NCBI GenBank assembly: GCA_020725145.1
Contig: DYFO01000002.1
Location: 7,777 to 71,776 of the forward strand
Direction: 5' to 3'
Length of the DNA: 64,000 nt
Source of the DNA: Symbiobacterium thermophilum
GTDB lineage: Bacteria > Bacillota > Sulfobacillia > UBA995
Both the position numbers and the translations under genes were made by a program. Shown piece after piece: positions 1-64,000 of the stretch (position 1 is its first letter; each line of letters opens with the position of its first letter). The notes under the pieces were generated by a model. It worked only from the letters and a program-made list of their open reading frames with translations. It ran no database searches and was not told the DNA's origin.

Positions 1-542
1 GCATCCTGCTCCTCACGGCTCACTCCGAACTCGCGTGCCATGGTATCGCCGTGGACACCCATGTGCACGTCCCGCACCGGGCACCACAGGCCGTCGTGCA
101 CGGTGGCGTCCAGCAGCTTGCCATGACCAAGGCGGTATCCCCAGCGTGCCTGCGGCACCAGGTACGGTCCCTGGCTCATGCTTTCCATGCCCCCGGCCAC
201 GACTACGTCCAGTTCACCGGCCCGGATCAGCGAGTCCGCCAGATTGACCGCTCGGAGGCTGGAAGCACAGACCTTATTGATGGTCTCGCTGGGCACCTCT
301 ACCGGCAGCCCGGCCTTGAGGGTGGCCTGCCGGGAGGGCACCTGACCGGCGCCCGCGCCGACCACCATCCCCATGAACACGTAGTCTACCTGCTCACCCT
401 TCAAGTCTGCGCGACGCACAGCCGCCGCGATGGCGGCCGCCCCCAGGTCAACGGCGGAGAGCTCTTTGAAGACCCCACCGAAGGATCCGAAGGGTGTCCG
501 AGCCGCCGCCACGATCACGGTGTCCCTGCCGCTACGCTTCAA
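1..542 (-). CDS. Acetyl-CoA C-acetyltransferase (thiolase II), N-terminal ~180 aa; the 3' part lies beyond the window start
   Basis: Not in the ORF track because it runs off the window. Manual reverse translation from TTG at 542-540 gives MKRSGRDTVIVAAARTPFGSFGGVFKELSAVDLGAAAIAAA...ETINKVCASSLRAVNL, a thiolase N-terminus with the nucleophile motif VCASS. Confidence 0.8.
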   Translation of the reverse strand, partial: MKRSGRDTVIVAAARTPFGSFGGVFKELSAVDLGAAAIAAAVRRADLKGEQVDYVFMGMVVGAGAGQVPSRQATLKAGLPVEVPSETINKVCASSLRAVNLADSLIRAGELDVVVAGGMESMSQGPYLVPQARWGYRLGHGKLLDATVHDGLWCPVRDVHMGVHGDTMAREFGVSREEQD

Positions 543-547
543 CCGCC

Positions 548-1363
548 TCAACCTCCGTCGATGAGTCTCTCTTCGCCCGAGTACACGTTCAGGCGACCGC
601 CCCGGGCGAAACCGACCACCGTCATCCCCAGACGCTCGGCCAGCTCCACCGCAAGGCCGGTGGGAGCGGAGCGCGAAAGGATCACGGGGATCCCGACACC
701 TGCCGCCTTCCTCACCACGTCCGACGAGATTCGCCCCGAAGTGACCAGCACCCTCTCCTCGGCGCTCAAGCCGTCCAGCGTCAGTCGGCCGATGGCTTTG
801 TCCACCGCGTTGTGGCGTCCGATGTCCTCGCGTAGCACGGGCGGCTCTTCTCCGGCGATCGGCGGGAGCACCGCTGAATGTGTGGCCCCGGTAGCCCGGT
901 GAAGCGGTGCCGCCCGGAGCAGGTCGACCAGCTCCAGGAGCCGTTCGCAGCTGACCCGAAGGCGACGTGAACTCTCGCCCAGGGGAAGCAGCCGTACGCG
1001 GTCGGGCAGGCTCAGGGCCCCTCCACAGCCCGGCGACAGCACTCTTCGGCCAAAGAAGCGCCGGGCAAAATCGGAGGGCTCGGCCGTGACCACCCGGACG
1101 ATACCTACCTGCCCGTCCACTTCCAGCGACCGCATATCCTCGCGGCAGCCGATGAATCCCTCGGTCCTCAGGAAACCCACGGCAAGCTCGTCCAGGTGGT
1201 CCGGAGTCGCCATCAGCGTTACCAGTTCGTCACCGTTGAGGAAGATGGTGAAGGCCGCTTCTTCGGCCACCAGATCCTCAACCCTTTCGAACCCGCCTCT
1301 TCGCCACCGGGTGACCTGCCGGGCGGAGGCCGCGCGCTCGCCCCCGGGGATCGCTCGAGACAA
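548..1363 (-). CDS. fdhD: Formate dehydrogenase accessory sulfurtransferase FdhD
   Basis: 271-aa ORF with the FdhD-family core REDIGRHNAVDKAIG and C-terminal VILSRSAPTGLAVELA. The stop lies 5 nt before the thiolase start. Confidence 0.85.
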   Translation of the reverse strand: MSRAIPGGERAASARQVTRWRRGGFERVEDLVAEEAAFTIFLNGDELVTLMATPDHLDELAVGFLRTEGFIGCREDMRSLEVDGQVGIVRVVTAEPSDFARRFFGRRVLSPGCGGALSLPDRVRLLPLGESSRRLRVSCERLLELVDLLRAAPLHRATGATHSAVLPPIAGEEPPVLREDIGRHNAVDKAIGRLTLDGLSAEERVLVTSGRISSDVVRKAAGVGIPVILSRSAPTGLAVELAERLGMTVVGFARGGRLNVYSGEERLIDGG

Positions 1364-1410
1364 ACAAACAGCCGCCTCTCGTGCTGGAAATCACAAACCT
1401 CTGAAGATTA

Positions 1411-1428
1411 CTTCCGCGATAGCGGAAG
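1411..1428. promoter_or_regulatory. Perfect inverted repeat CTTCCGC-gata-GCGGAAG in the divergent fdhD/rbr intergenic region (possible operator)
   Basis: Read directly from the sequence. It lies about 130 nt upstream of the rubrerythrin start. No PerR/Fur-type AT-rich box was seen. Confidence 0.25.
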
Positions 1429-1554
1429 CTTTCCCTCCCGGGGTCGACGGTCTACCGATAAGCCAGAGAATACGCCCGGGCCGGCAGAGGAAGGACTTTG
1501 CGGGCAGGAACTAGAAGATGTTGTGAAATGTCCGATGATGGAGGCTGGAGATCC

Positions 1555-2094
1555 ATGCGTTCCGAGCTCGAAGGGACTCGTACGTACCGGAACTTGCAGG
1601 CTGCCTTCGCAGGAGAATCCGAAGCACGCAACAAGTATACGTATTTTGCCAGCGTGGCCAGGAACGAGGGCTACCAGCAAATCATGGCGGTGTTCCTCGA
1701 GACCGCGGACAACGAAAAGGAACACGCCAAGCAATGGGCAAAGCTGCTTGGTCTCATCGGCGACACCGCCGCCAACCTTGAAGCGGCCGCGCAGGGCGAG
1801 CACCACGAATGGAGCCAGATGTACCGGGAGTTCGCCCAAACTGCCGAAGAGGAAGGGTTCGCCGACATCGCGGCGCTCTTCCGCGAGGTAGCGGAGGTCG
1901 AAGAACAGCACGAACTCAGGTATCGGCAGCTATTGGAACGCGTACGTACCGGCACCGTCTTTCGTCGTCCCTCCCCGATTGCCTGGCACTGCCGCAATTG
2001 CGGCTACGTTCATGTGGGAACCGAACCACCCGAGAACTGTCCTGCCTGCGCCCATCCTCGGGCCTTCTACGAGCCCAAGCCGGAAAACTACTGA
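1555..2094 (+). CDS. rbr: Rubrerythrin
   Basis: ORF 1498..2094; the likely start is the internal ATG ([28 protein letters not shown]...). Diiron ferritin-like E...ExxH motifs (EKEH, EEQH) are followed by a C-terminal rubredoxin-like CRNCG...CPAC. Confidence 0.9.
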
Positions 2095-2113
2095 ATTCGG
2101 GAGGGCATGCGCC

Positions 2114-3337
2114 ATGAAGCGCTGGCGGTGCACGGTGTGCGGCTACATCCACGACGGTCCGGCACCGCCCGAGGTGTGTCCGGTGTGCGGGGCCACATCT
2201 GAGGCTTTCGAGGAAATCGGACCGGAGCCGGGAGGGTCTGAGGCGCCCTCAGCGCATCCGGTAGTGCCTTCGGTCGAGGCCGGGTCCGACCTCGCCGGTG
2301 CCCTGCGATCCCTGTCCTACGGGCTTTTCGTGGTAAGCTCGCGCAGCGGGGATAGGTTTAATGCTCAGACGTGCAACACCGTATTTCAAGTCACAAGTGA
2401 GCCCGTACAGCTGGCAGTGGGGATCAATCGCCGCAACTTGACTCACGCCTTCATTGAAGAAAGCAATGTGCTGGCCGTAACCGTGCTCGGTCGCGGAAAC
2501 TTCCAGGCCATCCGTCACTTCGGTGGCCAGTCTGGACGAAATATCGACAAACTTGCAGCGGTGCAGTACCACCTGTCTCCGCTGACAGGTTGCCCCATCC
2601 TCCCGTCCGGTAGCTACTACCTGGAGGGACGAGTGGACGCGGCACGGTCGACCGACCTCGGCACCCACACCCTCTTCATCGTTGAGGTGCTGGGAGGAGG
2701 CCCCTTGCGTCGCCGCGAACCCCTGACCTACGCATTGTATCAGCAAAACCGGTCGCGCCCCGCGTCCGCCCTGGATGACGTGGAATGGCAGCACGCAGTC
2801 ACCGCTCTGAATCTGGAGTATGCCGCTACTTGGCGCTATCGCGAACAGATCGCTCGCCTGGGATACCCTCGTCTGGTGGCTTTGCTGGAGGGTATCATGC
2901 GTACCGAACAGGACCACGTGGACGGAGCCCTCAAGTACCTGGAAGGCCGCCAGACCTCGGGGAACGGGCTGTCCTCGGCCTTGCTCCACACCCGGCTGAA
3001 CCTGGAGTTTGAGCGAGTCGCCCGAGATACCTATGCGCGCTTTGCAGCGGAAGTCGACGATCCCGGTCTTAAGTCGATGTTCGCGGCGCAAGCCCGCGCC
3101 GAGACCGGGCACCTGCGGATCTTTGAGGACCTGCTCAGGGAGATGGAGCAGGGGAGCTTCCCCATATCGATCTTCTGCACCCTGTGTGGCTGGTCGGTGG
3201 AGTTCGGACCCAATCCGCAGGTGGGCGAAGAGAAGACGTGCGAGAAGTGCGGTGCCGGTCTCCGGCTAGTACTGGTGGCCGGTAACTGGGCGGTCGAACG
3301 ACTTTCTCCGGAGGGGGTTAACCATGACCGCGGTTAA
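2114..3337 (+). CDS. Multidomain redox protein: rubredoxin + flavin reductase (FMN-binding split barrel) + ferritin/rubrerythrin-like diiron domain + C-terminal Zn-ribbon
   Basis: Likely start MKRWRCTVCGYIHDGPAPPEVCPVCG (rubredoxin CxxC..CxxC). A flavin-reductase-like segment follows (LSYGLFVVSSRSGDRFNAQTCNTVFQVTSEP...). Next is a helical region with two ExxH motifs (EQDH, ETGH), then CTLCG...CEKCG. Confidence 0.75.
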   Translation: MKRWRCTVCGYIHDGPAPPEVCPVCGATSEAFEEIGPEPGGSEAPSAHPVVPSVEAGSDLAGALRSLSYGLFVVSSRSGDRFNAQTCNTVFQVTSEPVQLAVGINRRNLTHAFIEESNVLAVTVLGRGNFQAIRHFGGQSGRNIDKLAAVQYHLSPLTGCPILPSGSYYLEGRVDAARSTDLGTHTLFIVEVLGGGPLRRREPLTYALYQQNRSRPASALDDVEWQHAVTALNLEYAATWRYREQIARLGYPRLVALLEGIMRTEQDHVDGALKYLEGRQTSGNGLSSALLHTRLNLEFERVARDTYARFAAEVDDPGLKSMFAAQARAETGHLRIFEDLLREMEQGSFPISIFCTLCGWSVEFGPNPQVGEEKTCEKCGAGLRLVLVAGNWAVERLSPEGVNHDRG

Positions 3338-3689
3338 TGAGGTGTATCAGTGCAGGGTTTGCACCAACTTGGTGGAAGTGTTGCGCGCCGGCAAGGGCAC
3401 GCTGGTATGTTGCGGCCAGCCTATGGAGCGCATGGAGGAACACACACAAGACTCCGGTTACGAAAAGCACGTGCCGGTCAGAGAAGGAACCTCCGTCAGG
3501 GTGGGAAGTGTTGAGCATCCGATGACCGAACAGCACCACATCGAATGGATCGCGCTCGTGGCCGACCGCTGGGTAGCCCGTGTCTTCCTCAAGCCCGGAG
3601 ACAGCCCCCATGCTGATTTCCCGTCCTTGCCCGGCACACCGTCCGCCGCCAGGGCCTACTGCAACCTGCATGGCCTTTGGAAGGGATAG
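3324..3689 (+). CDS. dfx: Desulfoferrodoxin (2Fe superoxide reductase)
   Basis: 121 aa. N-terminal desulforedoxin motif CRVC...CCGQPM, and a C-terminal neelaredoxin-like domain with EHPMTEQHHIEW and YCNLHGLW. Overlaps the upstream gene by 14 nt. Confidence 0.9.
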   Translation: MTAVNEVYQCRVCTNLVEVLRAGKGTLVCCGQPMERMEEHTQDSGYEKHVPVREGTSVRVGSVEHPMTEQHHIEWIALVADRWVARVFLKPGDSPHADFPSLPGTPSAARAYCNLHGLWKG

Positions 3690-3713
3690 CGGTCGTTCGT
3701 AGCGTCCGCTCCC

Positions 3714-3746
3714 AAGCCCGGCATCCCCGACGCCGGGCTTTTGCTC
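3714..3746 (+). terminator. Rho-independent terminator after dfx
   Basis: AAGCCCGGC-atccccgac-GCCGGGCTT stem followed by TTGCTCT, about 25 nt after the dfx stop. Confidence 0.6.
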
Positions 3747-3820
3747 TGGCAGGCCCCGATCCCTACCAAACGGCAGGACGAACTTCCCCGGAGGCCGAAT
3801 GCGTGGGAGGAGGTGCATGA

Positions 3821-5941
3821 ATGCAGTTGCCGTACTACGACCGGGAGATCATGGATCGGTTCTTCCGCCCCCGCGCGGTGGCGATCGTCGGCGTTTCCCG
3901 CACCACCGGTGCAGGCACTTTCAACATCCTCGAAAACCTGCTCGACTACGGTTACACAGGCAGGCTGTATCCGGTTAATCCCAACGCGGCCGAGATCCTG
4001 GGGGTAAGGTGCTATGCCTCGGTGCGGGAGTTACCCGAAGTGCCCGACCTGGCCATAATCACGCTCCCGCGCCATCTGGTACCGCAGGCAGCCCGCGACT
4101 GCGCCAAGACGGGTATCCGTGCGATTATCGTGGTGACTCAGGGTTTCGCGGAGGCGGACGCCGAGGGAGCACGGCTGCAAGAGGAATTCTTGGCCGCACT
4201 GCGCACGGCAGGCGCCCGCATGATCGGGCCGAATACGCTCGGTACGGTGAACGTTTTCGAACGTTTCTCCAGTTCCTTTGCCCCCATCAGGCGAACCGAG
4301 CCCTTGCCCACGGGCATGATCTGCCAGACCGGTTTCTTCCTGGCGGTTGACCTTGCACCCTCGGTAGGACTGGGCATCGGGGTAGACGTGGGCAACGCGG
4401 TGGACCTCGGCGTGGTGGAATGCCTGGGCTACCTCGCCGACGACGACCGGCTTCAGGTGATCGCCATCCACCTTGAGGGTCTTGACCGGGGAAGGGAATT
4501 CTTCGAACTTGCCAGGGAGGTGACGCGGCGTAAGCCGGTCCTGGTGCTCAAGACCGCGCGGAGCGCCGCGGGCGCGGAGGTGGCAGGCTCCCACACCGGT
4601 TCGCTTGCCGGAGAGGATGCGGTCTACCAGGCTGCCTTTGACCAGGCGGGGGTCCTACGAGTGGGCGACGTGGACGAGCTTGACGATGTGGTCAAGGCCT
4701 TTTTGCACCTGCCCCCGCTGCGCGGCAAGCGTGTGGCCATCGTGACCGCCACCGGAGGCGGAGGGATCATGGCCGTCGATGCCTGTTCGGATTACGGACT
4801 GGAGCTGGCGACCTTCGGCGAGGGCACGCTGGCCGAACTCCGCGCGATCGCGCCTTCTTGGTTTCAGCCCGGCAACCCCATGGACGTTTGGCCGGCCACC
4901 ATCGGCAAGCCCTATCCCCCCACCTTCGCCCACATCTTCACACTGATCTTGAACGACCCCGGAGTGGACGCCGTGTTGTGCATCGGCGGAGCGATGGCCA
5001 CCACCGGCCCCGACCTCGCCGATTTCATCGAGGCCGCGGCCGGCCTGCAGCGCGACAAGCCCATAGTCTGGTGGGTGCAGGGCCAAAGCGCCCCCGAGAT
5101 CGCCGCCCGGGTGGAAAGATCCCGCACCGTGGCCGTGTATCCGTCGCCCGAGCGCGCGGTGCGCGCGCTGGCCCGCCTGTACGAGTACTACTCGCGCGTC
5201 CACGGGCGCGCCATCGACCCCCCCGTTGCGGTTCCCGGGCTCGATGCCGTCGCAGCCGGGCGGCGTCTTGGGGCGACCGGACCGGGGTTCATGGGGCCCG
5301 AGGCCTTCGATCTCCTCGCCGACTACGGAATCAAGGTGGCGCCGTGGGGGCGGGCAGCTTCACCCGCGGAGGCGGGGCGCCTGGCCGACGCGCTCGGCTA
5401 CCCGGTGGCGGTCAAGGCGTTTGGGCCCGGCCTGGTGCACAAGAGCGACCGGGGCGCGGTTGCGCTCGACCTCCGGTCGCGTCAAGAAGCCGAAGCCGCC
5501 GCCACCTCGGTGTTGGAGCGTTGTCCGGATGCCTGCGGCCTCCTGGTGCAGCGTTTCGTGCCCGCCGGGTACGAGGTGATTCTCGGCGGCAAGCAGGACG
5601 CCCAGTTCGGTCCGGTGGTCCTCTTGGGTACCGGAGGTGTCCTCACCGAGCTCGTACAGGACGTCTGCCTTGGTCTGGCTCCGCTCTCTTGGCACGAGGC
5701 CGCCCGCATGCTGGGGAAGACGCGGGTCTTCCAGGTGCTTTCGGGACTGCGGGGCAAAGCTCCGGGCGACGTCGACGCACTCCTTGGCTGCCTGGTCCGC
5801 CTGTCGTGGCTGGTTGCCAACCATCCGGAGATACTGGAACTGGACGTAAACCCGTTGCTGGTTCTCCCCGCCGGCCAAGGCTGCGTGGCCGTCGACGCAA
5901 GGGTCAGGGTGGCCGGCAGGGAGGAGACGGTGGGCTGTTGA
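3821..5941 (+). CDS. ADP-forming acetyl/acyl-CoA synthetase family protein (fused CoA-binding, CoA-ligase and ATP-grasp domains)
   Basis: 706 aa. N-terminus FFRPRAVAIVGVSR...YPVNP...IIVVTQGFAE...IGPNTLG is typical of the NDP-forming acyl-CoA synthetase alpha part. The C-terminal ~220 aa is ATP-grasp-like. Strong RBS GGGAGGAGGTG. Confidence 0.85.
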   Translation: MQLPYYDREIMDRFFRPRAVAIVGVSRTTGAGTFNILENLLDYGYTGRLYPVNPNAAEILGVRCYASVRELPEVPDLAIITLPRHLVPQAARDCAKTGIRAIIVVTQGFAEADAEGARLQEEFLAALRTAGARMIGPNTLGTVNVFERFSSSFAPIRRTEPLPTGMICQTGFFLAVDLAPSVGLGIGVDVGNAVDLGVVECLGYLADDDRLQVIAIHLEGLDRGREFFELAREVTRRKPVLVLKTARSAAGAEVAGSHTGSLAGEDAVYQAAFDQAGVLRVGDVDELDDVVKAFLHLPPLRGKRVAIVTATGGGGIMAVDACSDYGLELATFGEGTLAELRAIAPSWFQPGNPMDVWPATIGKPYPPTFAHIFTLILNDPGVDAVLCIGGAMATTGPDLADFIEAAAGLQRDKPIVWWVQGQSAPEIAARVERSRTVAVYPSPERAVRALARLYEYYSRVHGRAIDPPVAVPGLDAVAAGRRLGATGPGFMGPEAFDLLADYGIKVAPWGRAASPAEAGRLADALGYPVAVKAFGPGLVHKSDRGAVALDLRSRQEAEAAATSVLERCPDACGLLVQRFVPAGYEVILGGKQDAQFGPVVLLGTGGVLTELVQDVCLGLAPLSWHEAARMLGKTRVFQVLSGLRGKAPGDVDALLGCLVRLSWLVANHPEILELDVNPLLVLPAGQGCVAVDARVRVAGREETVGC

Positions 5942-5983
5942 AGTGCCTGGGGACTCGGCAAGTGCGGGAGGGGTGCGAGAACC

Positions 5984-7363
5984 TTGAAGAGCTGGTTGAA
6001 AGAGCTGGTGCGCGGTAAGCCTGCCGATTTTGTGGAGATCCGGCTGGAAGAGAGCATGCTGACGCAGATTCGCTTCATGGGTCCGGTGCTGCAGAACATC
6101 GCCGAGTCGGTGTCCTTCGGCGGCAACGTCCGGGCGCTGGTGAACGGCGGGTGGGGACTTGTGTGCTTCAACCGCCTGGACGATCTCGAACACCGAGTCG
6201 ACCAGGCCATCGCCCAGGCACGGCAAGTTGCCGCCCTGGCGACCACGCCGGTGAAGCTCGCACCCGTCAACCCGGTTGAGGACCGAGACCCCCTGCCACC
6301 CGGCGTTGACCCGGCAGCCCTCGACCTCGGGACCAAGAAGGCCATCCTGGATGGCTACAACGCGGCCATCCTGTCGTTCGGTCCACCGGTGGTGAGCTCT
6401 CAGATCCGCTACCGCGATATACACTCCCGGATAACCTACGTCAACAGCGAGGGGACCTTCATTGAGCGCCACAGCCTGGATGTGGCGGCCAATATCGTGG
6501 CGGTAGCCATGAAGGATGGGCTGACCCAGTTCGGACGGGTTTCGATGGGCGACAAGGCAGGCTACGAGGTGCTCCGCGGGCACGAGGGAGAGGTCCTGAA
6601 AGCCTGCCAGAGAGCTTGCGAAATGCTGGAGGCTCCGGTTGTGCGGGGAGGTCAGTACCCGGTGGTGTGCGATCCCGAGCTCGCCGGGGTGTTCATCCAC
6701 GAGGCCTTCGGGCATCTGTCGGAGGCCGACAACGTGTATGAAAACCCCCGTTTGCAGGAGGTCATGACCCTCGGCCGCCGCTTCGGCGAGGCCCACCTCT
6801 CCGTCTACGACACCGGGCTGGAGCCAGGGGTGCAGGGATACCTCAAGTACGATGACGAGGGGGTGCCCACCCGCAAGGTGTACCTGATCAGGGAAGGACT
6901 GCTGGTGGGCAGGCTGCACTCCCGGGAGACGGCGGGAAGGATGGGCGAGCTCCCCACGGGCAACGCGCGCGCCCTGGACTACCGTTTCCCCCCGATCCCG
7001 CGCATGCGGACCACGGCCATCGAGGCGGGGGAAGCCAGCTTTGAGGATATGCTCGAAGGTATCGAGCTCGGCGTCTACGCCAAAGGGGCGTACGGTGGCC
7101 AGACGTCCGGCGAGATGTTCACCTTCACCGCGGAGGAAGCCTTCATGATTCGCCACGGCCGGTTGGCCGAACGGGTCCGCGATGTGACGCTTAGCGGCAA
7201 TGTGTTCTTCACCCTCAAGAACATCGACCGCGTCGGGCGCGACTGGACCATCAGAGGTGGCGCAGGAGGATGCGGCAAAGGAGAGCAGGCGCCTCTGCCG
7301 GTCTCGGAGGGAGCACCGCACATCCGCATCCAGAAGGTCATCGTGGGGGGTAAGGGGACGTGA
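5984..7363 (+). CDS. tldD: TldD-family metalloprotease
   Basis: 459 aa with the HEAFGHLSEAD (HExxxH) motif and C-terminal GGxxGCGK-type segment. Translationally coupled to the next gene by a 4-nt overlap. Confidence 0.85.
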   Translation: MKSWLKELVRGKPADFVEIRLEESMLTQIRFMGPVLQNIAESVSFGGNVRALVNGGWGLVCFNRLDDLEHRVDQAIAQARQVAALATTPVKLAPVNPVEDRDPLPPGVDPAALDLGTKKAILDGYNAAILSFGPPVVSSQIRYRDIHSRITYVNSEGTFIERHSLDVAANIVAVAMKDGLTQFGRVSMGDKAGYEVLRGHEGEVLKACQRACEMLEAPVVRGGQYPVVCDPELAGVFIHEAFGHLSEADNVYENPRLQEVMTLGRRFGEAHLSVYDTGLEPGVQGYLKYDDEGVPTRKVYLIREGLLVGRLHSRETAGRMGELPTGNARALDYRFPPIPRMRTTAIEAGEASFEDMLEGIELGVYAKGAYGGQTSGEMFTFTAEEAFMIRHGRLAERVRDVTLSGNVFFTLKNIDRVGRDWTIRGGAGGCGKGEQAPLPVSEGAPHIRIQKVIVGGKGT

Positions 7364-8700
7364 CACGACAGGAGGACTTCCGGCCGGAGAATGTCCTGGA
7401 GACGGCCTTGACCCGCTGCGGGGCGGCAGAGGTCTACTACCACCAGTCAACTTCAACGCCGGTGGAGTTCGACGCCAACCGCCTCAAGCAGGTACGCACG
7501 GCGTACAGCGCCGGCTTGGCTTTGCGGGTTGTCGCCGACGGTAAGATCGGCTTTGCCACCACCACCAAGCCCGGAGACGAAGCGGGGTTGGTGGAGCGGG
7601 CCCTGGCGGCGGCGCGCTATGGCCAAGAGGCGACCTTCGCCTTCCCGTGTCCGGAGGCGACCGCAGCCGGGCCCGACGACTTCCACCATCGTCAGGTGGC
7701 GGAATTTCCCCTGGAGCGGATGATCGACATCGGCCGCGACTTCGTGAACGCGGTCATCGCCGCCGAGCCTGCCGCCCTGGCGGCCGCAAGGGTTCAAAAG
7801 GAGTTGAAGCAGGTTCGCCTGCTGAACTCGGCCGGCGCCGACCTTGCCTACCGCCGCACCGGCTTCTCGGCGTTCTTCGCCATCGAGCTTGTCGAACAGG
7901 AGAACATGCTCTCGGTGTATGAGGGCCGGTGGTCCAGCGGCTACCCCGGCGACGAGATCCCCGCCCTGCAGGAAACCGCCCTCGAACACCTGCGCCAGGG
8001 AAGAACGAACGTTCCGATGGCGCCCGGAAGTTACCCGGTCGTCCTGACCCCCCACGCCGTTCGCGATCTCCTGGGACCGCTCCGCGCCTGCCTGGACGGC
8101 TCGCTGGCCGAGCGGGGCATCTCTCCCTGGACCAACCGTCTCGGTGACCCGCTGCTCAGCCCCACGGTCACCCTGGAGGACAACCCGCTTCTGCCGGACG
8201 GCCCCATGTCCGCGCCGTTTGACGACGAGGGCCTGCCCTGCCGGCCCGCCTCGCTGATCCGAGACGGCGTACTTGCGGGGTTTTACCTCGACCTCAAGTC
8301 GGCGGCCGGCCTGGGAAGGCGGCCCACCGGAAACGGTCTGCGCTCGGGGCTGGAGAGCCCTCCCGCACCTGCGCTCTCTAACCTCGTGCTGTCCCCGGGA
8401 GAAATGTCCTGGCGAGAACTGGTCAAAGACATCGATCGTGGACTGCTCGTCGTCCATCTCATGGGCGCGTGGGCGGGCAACCTGCTCGCCGGCGAGGTCA
8501 GCGGTAACGTGCTGCTGGGCTACCGTATCGACAAGGGCGAGATCGTGGGTCGGGTGAAAGACTGCATGCTCTCGGTCAACGCCTTCGAGGCTCTCGGGTC
8601 GCGGCTACGGGGGCTAAGCCGGGAGACCGGCTGGTCGGTGAATTTCCGGCTCCCCTACGTGGCCGTGGACGAGGTATCCATAAGCACCAAGACCGGCTGA
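7360..8700 (+). CDS. pmbA: PmbA/TldE-family protein (TldD partner)
   Basis: 446 aa, a TldD/PmbA-fold paralogue lacking HExxxH, located directly downstream of tldD. Confidence 0.8.
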   Translation: MTRQEDFRPENVLETALTRCGAAEVYYHQSTSTPVEFDANRLKQVRTAYSAGLALRVVADGKIGFATTTKPGDEAGLVERALAAARYGQEATFAFPCPEATAAGPDDFHHRQVAEFPLERMIDIGRDFVNAVIAAEPAALAAARVQKELKQVRLLNSAGADLAYRRTGFSAFFAIELVEQENMLSVYEGRWSSGYPGDEIPALQETALEHLRQGRTNVPMAPGSYPVVLTPHAVRDLLGPLRACLDGSLAERGISPWTNRLGDPLLSPTVTLEDNPLLPDGPMSAPFDDEGLPCRPASLIRDGVLAGFYLDLKSAAGLGRRPTGNGLRSGLESPPAPALSNLVLSPGEMSWRELVKDIDRGLLVVHLMGAWAGNLLAGEVSGNVLLGYRIDKGEIVGRVKDCMLSVNAFEALGSRLRGLSRETGWSVNFRLPYVAVDEVSISTKTG

Positions 8701-8702
8701 GC

Positions 8703-8741
8703 GAAGTCACCGGGGGGCGCACCGCGCCCCCCGGTGACTTC
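8703..8741. terminator. Bidirectional terminator-like perfect 18-bp inverted repeat between convergent genes
   Basis: GAAGTCACCGGGGGGCGC-acc-GCGCCCCCCGGTGACTTC. It lies between the pmbA stop (8700) and the stop of the minus-strand regulator (8740), which it overlaps. Confidence 0.6.
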
Positions 8742-9867
8742 ATGCGCGGAAAAAGTCGAGGAGCTTCGTCTGCAACTCCGCCACCCGCTCCAGCCGCAGG
8801 CTGTAGTAGATGTAGTTGCCTTCCTTCTCGCTGGTGATCAGCTCCGCCTCGCGCAGCAGCTTGAGATGGCGAGATACGGTGGGCTCCGCCAAATCGAGCT
8901 CGCTTGCCAGCTCCTGAGTAAAGCGCCGCTTCTCGGCCATCAGCTTCAGGATCCTGAGACGGGTGTCGTCGGCCAGCACTTTGAGCAGCAGCGAGAGGTT
9001 CTCCGGCGGGTTCAGGGTATCCCGGCGCAGATAGACTCCGGGGGACACCGGATAGGACACGATGATCCGCCGGGGTTGGTTCACCAGCAAGGTCTCGGGG
9101 TAGACGAACACCGATGGGAACAGCTGAATGCGATCTAGTCCTCCAAGCTCGCGCGGGGTGGCGGAGCGGCCCGCGCGTGGCACCAGCCGTCGTTCTCCGT
9201 CCCAGGCAAGCGCGCCACGGCAGACCCGGGGCAAGAACTCCCAGGGATCCCCGGCTTCGAGCTCGATCGATGACTCCTTGATGCTGCGGATGAGGAGAAG
9301 CTCTATCCAGTAGAACTCATCGTGGAAGTAGCGGTCCCAGTACGAGGTAAGCAGCTGCCCCAGCCGTGTCCTTGCCAGGTTGACGTCGCCGATGATCTCC
9401 ACCACCGCCGCCTCGTCCTCGGAGGAGGCCACTCCCAGCCGTTCCATCAGGTCGTCGAGGGTCGCCTCACCGCTCAGCACGGCAAAGACCTCCTGCCGGC
9501 TCACGCGGTCTCCGAGGAGGCGGGCGACGAACGACGCCTCATCGAGACTTCCCAGCCAGTCTACGAGGGCGTTGACCCCGAGATCCTGGACACCGGGAAA
9601 ACCGAGAACCCCCTCGGCCACGTTGATCCAGCGGTCACAGTGATCGCCGAAGTAGCGCAGTTCGCGCATGAGCTCGGGGCTGATCTTCTCTCGAAAGCGC
9701 ACCATCCAGGGAAGCAGCACGCCGTGTCGCTCGGGATCGTGCAGTACATGCAGGCTGAGCAGCATCTCTACCAGGGGCGAGTAGAAAAACGCGATCTTGC
9801 GCCGCAAAACACCGGCCAGATCATCCGGCAACCGGATACCCCTCTCCTCAGTTAGATGCTTAGCCAA
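8740..9867 (-). CDS. ArsR/SmtB-family winged-helix regulator with a ~280-aa N-terminal domain of unknown function
   Basis: The C-terminal ~90 aa (LLKVLADDTRLRILKLMAEKRRFTQELASELDLAEPTVSRHLKLLREAELI) is a classic ArsR HTH. The N-terminal domain resembles the DUF5937-type extension; this is recollection, not verified. TTG start with a GGAGG RBS. Confidence 0.8.
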   Translation of the reverse strand: MAKHLTEERGIRLPDDLAGVLRRKIAFFYSPLVEMLLSLHVLHDPERHGVLLPWMVRFREKISPELMRELRYFGDHCDRWINVAEGVLGFPGVQDLGVNALVDWLGSLDEASFVARLLGDRVSRQEVFAVLSGEATLDDLMERLGVASSEDEAAVVEIIGDVNLARTRLGQLLTSYWDRYFHDEFYWIELLLIRSIKESSIELEAGDPWEFLPRVCRGALAWDGERRLVPRAGRSATPRELGGLDRIQLFPSVFVYPETLLVNQPRRIIVSYPVSPGVYLRRDTLNPPENLSLLLKVLADDTRLRILKLMAEKRRFTQELASELDLAEPTVSRHLKLLREAELITSEKEGNYIYYSLRLERVAELQTKLLDFFRA

Positions 9868-9885
9868 CCGCGCAATTCCTCCGCC

Positions 9886-9914
9886 ATTCTATCCTGCCGC
9901 CACGAGGCTGTCAA
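9886..9914 (-). promoter_or_regulatory. Near-consensus sigma-A promoter (P2) for the ArsR-family gene
   Basis: Minus strand reads TTGACA-17 nt-TAGAAT, followed by GGCGGAGGAATTGCGCGG-TTG (the start at 9867). Confidence 0.7.
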
Positions 9915-9928
9915 CCCGCGCGGGGCCC

Positions 9929-9966
9929 ACACAAAGAAAGAAGCCCTGAACGGGCGCTCAGGGCCT
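9929..9966 (-). terminator. Rho-independent terminator (minus strand)
   Basis: Minus strand reads AGGCCCUGA-gcgcccgu-UCAGGGCUU followed by CUUUCUUUGUGU. Confidence 0.7.
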
Positions 9967-10058
9967 TCCAAGGAGGATTGGGTTGTGGATTGAAACCTAC
10001 CGGGCGAGCCCGGGCGTTCGCTTGATTAGCTAGTTAGCTAACTGCCTAACCGTTTCCT
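9929..10058 (-). ncRNA. Candidate small RNA (~125 nt) bounded by promoter P1 and an intrinsic terminator
   Basis: No ORF. The predicted transcript contains a TTAGCU-AACU-AGCUAA hairpin, a CCGGG-CUCG-CCCGG hairpin, a C-rich single-stranded stretch CCACAACCCAAUCCUCCUUGG (anti-Shine-Dalgarno CCUCC), then the terminator. I do not recognise it as a known RNA family. Confidence 0.45.
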
Positions 10059-10064
10059 GAGATT

Positions 10065-10094
10065 ATTCTACTCCGATGGCCTTGCGACTGTCAA
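10065..10094 (-). promoter_or_regulatory. Near-consensus sigma-A promoter (P1) just downstream of the guaB stop
   Basis: Minus strand reads TTGACA-18 nt-TAGAAT in a locally AT-rich patch of an otherwise very GC-rich window. Confidence 0.6.
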
Positions 10095-10127
10095 GGGGGT
10101 GAGGCGAAAATCCTTCCGGGTCCGCCC

Positions 10128-11927
<1,800 letters not shown>

Positions 11928-13424
11928 TTACCTTCCGTCGCGGCCGGGAACGGTCCACCGAATACGGGGACCGGCAGGAGGACAGGTTCGACATTCGCCT
12001 GCCGTCAGCCTTGCCGCCATCGCGTGGGCTACCTTCCAAATGTCGCCCGCCCCCATGGTGATCACCAGATCGCCGGGCAGCGCGGTGGATAACAGATGCT
12101 CAACGATGGCCGCATGATCTTCGAGGTACGCTACCGGCCTACCCTCGTATTGCTCCACCAGCCGGGCCAGGGAGCTTGAGGAAACCCCGGGGATGGGGCG
12201 CTCCCCGGGCGGCGAGTAGATGGGAGCCAGCACCAGGTGATCCGCGTGGGTGAAAGCCCGTACGAACTCACCCATGAGGTTGCGGGTTCTGACGTAGCGC
12301 TGGGGCTGAAACACCGCCAGCACGCGGCCGGCGGCACGTTGGCGTGCGGCGGCGAGCGTCTCCCGGATCTCGGTGGGGTGGTGGGCGTAGTCATCCACCA
12401 CGGTGATCCCGCCGGCCTCCGCGCATATCTCGAAGCGCCGGCGGGCCCCCCTGAAATGTCGCAAGGTCTCCGCCAGCGGCCCGAAGTCCAAACCGAGCTC
12501 CATGCCCACCGCCAGGGCAGCCAGGGCGTTGAGGACGTTGTGGCGGCCCGGGATCTCCAGCCTGGCCCCTCCTAGCTCCCGGTTCCCCCAGAACACCCGG
12601 AAGCTCGTGCCCCGCCGGTCGGGCTCCAGCCAGACGGCCCGCAGCCCTCGCTGCTCACGGAACCCGTAGTTGAGCACGCGCAACCCGGGCGGTGCCCGGA
12701 GCTTTCGTACCGCAACGTCGTCGCTGCAGAGCACGGCCAGCCCGCCGGGCCTCACGTTGCCGAGGAACTGGCGGTAGGCCTCGAGGACGCGGGCGAAGTC
12801 ACCACCGTAGAATTCGAGGTGCTCGGGTTCGATGCTGGTGATCACGGCGATCGCCGGCCGATAGCGCAGGAAGGAGCGATCGCTTTCGTCCGCCTCTGCC
12901 ACCAGGTAGGGTCCCCGCCCCAGGCGTGCGGTCCCTCCGATGGGCTCGAAGTCCCCTCCCACCAGTACGGTAGGATCCAGGCCCAATCGCGTCAGCAGGA
13001 AGGCGATCATGGCGGTGGTGGTGGTCTTGCCGTGGGTCCCGGTGACGGCCACCGCGTGACGCGAGTCCATGAGCCGACCCAGCATCTCCGAGCGGTGGAG
13101 GATGGGAACTCCCGCCTTACGTGCCTGGACGAGCTCGGGGTTGGTGGCGGGCACGTCGGTGCTGTAGACGACCGCGTCCGCCCCTTCGACGTTGGCCGGG
13201 CAGTGCCCAAGTGACACCCTCACCCCGCGGGCGGCCAGGCGCCGGGTGCGTTCGGAGGCGTGTACGTCGGAGCCGGTCACCTCGTAGCCCATCTCCGCAA
13301 GTACGTGGGCGACGGCACTCATCCCGTAGCCGCCTATCCCGACGAAGTGGACACGTCGGAGGTCGCCGCGGCACACGACGGGAAAGTCCCGGCCGCCGTC
13401 GGGTGTGCGCTCGAGTTCCGCCAA
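11928..13424 (-). CDS. murC: UDP-N-acetylmuramate--L-alanine ligase
   Basis: 498 aa with VHFVGIGGYGMSAVAHVL, GTHGKTTTTAMI and DDYAHHPTEI motifs. Confidence 0.95.
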   Translation of the reverse strand: MAELERTPDGGRDFPVVCRGDLRRVHFVGIGGYGMSAVAHVLAEMGYEVTGSDVHASERTRRLAARGVRVSLGHCPANVEGADAVVYSTDVPATNPELVQARKAGVPILHRSEMLGRLMDSRHAVAVTGTHGKTTTTAMIAFLLTRLGLDPTVLVGGDFEPIGGTARLGRGPYLVAEADESDRSFLRYRPAIAVITSIEPEHLEFYGGDFARVLEAYRQFLGNVRPGGLAVLCSDDVAVRKLRAPPGLRVLNYGFREQRGLRAVWLEPDRRGTSFRVFWGNRELGGARLEIPGRHNVLNALAALAVGMELGLDFGPLAETLRHFRGARRRFEICAEAGGITVVDDYAHHPTEIRETLAAARQRAAGRVLAVFQPQRYVRTRNLMGEFVRAFTHADHLVLAPIYSPPGERPIPGVSSSSLARLVEQYEGRPVAYLEDHAAIVEHLLSTALPGDLVITMGAGDIWKVAHAMAARLTAGECRTCPPAGPRIRWTVPGRDGR

Positions 13425-13483
13425 GCCCAGCCCCCCATGACCCGGGTACCACTTATGTGGCTAGTTTACCCGGCTCATGCGCC

Positions 13484-14053
13484 TCATCCCGACCTTGGCT
13501 CGGCGCGGATCACCCTGGCGGGGACACCTCCCGCCAGCACCCCTTCAGGGAGGTCGCGGTTTACCAGCGACCCGGCGGAGACAACGGTGCGATCGCCCAC
13601 CGTCACCCCGGGCAGCACCGTCGTGTTCGCCCCGATGACGACTTCGCGGCCGACGATCACGCGTCCCGTCCGGTACTCGTCGATCAGGAACTCGTGGGCC
13701 AGGATGGTGGCACCGTACCCGACTATACTATTCTCCCCTATCTCGATGAGTTCGGGGAAGAAGACGTCGAACATTGCCATCAGACCCACCGCGACTCCCC
13801 GCCCCACCCGCATACCGGCCCAGCGGTACAAAGCGTTCTTGAGACCCAGCCAGGGGACGAGGCGGGCAAGATAGATTATGAGGAAGTTTCTCGCGACACG
13901 CCAGAACGGCACGGCCCGTCGCCAGTGCCACAGGGAATTGGGACGCGGCGTCGGGGTGGCACTGAGCCGGCGGGGACGCTCGGGTATCTGCTGCTCCAGC
14001 ACGGGCCCGTCACCTCGCGAGGCTTCAGAACTGGGGATATCCACAATATCCAC
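13484..14053 (-). CDS. Hexapeptide-repeat (left-handed beta-helix) acyltransferase with an N-terminal hydrophobic helix
   Basis: 189 aa. Repeats IGENSIVGYGATI...VIGANTTVLPGVTVGDRTVVSAGSLV. The substrate cannot be assigned. Confidence 0.7.
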   Translation of the reverse strand: MDIVDIPSSEASRGDGPVLEQQIPERPRRLSATPTPRPNSLWHWRRAVPFWRVARNFLIIYLARLVPWLGLKNALYRWAGMRVGRGVAVGLMAMFDVFFPELIEIGENSIVGYGATILAHEFLIDEYRTGRVIVGREVVIGANTTVLPGVTVGDRTVVSAGSLVNRDLPEGVLAGGVPARVIRAEPRSG

Positions 14054-14080
14054 AGCTTTATCCCCAGGACAAGATGGACG

Positions 14081-15217
14081 CTAACTGCGATTTCCCGGGT
14101 TGTCCCCATTTCCGGCCCGGCGGGTATCCACCTCGTCCACAGCCGGAGGCCGGCCGAGAGGAAGGCTCGGGTCAACCACGGGGTCAAGCCAGGCGGTGCC
14201 CCTGGCCATCGCATGCCATGCCGCGCAGGCCACCATGGCCGCATTGTCGGTGCAAAGGTGCGCCGGCGGCACCCAGGCTTCCAACCCTGCGGCGGCGGCG
14301 CGCGCCCGAACCTCGCGCCTGAGAACGGAGTTGGCCGCCACGCCACCCGAAATGCCCACACCCTTCACGCCAAGGCGGCTGCCGGCCAAGACCAGCTTCG
14401 CCGCCAGCACCTCGGCGCAGGCCTGCTGGAAAGATGCTGCCACATCCTGGGGGTTGGGCTCGGCGCCCCCGGCTTGCATGCGGCGAACGTAGGTGGCCAC
14501 CGCCGTCTTCAACCCGCTGAAGCTGAAATCGTAGCTGTCTTCCTCCAGGTAGGCCCGAGGAAAGCGGATCGCTCCGGGATCGCCATCGCGGCCGAGCCGA
14601 TCGATGGCGGGCCCACCGGGGTAGCCCAGCCCCAGGACCCGGGCGACCTTATCGAAGGCCTCGCCGGCAGCATCGTCGCGCGTGCGTCCGAGAACCTCAA
14701 GGTCGCCGTGGTCCCGCCAGAAGATAAGGTCGGTATGCCCACCCGAAACCACCAGGCAGACCGCGGGAAGGGCAAACCCCGCGGCGTGCCTTGAAGGCAG
14801 GAAGTGCGCGTAGAGGTGGGCCTCAAGGTGATTGACGCCCACCAGCGGTATCTCCAGGGCGCAGGCTACGGCGCGGGCAACCGTCACCCCCACCAGCAGC
14901 GAACCTACCAGGCCGGGACCGGCGGTAACCGCGATCGCGCCGATCTCGTCCAGGTCACGGCCTGCCTCTGCCAGCGCGTGCCGCAGTACGGGAATGACCG
15001 TCTCCAGGTGCCGGCGTGAGGCGATTTCCGGTACCACCCCACCGTACCGCCGGTGAAGGGCAGCCTGCGAGGCCACCACGTTTGACTCAAGACGACCGTC
15101 GGTATCCATGACCGCCGCAGCTGTCTCGTCACAGCTGGTTTCCAGGGCCAGCAGTGCCGCGCGGTCAGGTAGGCACAGGGCGGATCGCCTCCTTCTCCAT
15201 GATAAGGGCATCCTCAC
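14081..15217 (-). CDS. tsaD: tRNA N6-adenosine threonylcarbamoyltransferase TsaD
   Basis: LALETSCDETAAAV plus the HLEAH and GGVAAN motifs. The start is uncertain: an in-frame CTG about 9 nt after AAGGAGG (giving MCLPDRAALLALETS) would remove the 53-nt overlap with rimI. Confidence 0.9.
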   Translation of the reverse strand: MRMPLSWRRRRSALCLPDRAALLALETSCDETAAAVMDTDGRLESNVVASQAALHRRYGGVVPEIASRRHLETVIPVLRHALAEAGRDLDEIGAIAVTAGPGLVGSLLVGVTVARAVACALEIPLVGVNHLEAHLYAHFLPSRHAAGFALPAVCLVVSGGHTDLIFWRDHGDLEVLGRTRDDAAGEAFDKVARVLGLGYPGGPAIDRLGRDGDPGAIRFPRAYLEEDSYDFSFSGLKTAVATYVRRMQAGGAEPNPQDVAASFQQACAEVLAAKLVLAGSRLGVKGVGISGGVAANSVLRREVRARAAAAGLEAWVPPAHLCTDNAAMVACAAWHAMARGTAWLDPVVDPSLPLGRPPAVDEVDTRRAGNGDNPGNRS

Positions 15218-15605
15218 CGGTGTCGGTGTAGTATTTTCTGCGCACCCCGCGCACCACGAATCCGTGCCTGACGTACAGGCGCTGCGCCACGAGGTTGGAC
15301 CGCCTCACCTCCAGCGTGGCCCGGGTGGCTCCCAGCCCGGCCGCCAGCTCGATCAGCGCCCCGAGCACCCGGCTCCCCAGCCCTCGGCCCCGCATGGCCG
15401 GCGCGACCGCGAGCGTGGTGATGTGAGCCTCGTCGAGCACCACCCACATGCCGCCATAGCCCACTATGGCTTCCCCTATGCAGGCCACCAGGTAGTGCGC
15501 ATAGGCATTGTCGCCGAGCTCCCGACGGTAGGCCGCCCGTGACCAGGGCGTAGGGAAAGAAGCCTCCTCGATGGCCATCACTTCGTCCAGATCCTCGGGA
15601 CGCAT
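15165..15605 (-). CDS. rimI: Ribosomal-protein-alanine N-acetyltransferase RimI (GNAT)
   Basis: Only the C-terminal 146 aa of the 292-aa track ORF looks real (MRPEDLDEVMAIEEASFPTPW...RGRGLG...). The true start may lie up to about 45 nt upstream, next to the tsaB stop. Confidence 0.8.
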   Translation of the reverse strand: MRPEDLDEVMAIEEASFPTPWSRAAYRRELGDNAYAHYLVACIGEAIVGYGGMWVVLDEAHITTLAVAPAMRGRGLGSRVLGALIELAAGLGATRATLEVRRSNLVAQRLYVRHGFVVRGVRRKYYTDTGEDALIMEKEAIRPVPT

Positions 15606-15649
15606 CCGGCGGATGGCGGGCTTGTCGGCTGCTTGCCGATAGATGCGTG

Positions 15650-16351
15650 TCAGCTCTCGCAAAGCCGTTCGGCCTCCGACCGTTTCAGATAAAGCGGCAC
15701 AAGCTCCGCGGGATCGCCGCCTTCGCCGGCCCGCAGCCGTTCTCTGCCGAGGGCGGCGGCTACCAGTGCCCGTGGATAGGCTGCCTCCCGCGGAGCTACC
15801 CAGACCTCCGGACCCAATTCCCTGCGGAGAAGCGAAGCGTGCTTGAGCGCAGCGTCCCCCAGGAAACACACCGGCCGGCCCGCCACGCCGAGCTCCCGCA
15901 GGTGCAGCAGGAACTTGGCCATCGGCAGGTTGAGGTATCCGGTCAACGGTCCCTCGGCCAAAGGGGTATTCTGGTAGACTGCCCCGTACACCTCCCCGCG
16001 TCTGGCGTCGAGGACGGGCGATACTACAAGACCCGGAACCCAAACCGCGGCCGCCATTATGTCCAGCGTGCTGACGCCGACGGCCGGTATCGACAGAGCG
16101 TAGGCGAGTCCCTTGGCGGCCGCTACCGCGATGCGGATGCCGGTGAAAGACCCGGGTCCCACACCGGCGACCACCGCGTCAATCCGGCGTGGACCTACGC
16201 CGGTGGAATCGAGGAGCGTTCGGATGGCACGCATGAGGTTCTCGGCGTGGGCGCCGGGACCGCGCAGATTCAGCTCGGCCCCAGGACCGTCCGGCGAGTC
16301 AAGGGCCACCGTGAGCACCGCCGTTGCCGCGTCAACCGCCAGGATCCTCAC
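15650..16351 (-). CDS. tsaB: tRNA threonylcarbamoyladenosine biosynthesis protein TsaB
   Basis: 233 aa starting MRILAVDAATAVLTVAL, with GPGSFTGIRIAVAAAKGLA. Conserved tsaE-tsaB-rimI-tsaD order. Confidence 0.9.
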   Translation of the reverse strand: MRILAVDAATAVLTVALDSPDGPGAELNLRGPGAHAENLMRAIRTLLDSTGVGPRRIDAVVAGVGPGSFTGIRIAVAAAKGLAYALSIPAVGVSTLDIMAAAVWVPGLVVSPVLDARRGEVYGAVYQNTPLAEGPLTGYLNLPMAKFLLHLRELGVAGRPVCFLGDAALKHASLLRRELGPEVWVAPREAAYPRALVAAALGRERLRAGEGGDPAELVPLYLKRSEAERLCES

Positions 16352-16369
16352 CCTTAAACCCGCCCTCCG

Positions 16370-16888
16370 TCACAGACGTGGCCGCCACGCTTCCCGGAAC
16401 TCGGCCAGCAACGTCCGGTAGCGATCACCGCGGGCCAGAAATCGCAGGTGACGATGCTGGTCACAGGCGCCGGGGTCAAAGGCGATGTCCACCTCGAGGT
16501 GCTCCGGCAGCCACTTGGCCACGCGATCCGCCCACTCCAGAACCACTACGCCCGGCCCGTCAACGAATTCCCCAAGACCTATCTCCTCAGCCTCGTCGGC
16601 GGATGCCAGCCGGTAGGCGTCGACGTGCCACACCGGGAGGCGCCCCCGGTGGTGGTGCACCAGCATGAAGGTCGGACTGGTCACACGATCGCGCACTCCC
16701 AGCCCGGCCAGGATGCCTTGGGCGAGGCATGTCTTGCCGCTTCCCACGGGACCGGTCAGCGCCAGCCAGTCCCCCGCCCTGAGCAGGCTGCCGAGCAGCT
16801 TGCCCAGAGATCTGGTCTCGTCCGCAGACCGCGTGGTCAGCGCAAGCCGGGTCAGGCCGTCACTTGCGGCAAGCGGCAAAGTGGTCAA
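16370..16888 (-). CDS. tsaE: tRNA t6A ATPase TsaE
   Basis: 172 aa with Walker A LTGPVGSGKTCLAQGI and SPTFMLVHHH. Confidence 0.9.
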   Translation of the reverse strand: MTTLPLAASDGLTRLALTTRSADETRSLGKLLGSLLRAGDWLALTGPVGSGKTCLAQGILAGLGVRDRVTSPTFMLVHHHRGRLPVWHVDAYRLASADEAEEIGLGEFVDGPGVVVLEWADRVAKWLPEHLEVDIAFDPGACDQHRHLRFLARGDRYRTLLAEFREAWRPRL

Positions 16889-17888
16889 ACCCCCGCGGGG
16901 GGATTACTTCCTCGCGTCCGTCGCCGTCGACCAGGAAGATCTCTCCCTCCCCCCTCACGATTTCCCCGACCACCGTCAGGCTATCCCGGGCCGGCGCCGT
17001 CGCCAGCGCCACGTCGACGGCCCCTGCCGGCAAGGCGGCCAGGAGCTCGTAGTCCTCGCCGCCGGTCAGTGCCCAAGCGAGCGGGCTCACGCCGCAAGCC
17101 CGGGCGACCGCCGCGGTCACCGGGTCGATCGGAAGGCGCTCCCGCCAGAGGCGGGCCGATAACCCCGGCCCGCTCAGACGCAAAAGGTGCCCGAGGTCCT
17201 GCGCGAGGCCGTCGCTCAGGTCGATCATCGCGGTCGCTCCTGATGCGGCCAGCGCCCGGCCAACGGTCAGCCGGGGACGGGGCCGCAAGAAAGCCTGTGC
17301 CGCCATCCGTGCCTGGTCTGCATGCAGCGAAGTCGGAGCCGGAGGCGTCTCCAGCACGGCCAGCCCGGCAGCCCCCTTGCCGAGGTCGCCGGTCACCACC
17401 AGGACGTCGCCGGGCCGCGCCCCCTCGCGCGTTACCACCCGGCCAGGTTCGGCTTCGCCCAGCACGGCCACGTCGGCGATGATCAGCGGGGTACGGCAGG
17501 TGTCGCCGCCTACCACGCTCACCGCGTACTGCTGACAGGCCTCGCCCAGACCACGATAGAACTCCTCGGGCCACGAGGGCACCAGGTCAGCCGGCACACC
17601 GAGGGAAACCAGTGCAAAGCGGGGCTGTCCTCCCATGGCGGCGATGTCGCTCAGACCGACCGCCACTGCCTTCCATCCTGCGTCGCGGGGTGAACACCAC
17701 GCGGTCCGGAAGTGCACGCCCTCCACCAGCAGGTCAGAGGTGGCCAACCACGCGTGCTTACCGCCGAGGTCGAGCACCGCGGCGTCATCGCCGATGCCAA
17801 GGAGCACGGCGGGATCGGGTGGCACGCGCCTGACCAGGCCCGCCAGACGTTCGATCAGGTCGAATTCCCCCAAGGATTCGGGACGCAC
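16860..17888 (-). CDS. thiL: Thiamine-monophosphate kinase
   Basis: 342 aa, AIR-synthase-like fold, with GEFDLIERL, GIGDDAAVL and GGDT motifs. Confidence 0.85.
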   Translation of the reverse strand: MRPESLGEFDLIERLAGLVRRVPPDPAVLLGIGDDAAVLDLGGKHAWLATSDLLVEGVHFRTAWCSPRDAGWKAVAVGLSDIAAMGGQPRFALVSLGVPADLVPSWPEEFYRGLGEACQQYAVSVVGGDTCRTPLIIADVAVLGEAEPGRVVTREGARPGDVLVVTGDLGKGAAGLAVLETPPAPTSLHADQARMAAQAFLRPRPRLTVGRALAASGATAMIDLSDGLAQDLGHLLRLSGPGLSARLWRERLPIDPVTAAVARACGVSPLAWALTGGEDYELLAALPAGAVDVALATAPARDSLTVVGEIVRGEGEIFLVDGDGREEVIPPRGFDHFAACRK

Positions 17889-17889
17889 C

Positions 17890-18606
17890 TTATGCCTCCC
17901 GGCGCTGACGCAGGGCGAGGTAGCGGGCGCGAACCTGGTTGAAATCCTCCCATACCGGTCGCTTCTTCCCCGGATCGCGCAAGACGGCAGCGGGGTGAAA
18001 CGTCGCCAGCAGCAACAGGCCGTCTCGCTCGTGCCAGCGTCCGCGGGCCCGCGTTACGCTCAAGCCCGGCGAGATCAGGGCCTGCGCCGCCAGGGCGCCG
18101 AGGCAAAGGACGATCCGGGGCCGGATGATCGCCAGTTTCTCCTCAAGCCACGGAAGGCACGAAGCCACCTCTTCCGGTCGCGGCACGCGGTTACCCGGAG
18201 GCCGACACATCACCACGTTGGTGATGAATACCTCCTGCCGTCGGAACCCCGCCGCCTCCAGGATGCGGTCCAGCAACTGCCCGGCGGGACCGACGAAGGG
18301 CCGTCCGAGGTCATCCTCGACTTTCCCCGGTCCCTCACCCACCAGCATCAGCTGCGCCCGGGGATCTCCCTCACCGAAGACCACCGCCCGGCAGCCTTCC
18401 CGCAACCCGCAGCGGCGGCATGCCGCCGCCTGGCGGGCCAGGCTCTGGAGCCTGCCGGCTGCGTCCGGCCCGACGGCGAGGTCGGGCCACAGCTCCATCT
18501 GGTGGGCCACTTCATCCCGCGGCGGAGCAACGGCGGCAAGGTGGCCGCCGACTTCGGGCCCATGCGCGTCCTCACCGGGGAACAGCTGGAGCTGGCGATG
18601 CCCCAT
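17890..18606 (-). CDS. udg: Family 4 uracil-DNA glycosylase (Fe-S type)
   Basis: 238 aa with CRRCGLREGC and MLVGEGPGKVEDDLGRPFVGPAGQLL motifs. Confidence 0.85.
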   Translation of the reverse strand: MGHRQLQLFPGEDAHGPEVGGHLAAVAPPRDEVAHQMELWPDLAVGPDAAGRLQSLARQAAACRRCGLREGCRAVVFGEGDPRAQLMLVGEGPGKVEDDLGRPFVGPAGQLLDRILEAAGFRRQEVFITNVVMCRPPGNRVPRPEEVASCLPWLEEKLAIIRPRIVLCLGALAAQALISPGLSVTRARGRWHERDGLLLLATFHPAAVLRDPGKKRPVWEDFNQVRARYLALRQRREA

Positions 18607-18608
18607 GG

Positions 18609-19481
18609 TTACCCCTCGCCCTGCGGTGTTCGCGGCGCTGTGCCGGCGGCCTGGTCGCGGTGGCTGCGCACGAGGGACAGGTAACGGTCGGGCAGCCTGG
18701 GATCGAGCTGGGCCAGCTTCTCACATGCCAGTCGCCCGACGGCAGCGGCCGCCGGGCAAGAGGGCCGGCAGGGGACGAAGTCGCGCACGAAGTAGGCCAA
18801 CGGTTCACCGGCTTCCGCGGTCGCCTGCGGAAGCTCGCCTTCCCCCTTGCGTCTTGACCGCACGTAGGCCTGCACGCAGCAGTCCGGGTAGCCGAGGAGT
18901 TCCCCCATCGCCTGCACGTACTCCTCGGAACGTTCCTCCGGATACACGAAGAAGAGGGCAGGCATTCCCGGCCGGAAGACCGCCCTGGCCTCTTCACGAA
19001 TACGTTCTCTTAGCTCCATCAGCGAGGACAGCCTGCTTCCCACGGCCGCGTCGCGGTAAAGGAATAGCTCGCGAATGCTGGGCCGAACCTCGGCCTCAAG
19101 CGTTCGCAGGCCCAAGGCGGACGCCCATTGCCGGTGTGCGCGGTAAGTGGCCGACTGGCGTAGTACGGCCGTGACCACCTCCTGCAGGAGCATGGTCTTG
19201 TAGGCGACAGGACTCCGCATCGCCCTGAGAAACAGGTGACGCAACCGATTGAGCAGGTTCGCCCCCGACCCGAGTTCAGGATCGGTTCCCCGGTAATAGC
19301 GGCTTGCGAACCTCGCATCGATCTCCTGGCCGATCGCGGCCGCGTCGGGGAACTCGGCAGGGTAGGTGAGCATTCCCAGCCGTCTTACACCTGCGGCCAG
19401 CAGGAGGTAGTCGTCAAGCTTCACCCGCTCGCTAACCGCCTCGTCGGCCAGCAGGCGCGTGACGAGGTTCGGGTCGATCAT
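18609..19481 (-). CDS. Hypothetical Cys-motif protein (DUF483-like by recollection)
   Basis: 290 aa containing LLGYPDCCVQAY and FVPCRPSCPAAA. There is no catalytic family I can name. Gaps to both neighbours are only 2-3 nt. Confidence 0.55.
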   Translation of the reverse strand: MIDPNLVTRLLADEAVSERVKLDDYLLLAAGVRRLGMLTYPAEFPDAAAIGQEIDARFASRYYRGTDPELGSGANLLNRLRHLFLRAMRSPVAYKTMLLQEVVTAVLRQSATYRAHRQWASALGLRTLEAEVRPSIRELFLYRDAAVGSRLSSLMELRERIREEARAVFRPGMPALFFVYPEERSEEYVQAMGELLGYPDCCVQAYVRSRRKGEGELPQATAEAGEPLAYFVRDFVPCRPSCPAAAAVGRLACEKLAQLDPRLPDRYLSLVRSHRDQAAGTAPRTPQGEG

Positions 19482-19484
19482 CGT

Positions 19485-20657
19485 TCAGCCTCCTCCCGCG
19501 CGGAAGACCACCTCTCCCCGTATGACCGTCGCCACCACTTGCGTCTTGAGCTCGAACGGCGAACCGCTCCAGAGCACGAGGTCGGCCTCTTTCCCGGGCT
19601 CCACGCTGCCCAGGCGGTCGCCCACGCCGCAGATCGCGGCCGCATGCAGCGTGACCGCCCGCAGGGCATCCTGTTCCGCCATCCCTTCCCTGATCACCAT
19701 CGCCGCCACCAGCGGCAGGTGACGGATGGGGATCACGGGATGGTCGGTGCAGAGCGCCACCTTGACCCCGGCTCGGGCCAGGATCCCGGGAGTTGCCAGT
19801 GTACGGTCCTTGAGCTCCACTTTGGTCCGCGAGGTCAGGGACGGCCCTATCACGCAGGGCACCTGTCGGCGTGCCAGCTCCGCCGCGATCTTGTGGCCCT
19901 CGGTGCAGTGCTCAAGCGTTATCGGTATGTCGAACTCCGCGGCGATGCGCAGGGCGGTGAGGATGTCGTCCACGCGATGGGCGTGGATTCTAAGCGGTAT
20001 CTCCCTCCGGAGGACACGGACCACCGCCTCCATACGAAGATCACGTTCGGGTGCCTTGTCCGGGTCGCCGGCGCCTTTTTCGAGCTTCACCAGGTAGTTC
20101 TGGGCCTTCACCAGGGTCTCGCGCAATAACGCGGCCGTGCCCATGCGGGTGGAGGGAAGCTTCTTGAGCTGGCTGTAGACACGCTTGGGATTCTCCCCGA
20201 GCGCCGCCTTCAGACCCGACGGGGCCTTCAGGATCAGCTCCTCGAGGCTCGCGCCAGCGGTGCGGATGGTGGCCCCCTCTCCGCCTACCACGTTGGCGCT
20301 GCCCGGCGAGGACCATACCGCGGTGACCCCGGCGGTTACCGCGTCCTTGAAGCCCTGATCCTCGTGGTTGATGGCGTCGATCGCCCGCAGGTGAGGAGTG
20401 ACGGGCTCGGTGGCCTCGTTGACGTCGTTGCCTTCCCAGCCGAGGCCTTCTTCCCATATCCCCACGTGGGCGTGCGCGTCGATGAAACCGGGGGTGAGCA
20501 CGCAACCCCGCCCCTCGATCACCTCCACACCCTGGTCAGGGCGAAGCCCCTTGCCGACGGAGACGATCTTCCCGTCGCGTATCAGTACATCGGTTTTGTC
20601 GAGTACGCCGTTGCTTGCCGTCCACACCTCAGCCCCGGTTATCAGTAGACCTGCCAC
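19485..20657 (-). CDS. Metal-dependent amidohydrolase superfamily protein
   Basis: 390 aa with TPGFIDAHAHVG (HxH metal motif) and later RIHAH and CTDHPV motifs. The substrate is unknown. Confidence 0.8.
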   Translation of the reverse strand: MAGLLITGAEVWTASNGVLDKTDVLIRDGKIVSVGKGLRPDQGVEVIEGRGCVLTPGFIDAHAHVGIWEEGLGWEGNDVNEATEPVTPHLRAIDAINHEDQGFKDAVTAGVTAVWSSPGSANVVGGEGATIRTAGASLEELILKAPSGLKAALGENPKRVYSQLKKLPSTRMGTAALLRETLVKAQNYLVKLEKGAGDPDKAPERDLRMEAVVRVLRREIPLRIHAHRVDDILTALRIAAEFDIPITLEHCTEGHKIAAELARRQVPCVIGPSLTSRTKVELKDRTLATPGILARAGVKVALCTDHPVIPIRHLPLVAAMVIREGMAEQDALRAVTLHAAAICGVGDRLGSVEPGKEADLVLWSGSPFELKTQVVATVIRGEVVFRAGGG

Positions 20658-20675
20658 GCCGACAACCCTCCTGCC

Positions 20676-21803
20676 TCAGTTGACTTCCATGATCTCCACG
20701 TTGGCGCGTGGCACGGTGATGACGGTGCCGTCTGCAAGTTCTGCCCTGAGCACCCGCACCCTGGCTTCGGTTTCCACGATGGTAAGGTCGGCGGGAAGCT
20801 CGCGGACCACCGCCAGCTTGCCGAAGTGCGGCTCGCGGATCAGCCTAACCAGCGTCCCGGGTTCGAGGCCGGTGGCGGCAGGCGCGCCGACCTGCGTCCC
20901 GGCCGGCCGCGGTTCATGGGGAACGATCACCTCCGGCCGCAGCACCCCCGCCCGTATCTGGGTGGCGCCGTTGACGCACGCCACCTTGCCCTCCATCTCT
21001 CGTAGCAGCTGGAAAGTACGAGGAGCCATCGGCATGGGACCGAAGCCTTCCGTGACCACCAGCGTCACCGCGATGTCCTCGTGTCCGGTGACCGCCACCC
21101 CCAAGTCGTAACCCAGCAGGTCGATGAGGTCCCGATCTATGATGCCGCCCGCGACCAGTGCCGCCACTCCCACCTCGATGGCCCGGGTAATGGCCTCGCC
21201 GGATATCAGGGAACCGCCCACCACGACGCACCCGCGGTCCTTGGGTCCCAGATGGTCGGCCCGGAGTGGGGTCGCCGGATCGTCGACCGCCACCCGTAGG
21301 CGACCGTAGGTTTCTCCTCCCACACCGAAGATCCCCTGTACGAGAGCCCCTATCGTCTCCACCGCCACCCCTTCCCGGGCGAACACCTTGACCACCCGCC
21401 CCGCCAGGTAGGCGTTTACCTCCACGGGAAGCGGGGGCTCGCGCAGCGTTACCTGCCCGGTGACCGGAGAGATCATCTCGATCACTCCGTCCGCCGGCGA
21501 GCGCGCCTCCCTGTGCACGAGGCCCAGAAATGCACTGAAGCTGGCGATGACATCTCCGCGGCTTACGGCATCCCCAACCGCCACCGTCATGTGCGAGGGG
21601 ATTTCCGCCGGCTCCACCCCCAGGATGTTGGCGATGTTCACGGTATGGGGATCCCCGGGAACCTCGGTGCGGGCCACAGGGGTATCCGGGGTCACCGTAT
21701 CGCCCACCTCGACCAGGACTTCCCCCAACAGAGGGAGGCGGCGGATCTTGCGAATGGTCGTTTCCCGGGTCACCTTCAGTCCCGGGGTGTAAGCGTGGGC
21801 CAT
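20676..21803 (-). CDS. Barrel-sandwich-hybrid + KOW-like protein, copy B (uncharacterised)
   Basis: 375 aa. The N-terminus has a lipoyl/RnfC-N-like split motif (GEVLVEVGDTVTPDTPVAR ... GDAVSRGDVIASF ... SPADGVIEMI). The central part reads GGIIDRDL...VTEGFG...NGATQIRAGVLRPEVIVP. The C-terminus is KOW-like (GTLVRLIREPHFGKLAVV). Confidence 0.6.
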   Translation of the reverse strand: MAHAYTPGLKVTRETTIRKIRRLPLLGEVLVEVGDTVTPDTPVARTEVPGDPHTVNIANILGVEPAEIPSHMTVAVGDAVSRGDVIASFSAFLGLVHREARSPADGVIEMISPVTGQVTLREPPLPVEVNAYLAGRVVKVFAREGVAVETIGALVQGIFGVGGETYGRLRVAVDDPATPLRADHLGPKDRGCVVVGGSLISGEAITRAIEVGVAALVAGGIIDRDLIDLLGYDLGVAVTGHEDIAVTLVVTEGFGPMPMAPRTFQLLREMEGKVACVNGATQIRAGVLRPEVIVPHEPRPAGTQVGAPAATGLEPGTLVRLIREPHFGKLAVVRELPADLTIVETEARVRVLRAELADGTVITVPRANVEIMEVN

Positions 21804-21810
21804 CGGCCAC

Positions 21811-23676
21811 TCACTCCCTGGGCAGCGGGCCTGCCAGACGCGTCAGCAGGTCCGCGGGATAGGCATCGACGCACCTGAACCACTCCACCAGCTTGCGTCG
21901 GCGTTGCACGGGGTCCTCGGGCAGGACCAGGGGGCGTCCGCGGCCGTCCAGGATCAACCCGCAGACGCCACCGTGTACCTCGGTCTTGAGCTTTCTACCC
22001 TTGCCGGCCCCCGCATCCATGCCCCAGCCCGGAACGACCTCCACCGTGGCCTTCTCGCCGACGCCCAGCGGCAGGACCCGCAGCTGCCCGGCCAATACCT
22101 CCTCCTCGACCTCGCCGGCGCCGGGCAGTGTCCCCTTGAGGGTGAAGGCGCGTTCTCCCGGGCGTCCGTTGCCCACGGGAGAGATCGCCGTGCCCAGGTG
22201 GACCAAGCAGTCGCGTTCGAACACCTGGGCGGCCGGCTCGGGACTGACCGTCCACAGCACCCCGAGCTGTGGCATCATGAAGATGCTGTCGACCGCCAGA
22301 CGGGTGACCCCTTCCGGCTGGAAGGCATCCAGCAACATCAGCGCCGCCTGCATACGCCGTGGAGCGTGCGAAAGCGCGCCTCCGGAGCCGACGAGGATCC
22401 CAAGTTCCATGAGGTCGATGTGGGTCTGTCCGGTAGCCTCTTGATCGAAGGTCTCGCCCATGTGGCGCAGGCGCTGAATCCCTTTGAGACCTCGGGCCAG
22501 GGTCTTGTGGTGTTCCATCGCCAGGCGCAGCGCTTCGCGCGCCAGCGCCTGCTCGATCAGGAGCTCCTCCAGGGTCTGGGGGATGGTGGTGGGCCGGATC
22601 ATCTTGTTGCGAATACGGTTCTTCAGGTCGACGGGGTCGACGGAGATGGGAAGCCAGCGCATCACGTTCTCCAAGCCCGCCTCCAGCAGGACGTTGGAGA
22701 TGCTGTAGCTCATTCCGAGGTTAGCGCTGACCGTCCGGACGAACAGCTCCTGCTCGGGGCCGAAGACCGAGAAGACGTCGGTGGTCGCCCCTCCGATATC
22801 CACACCGATGACGCTGGTGCGGTAGAGCTTGGCCACGTTCTGCATCCCCAGCCCGACCGCACCGGGCGTGGGCATGATGGGGGCGCTCGCCCAGGACATG
22901 AGGGTGGCATAACCGGGCGCCTGTGCCATCACGTGCTCCAGGAACAACCGGTGGATCTCCTCACGTGCCGGCCCGAGCTCCTCGCGTTCCATGACCGGAC
23001 GGAGGTTCTCCACCACCCGGAGGTCGGACAGTCCTCCCAGTACCTTGCGTACATGGTCGCGAGCCTTGACGTTGCCGGCAAAGATAACCGGCAGCTTGAA
23101 CGAGGTTCCCAGACGTGGACGTGGCTGGGCGGCGGCGATCAGCTCCGCCACCTGAGCGACGTGAGAAATGGTGCCACCGTCTACCCCCCCCGACAGCAGG
23201 ATCATGTCGGGGCGCAGGTCGCGGATGCGCCGGATCTTCTCGTGCGGTCGCCGGCCGTCGTCGATGGCGATGACGTCCATCACTATGGCGCCGGCGCCCA
23301 GCGCCGCGCGCTGCGCGCTCTCGGCGGTCATGGTCTTGATTACGCCGGCGACCATCATCTGCAGTCCTCCACCGGCGCTTGAGGTGGACAGGAAGAGGTC
23401 GGTTCCCGTTCCGTCGGCACTCCGGGGACAAAGCACGCCTTGTTGCCCGAGCAGCTTCCTCCCGGTAAGCTCCTCGAGCTCTCTAACCGCATTTCGCACG
23501 CCCAAGGTGACGTCTTCGAAAGGCGCTTCCACCGTGGTAGGGGCCTCGCCGCGGGCAACCAGCCGGTAGCCGCCACTTTGCCGCTCGATCAGGATGGCTT
23601 TGGTGGTGGTGCTGCCGCAGTCGGTGGCCAGGATGGAGTTGACCGGCCCCCAATTGCCGGTCTTGCCGTCAGCCAA
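21811..23676 (-). CDS. GlmL/MutL-like actin-fold (ASKHA) ATPase, copy B
   Basis: 621 aa with phosphate-1 ILATDCGSTTTKA and phosphate-2 IGVDIGGATTDVFS. Overall it resembles the glutamate-mutase-L family but is about 150 aa longer, with a C-terminal beta-rich extension. TTG start with RBS AAGGGGGAAGG. Confidence 0.75.
   Translation of the reverse strand: MADGKTGNWGPVNSILATDCGSTTTKAILIERQSGGYRLVARGEAPTTVEAPFEDVTLGVRNAVRELEELTGRKLLGQQGVLCPRSADGTGTDLFLSTSSAGGGLQMMVAGVIKTMTAESAQRAALGAGAIVMDVIAIDDGRRPHEKIRRIRDLRPDMILLSGGVDGGTISHVAQVAELIAAAQPRPRLGTSFKLPVIFAGNVKARDHVRKVLGGLSDLRVVENLRPVMEREELGPAREEIHRLFLEHVMAQAPGYATLMSWASAPIMPTPGAVGLGMQNVAKLYRTSVIGVDIGGATTDVFSVFGPEQELFVRTVSANLGMSYSISNVLLEAGLENVMRWLPISVDPVDLKNRIRNKMIRPTTIPQTLEELLIEQALAREALRLAMEHHKTLARGLKGIQRLRHMGETFDQEATGQTHIDLMELGILVGSGGALSHAPRRMQAALMLLDAFQPEGVTRLAVDSIFMMPQLGVLWTVSPEPAAQVFERDCLVHLGTAISPVGNGRPGERAFTLKGTLPGAGEVEEEVLAGQLRVLPLGVGEKATVEVVPGWGMDAGAGKGRKLKTEVHGGVCGLILDGRGRPLVLPEDPVQRRRKLVEWFRCVDAYPADLLTRLAGPLPRE
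22271..22375. repeat. DNA-level conserved segment shared by the two GlmL-like genes (partner at 26406-26510)
   Basis: Hand alignment gives about 85% identity over ~110 nt (ggcatcatgaagatgctgtc...gcgccgcctg...). It encodes ...QAALMLLDAFQPEGVT.LAVDSIFMMP.LGVL. Confidence 0.7.
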
Positions 23677-23791
23677 AGGCCTTCCCCCTTAATGCTGGAT
23701 TGTTGCCGTGTCATCCGAAGGCTCAAGGTTCGCGCCGGCGGGGCCAAAACCTTCCCGGCCCACGGTCGGCGGTGGAAGAACCGGCTGGGGC

Positions 23792-24184
23792 CTACGAGCC
23801 GTCTTCCGGAGTATGGCCGGATCGTCCAAAGAGCCGGCTCCAGATGCCGCGCCATCCCCGCGGGTGTGGCGGGCCAGGAGGCCTGCCGGCCCGTTCGGTG
23901 TCCAGTCGCTCCTGGAGACGCTCGATCAAAAGGTCGAGGTTTTCCCTGTTCTCAAGGAGAAAGGCGATCTCGTCCACGCGCTTGGGGTCCCAGATGGCGC
24001 CGAGCACCGGAGAGAAGAAATGCACCGCCTGACTCCCTACGAAGCTCAGCGGGCGGTGGGCCTCGATCATGAGTATGGCCGGAGTGAGCAGACCGCCCCG
24101 GGCCGCACGCTCCACGATCCAGTCGATCAGCTCGTCCCGTCGCTCGGGTGTCAGTTCGTCGCCAGCGTCTGCTCGAGTGGGCAA
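23792..24184 (-). CDS. Small uncharacterised protein, copy B (paralogue of 24255-24575)
   Basis: 130 aa. IDWIVERAARGGLLTPAILMIEAHRPLSFVGSQAVHFFSPVLGAIW...LLENRENLDLLIERLQE aligns by eye with the neighbouring 106-aa protein. Confidence 0.6.
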   Translation of the reverse strand: MPTRADAGDELTPERRDELIDWIVERAARGGLLTPAILMIEAHRPLSFVGSQAVHFFSPVLGAIWDPKRVDEIAFLLENRENLDLLIERLQERLDTERAGRPPGPPHPRGWRGIWSRLFGRSGHTPEDGS

Positions 24185-24254
24185 CTGCCGTTCCTCCGTC
24201 CGGGAGCCTGATGCTCCAGGTCTTCGGCGGCGTCGAGGGTGTATCCTGCCCCGG

Positions 24255-24575
24255 TCACCGCCCTGCTTCCTGTTCCAGCCGGCTCAGCAGACGGTCAAGG
24301 TTTTGCCTGTCTTCCAGGAGACAGGCCACCCGCGCAAGGTAGGCTTCGTCAAGACCGGGCCGCACAAGGCAGGTGATCGTGGCCATGAGCGGACCGAATG
24401 CGTGCAGCCACTGCGCGGCAAAGAAGCCGAGTGGCCGACAGGCCTCGCCCAACAGCAGGGCCGGAACCGCCAGGCCTCGCGTGCGGACCGTATCGGCGAT
24501 CTGCTCGATGAGATCGTCGATTCTCGGGTCTGACAGGTGTCTTCCTCCGGCGACGGTGGTTTTCCGTCCCAGCAT
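24255..24575 (-). CDS. Small uncharacterised protein, copy A
   Basis: 106 aa. IEQIADTVRTRGLAVPALLLGEACRPLGFFAAQWLHAFGPLMATI...LLEDRQNLDRLLSRLEQE. It has a hydrophobic helical-hairpin-like core flanked by charged helices. Confidence 0.6.
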   Translation of the reverse strand: MLGRKTTVAGGRHLSDPRIDDLIEQIADTVRTRGLAVPALLLGEACRPLGFFAAQWLHAFGPLMATITCLVRPGLDEAYLARVACLLEDRQNLDRLLSRLEQEAGR

Positions 24576-24602
24576 GCACCCTCGACCCGCGGTCTATGCG
24601 CC

Positions 24603-25928
24603 CTAAAAGAGCTCCACGTTCGCTCGGGGCACCACCACCGTCGTCCTGTCCTCAAGCACGACCTCCGCGACCGGTACGCGGGCCTCGGTGGGCAGCTCAT
24701 ATGGCTGTGCCGGGATCGCCGCCACTACTCCGATGTGCCCGAAGTAGGGATCGTTCACGATGCGCACGCGCTGCCCCGGGGCCAGCTCCTCGTCGACCGT
24801 GGTTTCGGCGACGAGATCCCCCTCCCAGCCGGGGAACGGCACGATCACCTCGGGGCGGATAGCCCCTGCCCGGATCTGGGTGGCGCCGTTGATGCACGCA
24901 AGCCGGCCGTCGAGCGAACGCAAGGTACCGAACGCGGTCTCGCGCATGGCGAGCTCGCCGAAGCCCTCCATGAGGATCAGGGTCAGCGGGATATCCTCCT
25001 GTCCGGTTATGCCCACTCCTACCTTGATACCCAACGTTTCCACCACGTCCAGGTAGGCCGCGGTGGCGCCGATCAATCCCCTCACCCCACAGTCCAACGC
25101 CCGTCGCAGGGCCTCGCGGGTGATGGGCCCACCGGCCACCAGGATTCGTCCCTCATCCTCGGGAGAAATGGCATCAGGGCCGAGCGTGCCGTCGGTCACC
25201 ACCTTGAGCGGCCCGTGCCCCTCTCTTCCGACCCCGAAGACCCCGGTCAGTTTCACCCCGGGGCTCTGGACTACCGCGCCCCGACCGGGCAAGATCTCGG
25301 CCACCACCCCGTTGAGGTAGGCGCGGGTGACCACCTCCTTGAAGGGACGGGAGATGGTGACGTACCCGGTCTGGGTGTTGATCTCGGTGATCACTCCCGA
25401 GATGGGAGCCAGCGCCGTCTTGGTGAAGAAGGCCTGCGTCTCTCCCTTCTTCGCCACCACCTGGCCCCGCTTGACCTCATGTCCGATGCTCTTCATCATG
25501 TTCTTCATGAGGTCGCGGGGCTTGCAGCCGATCTCGAAAGCCACATCGAAGCTGACGGGCGGCTCCTCCTTGCCGAACTCCTCGCGGATGATCACCCTGC
25601 CCGAGCGTGCGGAGATCTCCTCGATCACGCCGTCGGTCGGTGAGGCATACTCCTTGCGGCCGTACAGGCCTCTTTCCGCCACCGCGATGATCTCGCGCAG
25701 CTTGACGCGGTCACCCACCTGGCGACGCATGGCCTGGGGCAGCAGGTCGGGTTCGATACCCAGGAGCCTCGCCACCGGAAGAACCCAGGGTATGCCGGGC
25801 TTGAGATCGATTCGGGCCACCACCGTGTCCGGTTGCACCCTTTGGCCCGGTTGAACCAGCACCTCACCCGGAAGCGGCAACTTGCGGACCTTTCTTATGA
25901 GACTGACCCGGAAGGTGGCCTCACTCAC
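24603..25928 (-). CDS. Barrel-sandwich-hybrid + KOW-like protein, copy A (with an extra inserted lipoyl-like segment)
   Basis: The track ORF runs to 26018. The likely start is GTG at 25928, overlapping the upstream stop as GTGA (VSEATFRVSLIRKVRKLPLPGEVLVQPGQRV...). It shares NGATQIRAGAIRPEVIVP and the KOW-like GQRVRIVNDPYFGHIGVV with copy B, and has about 65 extra residues (GHEVKRGQVVAKK...PISGVITEI). Confidence 0.6.
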   Translation of the reverse strand: MSEATFRVSLIRKVRKLPLPGEVLVQPGQRVQPDTVVARIDLKPGIPWVLPVARLLGIEPDLLPQAMRRQVGDRVKLREIIAVAERGLYGRKEYASPTDGVIEEISARSGRVIIREEFGKEEPPVSFDVAFEIGCKPRDLMKNMMKSIGHEVKRGQVVAKKGETQAFFTKTALAPISGVITEINTQTGYVTISRPFKEVVTRAYLNGVVAEILPGRGAVVQSPGVKLTGVFGVGREGHGPLKVVTDGTLGPDAISPEDEGRILVAGGPITREALRRALDCGVRGLIGATAAYLDVVETLGIKVGVGITGQEDIPLTLILMEGFGELAMRETAFGTLRSLDGRLACINGATQIRAGAIRPEVIVPFPGWEGDLVAETTVDEELAPGQRVRIVNDPYFGHIGVVAAIPAQPYELPTEARVPVAEVVLEDRTTVVVPRANVELF

Positions 25929-27787
25929 CGGAGTCCGCCCCCTTTCCCCCGCAGCGGGCTGTCCTGGACGAACCTCTGCAGGGCTTCCGTCGGGTAGGCG
26001 TCCAGTCTTTGCATCCATTCCAGCAGCTTGAGCCGTCGCTTGCGGTCATCCCCCGGAAGCTCGATCGGGCGGCCCCGGGCATCCACGATCACCCCTACCA
26101 GCCCTCCGGACAGCTCGGTGACCAGCGGCCGACCCCGCCCCGCCCCCACGTCGAAGCCACCGGCCGGCAGGATCTCCGCCCGTGCCGTCTGCCCCGCGTC
26201 CAGCGGCAGGCGCACCAGTTCGCCGAAGGTCACCCGGGCTTCCTCGGTCCTGCCGTCCGGGAGGTGGAGCCGCACGGTAGCCACGAGCTGGCCCTCACGT
26301 CCGCGACCCACCGGGGCGATGCAGGTGCCCAGACGCACCAGGCAGTCCAGGTCAAACACCTCGGCGGCGATCTCGGGGTAGGCGGTGGAGAGCACACCCA
26401 GGTGCGGCATCATGAAGATGCTGTCCACCGCGAGCTGGGTCACCCCTTCGGGCTGGAAGGCGTCCAGCAGCATCAGCGCCGCCTGTGACCGCCGCGGGGC
26501 GTGCGACAGCACGCCACCGCTGCCGACCAGCATCCCAATACGCTTGAGGTCGATAACCTCTTCGCCAGCCGACTTAAAGATCTTCTGCTGCGTGCGCCAG
26601 CCGGCCGCGACCTCTTCCTTCTCGACCTTGCGGGCAAGGCTCTTGTGGTGCTGAAAGGACAGCCGCAGTGCCTCGCGGGCCAAAGCCTGCTCCAGCACGA
26701 GGCAGGAGAGGGTTTGCGGCAGCGTGGTGGGTCGCACCATCTTGTTGGCCACCCAGTCGGAGAAAGCGTGCCCGTCGACCTCGAAGGGGATCCAACGCAG
26801 TATGTTGGCGATCCCTGCCTCTTCCAGCACGTTGCAGATGCTGTAGCTCATGCCGAGATTGGCGCTTACCGTCCGGGTGAAGGTACCGTCGAAGTTGGAG
26901 AAGACGTCGGTGGTCGCGCCGCCGATGTCTACCCCAATGATGTTGGTCCGGTACCGTTCGGCCATCACCATGATGATGCGGCCCACCGCGCCCGGCGTCG
27001 GCATGATGGTCACGTCAACCCACTCCATGAGCTCGGCATATCCGGGGGCCTGGGCCATCACGTGGTTCATGAACAGGTCGTGGATCGCCTCGCGGGCGGG
27101 GCCCAGGTTCTCCACGTCGTGGCGGGGGCGCAGGTTTTCCACCACGTGCACGTCGAGCGTGGCCCCGGCGATCGCCTCGACGAGATCCACCGCGTCGCGG
27201 TTTCCGGCGTACACCAGTGGCAGCTTGTAGGTGGCCCCAAAGCGCGGCTGGGGGCTGGCCTGCACGATGGTCTCGGCGATAGCCGCCAGGTGGGTCACCG
27301 AGCCGCCGTCCACCCCGCCGGACATCAGGATGATGTCGGGTCTGAGTTCGGTGATGCGGGTGATCTGCTCCGACGTCGAGCGCCCGTCATCGACCGCTAT
27401 CACGTCCAGCACCACCGACCCCGCTCCCAGCGCCGCGCGGTGGGCGCTGGAAGCGCTGACCGTGCTGACCAGTCCGGCGACCATCATCTGCAGGCCACCA
27501 CCGGCGCTGGAGGTGGACACGTAGTAATCTACCCCGTCCTTGCCCTTCCGCGGACGCAAGAGCCTGCCCTCGGGAGTCAACAGGCGCCGCCCGCTGAGCT
27601 CCTCGAGGCGACGGATGGCCTTACGTACGCCGATCATCACGTTTTCCCAGGGAGCTTCCACGGTAGTGGGCATCTCCCCGCGGAAGGTCAGGCGGTAGTG
27701 GCCGTCCCGTTTCTCGATGAGCAGGGCTTTGGTGGTCGTGCTTCCCACGTCGGTTGCCAGGATGGTCTCTGGCGTTTTGTGGTCCAC
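25925..27787 (-). CDS. GlmL/MutL-like actin-fold (ASKHA) ATPase, copy A
   Basis: 620 aa with ILATDVGSTTTKA and IGVDIGGATTDVFS. About half of the residues are identical to copy B by eye along the full length. GTG start. Confidence 0.75.
   Translation of the reverse strand: MDHKTPETILATDVGSTTTKALLIEKRDGHYRLTFRGEMPTTVEAPWENVMIGVRKAIRRLEELSGRRLLTPEGRLLRPRKGKDGVDYYVSTSSAGGGLQMMVAGLVSTVSASSAHRAALGAGSVVLDVIAVDDGRSTSEQITRITELRPDIILMSGGVDGGSVTHLAAIAETIVQASPQPRFGATYKLPLVYAGNRDAVDLVEAIAGATLDVHVVENLRPRHDVENLGPAREAIHDLFMNHVMAQAPGYAELMEWVDVTIMPTPGAVGRIIMVMAERYRTNIIGVDIGGATTDVFSNFDGTFTRTVSANLGMSYSICNVLEEAGIANILRWIPFEVDGHAFSDWVANKMVRPTTLPQTLSCLVLEQALAREALRLSFQHHKSLARKVEKEEVAAGWRTQQKIFKSAGEEVIDLKRIGMLVGSGGVLSHAPRRSQAALMLLDAFQPEGVTQLAVDSIFMMPHLGVLSTAYPEIAAEVFDLDCLVRLGTCIAPVGRGREGQLVATVRLHLPDGRTEEARVTFGELVRLPLDAGQTARAEILPAGGFDVGAGRGRPLVTELSGGLVGVIVDARGRPIELPGDDRKRRLKLLEWMQRLDAYPTEALQRFVQDSPLRGKGGGLR
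26406..26510. repeat. DNA-level conserved segment shared by the two GlmL-like genes (partner at 22271-22375)
   Basis: See the partner entry; about 85% identity by hand alignment. Confidence 0.7.
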
Positions 27788-27828
27788 TGCCTCACGGTTC
27801 CCCCTCCGGCCGCATGCCCTGGTTTGAA

Positions 27829-27860
27829 GGGAAGCCCACCCCGCCGGGAGTGGGCTTCCC
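27829..27860 (-). other. Strong intergenic stem-loop between the membrane-gene block and the ATPase block
   Basis: GGGAAGCCCAC-(10 nt)-GTGGGCTTCCC, an 11-bp perfect stem in the 105-nt gap. No U-tract follows on the minus strand, so it is not a canonical terminator. Confidence 0.5.
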
Positions 27861-27892
27861 CTGCAATCAGACTATCTCCCAACCGAACCGCC

Positions 27893-28510
27893 TTACTGGA
27901 TGAGCCCCAGCCATTCCTGTAGCACGTACTGCAGGCGCCCCAGGAACAGGTTGTAGCGGAACAGCACCGTGTTGCCGAACGCCGCCCCCAGGGCTATCAG
28001 GATCACGACCTTGCCGAACTGCGACGCGTACCCCATCGCGGGGTGTTCCTTGCTGACGGTGAAGAAGAAATACACCAGCGCGGAGAGGATGCAGATGAAG
28101 AAGAGCAGCTGGTTCACCACATTGCCCGCGCCGAAGTTCACGAAGCTGGCCGTTACCTGACCCAGGAACGGCTTGGCGTTGAAGGCCAGGTAGTACCCGG
28201 CGCCATACCCGATGTACGCCGACATGGGGTAACGGGCCAGCCAGGAGACGCTCGGGATGAACCGGGTATACAGAAGCAAGCCCAGGACGATGGGGATGAC
28301 GTATGCCCACCTGCCCTGCCCGATCATCTCGTCCTTGATCACGGGATGGATGTAGCTGTAGTAGTAGTAGGGAACACTCCAGCCGGTCGCCAGGGCGACC
28401 AGCACGTGCTCCGCCAGACGGTAGATGGGGTTGTCGCGATACAGGAAGGACCAGATGGCAAGCGTCCCGAGGGCTGCCGCCCATACCGCGGGATCTTTTG
28501 CGATGCTCAC
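27893..28510 (-). CDS. Polytopic integral membrane protein (about 6 hydrophobic segments), uncharacterised
   Basis: 205 aa, rich in aromatic and hydrophobic runs (LGTLAIWSFLY, VLVALATGWSVPYYYY, VIPIVLGLLLY, LLFFICILSALVYFFF, VVILIALGAAFG). I recognise no transporter signature. Confidence 0.65.
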   Translation of the reverse strand: MSIAKDPAVWAAALGTLAIWSFLYRDNPIYRLAEHVLVALATGWSVPYYYYSYIHPVIKDEMIGQGRWAYVIPIVLGLLLYTRFIPSVSWLARYPMSAYIGYGAGYYLAFNAKPFLGQVTASFVNFGAGNVVNQLLFFICILSALVYFFFTVSKEHPAMGYASQFGKVVILIALGAAFGNTVLFRYNLFLGRLQYVLQEWLGLIQ

Positions 28511-28561
28511 GCTATTTCACCTCCCCGTCCGCCACGGGACCGGTAGAGATTGCCGTTCGGT

Positions 28562-29386
28562 TCACTTGCGCGGGCTCGTCAGGTAACCGATGTTACCGAT
28601 GACCACCAGGAAGAACACCAGCAACGCGGCCAGCGATTGCGCGTCGGTGCCGGACGCTCCCCGGCCGGGTTTGCCGACCAGGATCTCGTACTCGGCTGCC
28701 CCCCGCAACCCGCCAATCTGGCCCGTGAACTGACCCGACTCCACGTAGGGCTTGTTCTCGGGGATGGACATGGTCAAGGTGGCCACGCTCATCGGTATCC
28801 CCTTCTCGGCACTGACGATACCGAGGTACTCCCTGCTGCCGGGGCTCCCCGTCTCAACCACGATGATGTGGCGGAAACCGCTGGCCTTGTCCAGGGCGTT
28901 GACTCCCCGCATGATGGAGTAGTCGGCCAGCGGCTTGCCGAAGTGATCGACGCCCCCGGCTCCCTCCATGATATTGGAGGTCATCAGCCTGAGGTTGGTG
29001 GTGGTTCCGGGCTTGTGCCCGAGGTTGATCCAGTCCACACCATACTGCTTTCCGTACTGCTCGGCTATGGGAGCAACGATGTCCTGGACGATCGTCGGGC
29101 CCCGGAGCCACATGCCGTAGACGACCGGCTTGAGGCCCTTTTGGAAAAGGTGGTGGAAAATCGCAACCACCTGCGGATCGAGTTCCGGCTTGGAAGATAC
29201 GTCGTACTCCGCCCCTACCCACACGAGGGAGCCCGCCGGCAGGGCGTCGAGCGCGTTGTAGACGGTCCTGACGTCGCTGCCGATCTTGACGGGAAGCCCG
29301 AGTGGAAACAGGAAGGCGACGATACCGACCACGAACACCAAAGCGTAAATCGGACGGCGGCCTAGCGCCTGAAGCCTTTGCATCAA
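28562..29386 (-). CDS. Bitopic membrane protein: N- and C-terminal TM helices flanking a ~210-aa soluble domain, uncharacterised
   Basis: 274 aa. N-terminal IYALVFVVGIVAFLFPLGL, C-terminal LAALLVFFLVVIGNIGYL. The central domain has no motif I recognise. Confidence 0.65.
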   Translation of the reverse strand: MMQRLQALGRRPIYALVFVVGIVAFLFPLGLPVKIGSDVRTVYNALDALPAGSLVWVGAEYDVSSKPELDPQVVAIFHHLFQKGLKPVVYGMWLRGPTIVQDIVAPIAEQYGKQYGVDWINLGHKPGTTTNLRLMTSNIMEGAGGVDHFGKPLADYSIMRGVNALDKASGFRHIIVVETGSPGSREYLGIVSAEKGIPMSVATLTMSIPENKPYVESGQFTGQIGGLRGAAEYEILVGKPGRGASGTDAQSLAALLVFFLVVIGNIGYLTSPRK

Positions 29387-29413
29387 GTCACACCTCCTTC
29401 CCCGGTGAGAGTG

Positions 29414-30040
29414 CTACCGGCCTCCGACGCCGCCCAGGTATGCCCGCTCAAGCCCGAGCATGACCCGCAGGGCGGTGGCGAAGCCGCCGAGATAGATCCC
29501 AAGGATGATGCCACGCATACCGGCGGTGTTGGGGATGTTGAGGATCCACGACCTGACGTCTCCCCAATAGCCCCAGATCGCCTCGCCGATGGGCGCCGAC
29601 CCCAGGAGGATGATCATCGCCGCCAGCAGCATGACCGTTGCCTCCCAGGTTCTTACCTTGAAAGCCCGGTAGGCGGCGGTGGTGATGAAGAAGGCGATGA
29701 TCCCGTACAGGGTCGCGTCCATGGGCGCGAAGATGTTGTCGAAGATCCACTTGTGGTGGAAGCCCTCGGTGGTGGTGATCAGCCCGAGGATGCCGTAGCC
29801 GTAGAGCACCAACAGCAGCACGATGCTGTTGTAGTAGCCGGGGGCCCGTCGCATGATCTTCTTGCCGTGGATCAAGGTGAGATTGATGACGCCGAGGCCG
29901 ATGGCGATGGCCCACATGAGGTTGCTCCACTTGTCCAGGACGTCAAGCCATCCCAGATTGTAGATGTGGAAGAAGAACTGCGAAAGAATCACGGCCAGGG
30001 CAGCCACCACGGTCAGCAGCATCGGGAACTCCTTACGCAT
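29414..30040 (-). CDS. Polytopic integral membrane protein (about 6 hydrophobic segments), uncharacterised
   Basis: 208 aa with MLLTVVAALAVILSQFFF, LMWAIAIGLGVINLTLI, IVLLLVLYGYGILGLI, LYGIIAFFITTAAY, VMLLAAMIILLG and GIILGIYLGGFATAL. Confidence 0.65.
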   Translation of the reverse strand: MRKEFPMLLTVVAALAVILSQFFFHIYNLGWLDVLDKWSNLMWAIAIGLGVINLTLIHGKKIMRRAPGYYNSIVLLLVLYGYGILGLITTTEGFHHKWIFDNIFAPMDATLYGIIAFFITTAAYRAFKVRTWEATVMLLAAMIILLGSAPIGEAIWGYWGDVRSWILNIPNTAGMRGIILGIYLGGFATALRVMLGLERAYLGGVGGR

Positions 30041-30112
30041 CGGAACACCTCCTCACTGCCCAAGTCTGGCCAGAGCGGCCCGCTGTTGCCGGCGGGCAGC
30101 CGGAGCGCGTGT

Positions 30113-30919
30113 TCACTTGGTCAGGATGCCCGTGAGCCAGTTGGTCTCGCCAACGTGCGCCAGGACGGTGCCCAGGATGATCAGGGCGAACACCCCGATG
30201 CGGGCCAGGTCCTGCCCCACCACCGTCCCCGTCAACACCGGTTCCTTCGAAAGGTACGCGCTGGCGGCGTACATCTCCTCGCCGATCAGCGTGTAGTCGC
30301 AGGCCGCGACGAAGAACGGGATCTGGTGGGTGTTGGCGGTGGCGCCGATCTGGATGGCCCCGAGGTAGGCTCCGCCCTCGGCGAACAACAGCGACTCGGC
30401 CCAGAAAGCCCCGAACATGATGTTGGCCGCCGGGCGCTCCCGCTCGTACATCCCGAGGACGGACGCAGCGTAGGCGAACTGCTCCGGCGAATGGTAGGTG
30501 ATGTCGTCGGGGTTGAAAGCATCGGGCCGGCCTGCCTCCAGGTACGCCTGCCGGATGACTTCCTGGTTGATGGCCATGACGAAAGCTTCCACGTTGGTCT
30601 GCAGCAGGCGGGTGTCATACTGGGCGCAGCGCTTGGCCACATGTCCGAGCATGGCGAAGGAAGCGAGCGTCTGTACGTTGGTGGCTTCGCCCAGACCCGG
30701 GGTGTAGTGCACGGGGCGACCCATCTCGGTGGCCCGACCGATGGCCTCGTCGATGGCCTCCAGGCCGGGGATCTTCCGGATCTCGGGGATCCTCTGGCCG
30801 GCGCGGGCCCGCTGGATCATGATGTAGACGAGGGCGCAGAAAACCAACAGGGCGAAGAAGGGGGCCACGTTGCCGGGCACAAAGACTCCCAGGGCTGGCG
30901 CGTCTTGCGCTAGCAGCAT
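30113..30919 (-). CDS. Bitopic membrane protein: TM - ~190-aa soluble domain - TM, uncharacterised; first gene of the membrane block
   Basis: 268 aa. N-terminal VAPFFALLVFCALVYIMI, C-terminal IGVFALIILGTVLAHV. ATG preceded by GTGAGGAGGTG. Confidence 0.65.
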   Translation of the reverse strand: MLLAQDAPALGVFVPGNVAPFFALLVFCALVYIMIQRARAGQRIPEIRKIPGLEAIDEAIGRATEMGRPVHYTPGLGEATNVQTLASFAMLGHVAKRCAQYDTRLLQTNVEAFVMAINQEVIRQAYLEAGRPDAFNPDDITYHSPEQFAYAASVLGMYERERPAANIMFGAFWAESLLFAEGGAYLGAIQIGATANTHQIPFFVAACDYTLIGEEMYAASAYLSKEPVLTGTVVGQDLARIGVFALIILGTVLAHVGETNWLTGILTK

Positions 30920-30952
30920 CTTGACTTGTCACCTCCTCACGGTATGGGTCTT

Positions 30953-30988
30953 GGAACAAAACAACAATTCGGTAAAGACCACCGAACT
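30953..30988 (-). terminator. Weak terminator-like hairpin with U-rich tail in an AT-rich intergenic patch
   Basis: Minus strand reads UUCGGU-ggucuuu-ACCGAA followed by UUGUUGUUUUGUU. The stem is only 6-7 bp, so read-through is likely. Confidence 0.3.
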
Positions 30989-31026
30989 CCTGCTATTGGC
31001 ACCAACTTTTTGTTCGCGAAAGCTTT

Positions 31027-31479
31027 CTAGCTGGACTTTGTTTCGGGAAGTCTGGTCTCGACTTCCCGGACGATGCTCTCGGGGTCGCCCTGGAAGTAGA
31101 GCACTACCGCACCGCGGCGCCGACGACGACGTCTGGGCAGCACCAGGCAATCGGGCTGGAGGCGCCAGCCCGCAAGGTCGTCCCACGGCACGAACTCCCC
31201 AAAGAAACCGAGGTGCCGCGTGTGCACGCCCCGCGTGGTGATCACGTAGTCAATGGGGAAGAAGAACTGGCTCAAGGCACCGACCAGCAACACCGCCGAC
31301 ACCAGGGTCAGCCCGGTCGAACGGTAGGCAACCTGCACCACCCCCAGCCCCGCCGCCAGCGCGGCCACCAACGCCAGAGAGCGGGCCGGTCGACGCCGTA
31401 GGAGGTGGGCCCGCCACCTCAGAAGCTCGCCCTCTGGAGCCTCTACCCCATCCCTGCTACCCGATTTTCCGTGCGTCAA
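31027..31479 (-). CDS. Membrane protein with two TM helices and a small C-terminal (PH-like?) domain
   Basis: 150 aa with LALVAALAAGLGVVQVAY and LTLVSAVLLVGALSQFFF, then about 80 soluble residues. A 4-nt overlap with the upstream gene suggests translational coupling. Confidence 0.55.
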   Translation of the reverse strand: MTHGKSGSRDGVEAPEGELLRWRAHLLRRRPARSLALVAALAAGLGVVQVAYRSTGLTLVSAVLLVGALSQFFFPIDYVITTRGVHTRHLGFFGEFVPWDDLAGWRLQPDCLVLPRRRRRRRGAVVLYFQGDPESIVREVETRLPETKSS

Positions 31480-32690
31480 ACCCTTGCCCCCCTTCGTCCG
31501 TCCGTCACCCCGCCCAGCAGCAGCGCCGCCAGCCGATGGTCATACCGTAGCGTCACCGCTTGCTCCGGGCACAGCTCGTGGCAACACAGGCACCCCACAC
31601 AGCAGTACTTGTTCACGCGGGGCGGCCCTGTCTCCGGGGTGATGGCCCCCACGGGGCAGCTGGCTCGGCACAGCCCGCACGCGGTACAGCGTTCGGCATC
31701 GATGACGGGACTCACCCGCCCCAGCTCCAGGGCCCATCTCACCAGCGGACGTGGCAGCCTGCCGGTCAGTGCCCGCAGGAACATGCCCGTGGGCAGCCGA
31801 AAGCCCCTTACCTTGAGTTCTTCCAGGTGGTCGCCCACCGGTACTACATCCTCGTAGCGGGCGGTGCCCGTTCCCATGGCCGCCGCGGCCGCGGTTGTCG
31901 GCACCACCTGCGGATGCAGTCCCACCAGCATGGCGGCGACGGTATCAACCGCCACGCCGTCATGCCCCGCCAGGAGCGCCCCCACGTGCCGGGGCCGCCC
32001 GGCTCCCGGACCGTTACCCTCCATGGCCACCACCGCGTCCATCAGGGTCAGCGCCGGCCGCACCGTCCGGTAGAGATCGCAGAGCAAGGCTGCCAGCTCC
32101 TCAACCCGTGGCGCCACGCGGTGGCAATCCGCCTTCTGCAGGCCGGGCAGGCAGCCCAGGACGTTCTTCACCGCGCCGGTAAGCACGGTCAGGCTGTGGG
32201 TCTTCAGTTTCGGAAGGTTGACCACCAGGTCGGCCTCGGCCACGGGGCGCGACAGGTAGAAGACGGGGAAGACGTCGCGGGTGTGACCGCGATTGGGCAC
32301 CGCCACCACACCCTCCTGATCGAAGTTCAGCACCCGTGCGCCCGCCTCGCGGGCCGCCCTGGCGACCCCCGAAACCTCGAGGGCAGCGGCGGTAAGGCTC
32401 TGACCCAGGACGGCACCGCCGGAGCTGTCTCCCACCCATACGTCGGCTCCGAATCCGCGGAGCACGGCGGTGACCGCCGCCACGACCGCCGGATGGGTGG
32501 TGACCGCCCGACCGGGCGGCCGGGGGCTAAGCAGATTGGCCTTGAGGAGCACCCGGGTCCCGGGTCGGATCCCGTCGCCGGGGCCGCCGACGGCGGTCAA
32601 CGCCCGCCTGACGGCCTCACGCACCTCCTCGCGGGCATAATCGGCACATCGTGCCAGGGCAACTCTCACCGGCTCGCCCAGCCGGACCAC
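31476..32690 (-). CDS. DUF362-family protein fused to a 2x[4Fe-4S] ferredoxin domain
   Basis: The track ORF extends to 32891. The likely start is GTG at 32690 (VVRLGEPVRVALARC...). It has GTRVLLKANLL...THPAVV...VGDSSG and C-terminal CTACGLCRASCP plus CVGCLCCHELCP. Confidence 0.7.
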   Translation of the reverse strand: MVRLGEPVRVALARCADYAREEVREAVRRALTAVGGPGDGIRPGTRVLLKANLLSPRPPGRAVTTHPAVVAAVTAVLRGFGADVWVGDSSGGAVLGQSLTAAALEVSGVARAAREAGARVLNFDQEGVVAVPNRGHTRDVFPVFYLSRPVAEADLVVNLPKLKTHSLTVLTGAVKNVLGCLPGLQKADCHRVAPRVEELAALLCDLYRTVRPALTLMDAVVAMEGNGPGAGRPRHVGALLAGHDGVAVDTVAAMLVGLHPQVVPTTAAAAAMGTGTARYEDVVPVGDHLEELKVRGFRLPTGMFLRALTGRLPRPLVRWALELGRVSPVIDAERCTACGLCRASCPVGAITPETGPPRVNKYCCVGCLCCHELCPEQAVTLRYDHRLAALLLGGVTDGRRGARV

Positions 32691-32821
32691 CTCCCGGGCC
32701 GGTAGGAGGCCGGGGCGGGCCTCCCCTGCACGGGGAGACCCGCCCCGGGACCATGCCCTCGTGAAGCCCTCCCCGCCCCCGGGAATTGCTTCGGGGCGGC
32801 TTGCCCTTATCCTCCACGGGG

Positions 32822-33322
32822 TTACCGAAGTTGGATCCCCGCCGGTCCCACGAACCTGACGGCAGCCGGCTCTCCCAAAAAGACGGCCCACGCCTCGTAC
32901 TGTCCTGGCTCAAGCGGGCGCCCCCGGTCGTCGCGCCCGGTCCAGACGGCGGTGTAGATCAAAGTCTCACCGGGTTCCAGCACGAGGCGGCGGCCCGTGG
33001 TACCGTCGGTTCTTGGGCGCCACCACTGCCACACCACCAGGTCTCCCCTGGTTATGGTGAAGTCGCACTCCTGCCCGGCCAAAAATTCCAGTACGACTGC
33101 CTGACCGCCCGCGTTGCGTACCGTCAGTCTCAGCTCCACCGGCTCTCCTACGCCGGCCACCGCTTTGGAGCATTCCAGGCTGTAGGCCAGCCCTTGCGGT
33201 TCCTCACACAAGAGCCCGGGGTCGGGTTCGGGGAGAGCCTCCTGTCCCCCGCTCTTCGGCCAGCCGACCAGCGCCACCATCGCAACCGCCGCGATGCCCA
33301 GCAGGTAGCGGGAAAGGCGCAT
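32822..33322 (-). CDS. Secreted BsuPI-like intracellular-proteinase-inhibitor domain protein
   Basis: 166 aa with an N-terminal signal/anchor (YLLGIAAVAMVALVG), then LRLTVRNAGGQAVVLEFLAGQECDFTI...VVWQW...LEPGETLIYTAVW. Confidence 0.65.
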   Translation of the reverse strand: MRLSRYLLGIAAVAMVALVGWPKSGGQEALPEPDPGLLCEEPQGLAYSLECSKAVAGVGEPVELRLTVRNAGGQAVVLEFLAGQECDFTITRGDLVVWQWWRPRTDGTTGRRLVLEPGETLIYTAVWTGRDDRGRPLEPGQYEAWAVFLGEPAAVRFVGPAGIQLR

Positions 33323-33399
33323 GCCCGCACACCTCCGCCCTCCTATCCTACTCCCTGCTGGATAGACGAGTCCGGCCCTGCGAAGTTTCCCGGATCACG

Positions 33400-34281
33400 T
33401 CAGGCGTGGCCGATCTCTTCCCTGAGGCCGAGGTAGAGGGCGATGTTTGCCCGCGGGTGCCGTACCGGCTCGATCTTGCCCCCGTCGGCGGTCAGCACGG
33501 TGGTCACCCCGGGTCCGTGCCCCGCCAGGTAGGAATCGGTGTGAACCACCACCCCCACTTCTATGGAGCCCCGGCGGTAGCTTCGGCCGAAGCTTCCGGA
33601 CCGGTCGCGCACCGCCACGAGGTCGCCTAGCCGCAGCCCGAGCAAGCCGTGTTCTCGGAGAACCTCGCGGTCCTGGGTGGTAATGTCGTAGTCTCCTCGC
33701 TCCGATGAAGGCGACCCGATCCCCGATCCCATCAGTTCGGGAGGAACCTCGGCCACCACCGGAACCCGCAACCTGCCACCGGCCGCCTCCACCTGCATCC
33801 TTTCCAGCAGGTCGGGATCGAGGTTCATGCACCTGACGCCCGGGAATCCCTCGATCTCCAGTCCCTGCCCGCAAGCCCGGATCTGGATCTTGTCGCCCAG
33901 GACCAGTCGCTCGAGGACGTCGGGAGGGAAGTCCACGAGAACGTGCTCTATCCCCCCGTGCTTGCCCACCACCGTCCCGCGCTCGCCTCTGGCCTCTCCG
34001 GAAACCACCACCGCCACGTTCCCCAGGCAGGCCAGCGCGTTGAGTGCGCCGTTGCTTTGCTCGTCCTTCACCTTGATGCTGACGCCGGGCTCCACATGAT
34101 CCCCCGCCCACCCCAGTGCGGGGTCACCGACCCGGACGTTGTAGACGATTCCGCCCACCCCGGGCAAGAGCCGGGCCACACCGTCGAAGCCCACCCGATA
34201 GGGAGCCCTGAGCTGAGGCGACGACACTTCTCCCAGCACCGATATCTTGACCAGCCGGTCACGGTTGAGTTTCAAGATCAC
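33400..34281 (-). CDS. Conserved hypothetical protein (DUF4438-like by recollection)
   Basis: 293 aa, beta-rich, with no catalytic motif recognised. Confidence 0.5.
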   Translation of the reverse strand: MILKLNRDRLVKISVLGEVSSPQLRAPYRVGFDGVARLLPGVGGIVYNVRVGDPALGWAGDHVEPGVSIKVKDEQSNGALNALACLGNVAVVVSGEARGERGTVVGKHGGIEHVLVDFPPDVLERLVLGDKIQIRACGQGLEIEGFPGVRCMNLDPDLLERMQVEAAGGRLRVPVVAEVPPELMGSGIGSPSSERGDYDITTQDREVLREHGLLGLRLGDLVAVRDRSGSFGRSYRRGSIEVGVVVHTDSYLAGHGPGVTTVLTADGGKIEPVRHPRANIALYLGLREEIGHA

Positions 34282-34320
34282 CGACTCCTCTCCGGTACCT
34301 CGTCCTCCGGCGAGCGCCGT

Positions 34321-35358
34321 CTACCCCGCCGGCTCCAGGCGCCCCGTCGCGCGGATGGCGCCGCAGGGCTCTCCGCGATGGTCGAGCACGCGAGGACGGT
34401 GAAGATCGGCCATGAGCGAGGTCTCGTGCCCGTCCAGTGCCCCTATTTGCTGCAGCAATTCGATCACCGCCGGCGGCACCGCCCGTGCCGACCCGTCCTC
34501 GATCTTCAGCGCCAGTCCCCAGCCCTGCCCGACCGTGCCGACGCAGTAGACACCCTCGGCTCCCGACTTGCTCACCAGCTTTCCGCCTGCCACCTGCATG
34601 AGCCGCGTGCACAGCCTGCCGGTCCCTGCCACCAGCTCGGGGTGCGCCTGCATGGCCCCGGTGACCGCCCGGGCCGCGCGCCCGATCGCCTCGGGCAACT
34701 CGGCAGGTTGGGCCAGACGTGCATAGGCACGCGCCATCGACGCAAGCGGCATCGCCCAGACCGGCGCCCCGCACCCGTCCACCGCCACTTCGAGATCCTC
34801 CGGAGCCATGCCGGCGAACAGCGCCAGATTGCCGCGGTTGCGCACCTGCAGCGGGTGCTCGGGGTCAAGGTATCCCTGGGTTGGCCAGCCGAGGTGCCGG
34901 CAGGCGGCTAGCATGCCGGCGTGCTTGCCCGAGCAGTTGTTGTGCAGCGGCCCCGGCCGCTCGCCCGCCCGCTCGAGTTCGCGTGCGGCCGTGGCGTCCA
35001 ACGGGGGATGGACGCCGCAGGCAAGCGCGTCCGTCTCCAACCCTACCTTTCGCAGGATGGAGCTCACCGCCTCCAGGTGCTGCCTCTCGCCGGAGTGGGA
35101 GCCACACATCACCGCGATCTCCGGCGGTGTAAAGCCGTAGCGGGCGGCCGCTCCGGTCTCCAGCACCGTCAGGGCATGGAAAGGCTTGGCCGCCGAGCGC
35201 ATGAAGGCCATGCGGTACGGGTTGCCGAGCCGGAACAGAAGCTTGCCGGCGGCATCCACGACCGCCGCGTCCCCGCGGTGAAGGCTCTCCCGTCCCTTGC
35301 CACGCACCACTTCCACCAGTACCGCGGGGAGCAAGGTGTCCTCGATCACCGTCCCCAT
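34321..35358 (-). CDS. Asparaginase II-family (Rhizobium-type) amidohydrolase
   Basis: 345 aa with MRSAAKPF, MCGSHSGE and NNCSGKHAGML motifs. Confidence 0.8.
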   Translation of the reverse strand: MGTVIEDTLLPAVLVEVVRGKGRESLHRGDAAVVDAAGKLLFRLGNPYRMAFMRSAAKPFHALTVLETGAAARYGFTPPEIAVMCGSHSGERQHLEAVSSILRKVGLETDALACGVHPPLDATAARELERAGERPGPLHNNCSGKHAGMLAACRHLGWPTQGYLDPEHPLQVRNRGNLALFAGMAPEDLEVAVDGCGAPVWAMPLASMARAYARLAQPAELPEAIGRAARAVTGAMQAHPELVAGTGRLCTRLMQVAGGKLVSKSGAEGVYCVGTVGQGWGLALKIEDGSARAVPPAVIELLQQIGALDGHETSLMADLHRPRVLDHRGEPCGAIRATGRLEPAG

Positions 35359-36455
35359 CCCTCCCGATCCAGGAGATCGGCCACTTCCTCCAACGGAAAC
35401 GCCGGAGCGTGGTGCCCGTCGCGACCGGTCATCGCGTCCGCCAGGGCCAGTGCGTTGTACACCGCCTCCTCGGTCGCCTCGGCCGCCGCCCGCAGGAGCA
35501 GGTCAAACCCTGGAACGTGGTCCGGCAGGCGCACCTCCGGCCAGCACACCTCCGACGGGCGGTGAGGCTCGCGGTTGGCGGTGGAGAAGGCGATGGCGAA
35601 ATCCCCGCTTCCGTGAAAGGCGTACCCACCCGTACGCGCAAGCCCCACCACCGCCCGGCGGGCAAGCCTGCCCAGCTGCCGCGAGTCAAGGGGGGCATCG
35701 GTGGCAACTACCACGACGACCGAGCCTCCGGTCGGCGGCTCGCCCGTGGGTTCGGACGCCCGACCCAGCAAGCGTCCGACCGGCACCCCGAGCACCAGGA
35801 GGTCGTCCCTGCGCCCGAAGTTGACCTGTGCCAGCACCCCAAGCAGGAAATCAAGTCCGCCTATCGTCACCGTCCGCGATGCCGAACCGATGCCCGCCTT
35901 GAACCCGAAGGCGATCATCCCCGTCCCGCCGCCGACCGACCCGCCCAGCACCTCGTCCTCCGAGGCCACGTCCAAGGCCTGGAAGACATGCTGACACCGC
36001 ACGTGTCTGCCCTGGATGTCGTTTAACCAGGCGTCGCTGCACTCGCCCACCACCGGGTTCACGGTTCCGGTGCTCACGCCGATCTCCGGATTGCGGGCCA
36101 CCATGTACTGGACCAGGGCATCGGCCGCCAATCCCACGTTGAGGGTTCCCGTCAGCAGGATGGGCGTCTCCAGGTTTCCAAGTTCCACGACCTGATGTAG
36201 CCCCACCGCCTTGCCGAATCCGTTGATGACATAGGCCGCAGCCTTGGCTTTCTCACGGAAAGGATCACCGGCGTGTGGCCAGATCGCCGTGACCCCGGTG
36301 CGAACCGGCCCTTGTCCCGGAACCAGGGGGCCCTCGCCGTGAATGAGCGTGACGTGGCCTACCCTGACACCGGTCACGTCGGTGATGGCGTTGCGAGGTC
36401 CCGGGGGAAGCCGTCCGGTGACGATGCCCAGATCGCGCAGCGTCTTGCGCTTCAC
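35346..36455 (-). CDS. Peptidase S58 (DmpA/BapA-type aminopeptidase) family protein
   Basis: The track ORF is over-extended. The likely start is GTG at 36455, overlapping the upstream stop as GTGA and preceded by GGGAGGTG (VKRKTLRDLGIVTGRLPPGPRNAITDVTGVRVGH...). It has VNPVVGECSD and GGGTGM motifs. Confidence 0.8.
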   Translation of the reverse strand: MKRKTLRDLGIVTGRLPPGPRNAITDVTGVRVGHVTLIHGEGPLVPGQGPVRTGVTAIWPHAGDPFREKAKAAAYVINGFGKAVGLHQVVELGNLETPILLTGTLNVGLAADALVQYMVARNPEIGVSTGTVNPVVGECSDAWLNDIQGRHVRCQHVFQALDVASEDEVLGGSVGGGTGMIAFGFKAGIGSASRTVTIGGLDFLLGVLAQVNFGRRDDLLVLGVPVGRLLGRASEPTGEPPTGGSVVVVVATDAPLDSRQLGRLARRAVVGLARTGGYAFHGSGDFAIAFSTANREPHRPSEVCWPEVRLPDHVPGFDLLLRAAAEATEEAVYNALALADAMTGRDGHHAPAFPLEEVADLLDREGWGR

Positions 36456-37168
36456 CGCGCACCTCCCCCCGCCCGGGCTGCCCGGACCAGTCCCTCGAAG
36501 AGGCGCAGGGCGGCGGCATGCCGTTCCCACATCGTTTCGGGGTGCCACTGCACGCCCAGCACGAAGTGATCCCCCCCTTGGCGCTCGATGGCCTCTATCA
36601 CTCCGTCCGGAGCCCATGCGGAGGCCGCGAACCCCCCGGGGATCACGCGTATCGCCTGGTGGTGGAAGCTGTTGACGCGAAGGCTGTTCACCCCCAGAAG
36701 CTCCCCGAGCATCGAGCCGGGCGCGATGCTGACGGAGTGCGTGGGGTGCCAACGTGGAGCCTGCTGGACGTGCTTCAGCGCCCGGGGGAGCTGGCGGGCA
36801 AGATCCTGGTACAGCCGCCCACCGGCCGCGACGGCCAGAACCTGCGCACCCCTGCATATTCCCAGCAGTGGGACGCCGGTGGCCAGCGCCTGGCGGGCCA
36901 GGGCCAACTCCACCATGTCACGCTCGGGCTCCACCCTCCCCAGTCCGGGTTGCGGGTCCTCTTCGTACCAGTGCGGATCGACGTCGACTCCTCCCGGCAG
37001 CATCAGCCCGTCCAGTTCGTCAAGCGTCTCAACCACCACGTCAACCTGGCTCAAAACGGGCAGGATCACCGGTCTGCCGCCCGCCCGCGCTACGGCCTCC
37101 GCATGCGGATGCTGCAAGGTTCCTCCTTCGGGATCGACGGCGGCGACGATGCCGATCAGCGGTCGCAG
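36452..37168 (-). CDS. Class-I glutamine amidotransferase / gamma-glutamyl hydrolase (peptidase C26, PuuD-like)
   Basis: GICRGAQVL and NSFHHQA motifs. The family-typical N-terminus (LRPLIGIVAAVD...) is only recovered if translation starts at a CTG at about 37168, 7 nt after GGAGGTG. Confidence 0.75.
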   Translation of the reverse strand: MRPLIGIVAAVDPEGGTLQHPHAEAVARAGGRPVILPVLSQVDVVVETLDELDGLMLPGGVDVDPHWYEEDPQPGLGRVEPERDMVELALARQALATGVPLLGICRGAQVLAVAAGGRLYQDLARQLPRALKHVQQAPRWHPTHSVSIAPGSMLGELLGVNSLRVNSFHHQAIRVIPGGFAASAWAPDGVIEAIERQGGDHFVLGVQWHPETMWERHAAALRLFEGLVRAARAGGGAR

Positions 37169-37184
37169 CGGATGACACCTCCTT

Positions 37185-38174
37185 TCAGGTCGGCGGTGCG
37201 GTATCGCCCGCGAACCATTTCCGGTAGGCCTGGAGGGCGGGCACGCCTCCGGTGTGCCAAAAGACGACCGTCTGGCCGCGTTCGAACACCCCCTTGCGAA
37301 CGAGGTCGACCAGGCCGGCCATGGCCTTGCCGGTGTAGACGGGGTCGAGGAGCAGGCCCTCGGTGCGGGCCACCAGGCGGATCGCCTCGCGGCAGTCCTC
37401 GGTCATGACTCCATAACCGGGTCCGAAATAGCAGTCGTGGACCACGACCGCGTCGGCTGCGGGAGGATCCACGCCCAGCAGCCGGGCAGTCTCGTCCGCC
37501 AGGCGGGCAACCAGCGGGACCAGAACCTCACGCGGGCGCGACACGCTCACCCCGTGCACCCGCGGACCACCGAACCAGGCCCCGGCTCCCACCACTAGTC
37601 CGGCCTGGGTTCCTCCCGATCCGCTGGCGACCACGACGTGATCAACACGGCAGGTTGCCTGCCGTTCCAGCTCCCGCATCGCTTCCACGTAACCGGCGGC
37701 GCCCAGGGCGGTCGAACCCCCCAGCGGGATGACGTACGGGCGGTGGCCGGCGGCCCGGGCATCTTCTTCCAGGCAGGCAAGCTCCACGGCGATCGCCGCC
37801 TCGTCGGTGGTGTCCACGAAGCGCAGGTGGGCCCCAAACAAGCGGTCAAAGAGGAGATTGCCCTCTGCTTCGGCAGGCTGGGGACCCGTCAGCAGAAGAT
37901 AGGGTTCCAGGCCGAGGCGGCGACAGGCCGCGGCGGTCATGCGGCAGTGATTGGACTGCGGTCCTCCCACCGTCACCACCGCGGTGCATTCACGGCCGAG
38001 GGCCTCCGCCATCAGGTACTCAAGCTTGCGCGCCTTGTTTCCCCCGGTAGCCAGGCCGGTCTGATCGTCGCGCTTGATCAGCACGGTAGGCCCGCCGAGG
38101 GCGGCCGATAACCGGGGGGCTTCCTCCAGGGGCGTGGGCAGAAACGCAAGTCGGACGCGCGGCGGTACGAACAG
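37185..38174 (-). CDS. PLP-dependent D-cysteine desulfhydrase / ACC deaminase family protein
   Basis: LIKRDDQTGLATGGNKARKLEYL motif. The conserved N-terminal segment (LPTPLEEAPRLSAALGGPT) is in frame upstream of the track start. A probable CTG start at about 38174 follows GGGGAGGAAG. Confidence 0.75.
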   Translation of the reverse strand: MFVPPRVRLAFLPTPLEEAPRLSAALGGPTVLIKRDDQTGLATGGNKARKLEYLMAEALGRECTAVVTVGGPQSNHCRMTAAACRRLGLEPYLLLTGPQPAEAEGNLLFDRLFGAHLRFVDTTDEAAIAVELACLEEDARAAGHRPYVIPLGGSTALGAAGYVEAMRELERQATCRVDHVVVASGSGGTQAGLVVGAGAWFGGPRVHGVSVSRPREVLVPLVARLADETARLLGVDPPAADAVVVHDCYFGPGYGVMTEDCREAIRLVARTEGLLLDPVYTGKAMAGLVDLVRKGVFERGQTVVFWHTGGVPALQAYRKWFAGDTAPPT

Positions 38175-38188
38175 GGTGCTTCCTCCCC

Positions 38189-39319
38189 TCAGTGCAGGTA
38201 CACTCGCGGCACACGTGGGCTCAGGCCGGTGAGGATCTCATGGGCAATGGTGCCTGCCCGTCCGGCCAGTTCGTCGGCGTCGACGGTTTGGGCTCCCTGG
38301 CTGCCCAGCAGGACGACCTCCTCACCGACGCTTACTTTCAGCGCGTCGGGAACCTCCACCATCATCTGGTCCATGCAGACCCTGCCGATCACCGGACATC
38401 GCCGTCCACCCACCAGCACTTCGGCGTTGTTCGACAGAAGCCGCGGGTAGCCATCGGCATATCCCACCGGGAGCGTGGCCACCATCGTAGGCCTGGTGGT
38501 CCGGAAGGTAGCGCCGTACCCCACGGACGATCCGGCAGGCAGACGCTTGACGTGCGACACCCGGGTCTTCCAGGAAAGAGGGGGGCGCAGGGGAACCTTC
38601 CGGGATACGTGTGGAGACGGCAGATAGCCGTACAGCGCCAGACCCGGCCGCACCATGTCCAGATGCGACTGGGGCAGGTCCAGGAGCGCCGCACTGTTCG
38701 CGGCATGCCGCATCGCGAATGTGGCACCGTAGCGGCCGAGTTCCTCCACGAAGTCCAGGAAAACCTCAAGCTGTCGGAGGGCAAAGGTCTTGTCGGCGTC
38801 GTCGGCCGTGGCGAAGTGGGTGTAGATTCCTTCCACACGGACACCACGGAGGTTCAAGATAGCGAGGGCCTCCTCCCGGCCGGCGGGGCCGGGAAGTATG
38901 CCCAGGCGGCCCATCCCCGTGTCGACCTTGAGGTGCACCCTGGCCTCAAGGCCGGCATCCGCCACGCGCGAAAAGGCTTTGGCCCCCTCGAGGCTGCTCA
39001 CGGTGGCCGCCAATCCTTCTTCTACCACCGCCGCCGCCTGACCGGGGGGCGTCCACCCCAGAACGAGTATGGGGCCGTCGACTCCCGCACGGCGCAGCGC
39101 GAAACCCTCCTCGGGGATGGCCACTCCCAGCCACTCGGCGCCCGCCTCGCGGGCGCGAAGCGCGACCTGCACGGCACCGTGGCCGTAAGCGTCGGCTTTG
39201 ACCACCGCCATCAGCGCTGCGCGTCCGGCGCAAGCTTTCAGCGCCCGCACGTTTGCCGCCAGCACCCCGAGATCGATCTCTGCCCAGGTGGGCCGCACCT
39301 GTCGGGTCACCGCCGTCAC
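38189..39319 (-). CDS. alr: Alanine racemase
   Basis: 376 aa with the PLP-lysine motif AVVKADAYGHG and YGYxP-type C-terminal domain. Confidence 0.9.
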   Translation of the reverse strand: MTAVTRQVRPTWAEIDLGVLAANVRALKACAGRAALMAVVKADAYGHGAVQVALRAREAGAEWLGVAIPEEGFALRRAGVDGPILVLGWTPPGQAAAVVEEGLAATVSSLEGAKAFSRVADAGLEARVHLKVDTGMGRLGILPGPAGREEALAILNLRGVRVEGIYTHFATADDADKTFALRQLEVFLDFVEELGRYGATFAMRHAANSAALLDLPQSHLDMVRPGLALYGYLPSPHVSRKVPLRPPLSWKTRVSHVKRLPAGSSVGYGATFRTTRPTMVATLPVGYADGYPRLLSNNAEVLVGGRRCPVIGRVCMDQMMVEVPDALKVSVGEEVVLLGSQGAQTVDADELAGRAGTIAHEILTGLSPRVPRVYLH

Positions 39320-40860
39320 CTCGCCGCGTTGGAGTTCGTCGAGGCCGCCTCCAGCCCCGCCCGGGCGGCCGGCAACCGGCTCAGGAGATCCCGGGCGATG
39401 ACTCCCGCCTTTCCCATCTCCTGCCCGGCCAGGTCGCCGGCCCGCCGGTGCAGGTGTACTCCCAGGGCCGCGGCCCGCTCGGGAGCCAGCCCCTGGGCCA
39501 ACAACCCGGCGATGACGCCGGTGAGCACGTCACCACTCCCTGCCGTGGCCAGCGCGGGATTGCCGCCCGGGTCCAGCCACGCCCGGCCGTCGGCGAGGGC
39601 TACCACCGTGCCCGCGCCTTTGAGCACCACGATGACTCCCCACCTGCCGGCGGCCGCGCGGGCGCAGGCAATGCGGTCGGCGTTGATGGCCTCCACCGTC
39701 AGACCGGTCAGGCGGGCCATCTCGCCGGGATGGGGGGTAAGCACCACATCGGGGCGAAGCACCGACCTCAACTCCGCGGGGTCCAACCGTGCCAGGGCGT
39801 TCAGCGCGTCGGCATCTACTACTACCGGGCAGCTGACCCGTTTCAGTATGCCGGCTACCAGGCCGGTGAGCCCCGGATCGGCACCCATCCCCGGGCCTAC
39901 CGCCAGGGCGGCCGGTCGCCGTGCCAGGACCGTGTCCAGCCACCCTCCTGCTTCGGCCGGCCAGCCGCCGTCGCCGACTCCCAGCGTCATCAGCTCGGGC
40001 GCCGCCGCGGTCACCTCCAGGTCCAGCGGGGCAGGCGTGATGACGCTGGCCAGTCCCGACCCCGCCCGCAGGGCTCCCAGCCCCGCCAGAATGGCCGCCC
40101 CCAGGAAGCCGCGGGAGCCGCCCACGACCACCGTGTGTCCGAAAGTGCCCTTGTGTCCCCAGGGAGGACGGTCCGGCAGCATGCCGGAGGCAAGTTGTGG
40201 GGTGAGCAGCCGCGTGGCCGGAGGATAGCGTTCGATCACCGTGCGCGGCAGCGAGATGTTCACGATCCGAACCTCACCCACCTCCGCCGCCCCCGGGTAC
40301 AGATACAGCCCGGGTTTCGGCAGCCCGAAGGTGGCCGTAACCTGAGCCCGGACGCACACCCCGGGTACCTGTCCGGTGTCGGCATCCAGCCCCGAGGGAA
40401 CGTCCAGCGCCAGTACCGGTCGGTCCCATTCCCGGACGCGGGAGATGATCGCGGCCATGGTCCCCCGGGGTGGACCCTTCAGGCCCGTGCCTAGCAACGC
40501 ATCCACTATCAAGTCGGCTGCCTGCGCCCTCCCCGCCTGCTCGCCTCCCTCGTGGACGGCTACCCCGGCCCCCTTGGCGGCCCGCAGGTTCTCCAAGGCG
40601 ATGCCGCGGGGCTGACCGAACAGGAAGACTTCCGCCTCAATGCCGGCACCCGCGAGGTGCCGGGCCAGCACCAGGCCGTCGCCGCCGTTGTGCCCCGGCC
40701 CGGCCAGAACGGCTACCCGGCCCGGGCCGCGCAGCAGCTCCAGCGCAATACGGGCCGCCCCGGCGCCGGCGTTCTCCATGAGCACCAGGCCCGCGACCCC
40801 TGCTTCCTCGGCGGCCGCCCGGTCCAGCCGTCTCATCTCCTCCGCCGTAACCAGGTACAC
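39316..40860 (-). CDS. nnr: Bifunctional NAD(P)H-hydrate repair enzyme (epimerase/dehydratase, YjeF)
   Basis: 514 aa with N-terminal YjeF-N (GPGHNGGDG) and a C-terminal carbohydrate-kinase-like domain (GPGMG, GSGDVLTG). Confidence 0.85.
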   Translation of the reverse strand: MYLVTAEEMRRLDRAAAEEAGVAGLVLMENAGAGAARIALELLRGPGRVAVLAGPGHNGGDGLVLARHLAGAGIEAEVFLFGQPRGIALENLRAAKGAGVAVHEGGEQAGRAQAADLIVDALLGTGLKGPPRGTMAAIISRVREWDRPVLALDVPSGLDADTGQVPGVCVRAQVTATFGLPKPGLYLYPGAAEVGEVRIVNISLPRTVIERYPPATRLLTPQLASGMLPDRPPWGHKGTFGHTVVVGGSRGFLGAAILAGLGALRAGSGLASVITPAPLDLEVTAAAPELMTLGVGDGGWPAEAGGWLDTVLARRPAALAVGPGMGADPGLTGLVAGILKRVSCPVVVDADALNALARLDPAELRSVLRPDVVLTPHPGEMARLTGLTVEAINADRIACARAAAGRWGVIVVLKGAGTVVALADGRAWLDPGGNPALATAGSGDVLTGVIAGLLAQGLAPERAAALGVHLHRRAGDLAGQEMGKAGVIARDLLSRLPAARAGLEAASTNSNAAR

Positions 40861-40863
40861 GGA

Positions 40864-41295
40864 CTAACCCCCCAGCGCGATCACCACCGCCGCCGCCAGT
40901 TCTGCGGTGTGGGTGATGCTCACCATGAACCTTTCGATTCCCCGACGGCGGGCCTCCTCGCCCAGCCGGCCACCAACGCTGACCTGCGGCGCCCCCAGCT
41001 CATCGCGGGTCACCGCGATCTCCCGCCAGTTTCCCAAGCGCAGGCCGGTACCCATGGCCTTGAGCACCGCCTCCTTCGCCGCCAGACGCCCTGCCAGTCG
41101 CCTCGCCTGCCCCCGGCAGCACTCGAGTTCCTCGGACGTGTAGAGGCGCTGCAAAAAGCGGCGGTCCCAGCGGGCAATCGCCGCTCGCACCCGGTTTACT
41201 TCCACGAGGTCCAGGCCCACTCCCAGCACGCGGCCTGGCGGTTCGGCGGACGGCTTGCCGCCGCGTGGATGGGTAATCCGTCGTCTCCCCGACAC
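40864..41295 (-). CDS. acpS: Holo-[acyl-carrier-protein] synthase
   Basis: Core LGVGLDLVEVNRV...AAKEAVLKA...ISITH-like. The start is either GTG at 41295 (7 nt after an AGGAGAAGG RBS) or GTG at 41229. The track start at 41373 looks over-extended. Confidence 0.8.
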   Translation of the reverse strand: MSGRRRITHPRGGKPSAEPPGRVLGVGLDLVEVNRVRAAIARWDRRFLQRLYTSEELECCRGQARRLAGRLAAKEAVLKAMGTGLRLGNWREIAVTRDELGAPQVSVGGRLGEEARRRGIERFMVSITHTAELAAAVVIALGG

Positions 41296-41327
41296 GATCC
41301 TTCTCCTGCCCCCAAGGTCTCCTCCCC

Positions 41328-41356
41328 ATTCTACATTGGCCAACTTCGACCGTCCA
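41328..41356 (-). promoter_or_regulatory. Putative sigma-A promoter upstream of acpS
   Basis: Minus strand reads TGGACG-17 nt-TAGAAT, about 30 nt upstream of the RBS-linked GTG at 41295. Confidence 0.4.
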
Positions 41357-41454
41357 GCAGGCCCCGCGCGCATTGCAGGCTGGTCATCGGCGATCTTGCG
41401 GTCCGGAGAAAACCCGGCTTCCGGTCCGGCCTCAAGTACTGTCAGGTGCGGGAC

Positions 41455-43287
41455 CTACTCCACCGTCACGCTCTTGGCCAGGTTGCGGGGTTTGTCGACG
41501 TCGCAGCCCCGTGCCACGGCGGCATGGTAGGCCAGCAGCTGCAGCGGGATGGCGGCCAGCACGGGAACCAGCAACCCCTCCACCGGGGGCACCGTCAGCA
41601 AGTGGTCGCAGTGCCGGGCAATATCACGGTCGCCTTCGCGCACCACACCCACCACCGTGGCCCCGCGGGCCTTCACTTCAGTGATGTTGGAAGCCATCTT
41701 CTCCCGCAACGCGACTTGCGTGGCCAGGGCGATCACCGGAACTCCCTCAACGACCAACGCCAGCGTCCCGTGTTTTAGCTCACCGGCCGGATAGGCCTCG
41801 GCGTGGATGTAGGAAATCTCCTTGAGCTTGAGCTGCCCTTCAAGCGCTAGTGCGTGGTCGAGGCCGCGACCGATGAAGAAGACATCATCCCGCTCGGTCC
41901 ACGCCGCGGCCAGTTCCCGCGTTGCGGCGTCGTTTGCGTCGAGCACCGACCGCGCCATGTCGGGGAGCCGGGTCAGCGCGCCGACGTAGGCGGAAAGCGA
42001 GGCAGGTTCGAGCCGTCCGCGCAGCTCCGCCAGCTTCAGCGCCAGCAGGGTAAGCACCAGTATCTGGGTGGTATAGGCCTTGGTGGAGGCCACCGCGATC
42101 TCCGGACCGGCTCGGGTGTAAAGCGCGGTGTCCGCCTCGCGGGCTACCGAGCTTCCCATCACATTGGTGATGGCCAGCGTGCGTGCCCCGCGGCGCCGAC
42201 ACTCGCGCAAGGCCTCGAGCGTGTCCGCGGTCTCCCCGGACTGACTGACCAGGATGGCCAAGTCTCCCGGCCGCACCAGCGGGTCGCGGTAGCGGAACTC
42301 CGAAGCCACATCTACCTCCGCCGGGACCCGTGCCAGCCGCTCCAGCAGGTGTTTGCCCACCAGCGCCGCATGGTAGGCGGTGCCGCACGCGGTCAAAAAC
42401 ACCCGGTCCAGGGCTTTGGCCGCGTCGGGGCCGAGGTCCAGTTCGTCGAGGCGAATGCCCCGCTCGATCCGTCCCGCCAGCGTATCGGCCAGGGCCCGGG
42501 GTTGCTCGTGGATCTCCTTGAGCATGAAGTGCGGGTAACCCCCGCGCTCGGCATGCTCCGGAGCCCAGGTGACGTGGAACACCGGCTTGAGCACGGGGCG
42601 GCCGTCGATCGTCAACACCCTCACCGCGTCCGGTGTCACCACCGCCACTTCCCCGTCATCCAGGATATAGGTGTCGCGCGTGTAGTTCAGGATGGCCGGG
42701 ATGTCCGACGCCAGGAAACTCTCCCCGCTTGACAGCCCGACCACCAGCGGGCTCCCCCGGCGGACGCCGACGACCAGGCCCGGTTCCCTGACACAGGTCA
42801 CGGCCAGCGCGAACGACCCCCGCAACCCGGTGGCCACCTGGCGGACGGCCACTTCCAGCGAGCCGTCGTAGGCATCCTCGAGCAGGTGCGAGATGACCTC
42901 GGTGTCGGTCTCCGACAGGAAGCGGTGTCCTTTGAGGAGCAGCGCATCCTTCAGTTCCAGGTAGTTCTCGATGATCCCGTTGTGCACCACCGCCAGCCCG
43001 CCCGTGCAGTCCAGATGGGGATGGGCGTTGGCCTCGGATGGGGCGCCATGGGTCGCCCAGCGTGTATGACCGATTCCGGTGGTGCCGGTTGGCGAAACGC
43101 CGTGAAGACGCGGCTCCAGGGCGACGATCTTGCCCTTCGCCCGGGCGACGGTGAGCCGACCGTCGTGAAGAACGGCGACTCCCGCAGAGTCGTAACCCCG
43201 GTATTCAAGGCGACGCAGCCCGTCCAGCAGTATCGGCAGGGCAGGGCGACGTCCGACGTAGCCGACTATGCCGCACATCAAGCTCAC
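41455..43287 (-). CDS. glmS: Glutamine--fructose-6-phosphate aminotransferase
   Basis: 610 aa with the N-terminal nucleophile MCGIVGYVG, two SIS domains and C-terminal AKSVTVE. Confidence 0.95.
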   Translation of the reverse strand: MSLMCGIVGYVGRRPALPILLDGLRRLEYRGYDSAGVAVLHDGRLTVARAKGKIVALEPRLHGVSPTGTTGIGHTRWATHGAPSEANAHPHLDCTGGLAVVHNGIIENYLELKDALLLKGHRFLSETDTEVISHLLEDAYDGSLEVAVRQVATGLRGSFALAVTCVREPGLVVGVRRGSPLVVGLSSGESFLASDIPAILNYTRDTYILDDGEVAVVTPDAVRVLTIDGRPVLKPVFHVTWAPEHAERGGYPHFMLKEIHEQPRALADTLAGRIERGIRLDELDLGPDAAKALDRVFLTACGTAYHAALVGKHLLERLARVPAEVDVASEFRYRDPLVRPGDLAILVSQSGETADTLEALRECRRRGARTLAITNVMGSSVAREADTALYTRAGPEIAVASTKAYTTQILVLTLLALKLAELRGRLEPASLSAYVGALTRLPDMARSVLDANDAATRELAAAWTERDDVFFIGRGLDHALALEGQLKLKEISYIHAEAYPAGELKHGTLALVVEGVPVIALATQVALREKMASNITEVKARGATVVGVVREGDRDIARHCDHLLTVPPVEGLLVPVLAAIPLQLLAYHAAVARGCDVDKPRNLAKSVTVE

Positions 43288-43349
43288 CCTCTTCGTCGAG
43301 ATTCGGGGATCGGTCTTGACAAGCTAAAGGCCGCACTCCTCCAGAGGAA

Positions 43350-43540
43350 GAGCGCGGCCAAAACCCCGATACGGGACAAAGCCCCAGATCGGCTGCTCCC
43401 ACCCGGACCCTTTTGTACCCGCAGTCGCCTGGGGTTTTGTCAGGTCCGTGACGGTCATGGGGGACCGCCGGTCACCCGCCGATGTTCCGAGATCCCGGTC
43501 CTCGTCAGCTCCTCCGCACGGGGAGCCCTGGCGCTTGGTC
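43350..43540 (-). ncRNA. glmS ribozyme (GlcN6P-dependent self-cleaving leader)
   Basis: The minus strand of the 318-nt glmS leader reads A-AGCGCCAGGGCUCC...GGAGCUGACGAGGACCGGGAUCUCGGAACAUCGGCGGGUGACC... This matches the conserved core elements AGCGCC (cleavage site), GACGAGG and CGGCGG(A/G)UG. The boundaries are approximate. Confidence 0.75.
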
Positions 43541-43605
43541 AAAGCCTCCGCAGCCGTTCCATATCCGAGTCTGGTGTTTACGCTCTTCCCTGACAACTGC
43601 GCCCG

Positions 43606-44973
43606 CTACGGATCACCCCCTTTATCATACTCGAGTTCGCGCGCGATCGCTGCGGCCAGTTCTTCGGCCACCTTTTCGACCACCTCGGGGTCTTCTCCTT
43701 CCGCCATGACCCTCAGTACCGGCTCCGTTCCCGAAGCCCGCAGCACTACCCGGCCCTGCTCACCCAGCCGGCGGCGGGCTTCGGCTACCGCCTGCCGTAC
43801 CCCCGGGTGTTCGTCCGGCACCACCTTGCGGTTCACCCGCACGTTGACCAGGGCCTGCGGATAACGCGGCATCCGCGACGCCAGCGCTGACAGCGGCTGG
43901 CCTGTCATCGCCATGACCTCGAGCAGACGGACGGCGGTTGCAAGCCCGTCACCGGTCGTCCCGGTGTCGAGGAAGATCACGTGTCCCGACTGCTCTCCCC
44001 CCAACACCATGCCTTCTCGGAGCAATGCCTCAAGCACGTGGCGATCCCCGACGGGAGTGCGGACCACACGACCACCGTGGGCACGAAAGACGTGATCCAG
44101 TCCGAGATTGCTCATCACCGTAGCCACAATGCCGCGGCCCGGCAGGCGGCCTTGGCCAAGCAGGTGCAGCCCACAGATCGCCAGGATCTGATCACCGTCC
44201 ACCACCCGACCGTGCTCGTCGGCCGCGATCAGCCGGTCACCGTCGCCGTCCAGCGCGAGCCCTATCGCCGCCTGGTGTTCGATCACCGCCCGGCAGACGG
44301 CCTGGGGATTGGTGGACCCGCATCCCACGTTTATCCTCGCGCCGTCCGGCGAAGCGTGGATAGCCGTGACGTGCGCGCCGAGGCGTTCCAGCAACGCCGG
44401 AGCCAGGCGACAGGTGGCGCCGTGCGCGGGATCCACCACCACGTGCATGCCGTCCAGACGGAAGTCGGCCGTGGACACCAGCCGCTCAAGGTACATGTCG
44501 GCAAGCTCCGGCGCACGGTGCGCCCTTCCCACCAAAGTCCCGGTCGGCCGCGGTATCGTGTCCGCGGTGGCGAGGGCAGCCTGCTCTATCGCCTCCTCCA
44601 GCACCTCGGAGATCTTGTAACCCTCTCGCGAGAAAAGCTTGATCCCGTTGTCGATCACCGGGTTATGAGAGGCGGAGATCACCGCTCCGGCGTCCGCTCG
44701 CGCCTTGCGGGTGGCGAAGGCCACGCCCGGGGTAGAGAGCACTCCTGCTACCAGCGCGTCGGCCCCCGCCGACAGGATGCCCGCCACCAGCGCCGCCTCG
44801 AGCATGTCACCGGAGCAACGGGTATCCTTGCCGACCACGATGCGTGCCCGGCCGGAGCTCGGAGCCAAGCAGTGCGCGGCGGCCCGTCCCAAGCGGTAGG
44901 CCAGCTCCCCTGTCAGCTCAAGGTTGGCAATGCCTCGCACGCCGTCTGTCCCGAACAGTCTTGGCATGCTCAA
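43606..44973 (-). CDS. glmM: Phosphoglucosamine mutase
   Basis: 455 aa with LFGTDGVRG and the phosphoserine loop SASHNP. Confidence 0.95.
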   Translation of the reverse strand: MSMPRLFGTDGVRGIANLELTGELAYRLGRAAAHCLAPSSGRARIVVGKDTRCSGDMLEAALVAGILSAGADALVAGVLSTPGVAFATRKARADAGAVISASHNPVIDNGIKLFSREGYKISEVLEEAIEQAALATADTIPRPTGTLVGRAHRAPELADMYLERLVSTADFRLDGMHVVVDPAHGATCRLAPALLERLGAHVTAIHASPDGARINVGCGSTNPQAVCRAVIEHQAAIGLALDGDGDRLIAADEHGRVVDGDQILAICGLHLLGQGRLPGRGIVATVMSNLGLDHVFRAHGGRVVRTPVGDRHVLEALLREGMVLGGEQSGHVIFLDTGTTGDGLATAVRLLEVMAMTGQPLSALASRMPRYPQALVNVRVNRKVVPDEHPGVRQAVAEARRRLGEQGRVVLRASGTEPVLRVMAEGEDPEVVEKVAEELAAAIARELEYDKGGDP

Positions 44974-45020
44974 GCTCCACCTCCGCCGGGCATGCTTTCA
45001 GTATATGTTGCGCAGGTGAT

Positions 45021-46250
45021 CTAAGGCGACACCAGTTCCACGGTGACCTCGGCGGGCTCTACGCTTTCCGCCGTCAGTCCGGAGGGAACCCCTACCCGTA
45101 CCGGCAAAACGTAGCTACCTGCCGACCGATCCCCGACGTCGACCGCCGCCGTCACCTTGGCAGGCGACAGGGCGGCCAGTGCCTCGGGCGAACCGCGGAC
45201 GGTGACTTTGACCCGGTCGGGGATCGTGCGCGCGCGGAGGTGAGCGGGTTGATGGTGCACCTCCACCGCCACGCCTTCGAAGACCCGGAATTCACCGGTG
45301 GGGCGTACTTGCACGGTCACCGTCACCCGCGGGGGATCGATGAGATGGACGCCTTCGACAAGCTGAAGCGGCACCGACTGCGTGAAAGTCTCCCGGCGCC
45401 CCTCTACGACCACGGGTGCCGTATTGATCCAGCGCATCACCTGCAGGGCCCCAGGCTGGGCGACCACGGCTACCTCCGCCGGCGTTACCGACACCCCGGC
45501 CACAACAAATCCGGGATGGGGCACTCCTTCAAGCTGAACGTCGACCGGGACCATGACCGCGTCGGGCAGGCGAACTACCTGCACGACGACCTCGACCACC
45601 GCAGGGCTGGCCGTGACCTGTCCCAGCCGGTCGCCCGAGGCCGCCAGCACCTGCACGGGAACCTGGCGCCGAAGATCCGCAGCCGCACCGCTGACGTCCA
45701 CTTCCGCCACCGCCTGCGTGGCCAGCTCTACCCGCGACTCGGCACCGCTCACCGTGACCCGGGAGGTCGCCACCTCATGTCCGCCCAGTGCATGGCCGGT
45801 CGCCACCTCCCCCCTGAAGGCCACGCGCAGCGGCACCTGTCTGGTCACCAACCGATCCACGCGAACGGTGGCGAGCTCCATCGAAACCTGGGCAACTTCT
45901 ACGCCACGAGGCGGGCTGATCAGGATCTCGTACTCTCCCAGCCCGGGTCCGGCCCCCGACAGGTCCACGTAGACCTTGAATTCCTCCCGGGTCACGTGTT
46001 GAAGGATTCCCGACCTCCCGCGGGCCGTCAGGTTGACCGAAAGTGGCTCCCGGCTGACCACCACCAGACCGGGAGGGGGATCTGAGTACTTGACGGGAAG
46101 GCCGGTGAAGTTGCGTTCCTCGATGGGATTGCGGTCGGCAACGGCCTGCAGCCAGAGCAGGACGGCGATCGCCACCGCAAGAACCTTCAGTCCGCGATCT
46201 TGCTCCAGCCACCGGTCGGTCGTGGCCATCAGCAGCTTGCGCCTGGGCAT
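45021..46250 (-). CDS. cdaR: YbbR-domain protein CdaR (diadenylate cyclase regulator)
   Basis: 409 aa with an N-terminal TM (LKVLAVAIAVLLWL) followed by repeated YbbR-like beta modules. It occupies the conserved position between cdaA and glmM. Confidence 0.8.
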   Translation of the reverse strand: MPRRKLLMATTDRWLEQDRGLKVLAVAIAVLLWLQAVADRNPIEERNFTGLPVKYSDPPPGLVVVSREPLSVNLTARGRSGILQHVTREEFKVYVDLSGAGPGLGEYEILISPPRGVEVAQVSMELATVRVDRLVTRQVPLRVAFRGEVATGHALGGHEVATSRVTVSGAESRVELATQAVAEVDVSGAAADLRRQVPVQVLAASGDRLGQVTASPAVVEVVVQVVRLPDAVMVPVDVQLEGVPHPGFVVAGVSVTPAEVAVVAQPGALQVMRWINTAPVVVEGRRETFTQSVPLQLVEGVHLIDPPRVTVTVQVRPTGEFRVFEGVAVEVHHQPAHLRARTIPDRVKVTVRGSPEALAALSPAKVTAAVDVGDRSAGSYVLPVRVGVPSGLTAESVEPAEVTVELVSP

Positions 46251-47093
46251 TCACTGCCTCCTGCGGGACCCGGGGGTCCGGTACTGTAACAGGAAACCGG
46301 ACACCGGCGTGCTGTGCAAAAGCGAAGTCAGCATCTCCTCGAGCGACCGTGCGTCAAGGTGCCGGATCAGCTTGCCGCCGCAGGCGAGCGAGATGGCCCC
46401 CGTTTCCTCGGACACCACGATGGCGACCGCATCCGATTCCTCGGTGATGCCCAGGGCAGCGCGATGACGCGTGCCCAGTTCGCGCGAGAGTTCGGCCGCC
46501 TGGGCCAGAGGCAAAAAGCAGCTGGCGGCCGCCACCCGGTCGCCACGGATGATGACCGCCCCGTCATGCAACGGGGTGGTGGGAACGAAGATGTTCACTA
46601 AAAACTCCGGGGAGACCACCCCGTCGATCTTGGTGCCGGTCTCGATCACGTCCTTGAGCCCTATCTCGCGTTCAAGCACAATGATGGCCCCCGTCTTGCT
46701 CCGACTGAGATTGTCGACGGCCTTGACCACCGTGCTGACCAGCTGGGCCATCTCCTCCTCCCCAAGAAAGGCAAGGGGACGGGCGAACAGCTTACCCCTG
46801 CCCAGCTGCTCGAGAACGCGGCGGAGCTCGGGCTGGAAGACGACCAACATGGCGACGATCAGCCAGAGCTGGAACTTCTCGAGCAGCCAGTGGATGGTGT
46901 AAAGCCGCAGCCACCCGCTGACCGGCGTGGCCACGACCAGCACTAAAACCCCTTTGAGCAACTGGACGGCCCGCGTGCCGCGGATGATCGACATCAGGCG
47001 GTACAGGACGTAGGCGACGATGGCCACGTCCACGACCGCAAGGCAGAGCTCCAAGAGGCTCAACCCGGTGACCTGGGAGAGCAAAGCCGCCAC
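46251..47093 (-). CDS. cdaA: Diadenylate cyclase CdaA
   Basis: 280 aa with three N-terminal TM helices and a DAC domain containing TGAIIVLERE, DGAVIIRGDRV and RHRAALGITEESDAVAIVVSEETG. Confidence 0.9.
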   Translation of the reverse strand: MAALLSQVTGLSLLELCLAVVDVAIVAYVLYRLMSIIRGTRAVQLLKGVLVLVVATPVSGWLRLYTIHWLLEKFQLWLIVAMLVVFQPELRRVLEQLGRGKLFARPLAFLGEEEMAQLVSTVVKAVDNLSRSKTGAIIVLEREIGLKDVIETGTKIDGVVSPEFLVNIFVPTTPLHDGAVIIRGDRVAAASCFLPLAQAAELSRELGTRHRAALGITEESDAVAIVVSEETGAISLACGGKLIRHLDARSLEEMLTSLLHSTPVSGFLLQYRTPGSRRRQ

Positions 47094-47181
47094 CTCGGCA
47101 GCGGCAGGGCCGCAGGCTCCGAAACCCTTTCTACGGTGCCGTCGCCCGCACCTTCCCCGAACGCGGGGATTTGACGACCCC

Positions 47182-47967
47182 TCAAGCGCGACCGATTATG
47201 TAACGCAGGGGGTCGACCTCCTCCCGCAGGAGGACCAGCTCCTCGGGGTCCGGAGGCCTCGATTCAACCAGTTCCTCGGCCCATAGCAACTCGAAGCCGG
47301 TATTGCGCTCAACATCCTCGCGCGTCACTCCGGGATGAAGGCTCTCCACCCGCATGCGCAGGGTTTCAGGGTCGAAGCCGATGACGGCAAGCTGCGTTAT
47401 GACCTTGTACGGCCCGGTTCCGGGCGGGAGCCCGGCCGCCTCGCGGGCTCCGGGTCCCGTGAGATAGCCGGGAGTGGTGACGAAATCGAGACGGGGAGTG
47501 AAGCGGCGACGATCTTGCGGCGTGATCATCATCGTCTTCCAGCTAAGTGATGCAAGGTCGTTGGCGCCGCCGCTGCCCGGGAAGCGCACCGTCGGTCGGC
47601 GATGATCGCCAATGCAGGTGGAGTTGATGTTTCCGTACATATCGATCTGCGCGCCACCGAGGAAGGTGTAGTCGACCATGCCCCGCTGGCAGGCCTCCAT
47701 GATCTCGGGCATGCTGCCGGCCGCTATGCCCTTGTAGAAGGTCCGCGAGTCCCCCACGGAGATAGGCATGGACGGCAGGAGGGGTCCCATACCTCCCGCC
47801 TCGAACATGATCATGAGGTTGGGAGCGTGGGTGCGCTGGGCGAGCATGGCGGCCGCGCAAGGCGCGCCCGTGCCCACCACCACCGTGCTGCCGTCCTCCA
47901 GGTAACGGGCGGCAAGGCAGATCATCAACTCCATAGCATTGTAATCTCGCTTCTCAGCAGTTCCCAC
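47182..47967 (-). CDS. CoA-transferase subunit B (family I, glutaconate/3-oxoacid type)
   Basis: 261 aa, including MFEAGGMG and FPGSGGANDLASL-type segments. Confidence 0.75.
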   Translation of the reverse strand: MGTAEKRDYNAMELMICLAARYLEDGSTVVVGTGAPCAAAMLAQRTHAPNLMIMFEAGGMGPLLPSMPISVGDSRTFYKGIAAGSMPEIMEACQRGMVDYTFLGGAQIDMYGNINSTCIGDHRRPTVRFPGSGGANDLASLSWKTMMITPQDRRRFTPRLDFVTTPGYLTGPGAREAAGLPPGTGPYKVITQLAVIGFDPETLRMRVESLHPGVTREDVERNTGFELLWAEELVESRPPDPEELVLLREEVDPLRYIIGRA

Positions 47968-48928
47968 GCCGGTCCAGGCCTCCCCTACCAGGGAAATGCT
48001 CGAGCCACCGCAGCCGCTGCAAGCGCCTTATCCCCCCGCACAGCTCGAGGTAGGCGGGGAAATCGGGTGTGTCGAGGATGTATCTTCGCACGAAGGCGGC
48101 GAGGGTCTCGGGATCCTCCTCCGCCCGCAGCCACTCCTGCAGGTGCTCCTCATCCGAGTAGTACTCGTACGGCATGTTCCCCGGGTAGCTGCCGTAGGGC
48201 ACCTCCACCACCGCATCCACGCAGTAGTAGGGGATGACGGTGCGGGTCGGCTCCCTGCGTATCTCCGCGTTGGAGATGATCCGCTCCGCGCTGACGATCA
48301 CCCGTCGGCCCGCCCGGGCAAGATCGTGATCGGAGATCATGATCCCCTCGATCTGGCAGTTGCCGTAGGGATCCGCGCGGTGCACATGTACGAGCGCCAC
48401 ATCGGGGTACAGCGCGGGCAGCGCCGCAAGGCGGATCCCGGTGAAGGGGCAGCGGATCTCCATGGCGGCGCTGCGCCCACCCGTGTCCGTCCCCAACATC
48501 ACCCGGGCGGGCAGGAAAGGCACCCCCATCGCCGCGGCCTTGTACCGCCAGGCCAGTGCGGCATTGCTCCACTCGGTTACCGCCACCCGTCCCTCCTCGA
48601 AGGCACGTCGGGAGTGCCGTGACAACCCTCTGGCCTCCAGACCCACCACGTAGGCCACGTCGCACCGGTCCACGCAGTGGCCGGCCATGAGGATCTGGCA
48701 ATCGTGGGTGGCGGTATGGCCGGACAGACCCAGTCGCTTTCTGCCCTGGCGAACCACCTCGTGCAAAAGCGCGGTAGGAATGCGATTGGCCCCGAATCCA
48801 CCCACGCCGATGTAGTCGCCGTCGTGTACGAACCGGGCTACCGCTTCGGACACCGTGGTGAGCTTTGGCTCCATTCGCCTTGATTTTCCACGAAAGAACT
48901 CCCGCGCCGCGTCCACATCGGGCGACAT
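47954..48928 (-). CDS. CoA-transferase subunit A (family I)
   Basis: Only the C-terminal ~324 aa of the 436-aa track ORF looks real (MSPDVDAAREFFRGKSRRMEPKLTTVSEAVARFVHDGDYIGVGGFG...). An alternative ATG is at 49030. Confidence 0.7.
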   Translation of the reverse strand: MSPDVDAAREFFRGKSRRMEPKLTTVSEAVARFVHDGDYIGVGGFGANRIPTALLHEVVRQGRKRLGLSGHTATHDCQILMAGHCVDRCDVAYVVGLEARGLSRHSRRAFEEGRVAVTEWSNAALAWRYKAAAMGVPFLPARVMLGTDTGGRSAAMEIRCPFTGIRLAALPALYPDVALVHVHRADPYGNCQIEGIMISDHDLARAGRRVIVSAERIISNAEIRREPTRTVIPYYCVDAVVEVPYGSYPGNMPYEYYSDEEHLQEWLRAEEDPETLAAFVRRYILDTPDFPAYLELCGGIRRLQRLRWLEHFPGRGGLDRRGNC

Positions 48929-49026
48929 GAACAGCTGGCCGTCGCCCAGGGGCTGCGCGCCGAGTCCGGAATCGTCCTGGGTGTTGAAGCCTTCCCGCAA
49001 CTTTGTGCCTCCCCGCGGGCCGGGAT

Positions 49027-50181
49027 TCATCCCTGGCACCCGAGTTGTCTTGCGATCACCAGTCGCTGGATCTCCGAGGTCCCCTCGCCGATGGTCATCA
49101 GTTTGGCGTCCCGGAGGTAACGCTCCACGGGATACTCGGCCATGTAACCGTACCCTCCGTGGATCTGAACCGCCTCGAGGGCCGCACGGACACAGACCTC
49201 CGAGGCGAAGAGCTTGGCCATTGCCGCTTCCCGGGTGAACGGCCGGCCCTGGTCTTTCAGCCATGCCGCCCGCCAGGTGGCCAGCCGGGCCAGTTCTATC
49301 TCGGTAGCCATGTCCGCCAGTTTGAACTGGATAGCCTGGAAGCTGGCAATCGGCTTGCCGAACTGGACGCGCTGGCGGGCGTACGCCAATGACGCGTCCA
49401 GGCAGGCCTGGGCAATACCTACCGACAACGCGGCCACGCTGATGCGGCCGCCGTCCAGCACTTGCAAAAACTGCCGGAAGCCCTCCCCGGCCGAGCCCAG
49501 AATGTGATCGGCGGGGACGCGGCAGTCCTCAAACGACAGCTCGACCGTGTCCGACGCCCGTAAGCCCAGCTTCTTGTAGCTGGCTCCCACCCGGAAGCCA
49601 GGGGTGCCGGCGGGCACCACCAGGTTGGAGATCCCCCGGGTCCCCTTCCCCTTCTCGGTGACGGCGGTGATCACCACGACCCCGGCCCGCGATCCGTTGG
49701 TGATGAAGCATTTGGAGCCGTTGATGACCCAGTGGTCGCCGTCGAGTACGGCGCGAGTCTCGGTGGCGGCGGCATCAGAGCCCGCATTGGGCTCGGTGAG
49801 CGCGAAAGCCGCAAGCATTTCGCCCCGAGCGCAAGGCGCGAGCCAGCGACGCCTTTGTTCCTCGGTTCCGAAGCGCCAAAAAGGCGACGCGCCCAGGGAG
49901 ACGTGGGCGGCGTAGGTGATGCCGAGCGACCCCGATGCCCTGCCGATCTCCTCGACCGCCAGCACATACGACAGGTAATCGGCTCCCACGCCGCCGTACT
50001 CCTCGGGGAAGGGAAGCCCGAAAAGATCAAGCTCGCTCATGGCGGCGAAGATGCTTTCGGGCAGCCGTTCTTCCTCGTCCCAGGCGGCGGCGTGAGGCAT
50101 GATCTCACGCTCGGCGAACTCCCTCACCGCGCGTCGGATCATCTGATGCTCCTCGCCCAGTTCAAAGTCCAGCGCCGACAC
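49027..50181 (-). CDS. Acyl-CoA dehydrogenase
   Basis: [24 protein letters not shown]..., with the GITNG/FITNG and YEGTSEIQ-type ([15 protein letters not shown]) motifs. Probable GTG start at 50181. Confidence 0.85.
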
Positions 50182-50248
50182 CCCCCCTTGGCGATGTTGG
50201 CAGCCAGCGTCCCGAAGCAGACGCTCCGGGACGCTGGCTGCCGCTTGC

Positions 50249-50719
50249 TCAGACAACGGGTTTGAAGTAGGCTATGTCCAAGATGGAGCCCGTCCGCCGC
50301 GCAGGCGGGAGGAAGACGGCTTCCACCTCCATGCCGATGTACACGTCGGATGCCGCCACCTCGCCAAGGCGGTGCACGATCCCTCCCCCGGAGCCGTTGA
50401 TGCGCACGAAGGCGTAAAGTTCCGGTGTCGCAAGCCGGCGGCCGTCGAGGTCGAAGTGGGCGACCGTGAACGTGTGCACCGTTCCCCTGGCCTCGAGGTC
50501 ACGGTAGTCGGCAGTCTTGGCAAAGCAACGCTCGCAGTACAGCCGAGGCGGCAGGTAGTCGGTGCCGCAGTCGGGACAGACGCAGGCCACCAGACGCCCG
50601 CGGTCCTTGATGGCGCGGAAGAAAACCTCGCCCGCCACCCCAACGGTGTACACATGCTCTATCGGCACAGCACCCGACCAGGTCCTCACCTCTTCGGGAT
50701 TGGTGATCCGCTCCAGCAT
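50249..50719 (-). CDS. DUF35 OB-fold/Zn-ribbon protein (thiolase-associated), copy 2
   Basis: 156 aa with the Zn-ribbon [18 protein letters not shown] followed by an OB-fold-like C-terminus. Confidence 0.75.
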
Positions 50720-51240
50720 CAGCCCACCTCCTCTGCGATCGGCTTCCAGTAGCGGATGTCGGTGATGGCCCCCTCGCGCTCTTCGACCTGCTTCCAGACC
50801 GCCTTCACCCGCATACCGATACGCACGTCCTCCGGCCTGACCTCACCCAGAAGATGCATGATGCCCATGCCGGGCGAGGCTCCGTCGACATGGATGACCG
50901 CGGGGAGCTGGGGCTCGGTGAGACGGGCGACGTCCCAGCGAACGTAACACACCGAGAACGTGTTCACGGTGCCCGTGTCCTGGACGTAGACCCATTCGTC
51001 GGTGGGGCGGAAACACTCCTCGCAGAACATCCTGGGCGGAAGGAGGATCCGGTCGCAACCCCGGCAACGGCGGGCTATCAACCTGCCCGCTTTCAGCTCG
51101 CGCAGGTAACGTCCGATGGCCACTCCCGCATCCCAGGCGTATTCCGCCCGGACCCGGTGCCTCACCGTGAGCACCCGACCCTCCTCCAAGTCTTTGGAGC
51201 CAAGCGCGGTGCCGGGCCACTCCTTGATGTTGACGCTCAT
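50719..51240 (-). CDS. DUF35 OB-fold/Zn-ribbon protein (thiolase-associated), copy 1
   Basis: 173 aa with CRGCDRILLPPRMFCEEC. Its stop shares one nucleotide with the next start. Confidence 0.75.
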   Translation of the reverse strand: MSVNIKEWPGTALGSKDLEEGRVLTVRHRVRAEYAWDAGVAIGRYLRELKAGRLIARRCRGCDRILLPPRMFCEECFRPTDEWVYVQDTGTVNTFSVCYVRWDVARLTEPQLPAVIHVDGASPGMGIMHLLGEVRPEDVRIGMRVKAVWKQVEEREGAITDIRYWKPIAEEVG

Positions 51241-51255
51241 GGTTTGCCCCCCCTC

Positions 51256-52413
51256 TCAGACCCCCAGGATGATCACCGTGCCCACCTGCATTAGATCGCC
51301 CCAGGCCTGGGCCAGACCCCGCCGCGGGGTCCCCGGGACCTGCCGCTTCCCCGCCTCGCCCCGGAGCTGCCAGAAAAGCTCGCACACCTTCATCAGGCCG
51401 GCGGCGGCGATGGGGTTACCCACTCCCAAAAGACCCCCGGAAGGGCACACGGGCAGATCGCCATCGCGCTGGGTTACGCCGTCGGCGGTCAACCGTGCGG
51501 CTTCTCCCCGCTTGCACAAGAGCAATCCTTCGAGGTGATGGAGTTCCTTGTAGTCAAAGGGGTCGTAGGGCTCCACGATGTGGATCTCTTTGCGGGGTTC
51601 ACGGATACCGGCCATCTCGTATGCCATGCGCGCCGCGTACTCAACATAGCGCGGGTAGTAAAGGTCGCGGTTGGTCCAGTACGCGGTATCCAGATGCCAG
51701 CCCACGCCCTCCACCCACACCGGCCGCTCGCTCACCCGCTTGGCCACGTGCTCGGCGCACATGACCACCGCGGCCGCGCCGTCGCTCGCCGGAGAAACGT
51801 CGAGCCGGTTGACGGGCCAGGCCAAAAGCTCCGAGTTGAGTACGTCCTCGACGGTGACCTCCTCCTGCAACTGTGAGCAGGGATGGTCCAGAGCGTTCTT
51901 CTTGTTCTTCACGGCCACCAGGGCGATCTCTTCCTTGGTGATGCCGTGAACCGTCATGTACCGGTTCATCTCCAGCGCGAAGATCCACAGCAGGTTCGGG
52001 CCCAGCGCCCGCTCGGTAGTGTGGTCGAAGATGGTGATGAACGCGCCCTGCGGGTGCGGGTAGGTGGAGGACATCTTCTCCTCGCAGACCACCAGCACGG
52101 TATCGAACTGACCCGATGCGATGTGGTACCAGCCCTGGATCGGGGCGAAAACCCCCGTGGCGCCGCCCACGAAGCAGCGGATGCAGGGCTTGTGCCAGGC
52201 TCCCGAGCCGTCCGACAGGTACTCGCCCTTCATGTGCACGCCGTCAAAGGCGTCCGGCGCGCTGCCGATGACCACCGCGTCCACATCCTTGAGGGTCAGG
52301 CCGGCCGAATCCAGCGCCATCCTGGCCGCCTGCCAGGCCAGCTCCCTACCTGTCTCCTGGGCGCGCCGGACGAACCGGGTCATCCCGGCGCCGACTACGG
52401 CTACCTTCGCCAC
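51256..52413 (-). CDS. Thiolase-like (SCP-x/Ltp-type) protein, copy 2; canonical nucleophilic Cys apparently replaced
   Basis: Probable GTG start at 52413, 6 nt after GGGGAGGG (VAKVAVVGAGMTRF...). Thiolase-fold landmarks are IASGQFDTVLVVCEEKM and SGGLLGVGNPIAAAG. The position aligned to C-A-S-G reads G-A-T-G. Confidence 0.7.
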   Translation of the reverse strand: MAKVAVVGAGMTRFVRRAQETGRELAWQAARMALDSAGLTLKDVDAVVIGSAPDAFDGVHMKGEYLSDGSGAWHKPCIRCFVGGATGVFAPIQGWYHIASGQFDTVLVVCEEKMSSTYPHPQGAFITIFDHTTERALGPNLLWIFALEMNRYMTVHGITKEEIALVAVKNKKNALDHPCSQLQEEVTVEDVLNSELLAWPVNRLDVSPASDGAAAVVMCAEHVAKRVSERPVWVEGVGWHLDTAYWTNRDLYYPRYVEYAARMAYEMAGIREPRKEIHIVEPYDPFDYKELHHLEGLLLCKRGEAARLTADGVTQRDGDLPVCPSGGLLGVGNPIAAAGLMKVCELFWQLRGEAGKRQVPGTPRRGLAQAWGDLMQVGTVIILGV

Positions 52414-52427
52414 CGTTGTCCCTCCCC

Positions 52428-53585
52428 TCAGCCCTTCTCCAGGATGATCACGCAACCGGTGGTGGTCGGGAGGTTGCGCCAGCTCTGGGCCAGACCGCGT
52501 TCCACGCCCGCAAGTTGGCTTGAACCTGCCTGGCCGCGCAACTGCAGGACCACCTCGTAAACCCGGTGCAGCCCCGTGGCCTCCAGAAGGTGTCCCACCC
52601 CCAGGCTTCCTCCAGACACGTTGACCGGAAAATCGCCGTCCGGACCCGTCACCCCGTCCTCGAGCATGTCGGCCGCCTCACCGGGCCGGCACACCCGCAG
52701 GGCTTCCAGGTGCTGCAGCTCCTTGTACGAAAAGGAGTCGTCGACCTCGGCGAAGTCAAGATCCCGGAAGGGGTCGGTTATCCCCGCCATCCGGTAGGCC
52801 TGCTGGGCGGCAAGGCGCGCGTAAACGGCCTCGCCCCATTCCCTGGATTCCAGGGACGGGGTTTCGGTGCACCAGCCGTAACCGGCGATCCATACAGGCT
52901 CGCCGGCCAGGTCGCCCGCCACGCTCTCGGCGGCCACCACCATCACGAAGCAGCCGTCCGCCGGGCGGGCGATGTCGAGCTCCGTCAGCGGATAGAAGGC
53001 AGGCGGAGAGGCCAGCACGTCCTCGACCGATAGCCGGGCGCCGTAGACCGCCCGGGGGTTCGAGATCGCGCATGACCGGTTCTTGCGGACCACCATCGCG
53101 CATTGCTCCCGGGTGGTCCCCGTCTCGAACAGGTAACGGTTCATCTCCAAACCTGCCAGGTAGTGGGGGTGAGCTCCCAGTGGGCGGTTGAAGATCGGGT
53201 CGAAGGCGAACTCCTGGATGTGGTAGGGGGTGCGCATGTCGGAGTGCTTGCTGTGTCCTTCCACAGCCACGATGCGGGCCCGGCCGGTCCGGATTAGCAT
53301 GGCCGCGCAGCCCAAAGCCTGAATGCCGTCCCCCGTCACCGTGTGAACCGGTCTTAAGGCACCCCCGAGCTGGTCGGGGACGTACTCATCGAAGATGCTG
53401 GTACCCTCCCAGAAATCCTCCGAAACGCTGATGAAGCTGTCCACATCCCTGCGGGGGTTGACCCCCGCGTCCTCGTAAGCCCTGGTCGCCGCCTCAAACA
53501 TCAGTTCCTTGTACGAAACCCCGGGAGTGATCGAACGTATGTCCGAATGTCCCACTCCCACGATGGCGACCCTTTCCGGCACCGC
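52428..53585 (-). CDS. Thiolase-like (SCP-x/Ltp-type) protein, copy 1; canonical nucleophilic Cys apparently replaced
   Basis: Probable GTG start at 53585, 7 nt after GGGGAGGTG (VPERVAIVGVGHSDIRS...). Landmarks are LIRTGRARIVAVEGHSK and SGGSLGVGHLLEATG. The position aligned to C-A-S-G reads T-G-D-G. Confidence 0.7.
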   Translation of the reverse strand, partial: AVPERVAIVGVGHSDIRSITPGVSYKELMFEAATRAYEDAGVNPRRDVDSFISVSEDFWEGTSIFDEYVPDQLGGALRPVHTVTGDGIQALGCAAMLIRTGRARIVAVEGHSKHSDMRTPYHIQEFAFDPIFNRPLGAHPHYLAGLEMNRYLFETGTTREQCAMVVRKNRSCAISNPRAVYGARLSVEDVLASPPAFYPLTELDIARPADGCFVMVVAAESVAGDLAGEPVWIAGYGWCTETPSLESREWGEAVYARLAAQQAYRMAGITDPFRDLDFAEVDDSFSYKELQHLEALRVCRPGEAADMLEDGVTGPDGDFPVNVSGGSLGVGHLLEATGLHRVYEVVLQLRGQAGSSQLAGVERGLAQSWRNLPTTTGCVIILEKG

Positions 53586-53710
53586 GTAACACCTCCCCGT
53601 TGCTTCGTCCCCGCGGGTTCCCTGAAGCTGCCGGGCGCCTCGGTAGTTCCGTCCCCGCACCGTCAACTCCTGCCACCTCGCCGGGGACCGCCCCGCCCTG
53701 CTGAAAAGTG

Positions 53711-53720
53711 GCAATATTGC
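53711..53720. promoter_or_regulatory. 10-bp perfect palindrome GCAATATTGC upstream of the thiolase-like operon (possible operator)
   Basis: An AT-rich palindrome in the 151-nt gap, about 125 nt upstream of the GTG at 53585. Confidence 0.25.
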
Positions 53721-53736
53721 GGATGCGGCCGCCCTG

Positions 53737-55371
53737 CTAAAGCAGGAGCGCGCGGTGGCGGAAGTCGGTGTCGAAGGGGTAATCGGCAAGCCATCCAAGA
53801 AAGTTTGCGCCGTAGCGGGCCAGCCATGGCAGCACGTTGAGCACCCGGTCCTGTTGCCGGCCGCACGGGAAAAGGCTTGCCTCCATGCGCCGGAAGTGGC
53901 GCACCACCACGCGGTGCCTGTCGGCATGGACAGCCTGGGTCCGTTGCAGTAGGTAGTCGATCTCCCGCAGTACTCGGCGCAGGTTCTCCGCGGTAAGCGG
54001 CCCGAGCGAGGCGTCCAGCGAGGTCACCGCGCGCTCGATGGACTCGTAGTGCGCCTTAACCGCCTCACGGGCGGCGTTGAAGGCAGCCTCGAAACCGGTC
54101 TCGTCAAGTTCGGCCAATTTGGCGCGGAGCGCCGCCTGCAGCCCTTCCGGCCCAGCTTCGAGGCCGACACCGTAACGGTCCATCAGCCGGCGGACAGAGC
54201 CGTCAACGATGGTCGTCCCGAGCCGAGGCCAAAGCATCGGCATCGAAAGTCCCAGGCCGGCAAATGCCTCTCGCAACTGAGCATGGTAGCCGACCTCACC
54301 CGGTCCGGACACCTGGGCCAACACGGGCAGGACCGACTCCTGGACGAGCGGTCGTGACACCACGCTGGTCGCAAAGCGCCAGGGTTCGCGGCGGGCAAGG
54401 GCGATGGCCTCCTCACGGTTCAGGTGCCATCCCGAGGCGGGAGAACCGACGGCGAAGCCGCCGGGACTGAGGAACAGCGGCAGCCGCTCCCCCGACGTGC
54501 CGGCCATGAACAGCGGAGCCTGCCCGGGACGGTTGCGAAGCGCCGGATGATAGCCGAGGGCGGCGACCGCCTCGGCTCCCTCGGCCACGGCGGCAACGAT
54601 TCTCGGCGATTCCTCCAGGATCCTCGCGAATGCCTCGGCGGTGAGGCGGCGGAAAGCGGGATGCGCGGGGTTGATGAGGACGAGTCCGCGCCGTCCGAAC
54701 AGCCGGGCCATGATACGGGCGAACCAGTCGGCGACGCTCGTGGCCGCGGCGGCCGTCTCCTCGAGCAAGATCAGTACCTCGGCGAGGTGCTCGGACGGCG
54801 GGAGCACCGCGGCCAGCCGCTCGACCACCCCAAGGCCCTGACCCGCGAGAGGGATGGAGTCCACCGGCAGACGCCTGCCCCGCGGAAGGTCGATCTCCAG
54901 GCGAACGGGCATTCCCTCGGCGTCGAGCACCCAGGCGTGATCCACCTCGGTGGTATCGTGATCTTCGGACGCCACCCAAAAACACGGGACCACGGGCACC
55001 GCCAGCCGCCGGCCCAGTTCCCGGGCGAGCCGCAGCACGGTGATCGCCTTGCACACGGTGTAAAGGGGGCCGGTGAGCAGACCTGCCTGCTGTCCCCCAA
55101 TCACCAGCACGCTGCGCGGGTCGCGAAGCGCGGCCAGGCCGGCTTCCACCTCCGCCGCGGATCCCAGCGACCGGTTGTATTCCTCCAGCGCCCGCGCGAG
55201 CCCCTCACGGTCGAACTCCCGGCGGGCGAGATAGGCCAGACGGTGCGACGGCCAAGTTGGATCGCGCGGGTCGTGCTCGAAGCGGCCGGCCAGGCTACTC
55301 GGATGACGGAGGTAGCTCTCGTACAGCGCTTCCGGACAGGGTAGGTCCAACAACTCCCAGGTTATCGGCAA
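53737..55371 (-). CDS. bshC: Bacillithiol biosynthesis cysteine-adding enzyme BshC
   Basis: 544 aa with VIGGQQAGLLTGPLYTVCKAITVLRLAREL and a typical BshC length. Confidence 0.85.
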   Translation of the reverse strand: MPITWELLDLPCPEALYESYLRHPSSLAGRFEHDPRDPTWPSHRLAYLARREFDREGLARALEEYNRSLGSAAEVEAGLAALRDPRSVLVIGGQQAGLLTGPLYTVCKAITVLRLARELGRRLAVPVVPCFWVASEDHDTTEVDHAWVLDAEGMPVRLEIDLPRGRRLPVDSIPLAGQGLGVVERLAAVLPPSEHLAEVLILLEETAAAATSVADWFARIMARLFGRRGLVLINPAHPAFRRLTAEAFARILEESPRIVAAVAEGAEAVAALGYHPALRNRPGQAPLFMAGTSGERLPLFLSPGGFAVGSPASGWHLNREEAIALARREPWRFATSVVSRPLVQESVLPVLAQVSGPGEVGYHAQLREAFAGLGLSMPMLWPRLGTTIVDGSVRRLMDRYGVGLEAGPEGLQAALRAKLAELDETGFEAAFNAAREAVKAHYESIERAVTSLDASLGPLTAENLRRVLREIDYLLQRTQAVHADRHRVVVRHFRRMEASLFPCGRQQDRVLNVLPWLARYGANFLGWLADYPFDTDFRHRALLL

Positions 55372-55441
55372 GGCGGTCCGGCTCCTTCCGCTACCGGGTT
55401 GGCCGGCTACTTCACGCCCGTCGACGGGTTATCCTGCCGCC

Positions 55442-56260
55442 TTAGCCCCGTGCCGTAATCAGGCCCTGCATACGACTGCGGAGGTGGTCGAGGACCTGCC
55501 GGAAGCTTTGCCACACGGGTGGAAAGTGACCCCACGGTCCCCATACCAGTCGGTTGTGGCGCGAGGGGTCCAGCGAGTTCCAGAAGGTGAGGACTGCCTG
55601 CCGGGGGACGATCGGATCGCGCTCACCGTTGATCATCAAGAGGTTGGCGATGCGGGGTGCGTAGGTCAAGGGGTCGACTTCCCGCAGCGCCTCTTTCACC
55701 TGTTCGGGGCCGTAGCCGTGACGCGCAAGGCGCTGGCGGAAGGCTGATGCCATGGGAGAACCGAGGATCAGGCCGGCGAGGTCGCCCGCGCCCACCACCG
55801 ACACTCCAGCCCGTGGGCGCGTGTCCAGACCGAGCACCAGCGCCGCCAGGATGCCGCCCAGGCTGAAGCCGATCACCCCCAGGCGCTCGTCATCGACTTC
55901 CGGCTGGTCCCCCAGCCAGTCAAGGCACGCCTGGACGTCCTGCGCCGCCTGGCGGAATAGCAGGGCACAGGTATCGAGCTCCGCGGAGGCCAGGAGGTCG
56001 GCGGCTACCGCGGCCGGTGAACCCGGACAGCGGTCGCCGTGGAGCGGAAGATCGGGAACCACCACCGAGCAGCCCAGCCGACGCAGCACCAGCGCCGGCA
56101 GCGTGAACTGCTCCTTGCGCATCCCGTAACCGTGCAACAGGACCAGTCCGGGGCCCTTGCCGTGCCCGTTGCGCCGAAGATGCAGGAACGGGACGCGGTC
56201 ATTCCCGGGCCAGGCGGTACTGACCCGACTGCGCAAGACGAAGCGTCCCCGGCACGCCAT
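55442..56260 (-). CDS. Alpha/beta hydrolase (dienelactone hydrolase/prolyl-oligopeptidase-like)
   Basis: 272 aa with LLHGYG and the nucleophile elbow GFSLGG. A late H (GPWGH) is consistent with a catalytic triad. Confidence 0.7.
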   Translation of the reverse strand: MACRGRFVLRSRVSTAWPGNDRVPFLHLRRNGHGKGPGLVLLHGYGMRKEQFTLPALVLRRLGCSVVVPDLPLHGDRCPGSPAAVAADLLASAELDTCALLFRQAAQDVQACLDWLGDQPEVDDERLGVIGFSLGGILAALVLGLDTRPRAGVSVVGAGDLAGLILGSPMASAFRQRLARHGYGPEQVKEALREVDPLTYAPRIANLLMINGERDPIVPRQAVLTFWNSLDPSRHNRLVWGPWGHFPPVWQSFRQVLDHLRSRMQGLITARG

Positions 56261-56322
56261 CTTCCGCGACCCCGTTCCGCCATCTGGATGGGGTTAACGT
56301 GCCTCCGCCTCGTCCCTCCCAT

Positions 56323-57072
56323 TCACGCCTGCCCGTGCTCCAGAACTCGTCTCACCGCCTCCAGCATGTCCCCAGCCCGCTCGTGGACGGTGACCCGAGC
56401 CTGCCGATCATAAGGGGTCGCGGTGAGGTTGATGATGATCAGACTGCCCGCCAGCGCCGGCAAGGCGGCTGCCGGCCACACCTGAAGGCTGGATCCGACC
56501 ACCAGCATGAGATCGGCGCGGCGACTTTCCGCCTGTGCATCCTGAAAGCATGGGGGCAAAGGGTCGCCGAACAACACCACGTCGGGGCGAACCACCTCGG
56601 CGCACCGCGGGCAGCGCGGCGGGACGATCCCGCCGTCTACCTGCGCCAGCAGGTCGGTCATGGGCATCAGGTGCCGGCAGTCCATGCAGCTTCCAGTGCG
56701 GAGATGTCCGTGAATCTCCAGCACCCGGCGCGAACCGGCGGCCAGGTGAAGCCCGTCCACGTTCTGGGTGATAACCCCCTTGAGCAGGCCGCGTTCTTCC
56801 ATCCACGCCAGGGCCAGGTGCGCCCGGTTCGGGCTGGCGCCGCCAAAACGTTTCAGTGATAGAAAAGCCCGGTAAAACCGCTCGGGGTCGCGGGTGAGGG
56901 CTTGCACGGAAAGCTCGGCAACCGGGTCCCATCCGTCCCACAGCCCGCTACCGGGCGTTCGGAAGTCGGGCAGGCCGCTCTCGGTGGAGATCCCGGCGCC
57001 GGTGAGCGCCACGCAATAGCGGCTACCCGCGATCAGCGAGGCGATCTCGGCGACCGGATCAGTCACCGTCAT
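56323..57072 (-). CDS. cobB: NAD-dependent protein deacylase (Sir2/CobB family)
   Basis: 249 aa with GAGISTESGLPDFR, QNVDGLH and the Zn module CMDC...CPRC. Confidence 0.85.
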   Translation of the reverse strand: MTVTDPVAEIASLIAGSRYCVALTGAGISTESGLPDFRTPGSGLWDGWDPVAELSVQALTRDPERFYRAFLSLKRFGGASPNRAHLALAWMEERGLLKGVITQNVDGLHLAAGSRRVLEIHGHLRTGSCMDCRHLMPMTDLLAQVDGGIVPPRCPRCAEVVRPDVVLFGDPLPPCFQDAQAESRRADLMLVVGSSLQVWPAAALPALAGSLIIINLTATPYDRQARVTVHERAGDMLEAVRRVLEHGQA

Positions 57073-57086
57073 GGCCTGGAAGACCG

Positions 57087-58166
57087 CTAGATGTCGTTGG
57101 GGAAGATCTTGCCAAGCTCCTCCCCCTCCGTCGTTACCCTGAGGATACCCACGTGAACCGCCTTTGCCTGCCGCATGTCGACCTTCGTGAAGATGGTGGC
57201 GGTTTCCCGGGAAAAGTCGATTTGCGTCAGGACCCCGATTCCGAGCCAGTTTCCGTGGCCGTCGGTAAGGCCTACCAGAAGCTCACGCAGCCGTTCGACG
57301 CGGCTCGTGAAGATCTGCTCCACTCCTTCCTGCTCCTTCAGGCGGTCCAAACGGCGTTGCTCAAACGAACCGTCGAGCACGAGGTACAGCCCTTCCGGGA
57401 TCCATTCGGCGTGAACTACCGGACACCCCAGCCGCTGGCTCAAACTGGGATACTCCGACGGGCTCACGCGGCGACCGGTACGGTAGATCGTGCGTAGCAG
57501 GCTGACTTCGTCCAGACGGCACTCCTGCAGTCTGCCACCGGCCAGGTGAGCACGCAATGCGCGTTCGCGCAGCAGTTTACGCTGGTGACGCGACCGCGAC
57601 TGCGCGCGGGCGGAAGCTCTGACTCTTATCACCATGGGGCCGGCCAGGCGTTCCAGCGGGCGCAACAGGCTTTCCAGCTCGTTCTCACGTTGGAGCGCCA
57701 ATACGTAATCCGGTCGGATCAACTCAAATTTGAAGTGCTTGAGCACGCGGGCCGCCCTTCCCTGCACCAGTCCGGTGGTATCAAGGATGACGGCCTGCGC
57801 CCCACGGGCACGTGCCTCCGCGATCATGCGAGACGCTCCCACGAGCAGCGAGAGGCTGTGCCCTTCCGGCGAATTCGATCCCACGAAGTAGGCGGCATGC
57901 AGGGGCACGTCCGACATCCGCTCGATCTGGCCTTCCGGTATTCCCATCCCCACCGTCCCGGGAGGACCCAGGTCGGACTGCCCGATGTCGCCGTCCACCA
58001 CTGCAACCCGGACTCCGGTGGCGAGCAGCTGGTTAGTCAGGGAAACGGCGAGCGTGGTCTTGCCGGTGTCGGACGCGCCGACCAGCATCGCCACGCCCGG
58101 CCTGGAGGCCAACAGGTCGACCACTTTGTTCCAGGTCTTCATCGCGTATCGGCTCCCTGGCAGCAC
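57087..58166 (-). CDS. Clp1/Grc3-like P-loop polynucleotide 5'-hydroxyl kinase family protein
   Basis: 359 aa. MLVGASDTGKTTLAVSL...VAVVDGDIGQSDLGPPGTVG...ILDTTG matches the Clp1 P-loop domain pattern. An alternative ATG is at 58142. Confidence 0.65.
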   Translation of the reverse strand: MLPGSRYAMKTWNKVVDLLASRPGVAMLVGASDTGKTTLAVSLTNQLLATGVRVAVVDGDIGQSDLGPPGTVGMGIPEGQIERMSDVPLHAAYFVGSNSPEGHSLSLLVGASRMIAEARARGAQAVILDTTGLVQGRAARVLKHFKFELIRPDYVLALQRENELESLLRPLERLAGPMVIRVRASARAQSRSRHQRKLLRERALRAHLAGGRLQECRLDEVSLLRTIYRTGRRVSPSEYPSLSQRLGCPVVHAEWIPEGLYLVLDGSFEQRRLDRLKEQEGVEQIFTSRVERLRELLVGLTDGHGNWLGIGVLTQIDFSRETATIFTKVDMRQAKAVHVGILRVTTEGEELGKIFPNDI

Positions 58167-58235
58167 ATGTCCCGGCCCCTAGCTGCGTCGGCGGGGTGGC
58201 CGACCACCACACAGGCACCCGCGAACACGGCCGAC

Positions 58236-59240
58236 TCAACCATCCCCGGGCTCCTGATACCTGCCCTGGCGTCCACCGGTCGTGCCGCGGTACAGGTAAC
58301 GCTCCAACACCCGGTCGTATGGCGTCCAGGTCGTCTTTTGTTCTTCCGCGGACTGGAGGATCCGGTGAAACTGACGGGTACGCCCGGACAGGAGGTCGGC
58401 ATGAGCCAAGACGGCCGCCTCCAGTGTTTGCGGCACCACCGGCGCTCCCCAGGACGGCTCGCCGTGATGGCTCAGGATCAGGTGCAGCAGGCGGTAGCCC
58501 AGTTCCTCGGGAAACGCAAGGGCGGTCAGCCGCTCGGCGATCAGCTGGTAGCCCAGCACGGTGTGGCCCAGCAGCCGTCCTCGATCGGTGTACTCGATCA
58601 CCCAGTCGTATCTGAGCTCGTGGATCTTGCCCACGTCGTGCAGAAGGGCTCCGCACAGCGTCAGGTCGCGGTCGAGCGACGGGTAGAGCTCGGCCATGGT
58701 CAGCACCACGGTGGCCACTTCCAGGCTGTGCTCGGCCAGCCCTCCGAGGTAGGCGTGGTGGATCACTTTGGCGGCCGGTGCGCGCAGAAAAGCCCCCAGG
58801 AAGTCGGTGTCCGATAACAGGGACTCAAGCAGCGCCCTCAAAGACGGCTCGGACACCGTCCGACACAAGGTCCCGATCTCCGCCGCCATCTCGTCCGGGT
58901 TCCGCGCGCCTACCGGCAAGAAGTCCTCCGGGTGCACGTCCCCCTCTGCCACGGGTTCCAGCCGCTCCAAGTTAAGCTCGAGCCCGTCCCGGAATACCTC
59001 CACCGTCCCCACCGCGCGGAAGGGTCGCTCCACCTGGACGCTGGGAGCTATCTCGGAGGCACCCTCCCACACGCGGGCCTTGACCTGGCCTGTGGCATCG
59101 GCCAGCCACAACGCCAGGTAACAACCTCTTGCCGGGTCACGAAAGGAGCAAAGCGCCTTGCGAGCCACTACGAAGATGGAATCCACCCGCTCGCCCGGTC
59201 TGAGCTCGGCTACCCGCCGGCGTCGGCCCGCACCACTCAC
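58236..59240 (-). CDS. OB-fold + HD-domain phosphohydrolase (YhaM/Cbf1-like 3'-5' exoribonuclease family)
   Basis: 334 aa. An N-terminal OB-like segment (VDSIFVVARKA...LWLADATGQVKARVWE) is followed by an HD domain (HHAYLGGLAEHSL ... LLHDVGKI). Confidence 0.7.
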   Translation of the reverse strand: MSGAGRRRRVAELRPGERVDSIFVVARKALCSFRDPARGCYLALWLADATGQVKARVWEGASEIAPSVQVERPFRAVGTVEVFRDGLELNLERLEPVAEGDVHPEDFLPVGARNPDEMAAEIGTLCRTVSEPSLRALLESLLSDTDFLGAFLRAPAAKVIHHAYLGGLAEHSLEVATVVLTMAELYPSLDRDLTLCGALLHDVGKIHELRYDWVIEYTDRGRLLGHTVLGYQLIAERLTALAFPEELGYRLLHLILSHHGEPSWGAPVVPQTLEAAVLAHADLLSGRTRQFHRILQSAEEQKTTWTPYDRVLERYLYRGTTGGRQGRYQEPGDG

Positions 59241-59301
59241 GGCGTTATCCTCCCGGCACGAGGCTTCTCCGCGGCCGGCAAGCTTCCTTCCTGGGCCGCG
59301 A

Positions 59302-59850
59302 TCAAAACGCGGGTGGGTGCATCACGGCGATGATCTCCGAGGGCAGTTCGCCCGGGTTCGAGTAGCGGTGAGGGAGTCCGGGGCGAAAGAGAATGCTATC
59401 ACCTTGGGCCAGCCGGTAGGTCTCGTCGCCGATGCTGAGGTCGACCTCGCCCGACAGCACATAGCAGAATTCCTGGGCTTCGGCGCTGCCGTGGGCGAGG
59501 GGTTCGTGGGAGGTGGCCTCACCCGGAAGCAGGCGGGCCATCACTACCTCGATCGACGCGCTGTGGTGATCTGGAGAAAGCAGCTCGAATGCCACGTTGC
59601 GGTTGGGCCAGCGGCAGGACTTGCGCTGCCCTCGCCGCACGATGAACGAACCTTCCGACTCCGAGGCGAGCAGGCAAAAGACCGATGTCTCAAGCGCCCG
59701 GGCGATCTTGCGCAGCGACGAAAGGGAGGGGGTGGCCTGGTTTTGCTCCACCTGACTTAGAAAACCGGGGCTGAGCCCGGTGGCCGCCCCTACCTTCTGG
59801 AGTGTCAGCTTCCTGGCCTTCCGCATGCGACGGATGGTGTCACCGATCAT
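59302..59850 (-). CDS. XRE-family HTH regulator with a C-terminal cupin domain
   Basis: 182 aa with IRRMRKARKLTLQKVGAATGLSPGFLSQVEQN, then a cupin-like GEVDLSIGDETYRLAQGDSILF. Confidence 0.8.
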   Translation of the reverse strand: MIGDTIRRMRKARKLTLQKVGAATGLSPGFLSQVEQNQATPSLSSLRKIARALETSVFCLLASESEGSFIVRRGQRKSCRWPNRNVAFELLSPDHHSASIEVVMARLLPGEATSHEPLAHGSAEAQEFCYVLSGEVDLSIGDETYRLAQGDSILFRPGLPHRYSNPGELPSEIIAVMHPPAF

Positions 59851-59978
59851 CGTGCTTGGAGTTCACCTGCCAGTTCCCTTCCCCAAGAGCGAAGGGTGGA
59901 TTGTTTCAGGAGCGCAAGTCAGCTTCGACGGCATGGCTGCAAATCCCTGGTCGAGTTGTATGATCTTAGGTAAGCAGC

Positions 59979-61040
59979 TCAGTGGTAGAAAGGAAAGGCG
60001 ATCTGCTCGGGACGATCGCGTCCCGCGAGTCCCGAAACCCCAAGTCCGATAAGTCGGACCCGCTGCCTGTCGGCGTCGACGGTCAAGAGCAGACCCTTCG
60101 CCGCCCGTAGGAGAACCTGGGCGCTCGAAGTGGGAGCCGGCATGGTTCGGCTGCGCGTCAGGGTGGTGAAGTCCGCCAGGCGCACCTTCACGGTCACGGT
60201 CCTGGCTCGGAGCGCCGCTTCGATCAGCCGCCGCTCAAGGGCCTGGGCGAATTCCTCCAGCGCAGCCTCGAGCACGGCACGCTCACGGACGTCGCGGGGG
60301 AAGGTCAGCTCCTCGCTCAAGGACTTCACCGGATGGACGGGCTCGATCGGCCGATGGTCGATGCCCTGGGCGAGGCGCACGATCTCCTCCGCCCGCCGGC
60401 CGAAGGCCGGCCGCAACAGCGCCGGATCCACGCGGGCCACGTCACCGATACGGTACAGCCCGCGCTCGTGCAAGAAAGCCTCCCCGCGAGGGCCGATCCC
60501 CCATAGCCTACGGACCGGAAGGGGGGCGATCACCTCGCGGGCGCTCTCTGCAGGGATGACCAGCAAGCCGTCCGGCTTGTCGAGATCCGAGGCCAGTTTG
60601 GCCAAGAATTTGTTGAAGGAAACGCCTATCGAGGCGGTCAGATCGAGCTCCGAACGAATGGCGGCCTTCAGCAGCACCGCCTCCCCCGGCCCGTCGGCTC
60701 CCGGACCCAGGTCGAGGAAGGCCTCATCCAGCGAAAGCGGCTCCACCAGCGAAGTGAAGCGTTGGAAGAGGGCGAGCAGCTGCCGGGACACCTCGCGGTA
60801 GCGCGCCATGTCGACCGGCAGGAACACGGCCGAGGGACAACGGCGCCGGGCGACGCTCAGGGGCATGGCCGACTGCACGCCAAAGCGTCGGGCCTCGTAG
60901 GACGCGGTGGAAACCACCCCACGCCCTTCCAGCGGCCCGCCTACCACCACCGGTCGCCCCCGCAGCTGGGGCCGGTCACGCTGCTCAATGGCGGCGAAGA
61001 AGGCATCCATGTCCACGTGCAGGATACGCAGGTCAGACAC
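59979..61040 (-). CDS. dinB: DNA polymerase IV (Y-family)
   Basis: Core ILHVDMDAFFAAIEQRD...VSTASYEARRFGV. Probable GTG start at 61040; the longer track ORF would overlap kamA. Confidence 0.9.
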   Translation of the reverse strand: MSDLRILHVDMDAFFAAIEQRDRPQLRGRPVVVGGPLEGRGVVSTASYEARRFGVQSAMPLSVARRRCPSAVFLPVDMARYREVSRQLLALFQRFTSLVEPLSLDEAFLDLGPGADGPGEAVLLKAAIRSELDLTASIGVSFNKFLAKLASDLDKPDGLLVIPAESAREVIAPLPVRRLWGIGPRGEAFLHERGLYRIGDVARVDPALLRPAFGRRAEEIVRLAQGIDHRPIEPVHPVKSLSEELTFPRDVRERAVLEAALEEFAQALERRLIEAALRARTVTVKVRLADFTTLTRSRTMPAPTSSAQVLLRAAKGLLLTVDADRQRVRLIGLGVSGLAGRDRPEQIAFPFYH

Positions 61041-61063
61041 GGAGCTGCTCTCACCGCCCGTCG

Positions 61064-62356
61064 TCAGCAGTCCTTGTGTTCGGTCCGGCGGCGTCCGGCC
61101 CGCTCCAGTTCGCCGGGCTCCAGGAAAGGCGCCCTGCCCGCAAGGACGGCTCCGACACCGGACGCCAGCTCCTCGTGAAATCCTCCACAGGTAGGGCACC
61201 TTTCGCCTTCGCTATGTGGTGTCGGCGGCTCGCGGTAGGCACAGATGACCCCCTCATAGTTGCGGAGCACCAGGCGTTCCGGGGAGCGGGAGAGCACGTA
61301 CTCCGGACCCACGGGGATCTTCCCCGCCCCTCCGGGGCCGTCTATGCAGTAGGTAGGAACGGCCAGGCCCGAGGTGTGTCCCCTGAGGTACTCGATGATC
61401 TCCACACCACGCGCCGTGCTCGTTCGGAAGTGCTCGATCCCCCGCGAGAGGTCGCACTGGTACAGATAATAGGGACGAACCCGCGCCTTGAGCAGACCGT
61501 GAACGAGGCGGCGCATGACCACCGGGCAGTCGTTGACCCCCCGTAGCAGGACCGTCTGGTTGCCGATGGGTATACCCGCATCCGCCAGCCGAGCACAGGC
61601 TTCGGTGGCCGCGTCCGTCAGTTCCCGGGGATGGTTGAAATGCGTGTTAACGTAGACGGGGTGATACTTGCGGATGACGCGACACAGCTCGGAGGTGATC
61701 CGTTGCGGCAGCACGACCGGAGTTCGGGTGGCAAGCCGGATGATCTCCACGTGCGGGATGGCCCGGAGCTCCTTCAGCAGGTACTCGACGAGTGAGTCGG
61801 ACACCAGGAACGCATCGCCGCCGGAAAGCACCACGTCCCGCACCCGGGGGGTCCGGCGCACGTAGTCCAGTCGCTCTTCGAGCTGGGCCCGGGTCGGCGC
61901 GCGGTCCGTCTGGCCGGCCAGGCGTCGCCGTGTGCAGTGCCGGCAGTACATGGAGCACTGGTCGGTAACGATGAACAGCACACGGTCGGGATAGCGATGG
62001 GTGATCCCGGGCACCGGGGAGTCGGTCTCTTCGTAGAGCGGGTCCACCGGGTCGTCCTGGCCGCGGGTCGCCTCCGCCCGGCTGGGCACCGACTGCAGGC
62101 GTATGGGGCAGCCGGGATCGTGTGGATCGATCAGGCTTGCGTAGTACGGTGTGACGGCCATGCGGAAGGTCTTCAGGCATTCGCGGATGTCCCCGATCTC
62201 GGCATCCGAAAGCGGGATGACCTCCGCCAGTTGCTCCACGGTGGTGATCCGGTTGGCAACCTGCCACCGCCAGTCATTCCATTCCGCGTCGGTTACGTCC
62301 GCCCAGCGCGCTACCTCGCGGTGCGAGCGCCGGCCACCCTCAACCTGCGTGCGCAA
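61064..62356 (-). CDS. kamA: Lysine 2,3-aminomutase (radical SAM, PLP)
   Basis: 430 aa with CSMYCRHCTRRR (CxxxCxxC) and GGDA/GGDP-type motifs. The KamA-typical N-terminus reads WNDWRWQVANRI. Confidence 0.9.
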   Translation of the reverse strand: MRTQVEGGRRSHREVARWADVTDAEWNDWRWQVANRITTVEQLAEVIPLSDAEIGDIRECLKTFRMAVTPYYASLIDPHDPGCPIRLQSVPSRAEATRGQDDPVDPLYEETDSPVPGITHRYPDRVLFIVTDQCSMYCRHCTRRRLAGQTDRAPTRAQLEERLDYVRRTPRVRDVVLSGGDAFLVSDSLVEYLLKELRAIPHVEIIRLATRTPVVLPQRITSELCRVIRKYHPVYVNTHFNHPRELTDAATEACARLADAGIPIGNQTVLLRGVNDCPVVMRRLVHGLLKARVRPYYLYQCDLSRGIEHFRTSTARGVEIIEYLRGHTSGLAVPTYCIDGPGGAGKIPVGPEYVLSRSPERLVLRNYEGVICAYREPPTPHSEGERCPTCGGFHEELASGVGAVLAGRAPFLEPGELERAGRRRTEHKDC

Positions 62357-62395
62357 GTGCCTCGCCTCCTACCGGTTAGCCTGCCGAAAGCCGAC

Positions 62396-63838
62396 CTACG
62401 GCTTGTTTGCAAATTCCGTGCCGACCCGGCGATCCTCCCTGTCCAGCATCCGCAGCCGGTACTGCAGCGTTTGGCGGGGCAGACCGAGGCTGCGCGCCGC
62501 TTCCGAGATATTGCCGCCTGCCCTGGCGAGCGCCCGCCTGATGATCCCCTTTTCGTAGCTCTCCAGTAGGCTGCGGAGGGTCTGGTTCTCCCTCTGACCG
62601 CCGCCAGGCGCATCCGGACGCACAAGATACGCCGGCAGGTGTTCGGCCCGCAAGACCGGCTCGCCCCAACCGAGCACCAGCGCTCCCCGGATGGCTCCTT
62701 CCAGTTCGCGAACGTTCCCCGGCCATTCGTAGCTGCCGAAGAACTCCAGCACCTCGCGCGCGAGCTCCGGACGCCCGCGCTCCTCCGGATGATGCTTGGC
62801 CAAGAAGTGGTCGACCAGCAACGGAATGTCGTCGCGGCGCTCGCGGAGAGGCGGCAACTGGAGACAGACGCTGCTCAGCCGGGCGAAGAGGTCCTGACGG
62901 AGCCTGCCCTCGCGCACGGCCAGTGCCGGATCCTCGTTGCTGGAAGCCAGGATCCGAACGTCGACGGGGATGGGCCTCAACCCTCCCACCCTGCGGATGT
63001 ACCCGTCCTCCAGTGCTCTCAGCAGCTTCGCCTGCAGGGGCACCGGCATGCTCGCCAGCTCGTCCAAGAACAGGGTGCCTCCGTCGGCGGCCTCAAAGAG
63101 GCCCGGGCGATCGTGAGCCCCGGTGAAAGCCCCCCGCACCGAGCCGAACAGGATGCTCTCCAAGAGCTCGCCGGGTATGGCGGCGCAGTTCTGAGCGATG
63201 AAAGGGCGGTCGCGCCGCGGTCCTGCGTTGTGTATCGACTGGGCAAAGAGCTCCTTGCCGGTACCGGTCTCCCCAAACACAAACACCGGCACCGTTGCCT
63301 GGGCCGCCCTGACGGCCAGTGCCTTTATCTTCTCGAGCTGCGCATTCTCTCCCACGATGTCGGAGAAGGTGAACCTCGCCGTTCTGATCGCATCGGCCTG
63401 AACGCCGCCGCGGGCCAACCGGCTGCACCTGTCCTGCAAAAGAACGATCTTCTCTAGCAGTTCGCGCACTTTGGTGATGTCACGGGAGATGTCAACGGCA
63501 CCGATGAGCTCCTTGCCACGGAAGACGGGGAAGGTGGACGAAAGCACGGTCACGGTATGACCTTTCTCGGTGGTGAAGGTCTGCTGGCGGTTCAGCACCG
63601 GGTGGCCGGTTCTGAGCACCTCCAATAGCGTGCTGTCGGCGGGGCGAAGCGAAGGGTAAGCCTGAAGCACGTGCTTGCCGATCATGTCGTGGACTTCCAG
63701 CCGCTCGAACCGGGCTGCCTGGTCGTTGTAGAAGACGGTGTAGCCGTCGGCGTCCACGATGTGAATCGCTTCGTCCACCGCGTTGAGCACTGCCAGCAGG
63801 TGCTCCCTCTCCAGCCTCTGCGGGTGCGTCCGCTTCAC
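62396..63838 (-). CDS. Sigma-54-dependent transcriptional activator (PAS + AAA+ + Fis-type HTH)
   Basis: 480 aa with Walker A GETGTGKELFAQSIH, the GAFTGA loop (VRGAFTGA), ELGNVRELE-type (WPGNVRELE) and C-terminal NISEAARSLGLPRQTLQYRL. Confidence 0.9.
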   Translation of the reverse strand: MKRTHPQRLEREHLLAVLNAVDEAIHIVDADGYTVFYNDQAARFERLEVHDMIGKHVLQAYPSLRPADSTLLEVLRTGHPVLNRQQTFTTEKGHTVTVLSSTFPVFRGKELIGAVDISRDITKVRELLEKIVLLQDRCSRLARGGVQADAIRTARFTFSDIVGENAQLEKIKALAVRAAQATVPVFVFGETGTGKELFAQSIHNAGPRRDRPFIAQNCAAIPGELLESILFGSVRGAFTGAHDRPGLFEAADGGTLFLDELASMPVPLQAKLLRALEDGYIRRVGGLRPIPVDVRILASSNEDPALAVREGRLRQDLFARLSSVCLQLPPLRERRDDIPLLVDHFLAKHHPEERGRPELAREVLEFFGSYEWPGNVRELEGAIRGALVLGWGEPVLRAEHLPAYLVRPDAPGGGQRENQTLRSLLESYEKGIIRRALARAGGNISEAARSLGLPRQTLQYRLRMLDREDRRVGTEFANKP

Positions 63839-63913
63839 CGTCTTAGGCCCCCTGCCCGCTGCTTCGACGGACAGGGGTATCGCACCTGCCGAAAACTAGG
63901 CACCCACGGCCTC

Positions 63914-64000
63914 AATGGTGGTCAACCCGGTCACGAAGCTCCCACGTCTTGAATTCACGGATGAACTCCACCAGGGCTGCCGCCGCGGCTTCGAACATGC
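63914..64000 (-). CDS. C-terminal fragment of an unidentified minus-strand gene (runs off the window)
   Basis: Manual reverse translation gives ...MFEAAAAALVEFIREFKTWELRDRVDHH-stop. It is too short to classify. Confidence 0.3.

Follow-up and report, generated by a model that had tools for sequence, protein, structure and literature searches.

A widespread, undescribed and putative two-module gene system of a four-protein membrane cassette and GlmL/MutL-type ATPases in Symbiobacterium thermophilum

Introduction

GlmL/MutL proteins are annotated as chaperones in glutamate mutase reactivation, and the only role ascribed to this ATPase family is that of a chaperone of a soluble B12 enzyme (PMC4682846). 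Two long members of the family are encoded in a 64,000-nucleotide stretch of the Symbiobacterium thermophilum genome (hereafter the window), within a block of ten genes that also encodes four membrane proteins. The initial annotation of this block proposed a membrane machine in which five component classes each occur as a diverged pair, forming a pseudo-twofold hetero-oligomer.

Results

The ten genes, all on the minus strand, are real. GC3 is of the coding type across all ten ORFs (0.72-0.89), independent gene calls on Logan contigs agree with them, and the intergenic spacings (72, 27, 51, 105, -4, 27, 70, 115 and 7 nt) bear out the tight packing first described. The tightly spaced co-directional run is nevertheless longer than the block on both sides, with DUF4438, BsuPI, DUF362-Fer4 and a 150-aa protein upstream and, downstream, an amidohydrolase (19485-20657) at +18 nt and a DUF483-like Cys-motif protein (18609-19481) at +3 nt, both on the minus strand and assigned with Pfam. 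Because the run continues past the ten genes, the limits of the system were set by comparative data and not by strand or spacing. The two downstream genes, which lie directly after BarB (18609..20657), are possible lineage-specific accessories: Bar is followed by the amidohydrolase in loci L005, L013 and L090, and the DUF483-like gene comes directly after Bar in about six metagenome loci. In other metagenome loci it is a few kb away at most, and in L166/L167 no more than 3 kb; neither gene was found beside the system outside Bacillota-like loci. A minus-strand terminator-like hairpin (30966..30988) in the 107-nt gap upstream of M1 may mark the end of the upstream transcription unit; this evidence is weak, as the total of terminator-like sites in the pattern scan equals the shuffled expectation. 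The flanking genes provide a housekeeping context, including purine and shikimate biosynthesis and TsaDE, and no family was dominant among 150 adjacent genes.

The first four genes form what we refer to as the membrane cassette. M1 (30113..30919, 268 aa) is bitopic, with TM1 at about residues 17-40, TM2 at about 227-256 and a DUF6754 domain between them (Pfam PF20539, 3.4e-99). M2 (29414..30040, 208 aa) is polytopic, with about six TM helices by family-averaged hydropathy. M3 (28562..29386, 274 aa) is bitopic according to hydropathy and charge distribution, its N- and C-terminal TM helices enclosing a domain of about 215 aa, and M4 (27893..28510, 205 aa), placed by hydropathy and cassette position, is polytopic and rich in aromatic residues. 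These are four unrelated families, each present once per cassette and in a fixed order: M2, M3 and M4 follow M1 in order in 89 of the 91 M1 copies that had enough downstream sequence, M2 being invariably next after M1 and M4 always the fourth gene. This order is kept in Bacillota, Zixibacteria, Poribacteria, Planctomycetota, Ignavibacteria, WOR-3 and others. M3 homologues are uniform in length (about 271 aa) and we found no relatives of M3 in Pfam or the PDB; all 31 M2 members and all 31 M4 members scanned were without a Pfam family. One apparent M2-M3 fusion was rejected as an ORF-calling error. Neither M2 nor M4 has a conserved charged mid-membrane residue that would suggest ion translocation.

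The cytoplasmic side of the cassette is predicted from homologues of M1 that carry a signal peptide and an FN3 or β-propeller domain ahead of TM1; basic residues also follow TM1. On this basis the near-invariant α/β domain of M1 is predicted to be cytoplasmic and the variable heads to face outward. Elsewhere these heads comprise FN3 domains, coiled coils, β-rich modules and BamB/PQQ-like propellers, the last of which precede TM1 in 15 of 65 long forms, and the proteins reach 1272 aa; the Bacillota form is headless. The AF2 model of M1 (pLDDT 87) has a six-stranded parallel α/β domain between the two TM helices. Foldseek returned no PDB match for it at E<=1e-3. No other part of the cassette is as conserved as this domain, and M1 as a whole is 45-64% identical to its homologues in other phyla. 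Basic residues at both termini of M3 predict, by the positive-inside rule, that its domain faces outward.

Outside Bacillota there are often two or three anciently diverged cassettes in tandem. They are ancient paralogues with position-specific orthology, M1 being 71-89% identical between genomes as opposed to 50-60% between tandem cassettes of the same genome. The outward domain of M3 is the most divergent part among tandem cassettes (35-50% within a genome), and the cytoplasmic part of M1 stays constrained.

The remaining six genes encode two copies of a soluble trio, which consists of a small protein, a 620-aa ATPase and a barrel-sandwich/KOW protein (Bar). The ATPases AtpA (25925..27787, 620 aa) and AtpB (21811..23676, 621 aa) match Pfam MutL (PF13941) at 4e-119 and 2.4e-125 (399 and 419 bits), and they carry the actin-fold phosphate motifs noted initially (DVGSTTTK/DCGSTTTK, GVDIGGATTD and GSGG(V/A)LSHAP); AtpA has a C-terminal extension of about 140 aa. 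A and B copies alike keep the ASKHA phosphate-1, phosphate-2 and adenosine motifs at 90% conservation or more, which makes both ATPases look active. Conservation across phyla is very strong (67% mean column identity), and a profile search with AtpB found no PDB relative.

BarA (24603..25928, 441 aa; gene call on Logan contig L003), a barrel-sandwich/swivelling-like/KOW protein, overlaps AtpA by 4 nt. A segment of about 75 residues is duplicated within it, as seen in two overlapping BLASTP alignments to BarB, and the insert is visible in the family alignment. Pfam matches of the Bar proteins are weak (RnfC_N, Biotin_lipoyl and KOW; for BarA, RnfC_N at 3.5e-4 and KOW at 0.012). BarB (20676..21803, 375 aa) is the generic copy, with barrel-sandwich, RraA-like α/β and KOW parts in an AF2 model of pLDDT 88, for which Foldseek returned T. 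maritima NusG (4.4e-5), RraA (6e-3, TM 0.46 on target) and Spt5 KOW5 (TM 0.8). The earlier barrel/KOW description is borne out by these matches. BarB is 47-60% identical across phyla and its relatives form more than 8000 clusters at 90% identity, those named being called 'hypothetical'. One JGI entry of the family has been auto-named NusG. The small proteins smA (24255..24575, 106 aa) and smB (23792..24184, 130 aa) are soluble. There was no Pfam or PDB match for smA, and smB combines a charged tail with a hydrophobic core that is conserved. The trio usually starts with an smB homologue, immediately followed by the ATPase gene in many phyla.

Only part of the doubling described in the initial annotation is present. 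Each of the three soluble classes consists of two true paralogues (AtpA/AtpB, 58% identity; BarA/BarB, 38-46%; smA/smB, 37%, E=5e-17). M1 and M3 are both two-TM-plus-domain proteins, and M2 and M4 are alike in size; however, topology class is all that either pair has in common, as BLASTP found nothing and hhalign gave probabilities of 0.6% for M1/M3 and 1.0% for M2/M4. Moreover, with the domain of M1 predicted to be cytoplasmic and that of M3 extracytoplasmic, the two could not be pseudo-symmetric mates. The A/B duplication is confined to the soluble trio and to a Bacillota subclade; elsewhere a single trio occurs with one to three cassettes, so a fixed 2:2 stoichiometry does not hold. Small-gene number also does not follow ATPase number (in L013 a single ATPase goes with two small genes, in L164 two ATPases go with one). 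A pseudo-twofold machine built from five doubled classes is therefore very unlikely, and its membrane part is largely refuted. Within the duplication, A-type orthologues are 65-72% identical to AtpA versus 54-57% to AtpB, and the ATPases that other phyla have in single copy are closer to AtpB (60-67% identity) than to AtpA (54-58%); by these comparisons AtpB is the generic, ancestral-type copy and AtpA a Bacillota-specific paralogue.

The family membership of the ATPases raises the possibility that M1-M4 make up a corrinoid-dependent membrane enzyme or transporter, which the ATPases would reactivate or load, and the M1 domain does have a Rossmann-like α/β fold. We nevertheless regard this scenario as extremely improbable. 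No B12-binding or mutase family occurs in the ten proteins, in the flanks or in homologous loci with precomputed Pfam annotation, in agreement with the earlier observation that these ATPases lie outside a B12-mutase context. ATPase scores fall below every GlmL-family cut-off (for AtpA, 214 bits against an NCBIfam GlmL cut-off of 475), and M1 has no invariant histidine. The 50 Foldseek matches listed for M1 include no B12-binding domain, and the sole B12 enzyme among them is a diol dehydratase at rank 37 (probability 0.38).

Discussion

Both modules are conserved across many, mostly uncultured, bacterial phyla and are often adjacent; the gene neighborhood extends well beyond the S. thermophilum genome. 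Of the fully flanked loci, about 40-45% have the two modules side by side: Bar or the trio lies within 10 kb of M1 in 24 of 53 M1-centered genome loci, and 8 of 20 Bar-centered metagenome loci include an M1 cassette. At least seven phyla contribute such loci, which come from Bacillota, Ignavibacteria, Zixibacteria, Eisenbacteria, Coatesbacteria and Planctomycetota as well as from unclassified lineages. By a rough estimate, chance adjacency in a 3-6 Mb genome would be 1-2%. Order and orientation vary, the trio being upstream of, downstream of or divergently transcribed from the cassette (L117, L122, L128, L150). Adjacency is far above chance and persists through rearrangements. The modules also co-occur without being adjacent: one contig of a MAG (GCA_021791495.1) carries a double trio and, 31 kb away, a cassette, and the MAG has two further cassettes elsewhere. 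No fusion protein joining cassette and trio was found.

We favor, tentatively and at close to an even chance, the possibility of a transport or mechanotransmission machine whose membrane cassette is powered or regulated by the ATPase trio, docked on M1. One module would be a fixed four-protein complex in the cytoplasmic membrane and the other a soluble cytoplasmic complex of ATPase, Bar and perhaps the small protein, bound to the cassette from the cytoplasmic side, with the conserved domain of M1 as the most plausible docking site. The cycle of ATP binding and hydrolysis would then pass via the membrane subunits to the outward domain of M3 and the heads of M1. One cytoplasmic energizer may be shared by several specialized cassettes, a pattern suggested by the occurrence of one trio with one to three diverged cassettes in which M3 diverges and M1 is constrained. 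In the Bacillota lineage, tandem duplication of the trio probably led to an A/B hetero-oligomer. The data show gene content and order, conservation, paralogy, the conserved ATPase motifs and the domain folds; membrane topology, docking, energy coupling and direction of work are what we infer. The ATP-driven membrane machine proposed initially is a better-motivated hypothesis than before.

A less likely, but still sizeable, possibility is that two independent systems are often neighbors: a self-sufficient M1-M4 complex (passive, PMF-driven or structural) and a soluble enzyme or chaperone trio, carrying out for example an ATP-dependent hydantoinase/oxoprolinase-like reaction or remodeling another enzyme. 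Consistent with this idea: (i) 29 of the 53 fully flanked cassettes have no trio within 10 kb, as is the case for all of the approximately 20 Poribacteria loci; (ii) Bar mostly travels with the ATPase, whose gene immediately precedes it in 44 of 53 testable loci, but about nine loci have Bar with no ATPase beside it; (iii) in L164-L166, which are close relatives, an A+B trio occurs in the same synteny, its neighbors being peptidase genes (C26, S58, M20, M42) and no cassette lying nearby, and an amidohydrolase follows Bar in several Bacillota loci; and (iv) the ATPases resemble Hydantoinase_A (Pfam) and their enzyme-like conservation is also compatible with a soluble enzyme acting on a substrate of its own. 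Against this, adjacency far exceeds chance, recurs in at least seven phyla and outlasts rearrangement, and the cassette's most conserved part is a predicted cytoplasmic domain whose only evident partner is the trio. The peptidase and amidohydrolase neighbors are confined to related Bacillota and may simply be inherited synteny.

Transmembrane signaling, in which the M1 heads and M3 would bind an external ligand or envelope component and the cytoplasmic domain of M1 would relay to ATPase-Bar as a nucleotide-dependent switch, could account for heads that vary greatly over a constant cytoplasmic domain, and KOW/SH3-like and barrel-sandwich domains are typical interaction modules. We consider it unlikely, given that no output domain (kinase, cyclase or DNA-binding) is in the system or consistently beside it, that M1 is headless in Bacillota and that sensing does not usually call for as many as four conserved membrane subunits.

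In comparing the locus with known systems, the named analogues for ASKHA proteins tethered to the membrane are MreB-MreCD and PilM-PilNO. By this analogy the ATPases might polymerize as an actin-like cytoskeletal element anchored by M1-M4; their ASKHA fold, a weak MreB-like_C match (E=0.017) and bitopic and polytopic partners loosely like MreC/MreD or PilN/PilO are in keeping with this. We find the analogy highly doubtful, as the ATPases have no significant match to the MreB, FtsA, ParM or PilM families, are consistently paired with Bar and belong to the GlmL/hydantoinase branch, in which we know of no filament formers. As in the initial annotation, no described system was matched. Searches of the ten proteins and flanks (about 14-38.5 kb) gave no B12-mutase, ABC, P-loop, MFS or secretion family, the Rnf signature was not found and PADLOC defence models were negative. 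No characterized family emerged for M1-M4, Bar or the small proteins, PDB searches, which covered the M1 core, M3, Bar, the small proteins and the ATPases, gave no relative, and we found no paper on DUF6754, PF13941 or the cluster. GlmL belongs to a B12-mutase context, whereas AtpA and AtpB, although of the GlmL/MutL type, stand outside any such context, in what may be a widespread and hitherto undescribed two-module system.

Organization of the locus

The system consists of a cassette of four membrane proteins and two copies, A and B, of a trio made up of a small protein (sm), a GlmL/MutL-type ASKHA ATPase (Atp) and a protein with barrel-sandwich, RraA-like and KOW parts (Bar). All ten genes are on the minus strand, in the order M1 (30113-30919, 268 aa), M2 (29414-30040, 208 aa), M3 (28562-29386, 274 aa), M4 (27893-28510, 205 aa), AtpA (25925-27787, 620 aa), BarA (24603-25928, 441 aa), smA (24255-24575, 106 aa), smB (23792-24184, 130 aa), AtpB (21811-23676, 621 aa) and BarB (20676-21803, 375 aa). 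The initial annotation had described ten tightly packed genes with spacings from a 4-nt overlap to about 115 nt, and this description is borne out by coordinates, third-position GC (GC3), independent gene calls and gap lengths. From M1 to BarB the intergenic gaps are 72, 27, 51, 105, -4, 27, 70, 115 and 7 nt; GC3 of the ten ORFs is 0.72-0.89, a real-gene signature in a region with many spurious ORFs around; and identical proteins occur on three Logan metagenome contigs, where gene calls made independently coincide with the ten ORFs. Spacing alone does not delimit a ten-gene unit because closely packed minus-strand genes carry on beyond either end, upstream of M1 with genes for a 150-aa two-TM protein, DUF362-Fer4, BsuPI and DUF4438 proteins, and downstream of BarB with an amidohydrolase (+18 nt) and a DUF483-like protein (+3 nt).

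The locus lies in a window of ~66% GC without a break in composition; signs of a mobile element, of a defence island or of anomalous composition were absent. A pattern scan for promoters and terminators gave counts equal to the shuffled expectation. Beyond the DUF483-like gene, two plus-strand ORFs of 123 and 349 aa (17322-18684, GC3 ~0.8) interrupt the minus-strand run and are putative genes; the longer has no Pfam match and the pair runs 76 nt into the 3' part of the DUF483-like gene.

The membrane cassette

M1 matches DUF6754 (Pfam PF20539) at 3.4e-99 and 331.6 bits against a gathering score of 27. All 65 of its long-form relatives match it too, and the family carries no functional annotation. 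In an AF2 model built on a 65-sequence alignment (pLDDT 87, pTM 0.78), a six-stranded parallel α/β domain is predicted to sit between two TM helices, the second of which is followed by a short helix at the C-terminus. A Foldseek search of the PDB with this model gave nothing at E<=1e-3; generic Rossmann and TIM matches (E>=6e-3, TM<=0.35 on the query) were treated as no relative.

An exhaustive search found 2,465 representatives of the M1 family at 50% identity, many of them 400-1272 aa long with the DUF6754 core at the C-terminal end. M1 proteins of diderm phyla have a signal peptide and an FN3 domain ahead of the first TM helix (TM1), 15 of the 65 long forms have a β-propeller (BamB/PQQ-like) and 3 of the 65 a Pfam fn3 match, and some family members have C-terminal coiled-coil or β-rich extensions; the Bacillota-form M1 of the window is without any such extension. 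Since the signal peptide, FN3 and propeller heads lie before TM1 and basic residues come after it, the DUF6754 domain is predicted to be cytoplasmic, with both termini of M1 outside. The domain is conserved in the motifs GRATEMGRP, RPDAF and AACDYxLIGEE and in many invariant acidic and basic residues. The outward-facing extensions of the representatives P0246-P0389 (e.g. P0341, at 1272 aa, P0345, P0302, P0336 and P0356) are extremely variable and include unassigned β-rich repeats.

In M3 the N- and C-termini are basic and the ~215-aa middle domain is acidic, so that the middle domain should face outward. Searches with an M3 profile returned homologues of a uniform ~271 aa, with no extra domains and unnamed save for one JGI auto-name. 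M2 and M4 are ~205-aa polytopic proteins with conserved charged residues at the predicted membrane boundaries and none mid-membrane. There was no Pfam or NCBIfam match for M2, M3, M4, smA or smB, and when 31 members from each of the families of M2, M3 and M4 were scanned against Pfam, only scattered single-member noise came up. PDB sequence and profile searches with M1 and M3 returned nothing beyond FN3 matches to the N-terminal head of M1. An apparent M2-M3 fusion at one locus (L039) was rejected, as it contains a stop codon.

The ATPases, Bar and the small proteins

Both ATPases match Pfam MutL (PF13941) far above its cut-off of 27 bits (AtpA, 399 bits, 4e-119; AtpB, 419 bits, 2e-125). The actin-fold phosphate motifs noted in the initial annotation are intact: across 26 sequences, the A and B copies included, the phosphate-1, phosphate-2 and adenosine motifs (ATDxGSTTTKA, GVDIGGATTD and GSGGVLSHAP) show 90% conservation or more. 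Judged by these motifs, AtpA and AtpB are ASKHA superfamily proteins and putative ATP hydrolases. Their β-rich C-terminal ~140 aa form an extra domain that is conserved within the long-ATPase family only, and profile searches of the PDB found no relative of the ATPases. Long "ATPase" ORFs at L008 and L058 were set aside as start-codon or read-through artefacts in high-GC DNA.

For Bar and the small protein no PDB relative was found by sequence, profiles included, and the only Pfam matches of Bar, to RnfC_N, Biotin_lipoyl and KOW, are sub-threshold. The AF2 model of BarB (pLDDT 88) has N-terminal β-rich barrel-sandwich domains, an RraA-like α/β domain and a C-terminal KOW/SH3-like barrel; in Foldseek the α/β domain matches RraA (probability 0.99, TM 0.46 on the target) and the barrel matches Spt5 KOW5 (TM ~0.8).

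It had been proposed that each component class is a diverged pair, forming a pseudo-twofold hetero-oligomer. For the trio the pairing holds, as AtpA/AtpB (58% identity), BarA/BarB (38-46%) and smA/smB (37%) are true paralogues by BLASTP, BarA being set apart from BarB by internal duplication of a ~75-residue barrel-sandwich segment. The membrane proteins do not follow suit: M1 with M3 and M2 with M4 show no BLASTP similarity, their hhalign profile-profile probabilities are 0.6% and 1.0%, and the predicted topologies of M1 and M3 are opposite. At the level of sequence the membrane part is four different proteins and not two pairs, which contradicts the strict twofold form for that part. The A/B duplication is itself confined to a set of related Bacillota-like loci. 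Given that the single-copy ATPases of other phyla are 60-67% identical to AtpB and 54-58% to AtpA, AtpB is the generic copy and AtpA a lineage-specific paralogue. Across loci the number of small proteins does not follow that of ATPases.

Conservation and linkage of the two modules

A DUF6754-centred scan with one genome per species found a relative in at least 585 species, and the best 80 loci were examined; loci were searched by tblastn with the proteins of the window. Of 91 testable M1 copies, 89 were followed by M2, M3 and M4 in fixed order and on the strand of M1. Cassettes were found in Bacillota (including a Symbiobacterium MAG and Fermentithermobacillaceae), WOR-3, Ignavibacteria, Poribacteria, Zixi-, Eisen-, Coates-, Stahl- and Edwardsbacteria, and Planctomycetota. 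The two exceptions, at L082 (a Stahlbacteria MAG, 10001-10711) and L024 (13315-13983, minus strand), have no recognizable M2-M4 after M1; the genes that follow in L082 (370, 423, 287 and 206 aa) may have diverged strongly or may be different partners.

Many non-Bacillota loci (L027, L028, L050, L076 and others) have two or three tandem cassettes. The tandem copies are ancient paralogues, and each position in the tandem has its own orthologues in other genomes; M1 is 71-89% identical between genomes and 50-60% within them, and M3 57-84% between and 35-50% within. One Bacillota locus (L023:4085-14180) also has three tandem cassettes. In M1 and M3 the two outer cassettes are 100% identical and the middle one 75-76%; the triplet reflects either a repeat in the assembly or a duplication that is very recent.

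The order small protein-ATPase-Bar is likewise conserved. In a reciprocal Bar-centred scan of metagenome contigs the ATPase was directly upstream of Bar at 44 of 53 testable loci, often with the small protein ahead of it, while ~9 loci had Bar without an adjacent ATPase. The trio was present at 24 of the 53 M1-centred loci with a full 10 kb on both sides, and the cassette at 8 of the 20 Bar-centred loci flanked by 6 kb or more on each side, lying upstream or downstream of the trio or divergently oriented. The two modules adjoin at only part of the loci. In one MAG (GCA_021791495.1) a double trio lies 31 kb from a cassette on the same contig and two further cassettes are on other contigs, so that trio and cassette co-occur without adjacency. 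Among ~20 Poribacteria loci there was none with the trio within 10 kb of the cassette. At L164-L166 an A+B trio sits in the synteny of the window (Peptidase_C26 and S58 upstream; UDG, TsaE and TsaD downstream) with no cassette nearby.

It may be, then, that cassette and trio are functionally independent neighbours, and both the many unlinked loci (29 of the 53 M1-centred loci are without the trio within 10 kb) and the conservation of the ATPase, which is enzyme-like at a mean column identity of 67%, are consistent with this. Nevertheless, the neighbourhood comparison across phyla for which the initial annotation had called establishes that the genes of the two modules are linked far above chance in at least seven phyla despite rearrangement, and such linkage is a classical signature of functional coupling. 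No cultured carrier was found; cluster look-ups for relatives of the Symbiobacterium-MAG and Ignavibacteria-MAG proteins returned MAG "hypothetical proteins" only.

Genes around the system

Outside the Bacillota clade the flanks are housekeeping genes that differ between phyla (purine biosynthesis, shikimate kinase, DHQ synthase, dehydrogenases). The flanks inspected in Fermentithermobacillaceae, Poribacteria and WOR-3 hold genes of the purine and shikimate pathways along with unrelated enzymes. When 150 non-redundant genes next to the modules were assigned to Pfam families, no family dominated, the top counts being amidohydrolase 4, NusG_II 3, Big_1 3 and DUF483 3. In Bacillota-like loci Bar is repeatedly followed at once by an amidohydrolase and a DUF483-like protein with a Cys motif, and their genes may be lineage-specific accessories or inherited synteny. 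In the window the DUF483-like protein (18609-19481, minus strand, 290 aa) carries the four-cysteine motif GYPDCC...CRPSC. Its gene comes directly after Bar at L084, L085, L089, L091 and L152, within a few kb at L088, L090, L154 and L166/L167, and once between M4 and the ATPase (L113); the protein may be an accessory component.

Upstream of the system (31476-34281, minus strand) are DUF4438 and DUF362/4Fe-4S protein genes. DUF4438 is again upstream at several Bacillota loci (among L004, L008, L011, L013 and L088) and DUF362 occurs in L011 and L166; the association is either a link to the system or mere synteny. One of these loci (L013, CAYQIY010000004.1) is labelled "uncultured Pseudomonadota bacterium", and its cassette, trio, DUF4438 and twin amidohydrolases are Bacillota-like; the bin may be mislabelled, or the region may be a transferred one.

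The gene directly downstream of a lone Bar gene encodes a PorV/PorQ-family outer-membrane protein (NCBIfam NF033709; 135 and 121 bits vs a cut-off of 90) at L124:11070-12014 and L159:5650-6531, and by similarity to these probably also at L156:5395-6276; none of the three Bar genes has an adjacent ATPase. Elsewhere in the window a glmS ribozyme (43394-43546, minus strand; RF00234, 71.7 bits, E=1.7e-14) is directly followed by a 610-aa ORF (41455-43287, minus strand) that is presumably glmS.

A possible shared energizer

The overall pattern suggests a shared cytoplasmic energizer or regulator for specialized membrane cassettes. Our reasons for reading it in this way are that: (i) one trio accompanies one to three anciently diverged cassettes; (ii) the M3 domain and the M1 heads vary while the cytoplasmic domain of M1 is almost invariant; and (iii) both ATPase paralogues keep their catalytic motifs. 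On the strength of this pattern we propose an ATP-driven transport or mechanotransmission machine in which an ATPase-Bar(-small) complex would dock on the cytoplasmic domain of M1; its docking, coupling, direction and substrate are all things that we infer. In its full form, to which we give clearly less than an even chance, the proposal is that cytoplasmic-membrane machines of a new class draw their power from an actin-fold (ASKHA, GlmL-type) ATPase and not a P-loop NTPase. One ATPase-Bar-small energizer would serve one to several interchangeable four-subunit cassettes whose outward domains (M3 and the FN3/β-propeller heads of M1) do transport or mechanical work in the envelope, and the machine would be a housekeeping one in many phyla, most of them uncultured, and would be missing from classical model organisms.

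The system is notable because it is broad and conserved. M1 and Bar each comprise >8,000 clusters at 90% identity; the families reach across Bacillota, the FCB and PVC groups and candidate phyla; and identities between phyla (45-64% for M1, ~60% for the ATPase) are like those of core bioenergetic proteins. If the coupling is true, it would represent a new mode of energizing a membrane complex, by an ASKHA ATPase of the reactivase/hydantoinase branch, and the first role of the GlmL/MutL family outside B12 enzymes. If instead cassette and trio are independent, the cassette, as a fixed complex of four membrane proteins whose cytoplasmic domain is invariant and whose periplasmic heads can be swapped, would still be unexplored envelope biology, in lineages dominant in sediments, sponges and digesters. 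The proposal is directly testable, with defined genes, two confident models (M1 and BarB) and clear predictions.

Comparison with known systems

In having one cytoplasmic ATPase module with several diverged membrane modules, and outward-facing domains between two TM helices, the system is similar in its logic to modular transporters with a shared energizer (group II ECF transporters) and to mechanotransmission ABC systems (MacB, FtsEX, LolCDE). The analogy is a functional one only; here the ATPase is actin-fold and the four membrane subunits are unrelated. Consistent with the earlier view that the block lacks any ABC or P-loop signature, the ten proteins have no Pfam or NCBIfam match to P-loop/ABC, ECF (EcfT, S-component), FtsX or MacB families at E<=0.1, and ABC and ECF families are absent from those listed for M2, M3 and M4 members. 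With Rnf/Nqr there is a likeness in size between M2/M4 and RnfA/E (which, like NqrD/E, are six-TM proteins of ~200 aa), and the matches of Bar to RnfC_N and NQRA_N, the N-terminal barrel-sandwich domain of RnfC/NqrA (3.5e-4 to 0.03), are sub-threshold, at 21 and 18 bits vs 25.6 and 14.9 vs 25. The Rnf-Nqr membrane family is not among the Pfam matches listed at E<=0.1 for 31+31 M2/M4 members, no Fe-S or flavin-binding family was found, and NqrA and RnfC are absent from the 50 Foldseek matches listed for BarB.

The system could also be read as a signalling, cytoskeletal or B12-related one, but these readings have less support. The sole match to MreBCD/FtsA/PilMNO is to MreB-like_C (E=0.017, 16 bits vs 27.8), with no matches to partner families. 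None of the ten proteins matched a PADLOC-DB model of anti-phage defence at E<=0.01, and the genomic context is housekeeping. By these family matches the system falls outside Rnf/Nqr, ABC/ECF, MreBCD/PilMNO and defence. The view that the architecture matches no described system was borne out as far as the searches reached: full-text literature searches on DUF6754, PF13941, GlmL-like proteins and related topics gave no description of it, and the public names are "hypothetical protein" or "DUF6754 domain-containing protein", bar one or two automatic JGI names. Within the limits of the searches made, we rate the system as categorically new.

Closer relationships are seen for the ATPases. Pfam describes MutL as related to the Hydantoinase A/oxoprolinase branch, and AtpA and AtpB have weak local Hydantoinase_A (2.3e-5) and Hydant_A_N matches at the nucleotide-binding motifs. 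The hydantoinase, oxoprolinase and acetone- and acetophenone-carboxylase systems differ, however, in their Hydantoinase_B-type partner, which is absent here, the partner proteins being entirely different. In the DdrAB/PduGH and EutA reactivases an ASKHA ATPase is combined with a swivelling-type α/β domain, whose counterpart here would be the RraA-like middle domain of the separate Bar; RraA belongs to the fold class of the DdrA swivelling domain. The analogy is no more than a working one: there was no sequence match to DDR or EutA families, no reactivase among the 50 Foldseek matches listed for BarB and no B12 enzyme nearby.

The nearest named relatives are GlmL/MutL and Or-4, a GlmL-related protein of ornithine degradation (PF13941; NF040745, NF040744, TIGR01319), with which the ~470-aa ASKHA core of AtpA and AtpB aligns end to end. 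GlmL/MutL is described in one line as a chaperone involved in reactivating glutamate mutase (PMC4682846). AtpA and AtpB fall far short of the cut-offs of the GlmL equivalog (NF040745, 214/220 bits vs 475), of NF040744 (206/215 vs 600) and of the TIGR01319 subfamily (153/162 vs 204). They are 620/621 aa long and the 459-position GlmL-model match ends at ~477-488, whereas GlmL is ~460 aa without the extra domain. GlmL/MutL is encoded beside B12-dependent mutase subunits (glmS/glmE or oraS/oraE) and AtpA and AtpB are not: as first noted, the block is without a B12 mutase, and Pfam scans of the ten proteins, the window flanks (~14-38.5 kb) and L164-L167 found no B12-binding or mutase family. By profile scores AtpA and AtpB are members of the MutL superfamily and not GlmL proper, and, unlike GlmL, the ATPase is usually paired with Bar and often adjoins a membrane cassette.
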